From Pseudarthrobacter oxydans (GTDB lineage Bacteria; Actinomycetota; Actinomycetes; Actinomycetales; Micrococcaceae): a DNA stretch of 32,000 nt. The translations under genes and the position numbers were made by a program. This document shows, piece after piece, positions 1 through 32,000 of the stretch (positions within the stretch are counted from its first letter, which is position 1; every line of letters starts with the position of its first letter). The stretch spans positions 189,547 to 221,546 of the forward strand of contig NZ_JAUSSN010000005.1 of NCBI RefSeq assembly GCF_030812335.1, read 5' to 3'. The notes under the pieces were generated by a model. That model was not told the DNA's origin. It saw nothing but the letters and a program-made list of their open reading frames with translations, and made no database searches.

Positions 1-901
1 TCTTCGTGCCCTGGAACGCCGCCAGGGCGCGCAGGGTGCCGGCGGCGAGCCCGGGATCGAGCGGCAGGAGCAGCCGGGCAGCCCAGAGTGAATCACGTCC
101 GAACAGGGTGAAGTACCAGGGCGCCCCGGCGGCGGCGAACGGCGCGTCCGGCAGGGCGCGGGTGGCCAGGCGGAGGCCGGCGAGCTCGTCGAGCGCGTTG
201 TCCAGCAGCAGGCCCAGGGCGCCGGACGGTTCGGCGCGGACCCGGCGCGAGGCGGGCGGCGGGGCTGCCACCACGGCGTCCTCGCTGTCGGCCAGGACGG
301 CCTGCCATTCCACCTCGAACGGGCGGCCGCGGCCTGCCTTGCCGCGCCAGAGGAGCCGTTCGCCGGACGCGACGCTGCCGGGGGCGGCGACGGTCAGGGT
401 CCGGGCGCCGTCGCGCCAGCGCAGCGTGGAATCGTCGGCGGCGAACGGCTCGGAGGGCTCCCGGAAGCGGCTGAGCCGGATGGCGGCCATGTCGGTGAAG
501 TCCGCGGCGAGCTGGATCTCAATTTCCACGTCGAGCGCCTCGAGGGAGGTGCTCAGCTGCAGGGAGTGCCGGACGACGCCGGGCGTGACCGTCCAGGTCT
601 GGAGAAGTTCGACGGCGGGGTCCTCGGTGGGTCCCGGGATGCCGCGGACCAGCCCCCGCACGCGCATTACACCGCCGGCCTCGGCCTCCACCGTGGCGGG
701 CTCCGGCTCCAGGCCGTTCACCCGCACCTCGGCCCGGGACAGCATCCGGGTGTCCCCGTGCAGCAGGCCGGTGAACCAGCCGCCGCCGGCGGCGTCGGCG
801 GAGCCGTGGCCGCTGGCGAGCCGCCCCTCGGCGTCGAGCCACAACTGGGTGGGGGCGGCAACGGAGCAGTGCTGGCGGTGGAGCGCTGGCTGAACAGTCA
901 T
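1..901 (-). CDS. Glycogen-debranching-type enzyme (GDE N-terminal domain plus entry into the amylo-alpha-1,6-glucosidase domain). Only the 5' part is present; the gene runs off the left edge.
   Basis: Not in the ORF track because it is open at the window edge. Hand translation of the minus strand from ATG 901-899 gives MTVQPALHRQHCSVAAPTQLWLDAEGRLASG...WFTGLLHGDTRMLSRAEVRVNG...APWYFTLFGRDSLWAARLLLP. The WYxxxFGRDxL motif is typical of GDE_C-family proteins. The + strand ORFs 6..893 and 566..1699 are Arg/Ser/Ala-rich artefacts. Confidence 0.7.
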   Translation of the reverse strand, partial: MTVQPALHRQHCSVAAPTQLWLDAEGRLASGHGSADAAGGGWFTGLLHGDTRMLSRAEVRVNGLEPEPATVEAEAGGVMRVRGLVRGIPGPTEDPAVELLQTWTVTPGVVRHSLQLSTSLEALDVEIEIQLAADFTDMAAIRLSRFREPSEPFAADDSTLRWRDGARTLTVAAPGSVASGERLLWRGKAGRGRPFEVEWQAVLADSEDAVVAAPPPASRRVRAEPSGALGLLLDNALDELAGLRLATRALPDAPFAAAGAPWYFTLFGRDSLWAARLLLPLDPGLAAGTLRALAAFQGTK

Positions 902-923
902 GCGCCCCACCCTATGCCGGGAG

Positions 924-948
924 CCGGACCGGCTCAACGACGGTCCGG
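924..948 (-). terminator. GC hairpin after the Fe(3+) ABC operon (candidate terminator)
   Basis: CCGGACCG (924-931), 9 nt, CGGTCCGG (941-948): a perfect 8-bp inverted repeat about 10 nt beyond the ATPase stop codon (959-961). There is no clear U-tract. The hairpin also lies in the 5' region of the debranching-enzyme gene. Confidence 0.3.
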
Positions 949-958
949 CCCGCGGCGG

Positions 959-2134
959 CTAAGCCGGGGGCAGGTCCTCCATCGGGAAGGCCACCGCTTC
1001 GCCGACGACACGGAGGCACAGTTCCGTGCCCGGGCGGGCGATCGAGGCGTTCCAGTGCCGGATGGTGATGATTTCTCCGCCGCCGGGGTAGCGGTGGTCC
1101 GCCACGGCTCCTTCGGCGAGGACGGGAGGGACGGCGAGCTTGAGCCGCACGGTGGTTTCGGGCCCGAAGTAATCGGTGTCCACCACAACGCCGCGGATGG
1201 GCCCGTCCTCGGCGATCCGGATCTGTTCCGGCCGCAGCATGAGCTGGACCCGCCCCTGCGCCGGGGGCCGGCGCACCGGGATGCCGCCCAGGGAACAGGT
1301 GGCGAGGGAGCCTTCCATCCAGGCGTCGAGGATGACGGCGTCGCCCAGGAATTCCGCGGTGGCGCGGTCCGCGGGGCGCGTGTAGACGATGAACGGGTTG
1401 CCGATCTGCGCGAGCCGTCCGCCGCGCATCACCGCGACCTGGTCCGCAAACGACAGCGCCTCGCCCTGGTCATGGGTGACCAGGATGGTGGTGACACCGG
1501 CGTCCTGGAGCACCTTGCCCACCGCGCGGCGGGTCGCCACTCGCAGGCCCGCGTCCAGGGCGGAGAACGGCTCGTCCAGCAGCATCAGCTCCGGCTCGCG
1601 GGCAAGGGCGCGGGCCAGGGCCACCCGCTGCTGCTGCCCGCCGGAGAGCTCGTGCGGGCGCCGCTTGGCCATGGCGGCGTCCAGGGAGACCATCTCTAGC
1701 AGCTCTGCGACGCGGGCCTTCACGCCGCGGTGCCCGCCGGGGAGCTTGCCGGCGTCGAGGCCGAAGGAGATGTTCTGCCCGACGCTCAGGTGCGGGAACA
1801 GCGCGCCGTCCTGCGCCACATAACCCACGTGGCGCTTGTGCGCGGGCACCCAGACGCCGTCGCCGGCCACCTTGGCGCCGTTGAGCAGGATGCTGCCGGT
1901 GTCCGGGTGCTCAAACCCGGCGATCAGCCGCAGCAGCGTGGTCTTGCCGGAGCCGGAGGGCCCCACGATCGCCGTTGTGCCGCCCTTGGCCACCGACAGG
2001 TTGACTCCCATGAGGACGGCCTGCGAGCCGAAGTTCTTGGTGACGGCGTCGATTTCCAGGTGGTTGTTGGTGCTGGTGGCCACGGAGGCGGCGACCCGCG
2101 GTTGCGGGAGCCGGGAAGGGCTGTACTGGGTCAC
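959..2134 (-). CDS. Fe(3+)/polyamine-class ABC transporter ATP-binding protein (FbpC-like)
   Basis: 391 aa. Walker A GPSGSGKTT, signature LSGGQQQRVALARAL, Walker B LMLLDEPFSALD, and a C-terminal TOBE-like regulatory domain. The GTG start at 2134 overlaps the permease TGA (GTGA). Confidence 0.9.
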   Translation of the reverse strand: MTQYSPSRLPQPRVAASVATSTNNHLEIDAVTKNFGSQAVLMGVNLSVAKGGTTAIVGPSGSGKTTLLRLIAGFEHPDTGSILLNGAKVAGDGVWVPAHKRHVGYVAQDGALFPHLSVGQNISFGLDAGKLPGGHRGVKARVAELLEMVSLDAAMAKRRPHELSGGQQQRVALARALAREPELMLLDEPFSALDAGLRVATRRAVGKVLQDAGVTTILVTHDQGEALSFADQVAVMRGGRLAQIGNPFIVYTRPADRATAEFLGDAVILDAWMEGSLATCSLGGIPVRRPPAQGRVQLMLRPEQIRIAEDGPIRGVVVDTDYFGPETTVRLKLAVPPVLAEGAVADHRYPGGGEIITIRHWNASIARPGTELCLRVVGEAVAFPMEDLPPA

Positions 2135-3723
2135 TGTCCCGCTGCTTTCTTGGACTGCTGGAAGAGGAGGTAGGTCATCGGCGCCGAAATCAGGATCATC
2201 AGCAGGGCGTACGGCGCGGCGCCGGCGTAGTCGATTTCGCTGCTTTTGCTCCAGAATTCGGTGGCGAGCGTCCGGGTGCCGTTGGGGGAGAGCAGCAGCG
2301 TCGCGGTCAGTTCGTTCACGATTGCCAGGAACACCAGCGCGGCGCCGCCCGCGGCGGCCGGGGCGGTGAGCCGCAGCGTGACCCGGAGGAAGGCCAGCAG
2401 CGGCGGCTTGCCGAGCGCCTGGGCGGCCTCGTCTAGCTCCTTCGGTGCCTGGGACAGGCCGGAACGGAGGTTGACCAGGGCGCGCGGCAGGAACAGCAGC
2501 ACGTAGGCCGCGATCAGCAGCGCCGAGGTCTGGTAGAGGCTGGGTGCCGCCTTGATGCTGACCGTCACGAAGGCCAGGCCCACCACGATGCCGGGCATGG
2601 AGCTTGTGATGTAGTTGGACAGCTCCAGGGCCTTGCTGAACCAGCTGGGGTGCCGCACGGCCAGGTACGCCATCGGGAACGCCACGACGGTGGTGGCCAG
2701 GGCGCCGGCGAGGCCGTACATCAGGGTCTGCAGCAGGGCCGGCAGGAACTCGTCGGCGGCCCAGATGTCCGGGCCGCCGGCGATGATCCAGCGCAGCACG
2801 AATGTCAGCGGCAGACCGAAGGCCAGCGCGGTGAGCGCGGTGAGGAACAGCTGGGCCGGGAGCTGGTAGGCGTGCAGCGGAAGGCGCAGGGCGCGGGCCT
2901 GGGCGCCGGAGCCGATCTTGGCGTAGCGGGCGCTGCCGCGGCTGCGTACTTCAACCAGCAGCAGGATCAGGCACAGGAACACCAGCACGCTGGCGAGCAT
3001 GTTCCCGGCGGTGCCGTTGAAGGTGGACTGGTACTGCACCATGATCGCGGTGGTGAAGGTGTCGAACCGGATCATCGCGAAGGCGCCGTATTCGGCCAGC
3101 AGGTGCAGGGAGACGAGCAGCGCCCCGCCGGTCATCGCGATGCGCAGCTGCGGCAGCACCACCCGGAAGAAGGTGCGCCACGCGCCGAGGCCCAGGGACG
3201 CGGCGGATTGTTCGATGGCCGGGTCCAGCCGGCTGAGCGTGGCGGCGGCCGGGATGTAGACGAGCGGGAAATAGGACAGCGTGGCGATCAGCACGCCGGA
3301 CCACAGGCCCTCGAGCGACGGGACCGCGGAGACCCAGGCGTAACTGTTGACGAAGGCGGGGATGGCCAGCGGGGCCGCGAGCAGCACGGCCCACCATTTG
3401 TGCCCCCTGAGCTGGGTGCGTTCCACGAGCCAGGCGCCGCCGACGCCGAGGACCAGGCACAGCGGCACGGTGACCAGCATCAGCAGCACGGTGTTGAGCA
3501 GCAGCTCACCGACGCGGGCCCGGAAGATCAGGTCCACGGCGGTGTCCCAGCCGGTGGCGGCCGTCATGACGATGACGTAGCCCAGCGGAATCAGCGCGAA
3601 CAGGGCGATCAGCACGGCCAGCACGGAAACAATGGAAACGCCGAAAGGCGGGCGGGGTCGCTTGCCCCTGCCCGCCGTCGTCGTGCCCCCGGATGTTCCG
3701 GGAGCCGCCAGCTTGGTTGTCAC
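2131..3723 (-). CDS. Fe(3+) ABC transporter permease, duplicated two-module type (FbpB-like)
   Basis: 530 aa, strongly hydrophobic with about 12 predicted TM segments, the size typical of fused double permeases of iron(III) importers. It sits between the SBP and ATPase genes. The start (GTG 3723) lacks a good SD, so it is approximate. Confidence 0.88.
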   Translation of the reverse strand: MTTKLAAPGTSGGTTTAGRGKRPRPPFGVSIVSVLAVLIALFALIPLGYVIVMTAATGWDTAVDLIFRARVGELLLNTVLLMLVTVPLCLVLGVGGAWLVERTQLRGHKWWAVLLAAPLAIPAFVNSYAWVSAVPSLEGLWSGVLIATLSYFPLVYIPAAATLSRLDPAIEQSAASLGLGAWRTFFRVVLPQLRIAMTGGALLVSLHLLAEYGAFAMIRFDTFTTAIMVQYQSTFNGTAGNMLASVLVFLCLILLLVEVRSRGSARYAKIGSGAQARALRLPLHAYQLPAQLFLTALTALAFGLPLTFVLRWIIAGGPDIWAADEFLPALLQTLMYGLAGALATTVVAFPMAYLAVRHPSWFSKALELSNYITSSMPGIVVGLAFVTVSIKAAPSLYQTSALLIAAYVLLFLPRALVNLRSGLSQAPKELDEAAQALGKPPLLAFLRVTLRLTAPAAAGGAALVFLAIVNELTATLLLSPNGTRTLATEFWSKSSEIDYAGAAPYALLMILISAPMTYLLFQQSKKAAGQ

Positions 3724-3727
3724 GTGG

Positions 3728-4783
3728 TTAGAGCAGTCCTGCCTTGGTCATCAGCTCGGAGACCTTGGCGGAGTTCAGCTTGGCCGGGTCCACCGTCGGT
3801 GCCTGCAGTTCCGCCAGCGGGACGAGCTTTTCGTTGGCCGGGACGTCGGAGGCGATGGCGTACTCGAAGGAGGTGCCCTTCTGCAGGACTTCCTGGCCCT
3901 TCTTGCCGGTGATGAACTTGACGAAGGCCTGGGCCGCCGCCGCGTTCTTCGAGGAATTCAGCACGCCGCCGCCGGAGACGGACACGAAGGCGCCCGGGTC
4001 CTGGTTCTTGAAGTAGTACGGGGTGACGTTCTTGGAGTTCTCGCCGGTCTTGGCCTGGTCGCCGTAGTAGTAGTAGTGGTAGATCAGGGCGGCGTCGACC
4101 TCACCGGCGTTGACCGCCTTCATGGCCGTGCTGTTGCCCTTGTAGGGCTTGGAGTTCGCCTTCATGCCCTGGAGCCATTCCTCGGTGGCGGCTTCGCCCT
4201 TGAGTTCCAGCAGGGCGGAGACGATCGCCTGGAAGTCGGCACCGGACGGCGAGGCCGCCCACTTGCCCTGCCACTCCGGCTTGGCCAGGTCCAGCATGGA
4301 CGTGGGCAGCTGGTCTTCGGTCAGCTTGGCCTTGTCGTACACCAGCACGGTGGAGCGGGCCGCGATGCCGGTCCATTTATTGGTGGAGGGACGGAACTCG
4401 GCAGGCACCTGATCAATGGTGGCCTGGTCGACGTCGGCGAAGAGGCCGGCGTTTTCCACCTGGGCCATGGCCGGGGAGTTTTCGGTGAGGAAGACATCGG
4501 CCGGGGAGGCCTGGCCTTCCTGGATGATCTGGTTGGACATCTCGGTGTCCGAGCCCTGCCGCATGGTGACCTTGACGCCGGTTTCCGCGGTGAACGCGTC
4601 CACCCATTCCTTGGTCAGGGACTCGTGCTGGGCGTTGTAGACCGTGATCTCACCGGAGATATTCCCGTCAGCGGCGGCGCTGCTGCTGGGGGCGGTGGCG
4701 GCGCCGGAGCCGCAGGCGGCCAGGCCGAGAGTGGCGGTGGCGGCAAGTGCGATACCTGCCAGCGCGTTCTTGCGGATCTTCAT
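3728..4783 (-). CDS. Fe(3+) ABC transporter substrate-binding lipoprotein (FbpA/AfuA/FutA-like)
   Basis: 351 aa. Signal peptide plus lipobox MKIRKNALAGIALAATATLGLAAC-GSG. The mature part (ITVYNAQHESLTKEWVDAFTAETGVKVTMRQGSD...FLTENSPAM) resembles iron(III)-binding SBPs. Confidence 0.88.
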   Translation of the reverse strand: MKIRKNALAGIALAATATLGLAACGSGAATAPSSSAAADGNISGEITVYNAQHESLTKEWVDAFTAETGVKVTMRQGSDTEMSNQIIQEGQASPADVFLTENSPAMAQVENAGLFADVDQATIDQVPAEFRPSTNKWTGIAARSTVLVYDKAKLTEDQLPTSMLDLAKPEWQGKWAASPSGADFQAIVSALLELKGEAATEEWLQGMKANSKPYKGNSTAMKAVNAGEVDAALIYHYYYYGDQAKTGENSKNVTPYYFKNQDPGAFVSVSGGGVLNSSKNAAAAQAFVKFITGKKGQEVLQKGTSFEYAIASDVPANEKLVPLAELQAPTVDPAKLNSAKVSELMTKAGLL

Positions 4784-4866
4784 GGGGCTGCTTTCTGGAG
4801 GAAGGTCGTAGGAGCCCTAGCCCCCTGTGAGCGGGGGAAGTTAGGGCATGCTCACTACGAAAAACT

Positions 4867-4885
4867 GTAGGTTAGCCAAACCTAA
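4867..4885. promoter_or_regulatory. IdeR/DtxR-type iron box upstream of the Fe(3+) ABC operon
   Basis: The minus strand reads TTAGGTTTGGCTAACCTAC, 17/19 identical to the 19-bp IdeR/DtxR consensus TTAGGTTAGGCTAACCTAA. It lies 83 nt upstream of the SBP ATG (4783). Confidence 0.65.
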
Positions 4886-4948
4886 GCAACCAAGCCGAGG
4901 GCTCGTTAAGTGATGAGGATCACATCAATTACGAAACTATGGCGTGAC

Positions 4949-6136
4949 TTAATTCGCGGCGGCGATGGCGGCGGCCGCTTCCAGTACCATCCAGGCCTGC
5001 AGCTGGGTGGAGAGTTCGACGGCGGCGCCGGCCGGGTACGCGTCCCGCGCCGGCAGTTCGGGGCGGGCGGAGAACACGATCCGGCCGCCGTGGCGGGCGA
5101 GTGGGTCACCGGCCGGCAGCAGGTGGCGGCCCTCCCAGAAGGCGTCGGCCGTGTCGGTGACGAGCGCCGCGGCCGTCGCGCGGGTCGCGGCCGGGAGCCG
5201 CTGGTCGACCGCGGCGAGGGCCAGATACCGGGCGAGGATGCCGGTGAACAGGCCGCCGTCGCCGGCGCCCTCGCAGCGCAGCACCGCGGCGCTGCGCCCC
5301 GCCAGGGGTGCGGGGAGGGTGAGGCTGCGTGCCACCGACGCCACGAGGGAGGCGGCGCGGGCCAGGTTGGCTGCGCCGCCGAGCTCCAGCAGTGCGCCCA
5401 GGACCGGGCCCTGGTTGTAGGTGTAGATGGCGCTTTCCAGCACCACGTCGCCGCCGGGGGCAATCCGCAGGCCGTCCCGGTACAGGCCCTGTTCGGGGTC
5501 GAAAAGCCGGGCGTCCAGCCAGTCCAGCAGGGCCTGCGCCCTGGCCGCCTCGCCGGTGCGCGCGTAATAGAGGGCCACGGGCGCCGTGGCCGGGGTGTTC
5601 TTGAAATCCCGTTTCTTGCTCCAGAAGGTGCCGCCCCCGAGGTCGTCCGTGGACGCGGAATGGAACTGCAGGGTGAGGCTCTGCAGGACCCTGGCGTTGC
5701 GGCGGCGTCCGGCCTTGGTGCGGCTGTCCCTGGCAAGGTGCTCCAGCCGCAGCGTGGACAGCGCCAGCCAGGCCATGTCGTCGTAGTAGTTGTTGACGAC
5801 GGTGAGGAAGTTGCGGAGCCGGATCCCGGTGACCAGCCGGGAGGCGAGCCGGCCGGCGCTGGGCCGGTCCGCGCCGTCGAACCGTGTCTCGGGCCGCCCG
5901 CCCGTGCCGAGTTCGCGGCGCCCGGTGTCCACCAGGCAGTCCACGTAGTGCGCCTGCCACCAGTAGTGCCAGGGCCGGGCCAGGTTCTTCAGCCGGCCCG
6001 AGGGCCGGACGATCGCGGCGATGTGGGTTCCCGGCAGGAAGAAGAGCCGCTGCCCGAACAACCTGGTCACCGAGCGGGCCGCTTCATTGGCCCGGAAAGA
6101 CCAGTCGGGGGAAGTGGAAATGTCGGCCGGGGTCAT
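4949..6136 (-). CDS. Glycoside hydrolase family 76-like protein (putative alpha-1,6-mannanase fold)
   Basis: 395 aa. Motifs WHYWWQAHYVDCLVD, NNYYDDMAWLALS, FWSKKRDFKNTPATAPVALYYARTGE and IYTYNQGPVLGALLEL match my recollection of actinobacterial GH76 proteins. Confidence 0.7.
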   Translation of the reverse strand: MTPADISTSPDWSFRANEAARSVTRLFGQRLFFLPGTHIAAIVRPSGRLKNLARPWHYWWQAHYVDCLVDTGRRELGTGGRPETRFDGADRPSAGRLASRLVTGIRLRNFLTVVNNYYDDMAWLALSTLRLEHLARDSRTKAGRRRNARVLQSLTLQFHSASTDDLGGGTFWSKKRDFKNTPATAPVALYYARTGEAARAQALLDWLDARLFDPEQGLYRDGLRIAPGGDVVLESAIYTYNQGPVLGALLELGGAANLARAASLVASVARSLTLPAPLAGRSAAVLRCEGAGDGGLFTGILARYLALAAVDQRLPAATRATAAALVTDTADAFWEGRHLLPAGDPLARHGGRIVFSARPELPARDAYPAGAAVELSTQLQAWMVLEAAAAIAAAN

Positions 6137-6275
6137 GGGCCCAGCCTAGTAGCGGCAGGGTGAAGGTGCGGAACGCCCGCATTCCAGTTAACATTCACTA
6201 ACTAATGTTCGCGGTAAATGCGTGACGCTGCCCACAGTGTCGCGGCGGGCTCGGGTTCCACATCAAGGAGGATGC

Positions 6276-7106
6276 ATGGACATCAAAGGTACTGTTGCGC
6301 TGATTACGGGCGGAGCCTCCGGTCTGGGTGCCGCGACGGCGCGTCGCCTGTTCGACGCCGGCGCCTCGGTGGTCCTGGTGGACCTGCCAGGCTCCGCCGG
6401 TGCGGCCTTCGCCGCCGAGCTGAACGCCGGGGGCAACGAGGCTGCGGCCCCCGAATCCGGCAGCCCGACGAGTCCCGGGAACCGGGCGGTTTTCGCTCCC
6501 GCCGACGTCACCAGCGAGGCGGAGATTCAGGCCGCCGTCGACGCCGCCGTCGCCCTCGGTCCGCTGCGGATCGTGGTCAACTGTGCCGGCATCGCCACCC
6601 CCGGGAAGGTGCTGGGCCGGGAGGGCGTGCTGCCGCTGGAGAGTTTCAACCGCGTCATCCAGATCAACCTCGTGGGCACCTTCAACGTCATCCGCCTGGC
6701 GGCGGCCGCAATGGCGGCCACCGAGCCGGCCGTAACCGAGCTCGGCGGGCCGGAGCGCGGCGTCATCATCAACACCGCCTCCGTCGCCGCGTTCGACGGC
6801 CAGATCGGCCAGCCGGCCTACGCCGCCTCCAAGGGCGCGGTGCACGCGATGACACTGCCGATCGCCCGCGAACTGGCGCGCTCGCTGGTCCGGGTGGTCA
6901 CCATCGCGCCGGGCATCTTCGAGACGCCCATGATGGCCGGTCTGCCGCAGGAAGCCCAGGACTCCCTCGGCCAGCAGGTGCCGCACCCGTCCCGGCTGGG
7001 CCGGCCAGCCGAATACGCACACCTCGCCGCGCACATCGTGGAGAACGCCATGCTCAACGGCGAGACCATCCGCCTCGACGGCGCCATCCGGATGGGGCCG
7101 AAATGA
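6276..7106 (+). CDS. SDR-family oxidoreductase, 3-hydroxyacyl-CoA dehydrogenase type-2-like
   Basis: [25 protein letters not shown] (TGxxxGxG), NCAGI, and catalytic YAASKGAV. The preferred start is ATG 6276, preceded by AAGGAGG, not the track start at 6222. Confidence 0.85.
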
Positions 7107-8329
7107 TGCCGGCCGGGATCGCCCCTTCGCCCGCTCCCGCTGAATCCGTCGCGGGGCTGCCGACCGCCGATTTCTTCAACTTCGAGTCGATGCTCAACGC
7201 CGGTGAGCAGGCAAAGCTGGCAGAACTGCGGGTGTTCCTGGCCCGCGAGGTGGCTCCCTTCGCCGCCGCGTGGTGGAACAAGGCCGAGTTCCCCGCGCAC
7301 ATCCTGCCCAAACTCGCGGCCCTGGAGCTCAGTGCCCCGGCCCAGCGCGGTTACAGCAACCTGTTTGCCGGGCTGGTCATCGCCGAGATTACCCGCGTGG
7401 ACACCTCGCTGGCGACGTTCTTCCTGGTTCACCACGACCTCTTCGTCGAATCGCTCTACGGTTTCGGCTCCGAGGAGCAAAAGGAGCGCCTGCTCGAGGA
7501 CGCCGCCAGCCTCCGGACCACCGGCGCGTTCGCGCTGACCGAACCCGAGCATGGCTCCGACGTGGCTGGCGGCATGGAGACCGTCGCCCGGCGTGTGCCC
7601 GGCGGGGCGCCCGACGGCGGCGACAGCTGGGTGCTCAACGGCGCCAAGCGCTGGATCGGCAACGGGACGTTCTGCGACTACATGCTGGTGTGGGCCCGTG
7701 ACGAGGCCGACGGCGGCATCCGCGGCTTCATCGTGGACGCCACCCTGCCGGGGGTGAGCCGGAGCCGGATCGAGAACAAGATCGCGCTGCGCACGGTGCA
7801 GAACGCGGACATAGTCTTCAAGGACGTGCAGGTGGCCGAGTCTGACCGCTTCGCCGGGATCAACAGCTTCGAGGACACCAACGAGCTGCTGCGCGGCTCG
7901 CGGATCATGGTCGCCTGGCAGGGTGTGGGCCAGCAGCTGGCGGCGTTCGACGTCGCCCGGCAGTACGCCGTCGAACGCCGGCAGTTCGGGCGGCCGCTGG
8001 CGAAATTCCAGCTGGTCCAGCAGCAGCTGGTCACGATGCTCGGCAACGCCGTGGCGAGCATGGGCATGATGGTCCGGATCGCGCAGCTGCAGGACCAGGG
8101 CGCCGCGGACATGCCGCAGGTGGCGCTGGCGAAGTCCTATGTAAGCGCGCGGATGCGGGAGACCGTGGGGATGGGCCGGTCCCTGCTGGGCGGCAACGGC
8201 ATCGTCACCGACTACCGGATGGCCAAGATCTTCGCCGACGCCGAGGCGATCTACACCTACGAGGGCTCGTTCGAGATCAACACGCTGATCGTGGGCCGGG
8301 CCGTGACCGGGGTGTCCGCGATCGTCTAG
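7103..8329 (+). CDS. Acyl-CoA dehydrogenase family protein (glutaryl-CoA dehydrogenase-like)
   Basis: 408 aa. ...[14 protein letters not shown]..., KRWIGNG, and C-terminal [24 protein letters not shown] 7103 overlaps the SDR stop (ATGA). Everything upstream in track ORF 6218..8329 is the out-of-frame read-through of the SDR gene. Confidence 0.9.
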
Positions 8330-8336
8330 ACGAGAT

Positions 8337-9179
8337 CTAGAACAGTGCGGGCTCCTTCTCGCCCGCCTCGATCCGGTAGTCCAGGCTGTTGTTTTTCACC
8401 GGCATGGGGCAGGTGCCGTACGGGGTGAAGGCGCTCGGGTAGTTGATCGCCCGGTTGAAGTCCAGGACCACGGTGCGGTTTCCCTGCGAGTCGACGCGCG
8501 GCCGGGCCGTGGAGACCTTCCGCCACTCGTCGGTTGATTCCCCGTTGGTCTCATCGTGGAAGGTGACGGTCAGCGCGCCGAGCTTTTCCTCTTCGGCCTG
8601 CAGGTGGAACTCGTGGTCCTTGCCGGGGAGCCGGAACACCAATTCGCCGACGGACCGGTGGACCCCGTCGACCAGCGGGTTGGCGGTGCCGATCGGGACC
8701 TCGACCGGCTCCGGATAGGGGTGGAAGGTGGCCTCGACCACCAGGTCCGGCCGGTAGTCAAAGGTGGGAACGCCGTCGAACCCCGTGAACACCGGCGACG
8801 TCGAATCCCGGGTGCGCACCGCGTACTTGTCGGCGCGCCTGGCGAGTTCCACCACGACCTGCCGGCCGTCCGGGCCGCCGTACTGGACCCATAGCAGCGA
8901 TTCCTCATTGGCCAGCGCCGCGCTGAGCGTGCCGTCCACGGGCTCGCCGGTCTCCACCAGGGTCAATCCCTCGGCCGCCGCGGCGGTGAGGAACGCCGTC
9001 GTGCCGTCCGTGGACCAGAGGCCGGGGACGAGTTCGACTTCCGCCGGCCGTTCCTCCAGCCACTGGAAAGAGGTCAGGGTCAGCCAGCCGTACTCGCTGG
9101 CCAGGGCGGTGTTGCGGCTGTTCCGGAAGCGCCGCCAGCGGGCGAGCTGGGCGTCGGGGTCGGGTTGTGTAGTGGTCAC
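8337..9179 (-). CDS. DUF1684 domain-containing protein
   Basis: 280 aa. C-terminal DFNRAINYPSAFTPYGTCPMPVKNNSLDYRIEAGEK matches the DUF1684 signature as I remember it. GTG 9179 overlaps the tetR stop (GTGA), so it is co-transcribed with tetR. Confidence 0.78.
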   Translation of the reverse strand: MTTTQPDPDAQLARWRRFRNSRNTALASEYGWLTLTSFQWLEERPAEVELVPGLWSTDGTTAFLTAAAAEGLTLVETGEPVDGTLSAALANEESLLWVQYGGPDGRQVVVELARRADKYAVRTRDSTSPVFTGFDGVPTFDYRPDLVVEATFHPYPEPVEVPIGTANPLVDGVHRSVGELVFRLPGKDHEFHLQAEEEKLGALTVTFHDETNGESTDEWRKVSTARPRVDSQGNRTVVLDFNRAINYPSAFTPYGTCPMPVKNNSLDYRIEAGEKEPALF

Positions 9180-9787
9180 GGGTTCCTCCCGAGGTTTGCG
9201 GACACAAGTTGTGCTGCGGTGTGGCGGGCGGCGGTGGCCGCCGCCGGGTCGGCGTCGAGCACCCCGCTGGCCAGGCCGCCGTCGAGGACCAGGGTCAGGC
9301 TGCGGGCGAGCTGGTCCGGATCCGGGGCGCCGGCCTGGACGGCGAGGTTCCGGATCCAGGCCCTGATGTGTTCCTTGTGCGCCACCGTCCGCGCGTGGAT
9401 GCGGGTTCCGGAGGCGGACTCGGCGGCGGCATTGATGAAGGCGCAGCCGCGGTAGCCGTCGCGGCGGCAGGCGCTGGCCAGGGCATCGAACAGCCCCACC
9501 AACTGGGCCGCGGGATCGGGTCCGGCAGCTTCCGCCGCAGCGTGGAGCTGCCCGGTCCAGACCCCGTCGACCTCCTCCAGGTAGGCCAGGATCAGGTCAT
9601 CCTTGGCCGGGAAGTACTTGTAGAACGTGGCCTTCGCGACGCCGGACTCGGCGATGATCGTATCGATGCCGGCGGCCCGGAGCCCCTGGGCGTAGAAAAG
9701 CCGGAAGGCCGTGGCCAGGATCTTGTCCCTTGCCTGCCCCGGAGGCGTGCGGGCGGCCTGTGGTGCTGCGGCTGCTGGCGGCGTCAT
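9176..9787 (-). CDS. TetR/AcrR family transcriptional regulator
   Basis: N-terminal HTH RDKILATAFRLFYAQGLRAAGIDTIIAESGVAKATFYKYFPAKDDL. ATG at 9787 (MTPPAAAAP...) is preferred over the TTG at 9808 used by the track. Confidence 0.85.
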   Translation of the reverse strand: MTPPAAAAPQAARTPPGQARDKILATAFRLFYAQGLRAAGIDTIIAESGVAKATFYKYFPAKDDLILAYLEEVDGVWTGQLHAAAEAAGPDPAAQLVGLFDALASACRRDGYRGCAFINAAAESASGTRIHARTVAHKEHIRAWIRNLAVQAGAPDPDQLARSLTLVLDGGLASGVLDADPAAATAARHTAAQLVSANLGRNP

Positions 9788-9802
9788 GGCTCCATGGTAC
9801 CC

Positions 9803-9881
9803 AGACAACTCTGTCTATGGTTGCCCTAGACAGACCTGTCTGATAGCTTCCTGCTGAGGGGTAGACGGAAGTGTCTACCCC
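9803..9881. promoter_or_regulatory. Three palindromes sharing a TAGAC/GTCTA half-site in the tetR / oxidoreductase divergent region (candidate TetR operators)
   Basis: P1 AGACA-actc-TGTCT (9803-9816). P2 AGACAG-ac-CTGTCT (9828-9841). P3 GGGGTAGAC-ggaagt-GTCTACCCC (9858-9881, perfect 9-bp arms). Confidence 0.45.
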
Positions 9882-9934
9882 GGGATGGCCTGACCCGGCC
9901 ATTCCGTACTGAACCATCCAGAACTGAGGACGTC

Positions 9935-10615
9935 GTGAAGATTGCTGTACTGGGAACCGGATCCGTTGGCCCCACGATCGCCGCGGCACTGTCCGCGCTC
10001 GGGCATGACGTCGTGATCGGCACGCGGGATCCGAAGGCGACGCTGGCCCGGACCGAGCCCGGTGCGACGGGCGGCCCGGCCTTTGCCGCCTGGCACGCGG
10101 CGCACAGCCGGGTCGACGTCGCCACATTCGCGGACGCCGCCGCCCGCGCGGAGCTGGTCGTCAACGCCACCAACGGCGCGGGCTCCCTTGAGGCGCTCAC
10201 CGCGGCAGGGGCGGCAAACCTGGCCGGCAAGGTGATCATGGATGTCGCGAACCCGCTGGACTTCTCCCGCGGGTTTCCGCCGTCGCTGAACCCCGTGAAC
10301 ACCGACAGCCTCGGCGAACAGATCCAGCGGGCCTTCCCGGAGGCCCGGGTAGTCAAGACCCTCAACACGATGACCGCCAGCGTGATGGTGGATCCGGCGA
10401 GTGTGGCCGGCGGCGACCACTCGGTCTTCGTTTCCGGCAATGACGCGGCCGCCAAGGAGATCGTGAGCGGGCTGCTTAAGGGGTTCGGGCACCGGGACAT
10501 CATTGACCTGGGCGACATCACCACCGCCCGCGGCGCCGAAATGGTCCTGCCGATCTGGGTGCGGCTCTGGGGCGCGCTGGGCACCGGGGCGTTCAACTTC
10601 AAAATCGCCCGGTAG
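9935..10615 (+). CDS. NAD(P)-binding oxidoreductase of the NADPH-dependent F420 reductase / F420_oxidored family
   Basis: 226 aa. N-terminal Rossmann motif MKIAVLGTGSVGPTIAAALSALGHDVVIGTRDP. GTG start. Divergent from tetR. Confidence 0.78.
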   Translation: MKIAVLGTGSVGPTIAAALSALGHDVVIGTRDPKATLARTEPGATGGPAFAAWHAAHSRVDVATFADAAARAELVVNATNGAGSLEALTAAGAANLAGKVIMDVANPLDFSRGFPPSLNPVNTDSLGEQIQRAFPEARVVKTLNTMTASVMVDPASVAGGDHSVFVSGNDAAAKEIVSGLLKGFGHRDIIDLGDITTARGAEMVLPIWVRLWGALGTGAFNFKIAR

Positions 10616-10636
10616 GTCTTCACCAAAAACCCACTC

Positions 10637-10680
10637 GCAGTTGTGGCGCCTTTTGGGTGCCCGAAAGGTGCCACAACTGC
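10637..10680. terminator. Long, near-perfect stem-loop (about 20 bp) after the oxidoreductase gene
   Basis: GCAGTTGTGGCGCCTTTTGGG-tg-CCCGAAAGGTGCCACAACTGC. I paired it position by position: 19 Watson-Crick pairs plus 2 G.U pairs. There is no T-tract on the + strand. On the minus strand it is followed by GAGTGGGTTTTTGG. Confidence 0.45.
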
Positions 10681-10843
10681 CAGTCACATGACAGACATCA
10701 CGTTGCCCGGACAAGGAACCGGACACAATCTGAGACGGATTCCCCGGCGGCCGTGGCTGCGGGTAGCATCTTTAGGAAGAAAGTAACCCGGCTCACAGTA
10801 TCCAGCGCAGTGTACGAGCCAAGTCTCTCGAAAGATTGTCTCC

Positions 10844-13660
10844 ATGGCTGACACTGCAACGAATCCCGGCACCGATCTTGCCTCCGAACTGCGCGCGGAC
10901 GTCCGCAGGGTCTCTACCCTCCTTGGCGAATCCCTGGTCCGCCAGCACGGGCCCGAACTCCTGGACCTGGTGGAGCAGGTGCGCCTGCTGACCAAGGAGT
11001 CCAAGGAAGCCGCCCGCGGCGGCGCGGATGCCACCGGGCCCTGGAGCTCGTACGACGTCGTCGCCCAGGTCCGGGAACTGCTCGGCTCGCTGCCCCTGGA
11101 GCAGGCGACCGACCTGGTCCGCGCCTTCGCGTTCTACTTCCACCTGGCCAACGCCGCCGAGCAGGTGCACCGGGTCCGCGGGCTGCGCACCCGGCAGGAA
11201 AAGGACGGCTGGCTGGCCAAGGCTGTCACCGACATCGCCGGCCAGGCCGGCCCCTCGGTGCTGCAGGAAGTCGTGAACGAACTCGACGTCCGGCCCATCT
11301 TCACCGCGCACCCCACCGAGGCCTCCCGCCGCTCCGTGCTGGACAAGGTCCGCCGGCTCTCCGACATCCTTGCCGAGAGCACCGCGGAGGGCACGTCCGC
11401 GCGGCGCCGCCAGGACCGCCAGCTCGCCGAGGTGATCGACCAGATGTGGCAGACGGACGAACTCCGCCAGGTCCGGCCCACCCCGGTGGACGAGGCCCGC
11501 AACGCGATCTACTACCTCACCGGCATCCTCGGCGACGCCATGCCGGAGATGCTCTCCGACCTCTCCGAGCTGCTCGCCGAACACGGTGTCAGCCTCCCCG
11601 CGGAGAAGGCGCCGATCCGGTTCGGCTCCTGGATCGGCGGCGACCGGGACGGCAACCCCAACGTCACCGCGGCCGTCACCCGCGAAATCCTGCAGATCCA
11701 GAACCAGCACGCCATCCGGATCAGCATCGGCCTGATCGACGGGCTGATCTCCATCCTGTCCAACTCGACCGCACTCGCCGGGGCGGACCAGGAGCTGCTG
11801 GACTCGATCGACGTCGACCTCAAGAACCTCCCGGGCCTGGACCGCCGCGTCCTCGAACTGAATGCCCAGGAGCCGTACCGGCTCAAACTCACCTGCATCA
11901 AGGCCAAGCTGCTCAACACGGGCCGGCGCGTCGCCGCCGGATCGACGCACGAACCGGGCCGCGACTACACCGCCACCGCGGAGCTCCTCGCCGAGCTGGG
12001 CCTGCTGGAGCGCTCGCTGCGCAACCACCACGCCGCGCTCGCCGCCGACGGCGCCCTGGCCCGGGTCCGGCGCGCCATCGCCTCCTTCGGTTTGCACCTG
12101 GCCACCCTCGACATCCGCGAACACGCCGACCACCACCACGACGCCGTAGGGCAGCTGATGGACCGCCTCGGCGGCCCCGGCGTCCGGTACGCGGAACTCA
12201 GCCGTTCCGAGCGGCTCGAGGTGCTCGGGTCCGAGCTCGCCTCCCGCCGCCCGCTGTCCGGCCACCCGATCAAGCTCGACGGCGTCGCCGACGGCACCTA
12301 CGACGTCTTCCGCGAGATCCGGCGGGCCCTGCGCACCTACGGCCCGGACGTGATCGAGACGTACATCATCTCGATGACCCGCGGCGCGGACGACGTCCTG
12401 GCAGCGGCGGTGCTGGCCCGCGAGGCCGGCCTGGTCAGCCTCTTCGGCACGGCCCCGTACGCCCGAATCGGCTTCGCCCCGCTCCTGGAAACGGTGGAGG
12501 AACTGCGGGCCTCGGCCGAGATTGTGGACCAGCTGCTCTCCGATTCCTCCTACCGCGAGCTGGTCCGGCTGCGCGGCGACGTCCAGGAAATCATGCTCGG
12601 CTACTCGGACTCCAACAAGGAATCCGGGGTGATGACCAGCCAGTGGGAGATTCACAAGACCCAGCGCAAACTCCGGGACATCGCGGCGAAGCACGGGGTG
12701 CGGGTGCGCCTGTTCCACGGCCGCGGCGGGTCCGTGGGCCGCGGCGGCGGGCCGACCTACGACGCCATCATGGCCCAGCCGAACGGGGTGCTGGAAGGCG
12801 AGATCAAGTTCACCGAACAGGGTGAGGTCATCTCGGACAAGTACTCGCTGCCCGAACTCGCCCGCGAAAACCTGGAGCTCTCGCTTGCTGCGGTCATGCA
12901 GGGCTCCGCGCTGCACCGCACACCGCGCACCTCGGAGGACCAGCGCGAACGCTACGGCCACGTGATGGATACCATTTCCGATGCCGCCTTCGCCCGGTAC
13001 CGGACGCTGATCGATGACCCGGACCTGCCCGCCTACTTCATGGCGTCCACGCCGGTGGAACAGCTGGGGTCACTCAACATCGGCTCCCGACCCTCCAAGC
13101 GGCCCGATTCCGGCGCGGGCCTCGAGGGCCTGCGGGCCATCCCGTGGGTCTTCGGCTGGACGCAGTCCCGCCAGATCGTCCCGGGCTGGTTCGGCGTCGG
13201 CTCAGGGCTCAAGGCCGCCCGCGAGGCCGGCCACTCGGCCCAGCTGGTGGAGATGATGGAGGGCTGGCACTTCTTCCGCTCGGTGCTCTCCAACGTGGAA
13301 ATGACGCTGGCGAAGACGGACATGGACATCGCCGGCTACTACGTCTCCACCCTCGTCCCGGAGGAACTCCACCACCTGTTCCGCACTATCCGGGCCGAAT
13401 ACGAGCTGACCGTCACCGAGATCCAGAACCTGACGGGCGAGGACCTGCTGCTCGACGCGCAGCCCACCCTGAAGCGATCCCTGGAGATCCGGGACCAGTA
13501 CCTCGATCCGATCAGCTACCTTCAGGTGGAACTGCTGCGCCGGATCCGTTCCGACGCCGCCGCGGGGAGCATGCCCAACGGCGAGATCGACGAGCGACTC
13601 CAGCGCGCCATGCTGATCACGGTCAACGGCGTGGCGGCGGGCCTGCGCAACACCGGCTAA
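10844..13660 (+). CDS. ppc: Phosphoenolpyruvate carboxylase
   Basis: 938 aa. Canonical motifs [49 protein letters not shown] and C-terminal [14 protein letters not shown]. Confidence 0.97.
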
Positions 13661-13672
13661 GTCCGGCGTCCT

Positions 13673-14449
13673 TCACCGTCCGCCGTTTTCCCGGTGCCGC
13701 GGTTCTGCGCTCTCCCCGTAGGGGACCACGACGGTCCGGCGCGCTGTGCCGCCGTCGTCATAGGGCAGGGTCCTCACCGGAACGCCGTAGAGCTCCGTGA
13801 GTGAGGTGTCCGAGAGCAGCTCTTCCGCGGGGCCGGTCACTGTTCCGCTCCGGCTCAGGAGAACAGCGCTGTCGGCCAGGTACAGGGCGTGGTCCGGGTG
13901 GTGGGTGCTCAGGAGCAGGGCCATGCCGTCGGCCATCAACTCGCGCAGGAGTGACAGGACCCGCACCTGGTTCTTGAGATCGAGCCCGGTGGCAGGCTCG
14001 TCCAGCACCAGGACGGGACAGCCCGCGGCGATGGCCCGGGCTATCAGAATGAGTTGCTGCTCGCCGCCGCTGAGGGTAGGAAACCGCCGGTTGCGCAGTC
14101 CGGGTACGCCGACCCTGTCTATCGCGTCCAGGGCGGCGGCCCGGTCCCTGGCCCCAGGTGTCCGGAAGACCCCGACCTGCCGGGCCCGCCCCATCAGGAC
14201 CATGTCCAGGGCCGTGTACCCGAACGCGCTGCCGCGGGCCTGCGGCACGTACCCGGCACCGTCGGCGCGGTGGACCGTGCCCGCCGCCGGCGCCAGCAGC
14301 CCGGCCGCGCAGCGGACCAGCGTGGTTTTGCCGCTGCCGTTCGGACCCAGCACCGCGGTGGCCGTGCCTTGCGGTACCCGGAAGCTGACGTCCCGGAAGA
14401 CCCAGTCCTGCCGGGCGTAGCCGAATCCCACACCGTCCAGCTCAAGCAC
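13673..14449 (-). CDS. Chelate-type (FecE/BtuD-class) ABC transporter ATP-binding protein
   Basis: Walker A GPNGSGKTT, signature LSGGEQQ, Walker B VLVLDEP. The start is uncertain. GTG 14449 (M-LELDGVGFGY...) overlaps the permease stop by 8 nt. The alternatives are GTG 14467 and GTG 14524. Confidence 0.85.
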   Translation of the reverse strand: MLELDGVGFGYARQDWVFRDVSFRVPQGTATAVLGPNGSGKTTLVRCAAGLLAPAAGTVHRADGAGYVPQARGSAFGYTALDMVLMGRARQVGVFRTPGARDRAAALDAIDRVGVPGLRNRRFPTLSGGEQQLILIARAIAAGCPVLVLDEPATGLDLKNQVRVLSLLRELMADGMALLLSTHHPDHALYLADSAVLLSRSGTVTGPAEELLSDTSLTELYGVPVRTLPYDDGGTARRTVVVPYGESAEPRHRENGGR

Positions 14450-15548
14450 TTTCCCAGATCCTGTCACGGTTCCGGCGCAGCAGCAGGAAGAAAACGGGGG
14501 CGCCGATAAGGGCAGTGAGGACACCCAACGGAATTTCCCCGGCGGTAAGGGTGCGGGCCACGGTGTCGACCAGGATGATGTAGGCGCCGCCGAGAAGGAA
14601 GGACACCGGCAGGAGTACCCGATGGTCCGGGCCCACCCACATCCGCGCCAGATGCGGCACTACCAGGCCCACCCAGCTGACCGCCCCGCTGACTGCCACG
14701 GCGCCGGCGACAATCAGTGCCACCGCCACCAGCACCACCCAGCGCAGGGGGCGCGGTTTGACGCCCAGGGCGGCGGCATCCTCGTCGCCCAGTGAGAGCA
14801 CGTTGATGCGCCAGCGCAGCAATAGGAGCACTGCGGTGCCGCCCAATACAGGGACCAGCGCGACGGCGACCTTGGCGTACGTCGCGGTGGACAAGCTGCC
14901 AAGCAGCCAGAAAACGATGGCTGGCAGAGTGGTGTTGGGGTCCGCGAGGTAGGTCACCAGCGCCACCAAGGCTGAAAAGAACGAACCCGTAACGACACCG
15001 CCGAGCACGATCATCAGCATCGAGGAGCCGCCGCGGCCCGATGTGATCAGGATCAGCATTACGAGGGCTGCCATGCCGAAGAAGAAAGAACCCGCGACCA
15101 GCATGAACGGCCCCAGCCCGAGCAGGAGGGCCAGCGCTCCGCCGAACGAGGCCCCCGCGGATACCCCGATGATCTCCGGGCTGACCAGGGGGTTCCGGAA
15201 GATGGCCTGCAGGGCGGCACCGCCGATCGCCAGTCCGCCGCCCACCAGCAGCCCAAGCAGGATCCGGGGAAGCCGCACGAGCAGGACGACGTTCTGCTCG
15301 GTCTCGCTGGCTTCGAGCGGGAAGGGCACGATCTGTGCGGCGAGAATTTGGACGACGTGCCACACCGGCACGTGGAACCTGCCGAGCGCCAGCGCGAGCA
15401 GTCCGGCCGCGGTCAGTACGACGGCGGCGAGGGAAACGGGCCCCAGAACGGCAAGTGTCCGGCCGCGTACTCCCGGCCCGGGCCGGTGGGCGGTCCGGCC
15501 GGCCCGCGGGCCACGGCGCTTCAGCCGCGCTGGACTGGCCTCATCCAG
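14442..15548 (-). CDS. FecCD-family ABC transporter permease (iron/cobalamin/metal-chelate class)
   Basis: Highly hydrophobic, about 9-10 TM segments, typical FecCD C-terminus ...GEIPLGVLTALIGAPVFFLLLRR. ATG 15548 overlaps the SBP stop by 8 nt (ATGCTGGATGA) and is preferred over the track start at 15656. Confidence 0.85.
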   Translation of the reverse strand: MDEASPARLKRRGPRAGRTAHRPGPGVRGRTLAVLGPVSLAAVVLTAAGLLALALGRFHVPVWHVVQILAAQIVPFPLEASETEQNVVLLVRLPRILLGLLVGGGLAIGGAALQAIFRNPLVSPEIIGVSAGASFGGALALLLGLGPFMLVAGSFFFGMAALVMLILITSGRGGSSMLMIVLGGVVTGSFFSALVALVTYLADPNTTLPAIVFWLLGSLSTATYAKVAVALVPVLGGTAVLLLLRWRINVLSLGDEDAAALGVKPRPLRWVVLVAVALIVAGAVAVSGAVSWVGLVVPHLARMWVGPDHRVLLPVSFLLGGAYIILVDTVARTLTAGEIPLGVLTALIGAPVFFLLLRRNRDRIWESA

Positions 15549-16695
15549 CATTGAACTGTTGGTAATTGGCTGAACCGCTGTTCTCCGTGACCCACAGAAT
15601 CCGGTCCAGGGCGTCCTCCGAGGGCTCCTGGCCATAAAGGAACTGGAAGTATTCACGAACTTTGCCGCGCAGCGCTGACCGTTCCTGGGGAAAAGCGACT
15701 GCCGTGAGCCAGTGCCACATGAGCGGTGATTCCTGCCCTGGGGGGTCCCAGCGGTAGCCGCCGAGGGGAACCTTGTAGACGCGCCGCGAGCGGACAGCGG
15801 AAATGGTCTGCCACACCGGGTTCGAATAGATGTCCTGGGGCATGGCCTGGTCGAAATTGCCCAGCAGGATGACCTCGGGATCCCATCTCAGGACCTGCTC
15901 CACGTCCAGGCCCACCATGCCCGAACCGGTCAACGGGTCCTGGCCGGTGGCGGGGTTGGTGCCGCCGACAAGTTTGATGTAGAAGTCGTTGTACGTATCG
16001 GCCGCCGCGGCTTTGAGCCCGCCGGTGAACCGGTTGAAGTAGAGAATGCTGGGCCCCTCGGAGCCGCGGCCAGCCGCAAGTGACGAGATTTCTTCGAGTT
16101 CCTTGTCGCTGCGGGCCTTGATTTCGGTGGCCCGCTCGGGTTTGCCAAGCATGGCGGCGAACATCGTCACCCAGGCGTCCACGTCCTCCTGTCTGCCGGT
16201 ATTTTTCAGGCCGATCACCGTCAGCCCGGCGTTCTCGAGCGGCTCGATCAGTTGGGCGTCCGACCACTGGATCACCACGTCGGGGTTCAGGGCGCGCACG
16301 CTCTCCACGTTAGGAGTGAAGTCCTGCGTCGCAATGTCGTGGGGCAGTTCCAGCGCCTGCGGAAACATGGTTCCCATGATGCCGTCACGCATCGCGACCC
16401 AGGACGCGTTATGCATGGCACCCAGATGTTCGGCACTGCGGTCGACGGCGACCAGCAGCGACGCTGCCGGCATGGGTATGGTCACTACCCTGGTGACCGG
16501 CCTGGTGAAGGTGACTGTCTTGCCGCGCTGGTCCGTGATGCTGATGCGGTCAGTTGCCGCGGAACCGGTCCCGCCGGCGGCGGGCGAGGCTGCGGGGGAG
16601 AGGCCGGATGCTCCGCACCCGGTGAGCAGGGCTGCGGATCCTCCCGCCATCAACGCCTGAAGCACCGTGCGGCGGGTTGGATCGTCGACTCGCAT
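15541..16695 (-). CDS. Periplasmic-binding-protein class III (Peripla_BP_2, FecB/BtuF/CeuE-like) substrate-binding lipoprotein
   Basis: 384 aa from ATG 16695: MRVDDPTRRTVLQALMAGGSAALLTGC-GASG (twin-Arg plus lipobox). The body is typical of chelate-binding SBPs (...DVVIQWSD..., ...DPEVILLGNF...). The upstream 300 codons of track ORF 15541..17607 are antisense to the DUF6390-like gene and are rejected. Confidence 0.85.
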   Translation of the reverse strand: MRVDDPTRRTVLQALMAGGSAALLTGCGASGLSPAASPAAGGTGSAATDRISITDQRGKTVTFTRPVTRVVTIPMPAASLLVAVDRSAEHLGAMHNASWVAMRDGIMGTMFPQALELPHDIATQDFTPNVESVRALNPDVVIQWSDAQLIEPLENAGLTVIGLKNTGRQEDVDAWVTMFAAMLGKPERATEIKARSDKELEEISSLAAGRGSEGPSILYFNRFTGGLKAAAADTYNDFYIKLVGGTNPATGQDPLTGSGMVGLDVEQVLRWDPEVILLGNFDQAMPQDIYSNPVWQTISAVRSRRVYKVPLGGYRWDPPGQESPLMWHWLTAVAFPQERSALRGKVREYFQFLYGQEPSEDALDRILWVTENSGSANYQQFNAG

Positions 16696-16733
16696 GGTCT
16701 GACCCCCTGAGCGTAGGTTCTTCACAGGATCGC

Positions 16734-16758
16734 CCCGTTGACCAAGGGTGTCAACGGG
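16734..16758. promoter_or_regulatory. Perfect 9-bp inverted repeat in the ABC / DUF6390-like divergent promoter region (candidate operator)
   Basis: CCCGTTGAC-caagggt-GTCAACGGG. It contains TTGAC(-35-like) hexamers in both orientations. It lies 39 nt upstream of the SBP ATG and 79 nt upstream of the DUF6390-like ATG. Confidence 0.35.
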
Positions 16759-16836
16759 CCCGCGGTGCCGGGCCCCTTGTCGGGGTTCGGGGCCGGTGCT
16801 ACTTTCAGAGGACCTTGTGCAGAAGGTGGCCAGATC

Positions 16837-17610
16837 ATGATTCTTGACGGTGCCCAGTTGTTTGTCCGCTACGCCTACCCGCCCAATTCGAGGGGCAGCT
16901 GCGGGCCTCCCGACAGTGATGCGTTGTTGCATTACGGCCAGTCCGGTGTGACGGACCAAGGCCTCCGTGAACTGGCAAAAGGCTTCGCCGGGGCGTGGCC
17001 GTACCTGGAGCTGATTGCGGCCTCCACGGGAATCCGCGATCCCCTCGATTACCGCGTGGTGGAAGCCTACTGGGTGGGCAACAGCCTCCTGGACTCCGTC
17101 GGAATAACCAACATCGGCAACTCCATGGAGGACCGGTTCCGGGCCCGCACGGGACGGCAATTCCCGCACCTGGCGGAAGGGGTCCTGGCCGGCGGGGTTC
17201 CCCACCACAGTTTCCACGTCTTCGAGATCTACCCTTGGCTGGGCCTGCTCCACGATGACCGCCGCCACGCCACCGCCTTGAGTGTGCTCGACCGCTGCCG
17301 CATCCGTTGGGGCGAGGTGCTGGCGATCACCGGCGACGAGGCCGTGGTCCGGTCCCGGCCACTGGTGTGGGATGGAACCTCGCTGGCCGTCGGCGAATCC
17401 GTGGTCGAGTCCGCGAAATACGCGGTGAACGGATCCGGGTTCGTGGCCGGGCTGGCCGTGGGGGACGCGGTGTCGCTCCACTGGGATTGGGTCTGTGACC
17501 GGCTGTCCCCGCGTCAGCTGGAGCGGCTGAAGCACTTCACTGCGCGGCACCTGCGGATTGCCAACAGCGGCGTCGAACACCGCGGCGCCGCGATCGCGCT
17601 GGAACACTAG
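16837..17610 (+). CDS. Conserved hypothetical protein (DUF6390-like by recollection) with a HypC/HupF-like C-terminal module
   Basis: 257 aa from ATG 16837, preceded by GAAGGTGG at 7-nt spacing. The track start at 16738 lies inside the operator-like palindrome. MILDGAQLFVRYAYPPNSRGSCGPPDSDALL... The C-terminal part CRIRWGEVLAITGDEAVV...VGDAVSLHWDWVCDRLSPRQLER aligns by eye with HypC of this window (CLGIPGQVVELLEG...PGTWVLIHMGFALERVDPAGAER). Confidence 0.7.
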   Translation: MILDGAQLFVRYAYPPNSRGSCGPPDSDALLHYGQSGVTDQGLRELAKGFAGAWPYLELIAASTGIRDPLDYRVVEAYWVGNSLLDSVGITNIGNSMEDRFRARTGRQFPHLAEGVLAGGVPHHSFHVFEIYPWLGLLHDDRRHATALSVLDRCRIRWGEVLAITGDEAVVRSRPLVWDGTSLAVGESVVESAKYAVNGSGFVAGLAVGDAVSLHWDWVCDRLSPRQLERLKHFTARHLRIANSGVEHRGAAIALEH

Positions 17611-17621
17611 ACGGCGGCAGG

Positions 17622-17960
17622 CTAGGGGGACTGCGGCGCGGCACTGTCCGGGTCCTCCGGAGGCTCGACCCCGGTGGAGTCGCGGGGCGAGGACCCGCCC
17701 GAGGGCCGACCGGCCGGCGTCGCGTCTGTTCCGGTTTCTCTCCGCCCGGGCTCCAAACCCTCCTGCTTAACCACGTCCTCCCCCCGCCGTGTGGTGCTCT
17801 CGCCGACGCCCTCGGGCGCCCTTGCCGCGTCTTCGGGGGTCTCGTCGGACCCTGGCTGTGCGGGTTCCTTGAGCGGCGGCTCGCTGCCAAAGGCGCGGGC
17901 TGTGCCGGGGGAGGTTCCCTCGGCGGGATCCTTGGCCTCGGGCGAATTAGTCGGTGACAT
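17622..17960 (-). CDS. Hypothetical acidic, Pro/Glu/Gly-rich, probably intrinsically disordered protein at the tail of the hydrogenase operon
   Basis: 112 aa from ATG 17960, preceded by AAGGAG at 6-nt spacing. MSPTNSPEAKDPAEGTSPGT... The strand is ambiguous. ORF 17674..17979 (+) shares the same wobble position and has equal GC3. I prefer the minus strand because of the SD, the operon context, and the implausible 20% Ser in the + ORF. Confidence 0.45.
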   Translation of the reverse strand: MSPTNSPEAKDPAEGTSPGTARAFGSEPPLKEPAQPGSDETPEDAARAPEGVGESTTRRGEDVVKQEGLEPGRRETGTDATPAGRPSGGSSPRDSTGVEPPEDPDSAAPQSP

Positions 17961-18007
17961 GATGCTCTCCTTCATCTGATTTAGGTGGGGCGCGCTCTTA
18001 GTCTGGG

Positions 18008-18265
18008 CTAGCCGGCGTCGCTGTCGGCGTCCCTGGGCCGGCCCATCAGCTCCAGCCCGCCCATGGCCCGTTCCGCGCCCGCGGGATCCACCCGTTCCAG
18101 GGCGAAGCCCATGTGGATGAGGACCCAGGTGCCCGGCTCCAGCGGCCCCTCATCCAGCAGACCGATGTTGATCTTCCGCCGTACTCCGGCCACGTCCACG
18201 AGGGCCAACTGATTGCCGTAGCCTTCGAGCAGTTCGACGACCTGGCCCGGTATTCCAAGGCACAT
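18008..18265 (-). CDS. hypC: [NiFe]-hydrogenase assembly chaperone HypC/HupF family
   Basis: 85 aa. Diagnostic N-terminus MCLGIPGQVVEL and WVLIHMGFALERVD. Confidence 0.92.
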   Translation of the reverse strand: MCLGIPGQVVELLEGYGNQLALVDVAGVRRKINIGLLDEGPLEPGTWVLIHMGFALERVDPAGAERAMGGLELMGRPRDADSDAG

Positions 18266-18292
18266 GATGGGCTCTCCCTTGAGTTGCGCTGG

Positions 18293-18311
18293 GCCCGGGC
18301 TTTGCCCGGGC
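18293..18311 (-). other. Intra-operon GC hairpin between hupD and hypC
   Basis: GCCCGGGC-ttt-GCCCGGGC, an 8-bp all-GC stem with a 3-nt loop, in the 52-nt hupD-hypC spacer. It is followed on the minus strand by the hypC SD AAGGGAGAG. Confidence 0.3.
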
Positions 18312-18317
18312 GCGGGT

Positions 18318-18884
18318 CTAGACGGGCGTATGCTGCGCGATCAGTTCTTCGACGGCGGCCACGGCCTGCGGTACGGCCGCCGCCACCGGGCCGGTGAGGC
18401 CGATTCCCTCGCTGAGGTCGGCGGGGACGCAGCCGACGACGTAGGTCAGGGGAAGCTCACCGCCGAGCGAGCGGAGCCGCCCCAGCACGGCAACCGGGTC
18501 CATGCCGTGCGGGTCAAGGGACGCGGCGCCGTCGAGGTCTTCCGGGCGCACCCGGAGCACCCGGATGCGTCCCGGTGCCGCCTCCGGGTCCCCGCCGGAG
18601 TCCGCGCCCGGTCCTGTGCCCGAACCCGGGGGCACGGTATCCACCAGCACCAGGACGTCGACGCCGGCCAGCAGATCGTAGGCCAGGTGCATGCCGCGGA
18701 TTCCGTAGTCCACCGCCAGCACGCCGGGCGCCGCCGCGCCTGTGGCCACGGCCAGCCGCCGGGCGACCTCCGGGCCGAACCCGTCGTCGCGCAGGAACAT
18801 GTTCCCCACGCCTGCGACGAGGACGCGGGGTAGGCGATCCGCGGTCCCTGTGGCGGGACCGCCCGGCTGGAATGGTGACGTCAC
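18318..18884 (-). CDS. hupD: Hydrogenase maturation endopeptidase (HupD/HyaD/HybD family)
   Basis: VLVAGVGNMFLRDDGFGPEVARRL...VLVLVDTV...LDPHGMDP... (GxGNxxxxDDGxG, D, H metal ligands). The start is set at GTG 18884, which overlaps the TGA of the 39-aa ORF (GTGA). The longer track ORF (to 19193) is rejected. Confidence 0.85.
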   Translation of the reverse strand: MTSPFQPGGPATGTADRLPRVLVAGVGNMFLRDDGFGPEVARRLAVATGAAAPGVLAVDYGIRGMHLAYDLLAGVDVLVLVDTVPPGSGTGPGADSGGDPEAAPGRIRVLRVRPEDLDGAASLDPHGMDPVAVLGRLRSLGGELPLTYVVGCVPADLSEGIGLTGPVAAAVPQAVAAVEELIAQHTPV

Positions 18885-19000
18885 ATTCGCCGCATTTTCA
18901 GGTAGCGCTGGATATCGGGGACCGACCGAATCCCGGCGTATACGGCCGCCAGTGTCAGCGCCACGAGCAGGCCGACCGTGGCCATTCCTACTGTTTTCAT
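18881..19000 (-). CDS. 39-aa single-pass membrane micro-protein (absent from the ORF track; DUF6893-like by recollection)
   Basis: Hand translation gives MKTVGMATVGLLVALTLAAVYAGIRSVPDIQRYLKMRRM*. ATG 19000-18998 overlaps the TGA of the upstream 461-aa gene (ATGA), and its own TGA overlaps the hupD GTG (GTGA). It has one hydrophobic helix plus a basic C-tail. Confidence 0.6.
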   Translation of the reverse strand: MKTVGMATVGLLVALTLAAVYAGIRSVPDIQRYLKMRRM

Positions 19001-20382
19001 TGCGGGTCTTCCTCTCCATCCTCAAGCGGTTCAAGTTCTTCGGGTGCGTAGTAGAAGGACCGGCCGTAGCCTTCATGGAGGTCCGCGGCAGGGTCCTTTT
19101 CAAGCACCAGGCCCACGTGGGTGCTGCCATCGACGTCGAAGTGCACACTGGTGACCCGCCCGGTCTGCCCGGCGAAGAAGAGGTCCTGCGCATCGGCGCG
19201 CCGGCTCGGGTTCACCCTGACCCGGCTGCCGCGGGCCACCGGAACGCCGTTGATCAGAACGGCATCCAGGGACGGCTGGACGAGGGCTTCGGATTCCGGC
19301 GTCCACCAGGCGGGCGGGTCCCCTCCGCTGCCGGCGGCGCTTCCGCGGATGTCCGGGAATTCCACGGCGTGGGGATTGCGCAGGATCCCGTGCAGCTGCT
19401 GCAGTTCCTCCGGTGACATGGCCTCGCAATGGTCGATGATCGCGGCCGCGCGGGGATCGGTGGCGCGGGCCTCGGATTTTTCTTCCTCGGTCAGGGTCAG
19501 CACCCGCAAGGTGAGGATCTCGTCAATTTCGGTGGAATCATAGAGTGCCACCGGGCTTTCCGGGGCCACCGCGGGGTGGTCGTAGAGAATGATCGGCGAG
19601 ACCAGCAGCACGTCCGTCTGCCCTTCGGGACCGGCGAGGACGGGCCAGCAGCGGTGCTGCGAGCAGTCCGCAACGGCGTCCTGCGCCCATCCTGGCGGGT
19701 CCAGCAGGGAGAGGAAATCCGCGTCCCGCAGGCTGAGGAGCACGTGGGCGCCGATGAAGGACGCGGCGATGGCGTCCTGCCGGTTCCCCGGCTCCGCAGC
19801 GGGCTCCGCGGTGTTGGCGACGGAAACCCGTAACCGCTGGAGGCCGCGGGTCAGGCCGGTGGAGTCCAGCGTGAGTTCCCCGCGGAGCGCGTGGCGGCGC
19901 CGCACCAACCTGCCTGCCGTCCGGCCGGTGCCGTCGCCGAGGTCCTCAATCTCCTCGCTCGCCGGGATCTCCACCGGCAGCTGCAGCGCTTCCCGGGCCA
20001 GCTCCGCCACCGGAAACGGCCCCAGGGTGATCTCCTGTTCCACCGCCTCGTCCCAGCTCAGCCAGCGGGAGGCTCCGATGGTGAGTTCCGCCACCGGGCT
20101 GAAGTTCCCGGCGTCGTCCGCTTTTTCGGCGGTGCGGGTCTGCAACTGCAGGAAGCGCAGGTGGATTTCCACATCCGCGTGCGGTCCGGGACTCAGTAGG
20201 CAGTCGGCGGACATTGCCGGTTCCTCCCCGGCGCCGGCTTCCGCGGCCCCGGGCGGCCCGAGGATTCCAAACTGCCAGCGGGCCTGGTTCTTCTGCGAGG
20301 AAGCCCGGTAGGGGTACAGCAGGTAACCCTCGTAGAGGACGGCGTCGGCGACTGCCCTGGCCAGGCTCAGGCTCATGGTCAT
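18997..20382 (-). CDS. Conserved hypothetical protein of the hydrogenase operon, 461 aa, function unknown
   Basis: From ATG 20382 (ATGA overlap with the upstream stop): MTMSLSLARAVADAVLYEGYLLYPYRASSQKNQARWQFGILGP... with an acidic C-terminus ...YYAPEELEPLEDGEEDPQ. The N-terminal 135 codons of track ORF 18997..20787 are off-frame read-through of the upstream gene. Confidence 0.75.
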   Translation of the reverse strand: MTMSLSLARAVADAVLYEGYLLYPYRASSQKNQARWQFGILGPPGAAEAGAGEEPAMSADCLLSPGPHADVEIHLRFLQLQTRTAEKADDAGNFSPVAELTIGASRWLSWDEAVEQEITLGPFPVAELAREALQLPVEIPASEEIEDLGDGTGRTAGRLVRRRHALRGELTLDSTGLTRGLQRLRVSVANTAEPAAEPGNRQDAIAASFIGAHVLLSLRDADFLSLLDPPGWAQDAVADCSQHRCWPVLAGPEGQTDVLLVSPIILYDHPAVAPESPVALYDSTEIDEILTLRVLTLTEEEKSEARATDPRAAAIIDHCEAMSPEELQQLHGILRNPHAVEFPDIRGSAAGSGGDPPAWWTPESEALVQPSLDAVLINGVPVARGSRVRVNPSRRADAQDLFFAGQTGRVTSVHFDVDGSTHVGLVLEKDPAADLHEGYGRSFYYAPEELEPLEDGEEDPQ

Positions 20383-21035
20383 GGGAGCCGCTCTCCGCCC
20401 ACACCCGTCGCCGCAGCAGACAGCAGGGACTCCACCGTGGCCTCCCAGGACGTCAGTCCGCGCACCGCCTTGTACTGCGACAGGGCGGCCAGAGCATCCC
20501 GGTCCAGCCTGATCCAGCCCGCATTGGGGAAATACTGGTCCATCAGCCGGTGCCACGCCGCCACCGGGAGGCGGTACGAGGCTTCGAGGTGCCACGGGAC
20601 CTGCTCCACCCCGAATCCTGCCGGGCCTTTCGTGAAGACGGTGCCGGAGAACAGCAGCTCCAGCGGGATTTCGCCGTCCCGGAGGGCGTGCAGGTACTTC
20701 GACGCGGCGACGTCGAAGTCGAACGTGCAGGGCAGCGGCAGGTCCGCTTCGGTGCTGTCCGTGAATCCCTGCACCATGGTGCTGCACTGCAGCCAGAGGA
20801 ACGACTTAAGCGTGGTGGGCCAGCGGCCGCGCTCGCCGAACAGGTCCAGGAGCCCGCGTTCCTCCTCGTCCGCATATCCGCGGCGCTGCGGCAGGATCCG
20901 CACCTGGCAGCGCAATGCGATGGCGTGGATGGTGGCGCCGGTGGACTCGGTCAGCCGGAGCCGGGCGGTCAGTTGCGGCGCCGCGGCGTAGGGCTCCGGC
21001 TGGATGTCGACGACGGCGAACGTCAGTTCGGTCAT
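20379..21035 (-). CDS. Conserved hypothetical protein of the hydrogenase operon, 218 aa (DUF6084-like by recollection)
   Basis: From ATG 21035, preceded by GGGAGGA and overlapping the upstream stop (ATGA): MTELTFAVVDIQPEPYAAAPQLTARLRLTESTG... Confidence 0.75.
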   Translation of the reverse strand: MTELTFAVVDIQPEPYAAAPQLTARLRLTESTGATIHAIALRCQVRILPQRRGYADEEERGLLDLFGERGRWPTTLKSFLWLQCSTMVQGFTDSTEADLPLPCTFDFDVAASKYLHALRDGEIPLELLFSGTVFTKGPAGFGVEQVPWHLEASYRLPVAAWHRLMDQYFPNAGWIRLDRDALAALSQYKAVRGLTSWEATVESLLSAAATGVGGERLP

Positions 21036-21742
21036 GGGGATCCTCCCGCCAGGGATTGGCTTTTGTCCTCCGGCGCGGGCCGGCTGCGGCTGTCCAGCCG
21101 GGCGAAAAACGCGGTGAGTTGCTCGCGGGCCTCCTGTCCGCCGTCGAACCCGCGCCAGAGGCGGCGGAGCTGCCCCACGAGTTCGTAGCAGGCGTCCACG
21201 GGGACCAGATGGCAGTCGGCGCGGGATCGGTCCGGTCCGGGGCCGCGGATCAGCAGCGCCTCCGTGTCCGGTGCCGCCAGCGCAAGCGCCGGGTTTTGTG
21301 CCAGCACCGTGGCCCAGGCGCCCAGCGGAAGCTCGGACTCGGTGGCGCCGGCGGGGCCCGGGTAGAAGGCGACGGTCCGGTCCAGTTTGGAACTGTGGAA
21401 GAAGAATGCCAGTCCCACCGGAATTTCCAGCTCGTCCCACTGGCCGGGGCCCAGTTCAAAATCGGGAAAGGACAGGTACCGGTCCGGCACCGAACGGTAG
21501 CGCAGATGCGCCGTGGCGTCAGTGAACAGGAGGTAGCACGGCCGGCACGTGCACATCATGGCATGGCTCTCCAGGTCGACAATGTGCTGATGTTCCTCCG
21601 GAATGGGTTCCCCGCACATCTCGCAGCGCTCGCCGGCGGGCGGCGCGGGTGGGCGGGCCGCGATCCGGCGCAACAGGGTGACCGGCAGCCCGCCGGGGGC
21701 GGTCCGGCCCCGGCCGGTCTCGGTGCTGCCTCCGGGATTCAT
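21032..21742 (-). CDS. Conserved Cys-motif protein of the hydrogenase operon, 236 aa (DUF5947-like by recollection)
   Basis: MNPGGSTETG...GERCEMCGEPIPEEHQHIVDLESHAMMCTCRPCYLLF... (CxxC-19 aa-CxCxxC). ATG 21742 directly abuts the hhyE stop (TGAATG). Confidence 0.75.
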   Translation of the reverse strand: MNPGGSTETGRGRTAPGGLPVTLLRRIAARPPAPPAGERCEMCGEPIPEEHQHIVDLESHAMMCTCRPCYLLFTDATAHLRYRSVPDRYLSFPDFELGPGQWDELEIPVGLAFFFHSSKLDRTVAFYPGPAGATESELPLGAWATVLAQNPALALAAPDTEALLIRGPGPDRSRADCHLVPVDACYELVGQLRRLWRGFDGGQEAREQLTAFFARLDSRSRPAPEDKSQSLAGGSP

Positions 21743-22708
21743 TCAGGCGTCCTGGCCGGAAACCATCGGCACGGCCACGGACATCACGCCGGACCGTACC
21801 AGGAGCGGCAGCGGATCCAGGTGCAGGTTCCGGTCCTCCAGGCAGCTCCCGGCCTGCCGAACGTCGAAATGGGCGCGGCAGGAGGGGCAGCGCAGCAGGC
21901 CGCCGCCCGCGGGTGCCGCGAGGGCACGCTGGAGGGTGGCGCCGGCCATCGACGCCGTGCAGCGCGGGCAGTAGTCGCGGTAGGCGTAGACGTCCTGCCC
22001 GGTCCGGCAGGCGAGCACCGGGTACCCGCCGACAAGGAAGCCGGCGACGTCGCCGGGTTCCAGCCCGGCAATCTCCGGCACGGGCTCCCAGGATCCGGCG
22101 GCATGCTCGTGCCAGCGGCCGGCATCGCCCGGGCCGTGGCCTGCCGCGCCATCGGCCGGGTGGTTCAGCCGGATTAGCAGCGCGTCCACCGGAATCACGG
22201 CCGGAACTGCCGGACGGGATTCCTCCTCGACCACCTCGATGGCCGTGACCTCCGGCGCGGCTGACTCGATCGCCTCCTCGACGGCGAACTTGAGCGTGAC
22301 CGACGACGAGGGGCAGCCCTGGCAGGTGCCGAGCAGCCTCAGCCGCACGACCCCCGCGGGGCTGATGTCCAGGAGTTCCACGTTGCCGCCGTGCGAGCCG
22401 AGGTAGGGACGGACACTGTCCAGCGCGGCAGCCACCCGTGTTTCGACGTCCTGCGGGTGCAGCCCGTGGATCACCAGCAGGCTGGAGACCAGCTCGTCGG
22501 CGGTCAGCGCGTCCAGCGTCCCGCCGTCCAGTTGCCCGCGGTCATCGAGGATTTCCAGGATCCGGGCGAGCCCGGAACCGTAGAGTTCCGTCACCTGGCG
22601 GACCAGTTCCTCGGCGCGCCCGCGGGCCACCGCCCCGCCGGCTCCGAGGGCGTCGAGGAGGCTTTCGATCCGGTCGCCGGCCTGCGGCGGCCGGTCCTCG
22701 CCAGGCAT
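21743..22708 (-). CDS. hhyE: Putative iron-sulfur protein HhyE-type: Nfu/NifU C-terminal domain fused to a Rieske-fold-like domain
   Basis: 321 aa from ATG 22708, 5 nt after the hhyL stop. Nfu module VRPYLGSHGGNVELLDI...LLGTCQGCPSSSVTLKFAVEEAI. C-terminal module ...VLACRTGQDVYAYRDYCPRCTASM...LLRCPSCRAHFDVR. It occupies the same position after the large subunit as the mycobacterial HhyE/HucE genes. Confidence 0.85.
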   Translation of the reverse strand: MPGEDRPPQAGDRIESLLDALGAGGAVARGRAEELVRQVTELYGSGLARILEILDDRGQLDGGTLDALTADELVSSLLVIHGLHPQDVETRVAAALDSVRPYLGSHGGNVELLDISPAGVVRLRLLGTCQGCPSSSVTLKFAVEEAIESAAPEVTAIEVVEEESRPAVPAVIPVDALLIRLNHPADGAAGHGPGDAGRWHEHAAGSWEPVPEIAGLEPGDVAGFLVGGYPVLACRTGQDVYAYRDYCPRCTASMAGATLQRALAAPAGGGLLRCPSCRAHFDVRQAGSCLEDRNLHLDPLPLLVRSGVMSVAVPMVSGQDA

Positions 22709-22713
22709 GGCTG

Positions 22714-24507
22714 CTATTCGCCGGTCAGTGTCTGGGTGGGGGAGTGCAGCTTCTGCAGGGTCTGGCCGTTGCCCAGATACATATGCACCCCGCAGGGCAG
22801 GCAGGGGTCGAAGCTGCGGACGGTGCGCATGATGTCGATGCCCTTGAAGTGCTCGCGGTCGTTCTCCTCGAAGATCGGCTGCCCCTGGACGGCGTCCTCG
22901 TAGGGGCCGGCGGTTCCGGCGGAGTCCGTGGGGCTGGCGTTCCAGGGGGTCGGCGGGTAGGGATGGTAGTTGGCGATCTTCCCGTCGCGGATCACCATGT
23001 GGTGGGATAGGACGCCCCGCACGGCCTCTGTGAATCCGCAGCTGATGGCTTCGTCCGGAACCTCGAAGCTCTCCCACGTCTTGGTGCGCCCGGCGCGGAT
23101 CTCCTCGAGTGCCTTCTCCGCGAAGTGCAGTGCGGCGGCGGCGGCGTAGGCCTGGAAGTAGGTGCGGGCCCGGTTGCGTTCCAGGGTGTTGCTCCACTGC
23201 GGGATGTTCCACTCGAAGGAAACAGGACCTTTCAGCGCGGTCTTGGGCAGGTTGATCTGGACGCTCCGGCCGGTGGCCTTGATGTAGCCGATGTCCACCA
23301 GGCCGGCGAGCGCCGTCGCCCAGAGGCGGGCCAGCGGGCCGCCGCCGGTGTCCAGTGCCAGGTTGTCCTGGCCGTCAAACCAGCGCGGCGACATCACCCA
23401 GCTGTATTTCTCTGCGAGGTCCCGCTTTTGCGGCCGCGGGTTGGTGTGCTGGTTCCAGGGATGCCGGCGGTCCACGGGATTGCCCAGCGGATCGTGGGTC
23501 ACAAACATTTCCTGGCCTTCCCAGTCCTCATAGTAGGAGGAACCGAGCATGATCCGGATGCCCAGGTTGATCCGCACCAGGTCGGTAGTGACGAGTTTGC
23601 CGTCCACCACAACGCCGGGCGTGACGAACATCTTCCGGCCCCACTCGGTCATGTCCTTGTACTCGAAGTTGCAGTAGTCGGGATCCTGGAGCGAGCCCCA
23701 GCAGCCCAGCAGCGTGCGCCGCAGCCCCACCTGTTCGTAGCCCGGCAGGGCCTCGTAGAAGAAGTCGAACAGGTCGTCATGCATGGGGACGACCTTCTTC
23801 ATGAACTCCACGTAGCGCATGAGCCGGGTGATGTAGTCCGTCATCAGCTGGATGGTGGCAACCGTTCCCACTCCGCCCGGGTAAAGCGTGGACGGGTGAA
23901 CGTGGCGGCCCTCCATGAGGCAGAACATTTCGCGGGTTGCCCGGCTGACCTGCAGCGCCTCGCGGTAGAACTCCCCGGTGAACGGGTTGAGCGACCGCAT
24001 GATGTCGGCGATGGTCCGGTAGCCGTGGTCACCCTCATGCGGTGCACGGGTGTTCTCGGCCTTGGCCAGCACCCCGGGGTTCGTCTCCGAGACCATCTTT
24101 TCGCAGTAGTCGACGCCGACGAGGTTTTCCTGGAAGATGTTGTGGTCGAACATGTACTCGGCGGCTTCGCCGAGGTTCACGATCCATTCGCCGAGGTTTG
24201 GCGGCTTGACGCCGTAGGCCATGTTCTGGGCGTAGCAGGAGCATGTGGCGTGGTTGTCCCCGCAGATCCCGCAGATCCGGCTGGTGATGAAGTGCGCGTC
24301 CCGCGGGTCCTTGCCCTTCATGAAGATGGAGTATCCGCGGAAGATCGAGGAGGTGCTCTTGCACTCCACCACCTGTTTGTTCGCAAAGTCGATCTTGGTG
24401 TAGATGCCGAGGCTGCCGACGATCCTCGTGATGGGGTCCCACGCCATCTCCACCAGATTGTTGTCACCTGTTCCGCTTCCGGAAGGCATTGGAATCGTTG
24501 AGGTCAT
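22714..24507 (-). CDS. hhyL: [NiFe]-hydrogenase large subunit, group 1h (formerly group 5, high-affinity Hhy type)
   Basis: 597 aa. L1 motif TSRICGICGDNHA and L2 motif SFDPCLPCGVH, followed by the 22-aa tail MYLGNGQTLQKLHSPTQTLTGE, which is the protease substrate. ATG 24507 with AGGTGA at 5-nt spacing is preferred over GTG 24516. Confidence 0.97.
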   Translation of the reverse strand: MTSTIPMPSGSGTGDNNLVEMAWDPITRIVGSLGIYTKIDFANKQVVECKSTSSIFRGYSIFMKGKDPRDAHFITSRICGICGDNHATCSCYAQNMAYGVKPPNLGEWIVNLGEAAEYMFDHNIFQENLVGVDYCEKMVSETNPGVLAKAENTRAPHEGDHGYRTIADIMRSLNPFTGEFYREALQVSRATREMFCLMEGRHVHPSTLYPGGVGTVATIQLMTDYITRLMRYVEFMKKVVPMHDDLFDFFYEALPGYEQVGLRRTLLGCWGSLQDPDYCNFEYKDMTEWGRKMFVTPGVVVDGKLVTTDLVRINLGIRIMLGSSYYEDWEGQEMFVTHDPLGNPVDRRHPWNQHTNPRPQKRDLAEKYSWVMSPRWFDGQDNLALDTGGGPLARLWATALAGLVDIGYIKATGRSVQINLPKTALKGPVSFEWNIPQWSNTLERNRARTYFQAYAAAAALHFAEKALEEIRAGRTKTWESFEVPDEAISCGFTEAVRGVLSHHMVIRDGKIANYHPYPPTPWNASPTDSAGTAGPYEDAVQGQPIFEENDREHFKGIDIMRTVRSFDPCLPCGVHMYLGNGQTLQKLHSPTQTLTGE

Positions 24508-24533
24508 GTTCTTCACCTGTCTGGAAGTGGGTG

Positions 24534-25592
24534 CTACCAGGTGCGCCGGGCACCGGTAAGGAGCTCAGTACCGGGCCGGCGCCACTTGGGCTCCTGGTCC
24601 AGGGTGTGGGTGGTGATTCCACGCAGCGCCCTGATGGCCGAACCGTACGGGCGGATGGTGTTCGTTGAGAGCTTTCCGCCGGGAGGCTCATCCATAAAGG
24701 GCATGAACTTGTCCGGGAACCCCGGCATGGTGCAGCCGATGCAGATGCCGCCGACATTCGGGCAGCCGCCGACGCCGTTCATCCAGCCGCGTTTGGGGAC
24801 GTTGCACTTGACCACCGGGCCCCAGCAGCCGAGCTTGACGATGCATTTGGGGGAGCCATACTCGGTGGCGAAGTCACCCTGTTCGTAGTAGCCGGCCCGG
24901 TCACACCCCTCATGAACAGTCTGGCCGAAAAGCCACGTGGGCCGCAGTGCGTCGTCCAGCGGAATCATCGGCGCCTGGCCGGTGGCCTGATAGAGCAGGT
25001 AGGTCATTGTTTCGGAGAGATTGTCCGGCTGGATCGGGCACCCCGGAACGCAGACGATGGGGATCCCCGCCTTGGACTTCCAGTTGTAGCCGAGGTAATC
25101 CGGCACGCCCATGGCCCCGGTGGGGTTTCCCGCCATCGCGTGGATGCCGCCGTAAGTGGCGCAGGTCCCCGCCGCGATGATGGCGGTGGCCTTGGGGGCC
25201 AGGCGGTCGAGCCATTCGCTGGTCGTGATCGGCTGGCCGGTCTCGAGGTCGTTCCCGAATCCGCACCAGTAGCCGCCGGGGGCGTGGAGCTTTTCGTTGG
25301 GGATGGACCCCTCCACCACGAGGACAAACGGCTCCAGTTCGCCGCGGTCCGCCTTGCGGAACCACTCCAGGAAGTCGTCGGCCCCTTCCTGCGGTCCGCA
25401 TTCGAAGTCGATCAGGGGCCAATGCATGGCAATGCGCGGCAGGCCGGGCAGGGCGCCGAGGGCTATCTCCTCGACGCTGGGCTGCGTGGCCGCCGTCAGG
25501 GCCACAGAATCGCCGTCGCAGCTGAGCCCTGCGTTGATCCACAGCACATGGATAAGGGTTTCTTCGGCCTTCAGAGAAGTTTCAGTAGGCAT
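24534..25592 (-). CDS. hhyS: [NiFe]-hydrogenase small subunit, group 1h, without a Tat signal
   Basis: 352 aa. MPTETSLKAEETLIHVLWINAGLSCDGDSVALT... begins directly at the conserved core with no RRxFxK leader. Multiple FeS Cys motifs are present (GTCATYGG, CPIQPD, CIGCTMPGFPD). Confidence 0.95.
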   Translation of the reverse strand: MPTETSLKAEETLIHVLWINAGLSCDGDSVALTAATQPSVEEIALGALPGLPRIAMHWPLIDFECGPQEGADDFLEWFRKADRGELEPFVLVVEGSIPNEKLHAPGGYWCGFGNDLETGQPITTSEWLDRLAPKATAIIAAGTCATYGGIHAMAGNPTGAMGVPDYLGYNWKSKAGIPIVCVPGCPIQPDNLSETMTYLLYQATGQAPMIPLDDALRPTWLFGQTVHEGCDRAGYYEQGDFATEYGSPKCIVKLGCWGPVVKCNVPKRGWMNGVGGCPNVGGICIGCTMPGFPDKFMPFMDEPPGGKLSTNTIRPYGSAIRALRGITTHTLDQEPKWRRPGTELLTGARRTW

Positions 25593-25614
25593 TGTTGCCT
25601 CTTTCGGAGGCCCT

Positions 25615-26463
25615 TTAGGGGCTCAGTGTGTCCGTCAAAGATCCAGTCAAAGTGGCTGACCGGGAACTGGTTCCGCCGAGCCAGTCATACCAGCCGGCGA
25701 GGCCATCGCCGGTGGTGGCCGAAAGGACCAGGAAATCGGTGCGCGGATTGAGCTGACGGGCCCTGCGCCGGAACCCGTCGACGTCGAAATCAACGTAGGG
25801 GAGCAGATCCGACTTGTTGATGATCACCAGATCGGCTGCCCTGAACATGTGCGGGTATTTCTGCGGCTTGTCATCACCTTCCGTCACGGAAACGACTACT
25901 ACTTTCGCTGCTTCGCCGAGGTCAAACAGGGCGGGGCAGACCAGGTTGCCCACGTTCTCGATGAACACCGTGGACCCGGTTCCGGGATCCAGGGCGTCCA
26001 GCCCCCGCCGGAGCATGTCGGCGTCCAGATGGCAGCCGGCACCGGTGTTGATCTGGACGACGGGCCGTCCCACCGCACGGATGCGGTCCGCGTCCAGGGA
26101 CGTCTCCTGATCGCCCTCGACGACGCCGGCCTGCAACCGCTCGCCCAGGTCGGCGAGGGTGCGGACCAGCAGCGTGGTCTTGCCCGCCCCCGGGGAGCTC
26201 ATCACGTTCAGCGCGCGGATTCCCCGGCCTTCCAGCCAGCCCCGGTTCCTCGCCGCGAGCAGCTCGTTTTTCGCGAGCAGGCTCTGTTCCAGCGGGATGG
26301 TTTCCGGGTTGTGAACGTGCGGGTGCTCGTGGTCCGGACCGTGGTCGTGTGTGTGCCCGTGGGAATGGTCGTGCGGGTGCACGGGCAGCGGTGCGCTTGA
26401 GGATTCCTGCAGTGTGGAAACCCTGACGTTCGTTTCGTCGCCGCATCCGCATGTTGTACACAC
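25615..26463 (-). CDS. hypB: Hydrogenase nickel-incorporation GTPase HypB
   Basis: N-terminal MCTTCGCG high-affinity metal site, His-rich tract HPHDHSHGHTHDHGPDHEHPHVH, and P-loop SSPGAGKTTLL. GTG start with GGAGGTGG upstream. Confidence 0.95.
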   Translation of the reverse strand: MCTTCGCGDETNVRVSTLQESSSAPLPVHPHDHSHGHTHDHGPDHEHPHVHNPETIPLEQSLLAKNELLAARNRGWLEGRGIRALNVMSSPGAGKTTLLVRTLADLGERLQAGVVEGDQETSLDADRIRAVGRPVVQINTGAGCHLDADMLRRGLDALDPGTGSTVFIENVGNLVCPALFDLGEAAKVVVVSVTEGDDKPQKYPHMFRAADLVIINKSDLLPYVDFDVDGFRRRARQLNPRTDFLVLSATTGDGLAGWYDWLGGTSSRSATLTGSLTDTLSP

Positions 26464-26466
26464 TTG

Positions 26467-26796
26467 CTACGCCACCTCCACCGACATCAGCATGAGTTCG
26501 CGGCCGCTGAGGATTTCGACGTCGGCGCTTCCGCAGGGACACAGCAGGATCAGGTCGGCCGGTTCGAACTCGTCGTGGCAGTTTCTGCACCGGGCCAGGC
26601 CGCGCGGTTCGTCGATCATCAACTGGGCGCCGTCCAGAGGGGTGCCCGCGGATGCGACGTCGAAGCAGAAGCGCATTGCATCCGGGAGAACACCGGACAG
26701 GGGGCCCACCTGCACGTTGACCGCAATGACTTTCCGCTCGCCGGTTCGGTCGAGGACGGCTTCAACAAGGCTCTGGGTAATAGAGAGTTCGTGCAT
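26467..26796 (-). CDS. hypA: Hydrogenase nickel insertion protein HypA
   Basis: 109 aa from ATG 26796, preceded by GGAAGGAG. MHELSITQSLVEAVL (MHE nickel site) and zinc motifs CRNCHDEF...CPCGS. The rest of track ORF 26467..27123 is rejected. Confidence 0.92.
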   Translation of the reverse strand: MHELSITQSLVEAVLDRTGERKVIAVNVQVGPLSGVLPDAMRFCFDVASAGTPLDGAQLMIDEPRGLARCRNCHDEFEPADLILLCPCGSADVEILSGRELMLMSVEVA

Positions 26797-26815
26797 GGCG
26801 GCACTCCTTCCTGCC

Positions 26816-26844
26816 AAGATAGGCGCGGGCCAGATAAAACACAA
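26816..26844 (-). promoter_or_regulatory. Candidate sigma-70-type promoter for the hypA-hypB-hhySL operon
   Basis: The minus strand reads TTGTGT (26844-26839), 17 nt, TATCTT (26821-26816), about 20 nt before the hypA ATG. Identified by pattern only. Confidence 0.3.
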
Positions 26845-26932
26845 CCACCCGAAGTTACGCGGGCGTATACTGCCGCTAAAGCGGCCATGCCGACGCGGCA
26901 GCGGGACCGCAAGGGGAACCCGAGGCTGGATC

Positions 26933-28066
26933 ATGGAGCAACCGGAGGTTACGCGCCAGGGCCGAATCCGCGGCGCGCGCAGTGCCCTTTCAGGCCGGGA
27001 GTGGGCATCGGTCGGCGGAATGGTCATGTTCGTCGCTTTCCTCCACGTCCTGGGCTGGGGCGTCCTGGCCGGGGTGGCGGACCCGCGAAACGTCCCCGTC
27101 GGTTCCACCGGAGTCTTTGGCATCGGCCTCGGCGTAGCCGCCTACACGCTGGGCCTGCGCCACGCATTCGACGCCGACCACATCGCCGCGATCGACAACA
27201 TCACCCGCAAGCTCCGTGCCGATGGCAAGCGCAGCATGTCCGTGGGTTTCTGGTTTTCGCTGGGCCACTCGAGCATAGTGTTCGGCCTGTGCGCGCTGCT
27301 GGCGGCCGGAATCCGCAGCCTGGCGGACCCGGCCGCCGAGGGAACGTCGGAGCTCCATTCCTTTCTGGGCCTGGTGGGCACCACAGTCTCCGGCGTGTTC
27401 CTGGTGGGCATCGGCGTCCTGAACCTGGTGGTGCTGCGGGGCATTATCCGGTCCGTAGCGCGGATGCGGAAGAGTGAAGAATCCGGGGCAGACCTGGCAG
27501 GGCAGGGGCCCCCGCCGGGTGTGCTGTACCGGGTGTTCGGCCGGGTCACACGGCTGGTGACCCGTCCGTGGCACGTGTACGGCGTCGGACTGCTGTTCGG
27601 GCTCGGCTTCGACACCGCCACCGAGGTCAGCCTCCTGATTCTGGCCGGCGGCGCCGCGGCTTCCGCACTGCCCTGGTACGCGATCATGACGCTGCCCGTG
27701 ATCTTTGCCGCGGGGATGAGCCTGCTGGACTCCCTGGACGGGTGCCTCATGAACTTCGCCTACGGCTGGGCCGTGTCCCGGCCGGTCCGCCGGATCTATT
27801 ACAACATCGTCATAACGGCGCTGTCGGTGGCCGTGGCACTGGGCATCGGCTCCATCGAACTGGTGTCAATCCTCGTGGAACGGGCCGGGATCAGCACGGG
27901 CCCGCTGTCCGCAATCGGCGGCATCGACCTGGACTCGGTGGGGTACACGGTTGTCGCCCTGTTCCTGGGCACCTGGGTGCTGGCCATGGGGGTGTGGCGG
28001 TTCGGCCATATTGAGGAACGCTGGACGGCTCCGGTGAGGAACCCCGACCCCGGCACTGGTGGCTAG
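26933..28066 (+). CDS. hoxN: Nickel/cobalt permease, NiCoT family (HoxN/HupN/NixA)
   Basis: 377 aa from ATG 26933. NiCoT signature LRHAFDADHIAAIDN in TM2, plus FLGLVGT..., LFGLGFDTATE. Divergent from hypA. Confidence 0.92.
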   Translation: MEQPEVTRQGRIRGARSALSGREWASVGGMVMFVAFLHVLGWGVLAGVADPRNVPVGSTGVFGIGLGVAAYTLGLRHAFDADHIAAIDNITRKLRADGKRSMSVGFWFSLGHSSIVFGLCALLAAGIRSLADPAAEGTSELHSFLGLVGTTVSGVFLVGIGVLNLVVLRGIIRSVARMRKSEESGADLAGQGPPPGVLYRVFGRVTRLVTRPWHVYGVGLLFGLGFDTATEVSLLILAGGAAASALPWYAIMTLPVIFAAGMSLLDSLDGCLMNFAYGWAVSRPVRRIYYNIVITALSVAVALGIGSIELVSILVERAGISTGPLSAIGGIDLDSVGYTVVALFLGTWVLAMGVWRFGHIEERWTAPVRNPDPGTGG

Positions 28067-28102
28067 CGGGCCCGGTCGTACCGCTTCATCTAGGGTTGTT
28101 CC

Positions 28103-28408
28103 ATGCCGTCGTTCCAGACCAGACTGAAGATCACCGGGCTCAAGCCGGGCAACCCGCCGGAGTCCGTGATGGCCGCTGCCGTCGAAGCCCTGGAGACGCG
28201 GCACCACGTCGAGGCGAACCAGCTGGACCTGGCCGGCGGGGTTCCGCAACTGAACCTGCGCTTCCTGGTCGAGCCCACCTCGTACAGCAGCGAGAACCGC
28301 CAGGCGCTCGAGTCGGCCGCGATGATGCGCGACGCCGTCGAACGCGTGGCGGTGACCGGCCATCTGATGGTGCTCCGCCGCAACCGCGGCCGCTGGGCGC
28401 CCGTCTAG
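28103..28408 (+). CDS. Hypothetical protein, 101 aa, downstream of the nickel permease
   Basis: Normal amino-acid composition and high GC3 (MPSFQTRLKITGLKPGNPPESVMAAAVEALETRHHVEANQLDL...). The antisense ORF 28090..28383 is Ser/Arg/Trp-rich. There is no good SD and I recognise no homolog. Confidence 0.5.
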   Translation: MPSFQTRLKITGLKPGNPPESVMAAAVEALETRHHVEANQLDLAGGVPQLNLRFLVEPTSYSSENRQALESAAMMRDAVERVAVTGHLMVLRRNRGRWAPV

Positions 28409-28424
28409 TCGGGTTCCGCCCGCT

Positions 28425-29069
28425 TCAGAAGTCGAGTTCCTCGTCGGGTCCGTCCACGACGGGGGAGCGGTTGCCGCGCCTGCGCGTGACGATCACGCCC
28501 AGGATGACTCCGACCAGGACCCCGACGCCGACGCCGATCAGGGAGCTCGCCCAGAACGGCAGCCCGGTGGCTGCGCCGGTGACATAGCCGAGACTGACGG
28601 ACCAGACGGCCCAGAGGAGGCCGCCGAGGGCCGCGCAGAGGCTGAATCCGCGGGTGGAGACGTTGGCGATGCCGGCGGCGGCCGTTGTCGCCAGCCGTCC
28701 GCCCGGGATGAAGCGGATTCCGATGATCGCCCCGTAGGTGGTGGACCGGCCGGCTTTCGCGATGGCGGTGTGGACGGCCTGATGGAACGACCGGCCCCAC
28801 CGCCAGCGGTCCAGGGTATGGCTCAGGCGCCGCTTGAAGAGCTGGAACACCAGGATGTCGCCCAGCCAGGACGCTGCGGCGGCCAGGAAAACCACCAGGA
28901 AGGCGTTGGCGCGCCCGACGGCGGACAGGGCGCCGCCGGTGATGACCACCATTTCGGAGGGGAGGGGCGGGAAAAGGGCATCGCCCATAACAACCGGGAT
29001 GATCCAGAAATAGATCGCGTCCCCCCAGCCGTCTGCGCTGCCGAAGTCCATGGGCACAAGGTACCTCAT
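28425..29069 (-). CDS. DedA/VTT-domain (SNARE-associated) membrane protein
   Basis: ...FPPLPSEMVVITGGAL... followed by several TM segments and RFIPGGR, typical of the DedA family. The start is ambiguous between ATG 29069 and ATG 29051. Confidence 0.78.
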   Translation of the reverse strand: MRYLVPMDFGSADGWGDAIYFWIIPVVMGDALFPPLPSEMVVITGGALSAVGRANAFLVVFLAAAASWLGDILVFQLFKRRLSHTLDRWRWGRSFHQAVHTAIAKAGRSTTYGAIIGIRFIPGGRLATTAAAGIANVSTRGFSLCAALGGLLWAVWSVSLGYVTGAATGLPFWASSLIGVGVGVLVGVILGVIVTRRRGNRSPVVDGPDEELDF

Positions 29070-29119
29070 TTCCGGGCTGCCGCCCGTCCGTGGCGTCGGG
29101 CTTAGCTTCCTGCGGCCGC

Positions 29120-30097
29120 TCAGCGGGCTTCGCTGAGCTCCAGCCCGCTGCGGTACTCCACCGGCTTGCCGGTGATCGGGTCGGCGAACCGGATCCCGCG
29201 CGCGAGCAGCTGGAGCGGTTTCGAGTAATCGTCCGGCGCCTTGTCCAGCAGCTCAGGGTAGAAGGCGTCGTTGACGATCCCCAGTCCCAGGGAGGCCATG
29301 TGCACGCGGAGCTGGTGGGTCTTGCCCGAGTGCGGCTCGAGCCGGTACAGCGCACGGCGACCGGCGGCGCCGTCGTCCCCGGTACCCGGGACCTTCCCTG
29401 GGGGAGTGTCTGGGCCGGGTCCGGGGAAGGTCTGCAGCCGTTCGATCCGGGTTTCGGCGTTGGGCTCGCCGGCGATCACCTCGGCGAGCAGGTAGCTGCG
29501 GGACTTCGTCATCCGATTCCGGACCACCACGGGGAAGTCGACGGCGGGGTGCCCGGGCGCGGGCCGGGCCGCGGCCACACACTCGTATTCCTTCTGGACC
29601 TGGCGCTTTTCGAAGAGCACCTGGTATTTGCCCCGGGTCTCGGGATTTGTGGAGAGCAGCAGGATCCCGGCGGTCATGCGGTCCAGCCGGTGCATGGGAA
29701 TGAGGTCGGGCAGGTTCAGCTGGTTCCGGAGCCGCACCAGCGCGGACTCCTGGATGTAGGTGCCGCCGGGGGTGGTGGGCAGGAAGTGCGGCTTGTCCAC
29801 TACAAGGAGGTGGTCGTCCTGGTGCAGGATGTTCAGTTCCACCGGGATCCGGACTTCCGGCGGCAGGGTGCGGTAGTACCAGATGAAGGTGTGGTTCCGC
29901 AGCGGGGTGGCGCGGTCCAGGGCGATGCCGGCCTCGCCCACGATCTCGCCGGCGTCGAAGCGGTCCTCGATGCCCTGGGGGTCGATATGGCCCCAGCGGT
30001 GCATCATGTAGTCCATTGCGGTGTCCCAGGGCCCCTCGTCCGGGAGGCGGAGGCGGGTCGCGTTGACGCCGTCGCGCACGGGCAGGGGGGATTGCAT
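29120..30097 (-). CDS. RluA-family pseudouridine synthase
   Basis: 325 aa. ILHQDDHLLVVDKPHFLPTTP and catalytic HRLDRMTAGILLL. ATG 30097 is preferred over GTG 30100. Confidence 0.88.
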   Translation of the reverse strand: MQSPLPVRDGVNATRLRLPDEGPWDTAMDYMMHRWGHIDPQGIEDRFDAGEIVGEAGIALDRATPLRNHTFIWYYRTLPPEVRIPVELNILHQDDHLLVVDKPHFLPTTPGGTYIQESALVRLRNQLNLPDLIPMHRLDRMTAGILLLSTNPETRGKYQVLFEKRQVQKEYECVAAARPAPGHPAVDFPVVVRNRMTKSRSYLLAEVIAGEPNAETRIERLQTFPGPGPDTPPGKVPGTGDDGAAGRRALYRLEPHSGKTHQLRVHMASLGLGIVNDAFYPELLDKAPDDYSKPLQLLARGIRFADPITGKPVEYRSGLELSEAR

Positions 30098-30243
30098 CAC
30101 CGGTCCATTCTACTTTGCCGGCCCCGCCCCGCCCGCCGGTGGCCCGCGGCGAGATCGCCGGAAGCATTCGATTTCGCCGTAAGCCGCCGGCGAGCCAGCA
30201 GGCCTCCGGAGACCTCGGCGCACGGACCCGGCGCACCATCCCT

Positions 30244-30291
30244 CCGACGGTTAAAAAGTTCTTGACAAATAAAACTGTCGGTGGCCACACT
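30244..30291 (+). promoter_or_regulatory. Candidate promoter plus operator for the ArsR-SRPBCC operon, probably giving a leaderless mRNA
   Basis: TTGACA (30262-30267), 18 nt, CACACT (30286-30291, fitting the actinobacterial ANNNT -10). The ATG at 30298 is 6 nt after the -10. An inverted repeat CCGACGGTT (30244-30252) / AACTGTCGG (30273-30281), 8/9 complementary, brackets the -35. Confidence 0.4.
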
Positions 30292-30297
30292 GGAAGC

Positions 30298-30960
30298 ATG
30301 TTGGACATCGAAGTGATCGAAGACCCGGCCGCGGCGGAGGCCTCGCTGGACCCGATCCGGACCCGCATCCTGATGGAGCTCGCCGAACCCGGCTCGGCCA
30401 CACAGCTCGCCGCGAAAGTGGGCCTGCCGCGCCAGAAGGTCAACTACCACCTGAAGGCCCTGGAACGCCACGGGCTGGTGGAGCTCGTGGCGGAGCGCCG
30501 CAAGGGCAACGTCACGGAGCGCATCCTGCAGGCCAGCGCCGCCTCGTACCTGATTTCCCCGGCGGCGCTGGCCTCCGTGGCCCCGGACCCGCACCGGTTC
30601 TCCGACCGGTTTTCGGCCTTCTGGCTGCTGGCGCTCGCCAGCCGCATGGTCCAGGAGATGGGCCAGCTCATCACCGGCGCCGTCGCAGCCAAACAGCACC
30701 TCGCCACGTTTGCCATCGACGGCGAGATCACCTTCCGCACCGCCGCGGACCGGGCCGCGTTCGCCGAGGAACTGGGCGTCGCGGTGACCCGGCTCGTGGA
30801 CAAATACCACGACGGCGTAGCGGGGGTACCGGCGGAGAGCACCACCGCGGGCGGCGGACGCAAGCACCGCCTCGTCGTCGCGCTTCACCCAACACTGAAA
30901 ACGGCACCACACAAGGCGCCACCCACACACCCATCAGCTAAGGAGCAGGACAATGACTGA
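30298..30960 (+). CDS. ArsR/SmtB-type winged-helix transcriptional regulator with a C-terminal extension
   Basis: 220 aa from ATG 30298. LDPIRTRILMELAEPGSATQLAAKVGLPRQKVNYHLKALERHGLVEL. Confidence 0.8.
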   Translation: MLDIEVIEDPAAAEASLDPIRTRILMELAEPGSATQLAAKVGLPRQKVNYHLKALERHGLVELVAERRKGNVTERILQASAASYLISPAALASVAPDPHRFSDRFSAFWLLALASRMVQEMGQLITGAVAAKQHLATFAIDGEITFRTAADRAAFAEELGVAVTRLVDKYHDGVAGVPAESTTAGGGRKHRLVVALHPTLKTAPHKAPPTHPSAKEQDND

Positions 30961-31645
30961 CAAGCGCAACTTCGAAATCATCGTTGACACGGAACTGCCC
31001 GCCACCCCGGAACGCGTCTGGGAGGCGGTCACCAAGAACGAGGCCGGCTGGATGTTCCCCACCGACGAGTGGCCGGCCGTGCGGCCCGTCGAGGACTACC
31101 CCCGCCACCTGGTCTCGCGGATGGAGGGCCCGGACGGCTGGTTCAACCAGCTGGAGCATGTGCTGGAACCGCTCGACGGGGGCCGCGCCCGGCTGCACTA
31201 CGTCCACAGCGGCATCTTCACCGAGAACTGGGACCAGCAGTACGACGGCGCCTCCAAGCACACCGAGTTCTACCTGCACACCCTCGGCCAGTACTTGAAG
31301 TACTTTGACGGCAAGCCGGTGGTGTTCACGGACATCCAGGCACCTGCCGCCTCGGCGGCGCCGGACGGCTTTGTGCGGCTCAGGAAGGCCCTGGGCGTGG
31401 AAGGCGCGGAGCCCGGCAGCACCGTGGAGCTGGAGCTCGACGGCGTCGGCCAGCTCGCGGGGGAGGTGGACTTCGCCAACGAGAACTTCCTCGGCCTGCG
31501 CACCGCGGACACGCTGTACCGGTTCTTCGGCCGCAATGCCTTCGGCGCCACGGTCGGCATGACCGTCCACGATTTCAGCGGCGGCGGGGATTCCGAATCC
31601 ACGGCGAAGGCATGGGGCGGGTTCCTCGGGAAGGTCTACGCCTAA
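30953..31645 (+). CDS. SRPBCC-superfamily (AHSA1/START-like) protein
   Basis: 230 aa. MTDKRNFEIIVDTELPATPERVWEAVT... The start overlaps the ArsR gene by 8 nt (ATGACTGA). ArsR plus SRPBCC is a common actinobacterial gene pair. Confidence 0.78.
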   Translation: MTDKRNFEIIVDTELPATPERVWEAVTKNEAGWMFPTDEWPAVRPVEDYPRHLVSRMEGPDGWFNQLEHVLEPLDGGRARLHYVHSGIFTENWDQQYDGASKHTEFYLHTLGQYLKYFDGKPVVFTDIQAPAASAAPDGFVRLRKALGVEGAEPGSTVELELDGVGQLAGEVDFANENFLGLRTADTLYRFFGRNAFGATVGMTVHDFSGGGDSESTAKAWGGFLGKVYA

Positions 31646-31679
31646 CCCGCCCGCACCTTCTGGCGGCGGGGCGGCCTGC

Positions 31680-31837
31680 GGCGACACCGGAAATCCCGGG
31701 CGACACGCAAACGTGCCGGCGACGCGAGGCCTGCTCGGCGACACCCAAAACCCAGGCCGACACGCAAAAGTCCTGGCGACGCCGGAGTAAGGGCGCGCCA
31801 GGACTTTTGCGCGTCGTGGAGTAGTTTCCGCGTCGCC
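31680..31837. repeat. Array of eight 19-nt repeat units with a GGCGAC[AG]C core: six direct, a 6-nt spacer, then two inverted
   Basis: Direct units: U1 31680 GGCGACACCGGAAATCCCG; U2 31699 GGCGACACGCAAACGTGCC; U3 31718 GGCGACGCGAGGCCTGCTC; U4 31737 GGCGACACCCAAAACCCAG; U5 31756 GCCGACACGCAAAAGTCCT; U6 31775 GGCGACGCCGGAGTAAGGG. Spacer CGCGCC. Inverted units at 31800-31818 (reverse complement CACGACGCGCAAAAGTCCT) and 31819-31837 (reverse complement GGCGACGCGGAAACTACTC). U5 and its inverted copy form a perfect 16-bp hairpin: CGCAAAAGTCCTGGCG (31763-31778) with CGCCAGGACTTTTGCG (31795-31810). Confidence 0.75.
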
Positions 31838-31891
31838 GGGCCCCACCAGCGCACCCACCGCGGCCCTTGGGCGGGTGCCCGGCGGCGGGTG

Positions 31892-32000
31892 TCAGGCGAT
31901 GGCGGCCGCGGGCGGGGCTCCGAGGCTGCGCCGCAGCTGCGGGGACGCCTCCAGCTTGTCCTGGGCGGACCGCAGCGCCGCCACCGCGGTCTCGAGCTGC
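31892..32000 (-). CDS. Possible 3' end of a minus-strand gene entering from the right edge
   Basis: Open frame to the window edge, ending in TGA (31894-31892): ...QLETAVAALRSAQDKLEASPQLRRSLGAPPAAAIA*. Too short to identify. Confidence 0.3.
   Translation of the reverse strand, partial: QLETAVAALRSAQDKLEASPQLRRSLGAPPAAAIA

Follow-up and report, generated by a model that had tools for sequence, protein, structure and literature searches.

Gene organization at the locus

The window, i.e. the whole stretch of 32,000 nucleotides of Pseudarthrobacter oxydans DNA analysed here, has a G+C content of 68-70% and carries a gene of the DUF6390 family between a divergently transcribed ABC importer operon and a convergent operon for a [NiFe]-hydrogenase of the group 1h type. 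The features are given below, the genes of the hydrogenase operon in the order of transcription, which begins with hypA and ends with a Pro/Glu-rich ORF.

13673..16695, minus strand: FecCD-type ABC importer, divergent from the DUF6390 gene (Peripla_BP_2, FecCD, ABC_tran)
15541-16695, minus strand: importer substrate-binding protein (weak NCBIfam matches only, to iron-chelate or heme substrate-binding proteins)
14442-15656, minus strand: importer permease (Pfam FecCD)
13673-14524, minus strand: importer ATPase (Pfam ABC_tran)
16696..16836, no strand assigned: divergent intergenic region between the ABC operon and the DUF6390 gene (alignment of 24 loci)
16837..17610, plus strand: DUF6390 gene, 257 aa plus stop (Pfam PF19927, E 4.1e-91)
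17622..26796, minus strand: group-1h-type [NiFe]-hydrogenase operon (Pfam/NCBIfam scans; tblastn for HypA)
26470-26796, minus strand: hypA (tblastn)
25615-26463, minus strand: hypB (Pfam/NCBIfam)
24534-25592, minus strand: hhyS, small subunit (Pfam/NCBIfam)
22714-24516, minus strand: hhyL, large subunit (Pfam/NCBIfam)
21743-~22720, minus strand: NifU/Rieske protein (Pfam/NCBIfam)
21032-21742, minus strand: DUF5947 protein (Pfam/NCBIfam)
20379-~21035, minus strand: DUF6084 protein (Pfam/NCBIfam)
18997-~20380, minus strand: protein of about 460 aa without family match, between DUF6084 and the protease
18318-~18830, minus strand: maturation protease, between the ~460-aa protein and hypC
18008..18265, minus strand: canonical HypC, 85 aa, starting Met-Cys (HupF_HypC E 3.2e-22; TIGR00074)
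17622-17975, minus strand: Pro/Glu-rich ORF, 117 aa

The DUF6390 gene and the hydrogenase operon converge with their stop codons 11 nt apart. A HypC gene had been placed about 400 nt from the DUF6390 gene in an earlier reading made from the sequence only; the distance stands (398 nt), while the location of hypC on the minus strand had been left unstated. The protein encoded by this hypC also gives HypC matches in the PDB, with E values as low as 2e-10. A NicO nickel permease is encoded beyond hypA, and no hypD, hypE or hypF was found within the window.

The DUF6390 gene has a GC3 of 0.81 and is preceded by the ribosome-binding site GAAGGTGG, located 7 nt 5' of the start codon. Two elements are conserved in the divergent intergenic region among the 24 aligned loci, TGTCAAC, the reverse complement of which contains TTGACA, and CTTGTC-N~18-GGTGCTACTTTCA. 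These elements may represent the promoter; a scan of the intergenic region for a strict sigma-70 consensus promoter and for a terminator returned nothing. An operator for a metal regulator was also considered for this region and rejected, the 24-locus alignment containing promoter-like elements only and no conserved palindrome.

The DUF6390 family

Translation of the ORF at 16837-17610 on the plus strand yields the 257-aa protein quoted in the sequence-only reading, including the peptides YAYPPN at residue 12, HHSFHVF at 123, CRIRWGEV at 154 and VGDAVSLHWDWVCDRLSPRQLER at 208. The family label DUF6390, already given in that reading, is correct. The protein scores 305.2 bits against PF19927, the gathering score of which is 25, and covers positions 4-241 of the 244 in the profile; by this match it is a full-length DUF6390 member. 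Its nearest public relative is found in an Arthrobacter genome, with 96% identity for the focal-gene protein. At the 90% identity level 4,461 clusters match the window protein, and at the 50% level 1,662 clusters match the DUF6390 profile, while the most conserved peptide motifs of the family occur in more than 570 species genomes. A literature search on DUF6390 and PF19927 retrieved no description of the family, in line with the earlier impression that it is functionally undescribed.

Some candidates were set aside. Representatives covering only part of the profile and having no second domain (P0125, P0151 and others) were treated as frameshifted or fragmentary calls, and an apparent HypC-DUF6390 fusion (P0209) looks like a frameshift artefact. 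Kinship with DUF6390 was also rejected for a 246-aa protein encoded downstream of DUF6390 in Mycobacterium.

Domain architecture and conserved residues

The AF2 model of the whole protein (pLDDT 84.5, pTM 0.85) predicts a helical part (residues 1-154), followed by a beta part (residues 157-222) and a long helix (residues 225-246). The two domains and their conserved Cys and His codons are as follows.

16837..17295, plus strand: N-terminal all-helical domain, residues 1-153, in the AF2 model, with helices spanning residues 5-154; contains Cys22, His124 and His127
16900-16902, plus strand: Cys22 codon, invariant
17206-17208, plus strand: His124 codon, invariant
17215-17217, plus strand: His127 codon, 90%-conserved
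17296..17607, plus strand: HypC-like OB-fold plus helix, residues 154-257 (hhalign, Foldseek, PDB and Pfam searches)
17296-17298, plus strand: Cys154 codon, aligned with HypC Cys2
17479-17481, plus strand: His215 codon, aligned with HypC His51
17494-17496, plus strand: Cys220 codon, on the barrel, at least 90% conserved

The N-terminal domain has no structural match in the PDB (Foldseek) and no Pfam family besides DUF6390, which bears out the earlier statement that it resembles nothing known. In an alignment of 65 sequences with 29-55% identity to the window protein, the invariant positions include C22, H124, C154 and H215, while conservation reaches at least 90% for H127 and C220. Among 102 representatives these residues are kept at 82-98%, and they are retained in every regulator-fused, transporter-fused and Patescibacteria member.

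Relationship of the C-terminal domain to HypC

The sequence-only reading had recognized a HypC-like OB-fold in the C-terminal third of the protein, a resemblance which is beyond the reach of simple comparison. Alignment of DUF6390 with the neighbouring HypC by BLASTP gave nothing meaningful, and in Pfam and NCBIfam scans at E<=10 of the window protein and of both its halves, DUF6390 was the sole match and neither PF01455 nor TIGR00074 appeared. Searches with profiles, alignments and models do point to HypC. A profile built from 36 DUF6390 proteins, when run against 177,635 distinct PDB sequences (E<=10), gave a single match, the HypC/HupF protein 3d3r_A (E 0.75), in which GDvVSLHWDWVCDRL of DUF6390 is paired with GDYVLIHIGFVMNKI, and HypC ranks first (E 0.36) also when the C-terminal domain only is used. 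An hhalign comparison of residues 150-257 from the 102 representatives (29-58% identity to the window protein) with a non-redundant HypC alignment of 39 sequences gave, for a core of 26 columns, a Prob of 92% and a P of 6e-7, the controls giving P 0.07-0.1 for reversed sequences and P 0.37 for the N-terminal domain. Among 65 diverse members scanned against Pfam, sub-threshold HupF_HypC matches occur in 10 (best E 0.0045), which makes this the second most frequent Pfam match after DUF6390, the next family being matched in three of the 65. One member of the family also carries the JGI label 'hydrogenase maturation factor'.

The structural predictions agree with these searches. When modelled in isolation (AF2, pLDDT 84), the C-terminal domain shows seven strands and then a helix, which is the OB layout of HypC. 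The sequence-only reading had suggested that such a model be compared to known structures by Foldseek, and the top PDB match is indeed a HypC, 2z1c_B from T. kodakarensis (E 0.013, prob 1.0, TM 0.63 as normalised on HypC). The full-length model, by comparison, retrieves generic OB folds only (S17, exosome, SSB; E>=0.06). Since four database-wide tests point the same way, each with a statistic that is modest alone, the C-terminal domain of DUF6390 is very probably homologous to HypC.

The register proposed in the sequence-only reading is kept. His215, within the sequence GDAVSLHWDW, occupies the position of the His in the HypC motif G-x-W-V-L-[IV]-H-x-G-F and is aligned with His51 inside the high-confidence core of the hhalign alignment; His51 is a functional residue of E. 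coli HypC. Cys154 falls on HypC Cys2 (RCRIRWGEV versus MCLGIPGQV) in relaxed or global alignments, in a part of low confidence, and these alignments leave an insertion of 11 residues in DUF6390 relative to HypC. In HypC this Cys2, together with Cys41 of HypD, ligates the Fe(CN)2CO group, which is carried to the large subunit (PMC11565642; PMC10847431). In DUF6390 the aligned Cys is internal, as had been pointed out before, and is located behind a folded helical domain.

[quoted passage not shown]

Genomic context across lineages

The gene neighbourhood was compared in two samples, the first comprising 80 genome loci from close relatives and the second, independent of it, 80 further metagenome loci. 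The metagenome scan used a subset of the alignment, as the 65-sequence alignment is too diverse. In the first sample HypC is encoded within 10 kb of DUF6390 at 64 of the 80 loci, and hydrogenase subunits are present at 50-55. The Micrococcaceae loci have the same layout as the window, and in other Actinomycetota the DUF6390 gene is located directly 3' of hypC on the same strand. A position downstream of hypC is indeed found in Actinomycetota, Chloroflexota and Patescibacteria, and in the second sample at 20 of the 39 loci with enough upstream sequence. In Mycobacterium the order is hypC-hypF-DUF6390-x-SIS-hypE-hypC-hypD, which agrees with the order of genes published for the hhy region of M. 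smegmatis; a candidate orthologue in M. smegmatis, probably MSMEG_2710, is indicated only by synteny with Mycobacterium sp. SWH-M5 and by matches in M. goodii and other species. In Patescibacteria and others, hypC-EamA-DUF6390 is located beside genes for small group-3-like hydrogenase subunits, and DUF6390 also occurs in Huc-like 2a clusters. The link with group 1h loci considered in the sequence-only reading is consequently upheld as a tight linkage to [NiFe]-hydrogenases, and lost as one specific to that group.

The other companion, present nearly always, is a transporter. A FecCD-type importer adjoins DUF6390 at 48 of the 80 genome loci, and an Fbp/PotD-like importer is found at 22, sometimes in the operon between DUF6390 and hypA-hypB, as in the Dermatophilaceae-like loci (hypC-DUF6390-Fbp-like ABC-hypA-hypB). 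On a Thermomicrobiales-like contig the order is hypA-hypB-hypC-DUF6390, with overlapping stop and start codons, followed by a NikA-like ABC system. A transporter is likewise adjacent at 22 of the 28 metagenome loci having both flanks; the transporters encoded at the metagenome loci are EamA (38), NikA-like (10) and a few Fbp-like or NicO proteins. The adjacent transporters represent four unrelated families (FecCD-, Fbp- and NikA-like ABC systems, and EamA). The best NCBIfam match of the adjoining SBP_bac_5 proteins is the nickel-binding NikA (E 5e-45 and 1e-43, below cut-off). At about 10 loci, all from Pseudonocardiales, neither a hydrogenase nor a transporter is found near DUF6390.

Fusions to regulators and transporters

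A survey of the top 150 DUF6390 representatives revealed fusions with GntR, MarR, PadR (twice, in the same architecture) and XRE-type HTH (HTH_3) domains and with an EamA transporter. The MarR and PadR fusions are real; they recur in clusters of 15-17 members each, on dozens of contigs. The genes for the regulator fusions are placed as follows.

DUF6390-MarR: in a Huc-like cluster, immediately 3' of hypC
PadR-DUF6390: first gene of an operon that also encodes a NikA-like ABC importer, hhySL being next
GntR-DUF6390: close to a hydrogenase, in overlap with the start of an Fbp-like ABC operon
XRE-DUF6390: flanked by hypC on one side and a NikA-like ABC system on the other

The DUF6390 protein of the window is unfused and has no DNA-binding domain. 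A domain carried by several unrelated DNA-binding domains has the character of a sensor domain, and the GntR, MarR, PadR and HTH_3 fusions give DUF6390 this distribution. Together with the adjacency to transporters, the fusions are more typical of a module that binds or senses a ligand than of a chaperone dedicated to the large subunit.

Possible function of DUF6390

The explanation preferred here, to which we give about an even chance, is that DUF6390 acts as a metal or cofactor chaperone or sensor, linking import to the maturation and expression of the hydrogenase. The gene product would be an accessory protein for [NiFe]-hydrogenases, cytoplasmic and made up of two domains, in which residues 154-257 represent a diverged and internalised HypC (an OB barrel, an 11-residue hairpin insertion and then a helix), while the novel helical N-terminal domain would cap Cys154 and add the invariant C22 and H124, plus H127. 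The conserved Cys and His residues would most likely make up a ligand-binding site where the two domains meet. That the ligand is small is suggested by the occurrence of the module as a stand-alone protein, fused to four families of DNA-binding domains, and fused or adjacent to transporters. That it may be a metal is suggested by the descent from HypC, by the invariant set of Cys and His residues and by the hyp genes and metal-type importers that constantly accompany the gene. The candidates are nickel, iron and an intermediate of the iron cofactor. Nickel does not stand out among them, because the window already encodes a NicO nickel permease. The module would in this way couple metal import to hydrogenase maturation, in a direction of information or cargo flow that we infer. 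The stand-alone form, as in the window, would be made alongside HypC and the neighbouring importer and serve as chaperone or sensor, the forms fused to GntR, MarR, PadR or XRE domains would be one-component regulators acting on hydrogenase and transporter operons, with DUF6390 as their effector domain, and the EamA-fused form would be the cytoplasmic domain of a transporter. A more specific proposal, that DUF6390 is a HypC-derived domain for sensing a metal or cofactor, which in its stand-alone, regulator-fused and transporter-fused forms couples nickel or iron import and hydrogenase transcription to the status of the maturation apparatus, is tentative, and the chances are that it goes too far.

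The sequence-only reading had instead proposed a factor that binds or protects the large subunit, analogous to HupF. On this model, a non-canonical chaperone of the HypC/HupF type would bind the large-subunit precursor, or carry Fe(CN)2CO on Cys154, and stabilise it while maturation proceeds in air. Such a role would be consistent with the HypC-like C-terminal domain, with a Cys and a His at the positions of Cys2 and His51, with the location after hypC, in Mycobacterium even embedded among hypF, hypE and hypD, and with the abundance of DUF6390 in clusters of the O2-tolerant group 1h and Huc-like types. There is also a precedent for an added domain with a protective role in HupF of Rhizobium leguminosarum, a paralogue of HypC which has an additional C-terminal region and protects HupL in the presence of O2 (PMC3534401). 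However, HypC Cys2 has to protrude into HypD and the large-subunit site (PMC11565642), whereas the Cys of DUF6390 is internal and capped by a domain of 153 residues, and a canonical HypC is always present too. Nor would a chaperone dedicated to the large subunit be expected to occur fused to EamA and to HTH domains from four families, or to adjoin transporters almost constantly, and the family also accompanies the small group-3-like hydrogenases of Patescibacteria. As stated, with HupF-like binding of the large subunit or protection from O2, the proposal is unsupported, the family extending beyond group 1h and beyond aerobes and carrying HTH and DMT fusions, and a chaperone of the HypC/HupF type is regarded as unlikely.

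Alternatively, an Fe-S cluster could be held by the conserved residues, of which three are Cys and two to three are His, making DUF6390 a redox or O2 sensor or an electron-transfer helper in hydrogenase expression or assembly. The HTH fusions recall known Fe-S sensor regulators and NifU/Rieske proteins are encoded in the same clusters, but the ligands are dispersed across 200 residues with no CxxC-type motif, the HypC ancestry rather suggests a mononuclear iron or thiolate site, and the adjacency to importers and the EamA fusion would be left unexplained, which renders this alternative improbable. Just as small a chance is given to the view that the HypC likeness is convergent or generic to any OB barrel followed by a helix, DUF6390 being a protein unrelated to HypC, such as an enzyme for the substrate that the neighbouring transporter carries: this would agree with the empty BLASTP comparison, the lack of a HupF_HypC match for the window protein even at E<=10 and the generic folds retrieved (E>=0.06) by the full-length model, but not with the choice of HypC over every other OB family in four independent database-wide searches, the loss of the hhalign signal in the reversed controls, the alignment of the functional Cys and His with HypC, or the synteny with hypC across phyla.

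Significance for high-affinity hydrogenases

Hhy and Huc are high-affinity, O2-insensitive hydrogenases by which soil bacteria take up atmospheric H2, and are targets for biocatalysis, and their sets of maturation and regulatory genes are still incompletely known. The regulators of huc remain unidentified according to a 2026 study of M. smegmatis (PMC13098282), and where the iron in the Fe(CN)2CO group comes from is described as unresolved in PMC10847431. The DUF6390 family, conserved and uncharacterised, accompanies hypC in three or more phyla and with several groups of hydrogenases, and its fusions to regulators and transporters lead to testable hypotheses on both points. If true, the sensing-domain proposal would extend to Hhy and Huc, with which soil Actinomycetota oxidise atmospheric H2, and would supply both the missing class of regulators and the missing step of metal delivery. 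DUF6390 would in addition give the first example of the HypC fold being taken over as an internal domain.

Comparison with known systems

HypC, HybG and HupF (PF01455, TIGR00074) represent the closest match to DUF6390 in both sequence and structure. Common to them are the OB barrel with a C-terminal helix, a Cys opening strand 1, a His in the motif G-D-x-V-[LS]-x-H and a location in [NiFe]-hydrogenase clusters. In HypC the Cys is the processed N-terminus, directly after Met, whereas it is residue 154 in DUF6390, and the conserved Pro of HypC (MC[LIV][GA][LIV]P) is replaced (CRIRWG). Unlike HypC, DUF6390 also has an inserted hairpin of 11 residues, a helical domain of 153 residues and further Cys and His residues that are invariant, falls below the thresholds of the family HMMs, and coexists with a canonical HypC. 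HupF (PMC3534401) is similar to DUF6390 in that a HypC-derived module with an added region is encoded beside hydrogenase genes in aerobes, but it keeps the N-terminal Cys and carries its extension at the C-terminus, whereas DUF6390 is also found in anaerobic lineages and as HTH and transporter fusions.

The nickel metalloregulators and chaperones NikR, HypA/HypB and SlyD (review PMC7055735) resemble DUF6390 in a putative site rich in His and Cys and in a linkage to importers of the nickel type (NikA-like substrate-binding proteins) and to hydrogenase maturation genes. Homology between DUF6390 and any of these was not detected in the Pfam/NCBIfam scans.

Mop/TOBE is a small OB-type domain which binds oxyanions (molybdate) and occurs as a stand-alone protein, fused to an HTH domain (ModE), and fused or adjacent to transporters. 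DUF6390 differs from it in having Cys and His as putative ligands and an additional helical domain, and shares the same three-way distribution, a likeness which is meant as a functional analogy only and implies no kinship.

Boundaries of the DUF6390 gene

The intergenic region 5' of the DUF6390 gene (16696-16836) contains two elements that are conserved across Micrococcaceae and Propionibacteriales:

TGTCAAC, within 16696-16836; its reverse complement contains TTGACA, facing the ABC operon
CTTGTC-N~18-GGTGCTACTTTCA, within 16696-16836; upstream of DUF6390

The window's copy of TGTCAAC belongs to an 8-bp inverted repeat (CCGTTGAC-N7-GTCAACGG), the left arm of which is not conserved. A 688-aa ORF running opposite DUF6390 (15541-17607, minus strand) was rejected as spurious: it is the gene of the substrate-binding protein, wrongly extended at its 5' end. 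That gene really starts with the ATG at 16695, and a lipoprotein-type signal sequence comes next. At the other end of DUF6390, just 11 nt separate its stop codon (plus strand) from that of the final hydrogenase-operon ORF (minus strand; 17608-17624). As a search for a terminator-like hairpin found none, the convergent DUF6390 and hydrogenase-operon transcripts would overlap.

Uncharacterized genes of the hydrogenase clusters

The hydrogenase operon of the window includes two uncharacterized ORFs:

17622-17975, minus strand; Pro/Glu/Gly-rich low-complexity ORF of 117 aa, immediately past hypC
18997 to about 20380, minus strand; protein of about 460 aa, kept in hhy clusters

A counterpart of the former is detectable in 21 of the 80 related loci. 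A mycobacterial DUF6390 protein (P0226) carries a disordered acidic tail, fused C-terminally, which resembles this ORF. The longer protein, which has no Pfam or NCBIfam family, was found by tblastn in 39 of the 80 loci, with counterparts of 446-475 aa in loci L089 and L078. The ORF listed for its gene, at 596 aa, overlaps DUF6084; its 5' end probably extends too far.

In three loci (L095-L097) and 38 of the 80 metagenome loci (L099-L178), belonging to Patescibacteria and other lineages, an EamA/DMT-family transporter gene lies between hypC and DUF6390, and in some cases (P0197) EamA is fused to DUF6390. To our knowledge, a DMT transporter has no established role in hydrogenase clusters.

Around ten Pseudonocardiales loci (L062 and about nine others among L057-L065 and L067) have DUF6390 with neither hydrogenase nor transporter within 10 kb; in L062 the neighbouring genes encode two ECF-type sigma factors and a DUF6400 protein.

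Further HypC-like sequences

Two HypC paralogues each are present, within the sequence fetched, in loci L070, L071 and L076, and represent two sequence types (…IHMGFA… versus …IHSGFA…). The hhy cluster of Mycobacterium sp. SWH-M5 (L089) contains a further example:

L089, 11074-11814; protein of 246 aa, encoded by the next gene past DUF6390

The family search returned nothing above cut-off for this protein, its last ~50 residues (…CITCSDEARLAEVV…VNDLVLVHGGVA) giving a weak HupF_HypC match (E 3.5e-5; 24.3 bits against a cut-off of 28.5 bits), and hhalign against DUF6390 was negative. It represents a second type of protein, unrelated to DUF6390, that has a HypC-like module inside.

What the first reader, a model, noticed from the sequence alone, without database searches (positions are those of the whole stretch)
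18881..19000. Untracked 39-aa membrane micro-protein translationally coupled on both sides, inside the hydrogenase operon
Seen: MKTVGMATVGLLVALTLAAVYAGIRSVPDIQRYLKMRRM. Its ATG overlaps the preceding stop (CAATGA) and its TGA overlaps the GTG that best explains the start of the maturation protease (AATGTGA). It exactly fills what would otherwise be a 112-nt gap. It has one TM helix followed by an amphipathic basic tail. I recall similar small ORFs labelled DUF6893 in actinobacterial hydrogenase loci, but that is unverified. Inference: it is the only obviously membrane-inserted product of an otherwise soluble, Tat-less hydrogenase system. That makes it a candidate membrane tether or quinone-site partner, or an assembly factor. 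No function has been described to my knowledge.
Basis: partly seen in the sequence, partly recalled or inferred. Interest (0 to 1): 0.65.

Follow-up and report, generated by a model that had tools for sequence, protein, structure and literature searches.

The report
Conserved membrane micro-protein of high-affinity hydrogenase operons
The 39-codon ORF is a real, strongly conserved one-helix membrane protein (Pfam family DUF6893, function unknown) found in every atmospheric-hydrogen (group 1h) hydrogenase gene cluster examined, which makes it a directly testable candidate for that enzyme's still-unidentified membrane anchor.

Summary
The ORF exists as described, on the minus strand (18881..19000). 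Its ATG overlaps the stop of the upstream 461-aa gene (ATGA), and its TGA overlaps the only plausible GTG start of the maturation protease.

It is a real gene. It scores 49 bits against Pfam PF21833 (DUF6893; cut-off 24.6). All 80 related genome loci fetched carry a 39-codon homologue at the same position (79 intact, one frameshifted). Invariant residues sit over freely varying third codon positions, and every locus has a Shine-Dalgarno sequence.

NCBI already names homologues "DUF6893 family small protein", so the family is catalogued. No paper in the library mentions it.

Shorter 32-34-aa forms lie next to the protease in other group 1h loci. These include ORFs in Cupriavidus necator pHG1 and Methylocystis that are absent from the plasmid gene tables.

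It is the only product of the core operon with a transmembrane-grade hydrophobic segment. The tail is basic but not amphipathic and is conserved on both helix faces, so it looks like a docking motif.

The literature says Hhy is firmly membrane-bound and that no anchor has been identified.

Best reading (about 0.4): an N-out/C-in anchor that holds Hhy on the membrane. Main rival: an assembly factor working with the protease. The function is untested.

The parts
18881..19000 (-). DUF6893 micro-protein gene (39 aa plus TGA). Predicted helix 2-25 (the transmembrane segment), a break at S26, and a tail helix 27-38. Conserved motif: S26-x-P28-D29-x-x-R32-Y33-L34-x-x-R37-x-M39.
   Evidence: Translation. 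Pfam PF21833, 49 bits. Synteny in 80/80 loci. Codon-level selection. AF2 model with pLDDT 94.7. Family-wide conservation.
19008..19017 (-). Shine-Dalgarno sequence GGAGAGGAAG for the micro-protein, embedded in the 3' end of the upstream gene.
   Evidence: Sequence. A purine-rich GGAAAGGA / GAGAGGAG block lies 6-10 nt upstream of the start codon in every one of the 80 loci.
18997..20382 (-). 461-aa conserved hypothetical gene whose TGA overlaps the micro-protein ATG (ATGA). Its own ATG overlaps the DUF6084 stop in the same way.
   Evidence: No Pfam or NCBIfam hit. Homologues in all group 1h loci. AF2 pLDDT 63, with a C-terminal SH3-like domain resembling PetP.
18318..18884 (-). HupD/HycI-type hydrogenase maturation endopeptidase. 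Its GTG start overlaps the micro-protein stop (GTGA).
   Evidence: TIGR00072 E 4e-28 and PF01750. Start-codon reasoning.
20379..21035 (-). DUF6084 protein gene.
   Evidence: PF19562, E 6e-95. Start mapped.
21032..21742 (-). DUF5947 protein gene.
   Evidence: PF19372, E 4e-74.
21743..22708 (-). NifU-Rieske protein gene (HhyE-like putative iron-sulfur protein).
   Evidence: PF01106 plus PF13806. Start mapped.
22714..24516 (-). Group 1h [NiFe]-hydrogenase large subunit gene (HhyL), with the C-terminal extension DPCLPCGVH|MYLG...
   Evidence: PF00374. 1070 bits to PDB 5AA5 chain C, HofG. C-terminus shown.
24534..25592 (-). Group 1h small subunit gene (HhyS), with no Tat leader and no transmembrane segment.
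   Evidence: PF01058 plus PF14720. N-terminus and hydropathy.
18008..18265 (-). hypC.
   Evidence: PF01455, E 3e-22.
25615..26796 (-). hypA (26467..26796) and hypB (25615..26463), upstream of hhyS.
   Evidence: PF01155 and PF02492.

Best explanation
The ORF encodes a real 39-residue single-pass membrane protein of family DUF6893. It is a dedicated and apparently universal accessory component of group 1h (Hhy-type, high-affinity, cytoplasm-facing) [NiFe]-hydrogenase gene clusters.

Proposed mechanism:
1. It is translated in fixed proportion to its neighbours by stop/start overlap.
2. It inserts after translation with its N-terminus out and its C-terminus in. Residues about 5-25 span the membrane, and a stripe of small residues (G5, T8, A16, A19, G23) packs against another helix.
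3. An S-x-P-D helix cap breaks the helix at the inner membrane surface.
4. The invariant basic tail (D29, R32, Y33, L34, R37 and the C-terminal M39) docks into a groove of a cytoplasmic Hhy-system protein.
5. This holds the otherwise soluble hydrogenase, or its last assembly intermediate, on the inner face of the membrane close to the quinone pool.

Shown here: the gene is real, its context is conserved, the product is hydrophobic, the charge asymmetry and helix-break-helix model are as stated, and both faces of the tail are conserved.

Inferred: membrane insertion, topology, the existence of a docking partner, and the anchoring function.
For: Real gene:
- PF21833 at 49 bits.
- 80/80 loci carry a 39-codon homologue (79 intact) directly after the 461-aa gene, from Micrococcaceae to Mycobacterium, Streptomyces, Nocardioidaceae and Frankiales.
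- G5, P28, D29, R32, Y33 and M39 are invariant while their third codon positions vary by 0.7-1.7 bits (M39, ATG, has no synonymous codon). pN/pS is 0.33 for the tail.
- A Shine-Dalgarno sequence is conserved in every locus.
- The start codon overlaps the upstream stop region in 76 of 79 loci.
- The family holds 1800 clusters at 90% identity and 172 at 50% identity.

Specific to group 1h: every context recovered contains the HhyL / NifU / DUF5947 / DUF6084 / ~450-aa / HycI set. Divergent short forms occur in C. necator pHG1 and Methylocystis.

Membrane protein:
- Kyte-Doolittle 19-residue maximum of 2.09, the only value above 1.6 in the core operon.
- AF2 gives helix 2-25, a break, then helix 27-38, with pLDDT 94.7.
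- Net charge is about +0.6 on the N-terminal flank and +3.8 on the C-terminal flank.

Docking motif rather than interfacial helix: the tail is not amphipathic, and its conserved residues lie on both faces.

Acts in trans: in several lineages it lies downstream of the protease or is the last gene of the operon.

Fits an open question:
- Hhy is found only in the membrane fraction and resists 5% cholate, yet has no predicted transmembrane region (bioRxiv 10.1101/769216).
- Methylacidiphilum Hyd-1h is membrane-associated without an anchor (PMC7174314).
- No PDB chain resembles the peptide, and the only solved group 1h structure is 5AA5.
Against: - There is no experimental evidence of translation, insertion or binding.
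[quoted passage not shown] Presence of the peptide therefore does not by itself predict membrane binding.
- In many lineages the gene is translationally coupled to the maturation protease or sits beside hypA, hypB or hypC. That fits an assembly role at least as well.
- A mirror-tree analysis of 51 loci singled out no partner.
- Apparent fusions to the 461-aa protein are frameshift artefacts.
Confidence: 0.4

Rival explanations
1. Transient assembly or maturation factor. [quoted passage not shown] It does not remain part of the finished enzyme.
For: - It is adjacent to the HycI/HupD gene on one side or the other in most contexts, often with a 4-nt overlap: GTGA in the window and overlapping coordinates in L086, L092, L095 and L096.
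- A second, short copy lies directly upstream of hypC in L053 and L061.
- One member lies between hypB and a yceI-like gene.
Against: - In Nocardioidaceae- and Modestobacter-type loci the protease gene lies about 480-690 nt (at least one gene) beyond the peptide.
- HupD showed one of the weakest partial correlations with the peptide in the mirror-tree test, 0.17.
- Specific proteases normally travel with the structural genes, so adjacency is not discriminating.
- No known [NiFe] maturation step requires a membrane.
Confidence: 0.27
2. Modulator of a housekeeping membrane complex, such as a terminal oxidase, a quinone-handling protein or a nickel or iron transporter. It would be co-expressed with Hhy in the manner of CydX, AcrZ or KdpF, without binding the hydrogenase itself.
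For: - Its size and architecture match known single-helix modulators.
- The stripe of small residues in the transmembrane helix suggests helix-helix packing.
- The window has a PBP-FecCD-ABC transporter downstream.
- C. necator has HoxN nearby.
- Leaderless YceI genes neighbour some short forms.
Against: - The neighbouring transporters differ between lineages or are absent, while the peptide is constant.
- The most conserved part is the cytoplasmic tail, not the membrane helix (pN/pS 0.33 against 0.73).
Confidence: 0.12
3. A cis-acting device only: an upstream ORF or arrest peptide whose translation sets the translation of the protease gene, with the peptide product itself irrelevant.
For: - It overlaps the neighbouring genes at both ends.
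- The conserved C-terminal 15 residues and the invariant last codon recall arrest peptides such as TnaC or MifM.
Against: - In L084, L089, L092, L095 and L096 it lies downstream of the protease or is the last gene of the operon.
- The hydrophobic character of residues 5-25 is maintained even though their sequence varies.
- M39 is kept whatever the stop codon and whatever lies downstream.
Confidence: 0.03
4. A chance ORF in a G+C-rich intergenic gap.
For: Random ORFs of 39 codons are common in 65-70% G+C DNA (one search lists 139 ORFs of 30 aa or more in 14 kb).
Against: Pfam hit at twice the cut-off, presence in 80/80 syntenic loci, a third-position wobble pattern and a conserved Shine-Dalgarno sequence.
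Confidence: 0.01

Closest known systems
Pfam PF21833 / NCBI 'DUF6893 family small protein'
   Same: The window peptide is a full-length member: 49 bits, and 85-97% identical to Arthrobacter entries. It has the same length, the same motif and the same operon context.
   Different: Nothing differs. The family itself has no described function and no literature. This work adds three things: the family is tied to group 1h clusters, it has a long form (39 aa, upstream of the protease) and a short form (32-34 aa, mostly downstream), and it extends to ORFs in C. necator pHG1 and Methylocystis that are absent from the PLSDB gene tables.
C-terminal transmembrane helix of the small subunit plus cytochrome b (HyaA/HyaC, HoxK/HoxZ) of classical membrane-bound group 1 hydrogenases
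   Same: A single helix that would hold a [NiFe] hydrogenase on the membrane. The gene position just before the specific protease mirrors hyaC-hyaD and hoxZ-hoxM (established operon knowledge).
   Different: It is a separate 39-aa polypeptide. It has no His ligands and no haem-binding four-helix bundle. The enzyme faces the cytoplasm and has no Tat export. There is no sequence similarity.
HucM, the scaffold and membrane stalk of the group 2a hydrogenase Huc (PMC10017518)
   Same: An operon-encoded small extra subunit that explains how a 'soluble-looking' atmospheric-H2 oxidiser reaches the membrane and menaquinone.
   Different: HucM has about 189 aa and forms a tetrameric amphipathic coiled-coil tube that touches the membrane peripherally and is released by cholate. 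DUF6893 has 39 aa and a true hydrophobic helix, which would fit the cholate-resistant binding of Hhy. The two share no homology.
Single-helix micro-subunits of respiratory and photosynthetic complexes (CydX, PetG/L/M/N, PsbF, KdpF)
   Same: Fewer than 50 aa, one transmembrane helix, encoded inside the operon of the complex, and easily missed by annotation and proteomics.
   Different: No sequence relationship. In DUF6893 the most conserved part is the extramembrane tail ending in an invariant C-terminal Met, not the membrane helix.

Membership tests
Pfam PF21833 (DUF6893) | Score above the curated gathering threshold of the family HMM | tested here: met
   E 6.1e-13, 49.0 bits against a cut-off of 24.6; residues 9-39 match profile positions 2-32 of 32.
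Pfam PF21833 (DUF6893) | Small protein (about 32-39 aa) with one hydrophobic helix followed by the C-terminal motif PD[IV]xRYLKxRxM | tested here: met
   Alignments A1-A3, per-column counts and the AF2 model.
Pfam PF21833 (DUF6893) | Encoded inside a group 1h [NiFe]-hydrogenase cluster (an empirical feature established here) | tested here: met
   HhyL scores 1070 bits to 5AA5_C. Context is shared in 80/80 genome loci, 3 plasmid loci and all 14 metagenomic places returned for 9 diverse family members.
Hydrogenase cytochrome b membrane anchors (HyaC/HoxZ/HupC) | Four-helix integral membrane protein with conserved His haem ligands | tested here: not met
   One helix, 39 aa, no His or Cys. No Pfam hit other than DUF6893.
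Hydrogenase cytochrome b membrane anchors (HyaC/HoxZ/HupC) | Required for membrane attachment and electron transfer to quinone | not testable with these tools
   Needs deletion followed by cell fractionation, and enzymology.
HucM-type tether | Protein of about 190 aa with an N-terminal scaffold and a C-terminal amphipathic coiled-coil tube | tested here: not met
   39 aa. The hydrophobic moment is low for both the helix (0.11) and the tail (0.24). Description of HucM taken from PMC10017518.
Regulatory leader / arrest peptides (TnaC, SecM, MifM) | Located upstream of, and acting in cis on, the regulated gene | tested here: not met
   It is downstream of the protease or the last gene of the operon in L084, L089-L092, L095 and L096.
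Single-helix micro-subunits of respiratory complexes (CydX-like, functional class) | Fewer than 50 aa, one transmembrane helix, encoded in the operon of the complex | tested here: met
Single-helix micro-subunits of respiratory complexes (CydX-like, functional class) | Co-purifies with the complex | not testable with these tools
   No solved structure or PDB chain contains it. The only group 1h structure (5AA5) came from the C. necator enzyme, which PMC7174314 describes as purified from the cytoplasm.

The most novel reading that the evidence does not exclude
DUF6893 is the missing integral-membrane subunit of all group 1h hydrogenases. Its helix anchors the enzyme, probably as an oligomer, and its invariant tail ending in the C-terminal Met plugs into the Hhy complex. 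This would couple atmospheric H2 oxidation to the membrane quinone pool. It would also explain why membrane-bound enzymes show high affinity whereas the C. necator enzyme purified from the cytoplasm does not.
Probability: 0.3. Interest if true: 0.8.

Novelty: new member of a known kind. Interest (0 to 1): 0.6.

Why it matters
Group 1h hydrogenases are thought to carry out much of the biological uptake of atmospheric H2 by soils. Since 2014 they have been known to be membrane-bound and linked to respiration, yet none of their described subunits has a membrane segment. A 2026 paper still says no anchor has been identified.

A 39-residue membrane protein that is encoded in every such cluster examined has never been discussed in the literature. 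It would largely escape tryptic proteomics: apart from short fragments, its only tryptic peptides are a hydrophobic peptide of about 25 residues and a 7-residue peptide, and even those can be identified only if the ORF is in the search database.

This turns the question into a single clean deletion-and-fractionation experiment. It also tells structural biologists to purify Hhy in detergent and to look for an extra helix.

Tried and rejected
1. Correlating peptide presence with membrane binding. [quoted passage not shown] A profile search instead found a 33-aa homologue with an AGGAGG Shine-Dalgarno sequence just after the protease gene, and a weaker syntenic one in Methylocystis. The correlation does not hold.

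2. Natural fusions of the peptide to the 461-aa protein (P0021, P0084 and others). Both contigs inspected are long-read assemblies with fragmented genes throughout, so these are frameshift artefacts.

3. Mirror-tree and partial-correlation analysis of the peptide against six operon proteins in 51 loci. There was no clear partner: HhyL 0.36, DUF6084 0.34, HhyE 0.30, 461-aa 0.28, HupD 0.17, DUF5947 0.04.

4. Identifying the 461-aa neighbour. It has no Pfam, NCBIfam or PDB sequence relative. The AF2 model is mediocre (pLDDT 63). Only a C-terminal SH3-like domain resembling PetP gave a meaningful fold match.

5. PDB search with the peptide profile returned only noise at E > 0.5.

6. A YceI link. 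Leaderless YceI genes sit next to some short forms, but none occurs in the window or in the 80 actinobacterial loci.

7. Explaining the invariant terminal Met by the overlapping GTG start. This fails because 29 of 81 sequences end in TAG or TAA.

8. An Rfam scan of the window found nothing.

Full report
**1. The observation**

The ORF lies on the minus strand at 18881..19000 and translates to MKTVGMATVGLLVALTLAAVYAGIRSVPDIQRYLKMRRM*.

Its ATG (19000-18998) shares the tetranucleotide ATGA with the TGA of the preceding ORF. That ORF is not a hydrogenase subunit. It is a 461-aa conserved hypothetical gene (18997..20382), whose own ATG overlaps the stop of the DUF6084 gene in the same way.

The micro-ORF's TGA overlaps GTG 18884-18882, which is in frame with a HupD/HycI-type maturation endopeptidase (TIGR00072, E 4e-28; PF01750). 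No other in-frame start codon lies between this GTG and the conserved VLVAGVGN motif. In locus L004 the same GTG is followed at once by TVLVAGVGN. The GTG is therefore the best start, and the 3' coupling is probable.

A GGAGAGGAAG Shine-Dalgarno sequence lies 7-10 nt before the ATG.

**2. The surroundings**

On the minus strand the window carries, in order:
- hypA and hypB
- hhyS and hhyL
- a NifU-Rieske gene (HhyE-like)
- DUF5947 and DUF6084
- the 461-aa gene
- the micro-ORF
- hupD and hypC
- a 117-aa ORF
- a PBP/FecCD/ABC transporter

The large subunit scores 1070 bits against PDB 5AA5 chain C, the 'actinobacterial-type' group 1h hydrogenase of Ralstonia eutropha. HhyS begins directly with its mature domain and has no Tat leader. 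The closest relatives of the locus are Arthrobacter genomes.

**3. Is it a gene?**

Yes, on five lines of evidence.
- Pfam PF21833 (DUF6893) matches at 49 bits, against a cut-off of 24.6.
- I fetched 80 genome loci using the 461-aa neighbour as the query. They span Micrococcaceae, Cryobacterium, Nocardioidaceae, Kribbellaceae, Modestobacter, Frankiales, Pseudonocardiales, Streptomyces and many Mycobacterium. Every one carries a homologous 39-codon ORF directly after that gene on the same strand. One of them, in a metagenome-assembled genome (MAG), is frameshifted.
- Among 79 distinct coding sequences, G5, P28, D29, R32, Y33 and M39 are invariant. The third codon positions of the first five vary by 0.7-1.7 bits (M39 is ATG, which has no synonymous codon). 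Uncorrected pN/pS is 0.33 for the tail and 0.73 for the helix.
- A purine-rich Shine-Dalgarno block precedes the start in every locus.
- The start overlaps the upstream stop region in 76 of 79 loci: ATGA in 47, longer overlaps in 20 and TGATG in 9.

The family is large. It holds 1800 clusters at 90% identity and 172 at 50% identity. NCBI already names members 'DUF6893 family small protein' in Arthrobacter, Streptomyces, Mycolicibacterium and Nocardioidaceae. The entity is therefore catalogued. The literature library has no paper containing 'DUF6893'.

**4. Anatomy**

Only this product of the core operon has a transmembrane-grade hydrophobic stretch. Its Kyte-Doolittle 19-residue maximum is 2.09, against 1.57 or less for all the others.

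AlphaFold2 with a 64-sequence alignment gives helix 2-25, a break at S26 and helix 27-38, with mean pLDDT 94.7.

Across 132 diverse members the conservation counts are S26 113, P28 122, D29 129, R32 129, Y33 131, L34 103, R37 125 and M39 132 of 132. The helix keeps small residues at positions 5, 8, 16, 19 and 23.

Net charge is about +0.6 on the N-terminal flank and +3.8 on the C-terminal flank. By the positive-inside rule this predicts an N-out/C-in topology, which places the conserved tail in the cytoplasm where Hhy resides.

The tail is not amphipathic. Its hydrophobic moment is 0.24, and 75% of shuffles reach that value. Its conserved residues fall on both faces of the helix: I30/Y33/L34/R37 on one and R32/M36/M39 on the other. 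I read S26-x-P28-D29 as a helix N-cap, and the remainder as a docking motif that is enclosed by a partner rather than lying on the lipid surface. That reading is inference.

The invariant C-terminal Met is not explained by the overlapping GTG, because 29 of 81 sequences end in TAG or TAA. It remains unexplained.

**5. Wider distribution**

Shorter members (32-34 aa, and a 41-aa member, P0075, in the same downstream position) lack the MxxxG N-terminus. They occur in other group 1h clusters, usually immediately after the protease gene, often overlapping it by 4 nt, and sometimes as the last gene of the operon (L084-L086, L089-L092, L095, L096). One lies before the protease (L087). One lies between hypB and a yceI-like gene.

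Two actinobacterial loci carry both a long form and a short form. The short form there lies just upstream of hypC.

A profile that includes the short forms also detects two ORFs that are absent from the PLSDB gene tables:
- A 33-aa ORF in C. necator H16 pHG1, MKGFLKYLVLPALVVALLANIKDIRRYIRIRSM, with an AGGAGG Shine-Dalgarno sequence, between the protease gene and hypF (E 2e-6).
- A weaker but syntenic 32-aa ORF in Methylocystis parvus...FNFRDIVRYIKITMM.

Every group 1h cluster I could inspect therefore has one. Because the gene can sit downstream of the protease or at the end of the operon, the peptide must act in trans. It cannot be merely an upstream ORF for hupD.

**6. What the literature says**

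- Hhy of M. smegmatis is found only in the membrane fraction. [quoted passage not shown]
- No cytochrome b gene is present in the operon (PMC6883350).
- The Methylacidiphilum Hyd-1h is membrane-associated 'without membrane anchor'. [quoted passage not shown] - Huc's attachment is explained by HucM, a 189-aa coiled-coil stalk (PMC10017518). DUF6893 does not resemble it.
- No PDB chain matches the peptide, and 5AA5 is the only group 1h structure.

**7. Mechanism**

My best-supported model (about 0.4) is a bitopic anchor. The helix sits in the membrane, and the cytoplasmic tail docks to an Hhy-system protein and keeps the enzyme on the inner membrane face. A true transmembrane helix would account for cholate-resistant binding.

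The main rival (about 0.27) is a transient assembly role with the protease or the Hyp proteins. It is favoured by the recurrent coupling to hupD and by the short copies next to hypA, hypB and hypC.

Two observations count against a simple 'anchor equals membrane binding' rule. [quoted passage not shown] That enzyme was, however, obtained after homologous expression (PMC7174314), so this is not decisive.

A role on some other membrane complex (about 0.12) is disfavoured for two reasons. The tail is more conserved than the helix, and the neighbouring transporters vary between lineages. Purely cis-regulatory and chance-ORF readings are essentially excluded.

**8. Things that led nowhere**

- Apparent fusions to the 461-aa protein are frameshifted long-read contigs.
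- A mirror-tree test gave no clear partner.
- The 461-aa protein has no sequence relatives of known function. Only a C-terminal SH3-like (PetP-like) domain could be recognised by fold. An SH3-like peptide-binding domain encoded immediately upstream and translationally coupled is a tempting partner, but this is speculation.

**9. Verdict**

The object is a member of a catalogued but uncharacterised family.

The additions made here are these: the family is tied to group 1h clusters, it exists in two positional forms, it reaches Proteobacteria including the model plasmid pHG1, and its tail looks like a docking motif ending in an invariant Met.

Interest is moderate to high because it makes a question that has been open since 2014 testable with one deletion.

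Noticed in passing
L081 8999..9100 (+), about 66753..66854 of NC_005241.1: A 33-aa short-form DUF6893 ORF (MKGFLKYLVLPALVVALLANIKDIRRYIRIRSM) with an AGGAGG Shine-Dalgarno sequence lies between the AH maturation protease gene and hypF on Cupriavidus necator H16 megaplasmid pHG1. It is not in the PLSDB gene table. PLSDB tables are incomplete, so the RefSeq record should be checked.
   Followed up: partly
L083 8747..8845 (+): Methylocystis parvus pMpar-2 has a 32-aa ORF, MGLFEIILGLLILALIAFNFRDIVRYIKITMM, between the protease gene and hypC. The profile score is weak (E 3.8), but it is syntenic, has a Shine-Dalgarno sequence, and keeps the D..RY....M-stop pattern.
   Followed up: partly
L087 1070..1576; L089 5066..5578 (also L090, L091); the P0134 contig: YceI-family (PF04264) genes without signal peptides sit next to short-form DUF6893 in some group 1h clusters. 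Members of the YceI family bind isoprenoid lipids (from my own knowledge), so this could be a cytoplasmic quinone carrier. None occurs in the window or in L001-L080.
   Followed up: partly
L040, L044, L046, L048, L053, L057, L061, L065, L070 (immediately after DUF6893): A conserved acidic, probably disordered protein of about 70 aa (MSETPGAHLEEEPQEERGAPGSRDTGSDEP...) follows the micro-protein in Nocardioidaceae- and Modestobacter-type loci, and the protease gene comes later. The window's 117-aa ORF (17622..17975) has a similar composition.
   Followed up: no
window 18997..20382 (-): The 461-aa protein encoded just upstream is present in all group 1h clusters but has no Pfam or NCBIfam family and no PDB sequence relative. 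Its AF2 model (pLDDT 63) has a confident beta-rich core (residues about 56-224) and a C-terminal SH3-like domain that matches cytochrome b6f subunit PetP (2n5u, 7r0w_V).
   Followed up: partly
L053 384..485 (-); also L061: Some genomes carry two DUF6893 paralogues in one Hhy locus: the 39-aa form after the 461-aa gene, and a 33-aa form directly upstream of hypC in the divergent maturation operon.
   Followed up: partly
L086 1394..1618: A 74-aa ORF consists of two tandem DUF6893 units. The second is degenerate and ends in L instead of M.
   Followed up: no
window 13673..17607 (-): A periplasmic-binding-protein / FecCD permease / ABC ATPase transporter lies on the same strand, beyond hypC and the 117-aa ORF. 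It may supply metal for the hydrogenase. The 688-aa ORF 15541..17607 matches Pfam only in its C-terminal third and may hold more than one gene.
   Followed up: no
window 27142..31858: None of the long minus-strand ORFs upstream of hypA that I tested has a Pfam match. hypD, hypE and hypF were not identified in the parts of the window I examined.
   Followed up: no

Follow-up and report, generated by a model that had tools for sequence, protein, structure and literature searches.

Three conserved genes between a hydrogenase and its maturation endopeptidase

What is the function of the three conserved genes that lie between hhyE and hupD in group 1h [NiFe]-hydrogenase loci? According to the papers cited here, much of the atmospheric H2 that soils take up is consumed by group 1h hydrogenases, which also aid bacterial persistence. 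The three genes, hhaA, hhaB and hhaC, are the only universally syntenic genes of these loci still without a role. They bear on assembly of the enzyme in air and on the hand-over of its electrons to the respiratory chain, and their role is relevant to heterologous production of O2-insensitive hydrogenases. We analyzed one such locus in a stretch of 32,000 nucleotides from Pseudarthrobacter oxydans (the window). The features are as follows.

hypA: within the ORF 26467-27123, minus strand, upstream of hhyS; Pfam HypA, E 3e-29
hypB: 25615-26463, minus strand, upstream of hhyS; Pfam cobW/HypB, E 9e-24
hhyS: 24534-25592, minus strand, group 1h [NiFe]-hydrogenase small subunit, 352 aa, from the ORF and its translation
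hhyL: 22714-24516, minus strand, group 1h large subunit, 600 aa; match to HofG of 5AA5, 1070 bits
hhyE: 21743-22708, minus strand, NifU-like and Rieske-like; Pfam NifU E 4e-22, Rieske_2 E 3e-5
hhaA: 21032-21742, minus strand, 236 aa, DUF5947; homologue of PHG067 and MSMEG_2717
Putative metal-ligand cluster of HhaA: 21536-21625, minus strand, C40-x2-C43-x7-H51-x-H53-x10-C64-x-C66-x2-C69
hhaB: 20379-21035, minus strand, 218 aa, DUF6084; homologue of PHG068
hhaC: 18997-20382, minus strand, 461 aa, no Pfam family; homologue of PHG069
Conserved N-terminal motif YEGYLLYPYR of HhaC, residues 17-26: 20305-20334, minus strand
Central beta-sandwich-like domain of HhaC, residues about 40-240: 19663-20265, minus strand, AF2 pLDDT 80-94
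C-terminal SH3-like domain of HhaC, residues about 372-455: 19018-19269, minus strand, from Foldseek matches
DUF6893 peptide, 39 aa: 18881-19000, minus strand; Pfam PF21833, E 6e-13
hupD: 18318-18884, minus strand, 188-aa [NiFe]-hydrogenase maturation endopeptidase; TIGR00072 E 4e-28 and Pfam HycI
hypC: 18008-18265, minus strand, 85 aa; Pfam HupF_HypC, E 3e-22

The genes from hhyE through hhaA, hhaB, hhaC and the 39-aa peptide to hupD form a chain without gaps. All of the junctions listed in the initial annotation were found on the minus strand: TGAATG (21745-21740), ATGA (21035-21032, 20382-20379 and 19000-18997) and GTGA (18884-18881). That annotation had described hhyE and hhaA as overlapping; they actually abut, with a gap of 0 nt. 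Reading of the start codon moved the start of hhyE to the ATG at 22708, 5 nt past the hhyL stop.

In HhyL we found the L1 (TSRICGICGDNH) and L2 (SFDPCLPCGVH) motifs, both quoted for group 1h (PMC5364354); a 22-residue C-terminal extension follows the L2 motif. The only group 1h structure that we found in the PDB was 5AA5, which contains the HhyS/HhyL core.

The three genes are hhaABC

The three genes had been put forward as an undescribed system; they have in fact been named, as hhaABC (PMC6776052) and as PHG067-069 (PMC4377017, PMC6883350). Thermomicrobium has the trio as hhaABC and Cupriavidus necator as PHG067-069; it also corresponds to MSMEG_2717-2715. It occupies the same place as PHG067-069/hhaABC in other group 1h (group 5) loci, from the hhyE or NifU-like gene to hupD; its first two genes fall in common Pfam families, the overlaps are likewise short, and nothing essential differs. 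Actinobacterial loci add the DUF6893 peptide and the Rieske domain of HhyE; C. necator and Methylocystis are without both.

The labels that the initial annotation gave to the first two proteins were right. HhaA matched Pfam DUF5947 (PF19372; 248.7 bits, E 3.6e-74, residues 39-219 against positions 1-176 of the 177-position profile) and HhaB matched DUF6084 (PF19562; 319.3 bits, E 1.3e-95, residues 1-210 against 1-210 of 213), the Pfam gathering score being 25 bits for both. HhaC had no Pfam or NCBIfam match. A tblastn comparison aligned its residues 10-445 (95% of its length) with a protein of C. necator pHG1 at 35.6% identity (E 2e-52). The matching gene is flanked by those for DUF6084 and for the protease, which indicates homology to PHG069. 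We found 7783 homologues of HhaA and at least 8000 of HhaC, the latter in 3883 clusters at 50% identity. The trio is conserved, and, as the initial annotation stated, its function is not assignable; profile searches place none of the three in a characterized family.

hhaABC are specific to group 1h loci

We found that the order hhyS-hhyL-hhyE-hhaA-hhaB-hhaC-hupD-hypC was held in nearly every testable case among 162 related loci from Actinomycetota and from Alpha- and Betaproteobacteria. Counting only loci with enough flanking sequence to test, the genome loci had HhaB in 78/78 cases, HhaA in 76/76, HhyE in 74/74, HhyL in 64/64, HupD in 74/74 and HhyS in 63/63; figures for metagenome loci were similar. 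The L1 and L2 motifs of group 1h were present in 64/64 (the genome loci), 2/2 and 23/23 testable related loci. Annotations of C. necator pHG1 and of a Methylocystis plasmid show the same gene order. Overlaps of 4 nt were found at 48/78 hhyE-hhaA, 67/80 hhaA-hhaB and 67/82 hhaB-hhaC junctions. Because order and overlaps recur across 162 independent loci, the gene chain is far beyond chance. In most loci hypC begins 1-4 nt after hupD. The DUF6893 peptide is present in most actinobacterial loci, either before or after hupD, and is missing from two loci (L081 and L082) and from the proteobacterial loci.

The association with group 1h is reciprocal on plasmids: in the plasmid database, a group 1h HhyL and HhaC occur in one identical set of 13 records. 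A single HhaC copy is found on pHG1, a plasmid with genes for four hydrogenases (PMC4377017). The proposed tie to group 1h loci is therefore borne out by (nearly) complete synteny and by the plasmids, and hhaA, hhaB and hhaC are accessory genes that go specifically with [NiFe]-hydrogenases of group 1h (Hhy-type).

HhaC is fused to HupD in several lineages

A full-length HhaC runs on into an intact HycI protease domain in at least 7 separate 50%-identity clusters. Several of these HhaC-HupD fusions came from independent sources, and in four JGI contigs (L083, L086, L087 and L092) a single ORF covered both proteins. In a neighbour-joining tree the fused forms were dispersed among unfused relatives, and the SH3-like domain of HhaC directly precedes HupD in them. 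HhaB and HhaC are also fused, in a 765-aa protein (P0368) whose cluster has 28 members from four sources, mostly full length. Since both kinds of fusion exist, some association of these proteins is likely. Fusion of adjacent overlapping genes arises easily, and it speaks for association, not function.

These findings alter the earlier argument, which went from tight coupling to fixed stoichiometry and a multi-subunit assembly. Physical association gains from the fusions, but the partner that they reveal is the maturation protease. Spacing by itself does not imply a complex of fixed stoichiometry, because the close run continues into hupD and hypC, which encode catalytic maturation factors. We suggest that the fusions link hhaABC to the maturation protease, which is new evidence and gives a concrete place to look, the processing of HhyL.

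The fusions also bear on the notion that hhaABC have a function unrelated to the hydrogenase, for example in defence or regulation, as a module that has hitch-hiked into the operon. Foldseek gave a weak match of the HhaC model to DISARM DrmA (7s9v_A; E 1.8e-5), and 7/56 HhaC homologues had weak matches to Phage_TAC_7. However, the DrmA match has a TM-score of 0.20 (rmsd 21 Å), which is noise level, PADLOC gave no anti-phage defence match, and the synteny with group 1h genes over the 162 loci and the HupD fusions place the genes with the hydrogenase. We consider an unrelated function exceedingly improbable.

The Hha proteins diverge like maturation factors

Outside Micrococcaceae, identity to the window was 54-59% for HhaA, HhaB and HhaC, similar to HupD (51%), HypB (55%) and HhyE (52%). 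In contrast, HhyS and HhyL had a median identity of 86%. The three Hha proteins have the divergence rate of maturation factors, unlike the structural subunits.

None of the three matched HypA-F, HupF/HypC, HupH/HyaF, HyaE, HybE or HupK in Pfam or NCBIfam (E <= 0.01), and known maturation families were absent even among the weak matches of 56 HhaC and 71 HhaA homologues. No PDB entry, 5AA5 included, holds a homologue of any of them. They have no transmembrane segment (hydrophobic maximum, KD19 1.26). The 39-aa DUF6893 peptide has one hydrophobic helix (KD19 2.09) and a basic C-terminal tail (...SVPDIQRYLKMRRM).

HhaA has invariant candidate metal ligands

Six Cys and two His of HhaA were invariant in 79 sequences, from Proteobacteria as well as Actinobacteria. 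The Cys motif first noticed in this protein is present, with a spacing of CxxC-20 aa-CxCxxC, not 19. Within it C40xxC43 and C66xxC69, 22 residues apart, are invariant; AF2 confidence there was 37-46, so the geometry is unreliable. C185 is an invariant Cys beyond the C40-C69 cluster. These residues could bind Fe or Fe-S. No rubredoxin, ferredoxin or Fer4 family was found among the Pfam matches of 71 HhaA homologues, weak matches included, and the sole outside similarity was a weak match to the C4 zinc finger zf-dksA/traR at the first CxxC. The C-terminal domain is predicted to be alpha/beta (pLDDT 84-95), and the AF2 model had no fold match in the PDB.

The invariant candidate ligands are one argument for an electron relay with membrane docking. 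As a redox protein with Cys-ligated Fe or Fe-S, HhaA would take electrons from HhyS, directly or via HhyE, with HhaB and HhaC as its scaffold and the DUF6893 peptide as tether, a counterpart of HucM. In R. eutropha, PHG067 has been suggested to take up the electrons of the enzyme, MSMEG_2717 has been named as a candidate acceptor, and group 1h loci are without a cytochrome b subunit (PMC6883350). A part in electron flow has also been suggested for hypothetical proteins of the Pyrinomonas operon (PMC7174314). The hhaABC genes of Thermomicrobium roseum belong, with hhySL, to a putative structural operon, and a conserved one-helix peptide is encoded in the same gene chain as hhaABC.

A relay or docking module had been one of the two candidate roles in the initial annotation. 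It is weakened by the missing transmembrane segments, by the lack of a PDB homologue and by the maturation-like divergence, and we now consider it unlikely. Proteobacterial loci have no DUF6893 peptide, and HhaA has neither a ferredoxin-type Cys motif nor a corresponding Pfam match. Hydrogenase maturation endopeptidases act only transiently, and fusion of HhaC to such a protease is hard to square with a permanent subunit. Methylacidiphilum fumariolicum SolV also argues against a relay: its group 1h enzyme is active, high-affinity and membrane-associated, although the genome, in which hupD adjoins hhyL, is reported to be without hha homologues (PMC7174314, PMC5364354). Because that enzyme is active, the hha genes are not universally required. 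A fuller version would make HhaA, HhaB, HhaC and the DUF6893 peptide the physiological electron exit and membrane tether of group 1h, with HhaA as a new Cys/His-ligated redox centre, HhaB and HhaC as scaffold proteins whose folds lack solved relatives, and the HupD fusions as a sign of co-assembly of the whole complex, not maturation. We regard this version as very slightly less likely.

HucM, of the group 2a hydrogenase Huc, has 189 residues, forms a C-terminal coiled-coil tube and co-purifies with the enzyme; this small accessory of an atmospheric-H2 hydrogenase provides oligomerization and membrane contact, replacing a cytochrome b subunit (PMC10017518). Judged by these described features, HhaA, HhaB and HhaC have no amphipathic tube and no transmembrane segment. 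A cytochrome b anchor of the HyaC/HoxZ type does not fit, as its multiple transmembrane helices are missing and only the 39-aa peptide has one helix.

HhaC is an acidic protein with a probable adaptor domain

HhaC is soluble and strongly acidic (73 D+E, 35 K+R), and the acidic C-terminal tail noticed at the outset was confirmed. The segment YEGYLLYPYR, described as conserved-looking, was at least 95% identical in 83 homologues; E18, G19, L22, P24 and Y25 were invariant in a diverse set (A2). AF2 confidence was low at this motif. In contrast to the coiled-coil tube of HucM, HhaC is predicted to be beta-rich with an SH3-like domain. Its beta-sandwich-like domain had no convincing PDB match by Foldseek. 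The SH3-like domain matched PetP, an accessory subunit of cytochrome b6f (2n5u and 7r0w_V; probability 1.0, TM-score 0.65-0.78), on which it superposes with an rmsd of about 2 Å, and there was a weak sequence match to CarS (2kss, E 0.0097). The likeness to PetP and CarS, both SH3-like adaptor proteins, is confined to a small common fold of about 80 residues with 12-20% identity. On the basis of the model, this domain is probably a protein-binding adaptor.

These properties would also suit stable, non-catalytic partners of mature Hhy, acting in neither maturation nor electron transfer: an oligomerization scaffold, a protective cap, or a storage or hibernation factor in dormant, starved, O2-exposed cells. 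A large, very acidic protein with beta-sandwich and SH3-like adaptor domains fits protein-protein contacts, and its conserved segments, predicted to be disordered alone, are as expected for partner-dependent folding. Group 1h enzymes are produced in starving and persisting cells, and hhaABC are co-induced. However, the purified SolV enzyme consists of HhyL and HhyS only (PMC7174314), and no PDB entry, 5AA5 included, contains such a partner. The HupD fusions indicate a processing step, and the putative metal ligands of HhaA would be left without a role. Stable partnership seems to us decidedly improbable.

A possible assembly and maturation scaffold

The fusions, synteny, specificity, divergence rate, lack of transmembrane segments and lack of relatives among solved structures, together with close spacing that extends into the known maturation genes hupD and hypC, lead us to favor a soluble cytoplasmic scaffold for assembly and maturation of group 1h, outside the mature electron path; we give it somewhat less than an even chance. 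HhaB and HhaC would bind the large subunit before its processing, alone or paired with the small subunit, and position HupD to cut the 22-residue extension of HhyL after nickel insertion. HhaA would bind metal, possibly alongside the NifU-like HhyE, perhaps through a Zn/Fe(Cys)4 knuckle and a second Cys/His site, and may supply a cofactor, or protect it by redox means, as the enzyme matures in air. The scaffold would then dissociate, leaving HhyS and HhyL.

Several observations count against such a scaffold. The proteins appear to have no homology to any known maturation factor, and SolV is without hha genes. In T. roseum, structural genes were induced 12.6-fold, hhaABC 5.5-fold and maturation genes 3.1-fold, so that hhaABC, which belong to the presumed structural operon, are intermediate in induction. 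A redox role would suit the invariant Cys/His cluster of HhaA just as well, and AF2 confidence is low exactly at the most conserved segments of the HhaA and HhaC models.

In function, the proposed scaffold would be comparable to the additional Hox/Hup proteins that accompany O2-tolerant hydrogenases of group 1d (HoxL, O, Q, R, T and V; HupF-K; HyaE and HyaF), including the rubredoxin HoxR/HupI, which are needed for assembly in air (cited in PMC6883350). Like that set, the hha genes are class-specific extras beside the structural and endopeptidase genes. The Hha proteins have no sequence or profile similarity to the Hox/Hup families. Group 1h small subunits offer no Tat signal for chaperone binding; none was seen in the translated N-terminus of HhyS in the window. 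The CxxCG...CxxC motif of HhaA might form knuckles of the rubredoxin or zinc-ribbon type, for which HoxR/HupI is the comparison.

hhaABC are part of a group 1h [NiFe]-hydrogenase cluster

The DNA of the window is high in GC, and its nearest relatives are from Arthrobacter and Pseudarthrobacter; HhaC is 90% identical to a protein of Arthrobacter sp. PsM3. We found that the minus strand carries a group 1h [NiFe]-hydrogenase cluster, comprising the following genes.

Within ORF 26467-27123, minus strand: hypA
25615-26463, minus strand: hypB
24534-25592, minus strand: hhyS, hydrogenase small subunit
22714-24516, minus strand: hhyL, hydrogenase large subunit, with group 1h signatures TSRICGICGDNH and SFDPCLPCGVH
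21743-22708, minus strand: hhyE, starting at the ATG at 22708
21032-21742, minus strand: hhaA, 236 aa, Pfam DUF5947 (PF19372), E 3.6e-74
20379-21035, minus strand: hhaB, 218 aa, Pfam DUF6084 (PF19562), E 1.3e-95
18997-20382, minus strand: hhaC, 461 aa, no match to any Pfam or NCBIfam model
18881-19000, minus strand: gene for a 39-aa peptide, Pfam DUF6893
18318-18884, minus strand: hupD, maturation endopeptidase
18008-18265, minus strand: hypC

The L1/L2 signatures used to assign HhyL to group 1h are the motifs quoted previously (PMC5364354). The hhyE start codon lies 5 nt past the TAG stop codon of hhyL (window 22706-22716, minus strand). A 489-aa ORF from a mechanical listing (21743-23212) was rejected as hhyE because it overlaps hhyL. 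A Pfam scan of ORFs in the window found no hypD, hypE or hypF.

The initial annotation described a gap-free chain of genes, and all the start/stop junctions it quoted are present on the minus strand. The labels DUF5947 and DUF6084 that it gave were right by Pfam match. Its observations were confirmed and its interpretation held in part only. In particular, calling these genes an undescribed system was an overstatement, as the trio has already been named in the literature (PMC6776052; PMC4377017; PMC6883350). hhaABC of the window add one more case to a gene set that is already known, though uncharacterized. The HhaC family is very large: a collection clustered at 90% yielded at least 8000 homologues, and among 50%-identity representatives there were 3883 matches at E <= 1e-3 and 1131 at E <= 1e-30.

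hhaC is found together with group 1h hydrogenase genes

A scan of a genome collection found 590 relatives of HhaC, and the loci of the best 80 were analyzed. A metagenome scan with a fusion protein as query gave 80 further loci. Synteny was counted only in loci with enough flanking sequence (testable loci).

Table. Presence of cluster proteins at testable hhaC loci (best 80 of 590 genome loci; metagenome loci)
HhaB: 78/78; 53/54
HhaA: 76/76; 43/43
HhyE: 74/74; 33/33
HhyL: 64/64; 23/23
HhyS: 63/63; 17/17
HupD: 74/74; 50/52
HypC: 73/73; 33/35
Group 1h L1/L2 motifs: 64/64; 23/23

The 4-nt start/stop overlap was kept at 48 of 78 hhyE-hhaA junctions, 67 of 80 hhaA-hhaB junctions and 67 of 82 hhaB-hhaC junctions. 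A plasmid database had a group 1h-like HhyL (at least 73% identity) in 13 records; HhaC occurred in these 13 and in no others. One of the known systems is on Cupriavidus necator plasmid pHG1, which encodes four hydrogenases (PMC4377017) and one copy of HhaC. There the order is small subunit, large subunit, NifU family, DUF5947, DUF6084, a 476-aa hypothetical protein and maturation protease, and all junctions from the large subunit to the protease overlap by 1 to 8 nt. Because the annotated gene order matches, we consider hhaABC equivalent to PHG067-069 of pHG1. The gene order of pHG1 recurs on a Methylocystis parvus plasmid.

Homologues of hhaABC are reported to be absent from Methylacidiphilum fumariolicum SolV, in which hhyS, hhyL and hupD are contiguous and the enzyme is active, high-affinity and membrane-associated (PMC5364354; PMC7174314). 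By these reports, group 1h hydrogenases without hha genes occur: HhaC is paired with HhyL, and the reverse does not always hold.

Two taxonomic assignments stood out. A metagenome-assembled genome labelled Candidatus Sericytochromatia (locus L013) has an actinobacterial-type locus and groups with Mycobacterium in the HhaC tree, and a protein attributed to Burkholderia sp. RS01 (P0048) is 72% identical to Arthrobacter HhaC. Each of these points to recent horizontal transfer or to a binning or contamination error.

HhaC is naturally fused to HupD

We examined ten unusually long proteins out of the 150 top representatives of the HhaC family. Seven of the ten (606-682 aa) were HhaC-HupD fusions, with a complete HhaC, a linker of 3-45 residues and a complete HycI/HupD domain. 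For several of the seven, the members of the cluster came from independent sources, such as JGI contigs together with an Acidimicrobiaceae metagenome-assembled genome from NCBI. On four JGI contigs (L083, L086, L087, L092) a single uninterrupted ORF covers HhaC and HupD; at L086 (ORF 2611-4656) the locus also has the 3' end of HhyL, HhyE, HhaA, HhaB and HypC. In a neighbor-joining tree, the fused forms were scattered among unfused relatives, which suggests repeated fusion events. We also found a 765-aa HhaB-HhaC fusion, representing a 28-member cluster from four sources, mostly full length. Because such natural fusions exist, HhaB, HhaC and HupD probably work in physical proximity. The HupD fusion offers a direct experimental handle on hhaABC function.

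Other apparent fusions were rejected as probable indel artefacts. These were approximately 50 HhaA-HhaB proteins with both PF19372 and PF19562, found in a search seeded with an apparent fusion at locus L070, and a NifU-DUF5947 (HhyE-HhaA) protein from Mycolicibacterium agri. Those inspected have frame-shifted stretches in place of conserved C-termini, and nearly all of the set come from single ENA contigs, many very long. Of P0416-P0500 and P0507, two (P0416 and P0507) were read residue by residue and both contained frame-shifted segments; P0416 has "LVGRLRTPVARVRRWTG..." in place of "RLWRGFDGG". These DUF5947-DUF6084 and NifU-DUF5947 proteins appear to be pseudogenes or indel artefacts, not real fusions, and they call for caution in domain-architecture databases.

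Features of HhaA, HhaB and HhaC

The three proteins are unrelated to one another in profile-profile comparison, and sequence and profile searches found no PDB relative of any of them. A census of weak Pfam hits among homologues gave only Phage_TAC_7 (7/56) and the C4 zinc finger zf-dksA_traR (14/71), neither significant, the latter being the only outside similarity of HhaA; a PADLOC search gave no match.

In HhaA, C40, C43, H51, H53, C64, C66, C69 and C185 were invariant in 79/79 sequences, including the two proteobacterial ones (L081 and L082). Judged from sequence, this set could form two rubredoxin- or zinc-ribbon-type knuckles plus four more potential ligands. The AF2 model of HhaA is confident in a C-terminal alpha/beta domain (pLDDT 84-95) and not in the Cys-rich part; Foldseek against the PDB found no relative of the model (best E-value 0.06).

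HhaC is strongly acidic (73 D+E versus 35 K+R). Its AF2 model has a confident, beta-sandwich-like core (residues ~40-240, pLDDT 80-94) and an SH3-like C-terminal domain that Foldseek superposed on PetP (TM 0.65-0.78). Model confidence was low in the best-conserved stretches, YEGYLLYPYR, ILYDHP and DSTEIDEILTLR. Low confidence is often seen where segments fold on a partner; the alignment was also shallow, and this may contribute here.

The short HhyE proteins of the proteobacterial loci (L081, 6112-6690, 192 aa; L082, 6195-6719, 159-174 aa) are without the Rieske domain, and the NifU CxxC position reads GKHAS or CSNPI. This reduction indicates that a putative Fe-S role does not extend to every HhyE. 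Separately, HhaA of Rhodococcus yunnanensis (L075, ORF start ~8600) has an insertion of ~100 residues, made up of tandem 'HKRTCICE...' repeats, that separates the first CxxC from HxH and brings many extra cysteines to the putative metal-binding region.

A possible role in hydrogenase assembly

The initial annotation had proposed either O2-tolerant maturation or protection, or an electron-transfer and membrane-docking module. A protease of the HupD type acts a single time, on the large-subunit precursor after nickel loading, and is absent from the mature enzyme. This transient action, together with the HupD fusions, pulls the trio toward maturation or assembly, the part of the proposal that is favored, and away from a permanent electron-transfer or docking module, the part that is not. 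No homologue of the trio is found in any PDB entry, including 5AA5; the trio diverges like HupD, HypB and HhyE (51-59% identity), unlike HhyS and HhyL (86%); and the closely spaced gene chain runs on into hupD and hypC. These findings are consistent with a maturation or assembly role.

What the fusions show is association; we infer, tentatively and at somewhat short of even odds, that the products of hhaABC form a group 1h-specific assembly or maturation scaffold. The task of HhaB and HhaC would be to present pre-HhyL to HupD; that of HhaA, which may act with the NifU-like HhyE, would be a metal or redox step while the enzyme is assembled in air. Against a scaffold, the trio is not homologous to any maturation factor, SolV manages without hhaABC, and Thermomicrobium roseum hhaABC are in a putative structural operon with intermediate induction.

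The invariant Cys/His cluster of HhaA would suit an electron carrier equally well, as earlier authors proposed. The trio might then be an electron relay and tether, anchored by the DUF6893 peptide; HhaA, HhaB and HhaC have no hydrophobic segment of membrane-spanning length, and in the gene chain only this peptide has one. However, the HhaC-HupD fusions tie the trio to a protease outside the mature enzyme, and we think a relay unlikely. That the trio is a passive stabilizing partner of the enzyme seems more doubtful still.

Neighboring genes and small ORFs

A gene for a NicO-type high-affinity nickel transporter (~27120-28066, plus strand; E 3e-82, residues 258-546 of ORF 26351-28066) is divergent from hypA, as would suit a supply of nickel to the hydrogenase. 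Adjoining the cluster (13673-16590, minus strand) is an ABC importer of the Fe-siderophore or cobalamin type, with an ABC ATPase, a FecCD permease and a Peripla_BP_2 binding protein. Just past the cluster end is a convergent gene for a DUF6390 protein (16738-17610, plus strand; E 6e-91). Homologues are within 10 kb of hhaC, at varying positions, in 65 of the 80 best genome loci (of 590), and DUF6390 may be another uncharacterized group 1h-associated gene.

The DUF6893 peptide has a single hydrophobic helix; its conserved tail, (R/V)S(I/L/V)PD(I/A)xRY(L/M)(K/R)xRxM, is basic and ends exactly at the stop codon. Most actinobacterial loci (L001-L080, L140-L160) have the peptide, and the loci of C. 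necator and Methylocystis lack it. Its gene is mostly between hhaC and hupD, and follows hupD in L140-L142, L146 and L151-L153. In eight loci (L010, L011, L023, L030, L045, L057, L068, L077) an extra 640-730 nt separate it from hupD.

After hypC in the window is a putative gene for a 117-aa acidic, Pro/Glu/Ser-rich low-complexity protein (17622-17975, minus strand), with similarity in four close relatives only. In L010, the one examined of the eight loci with extra DNA before hupD, this DNA has an ORF (11598-12107; putative gene) with a similarly acidic low-complexity part.
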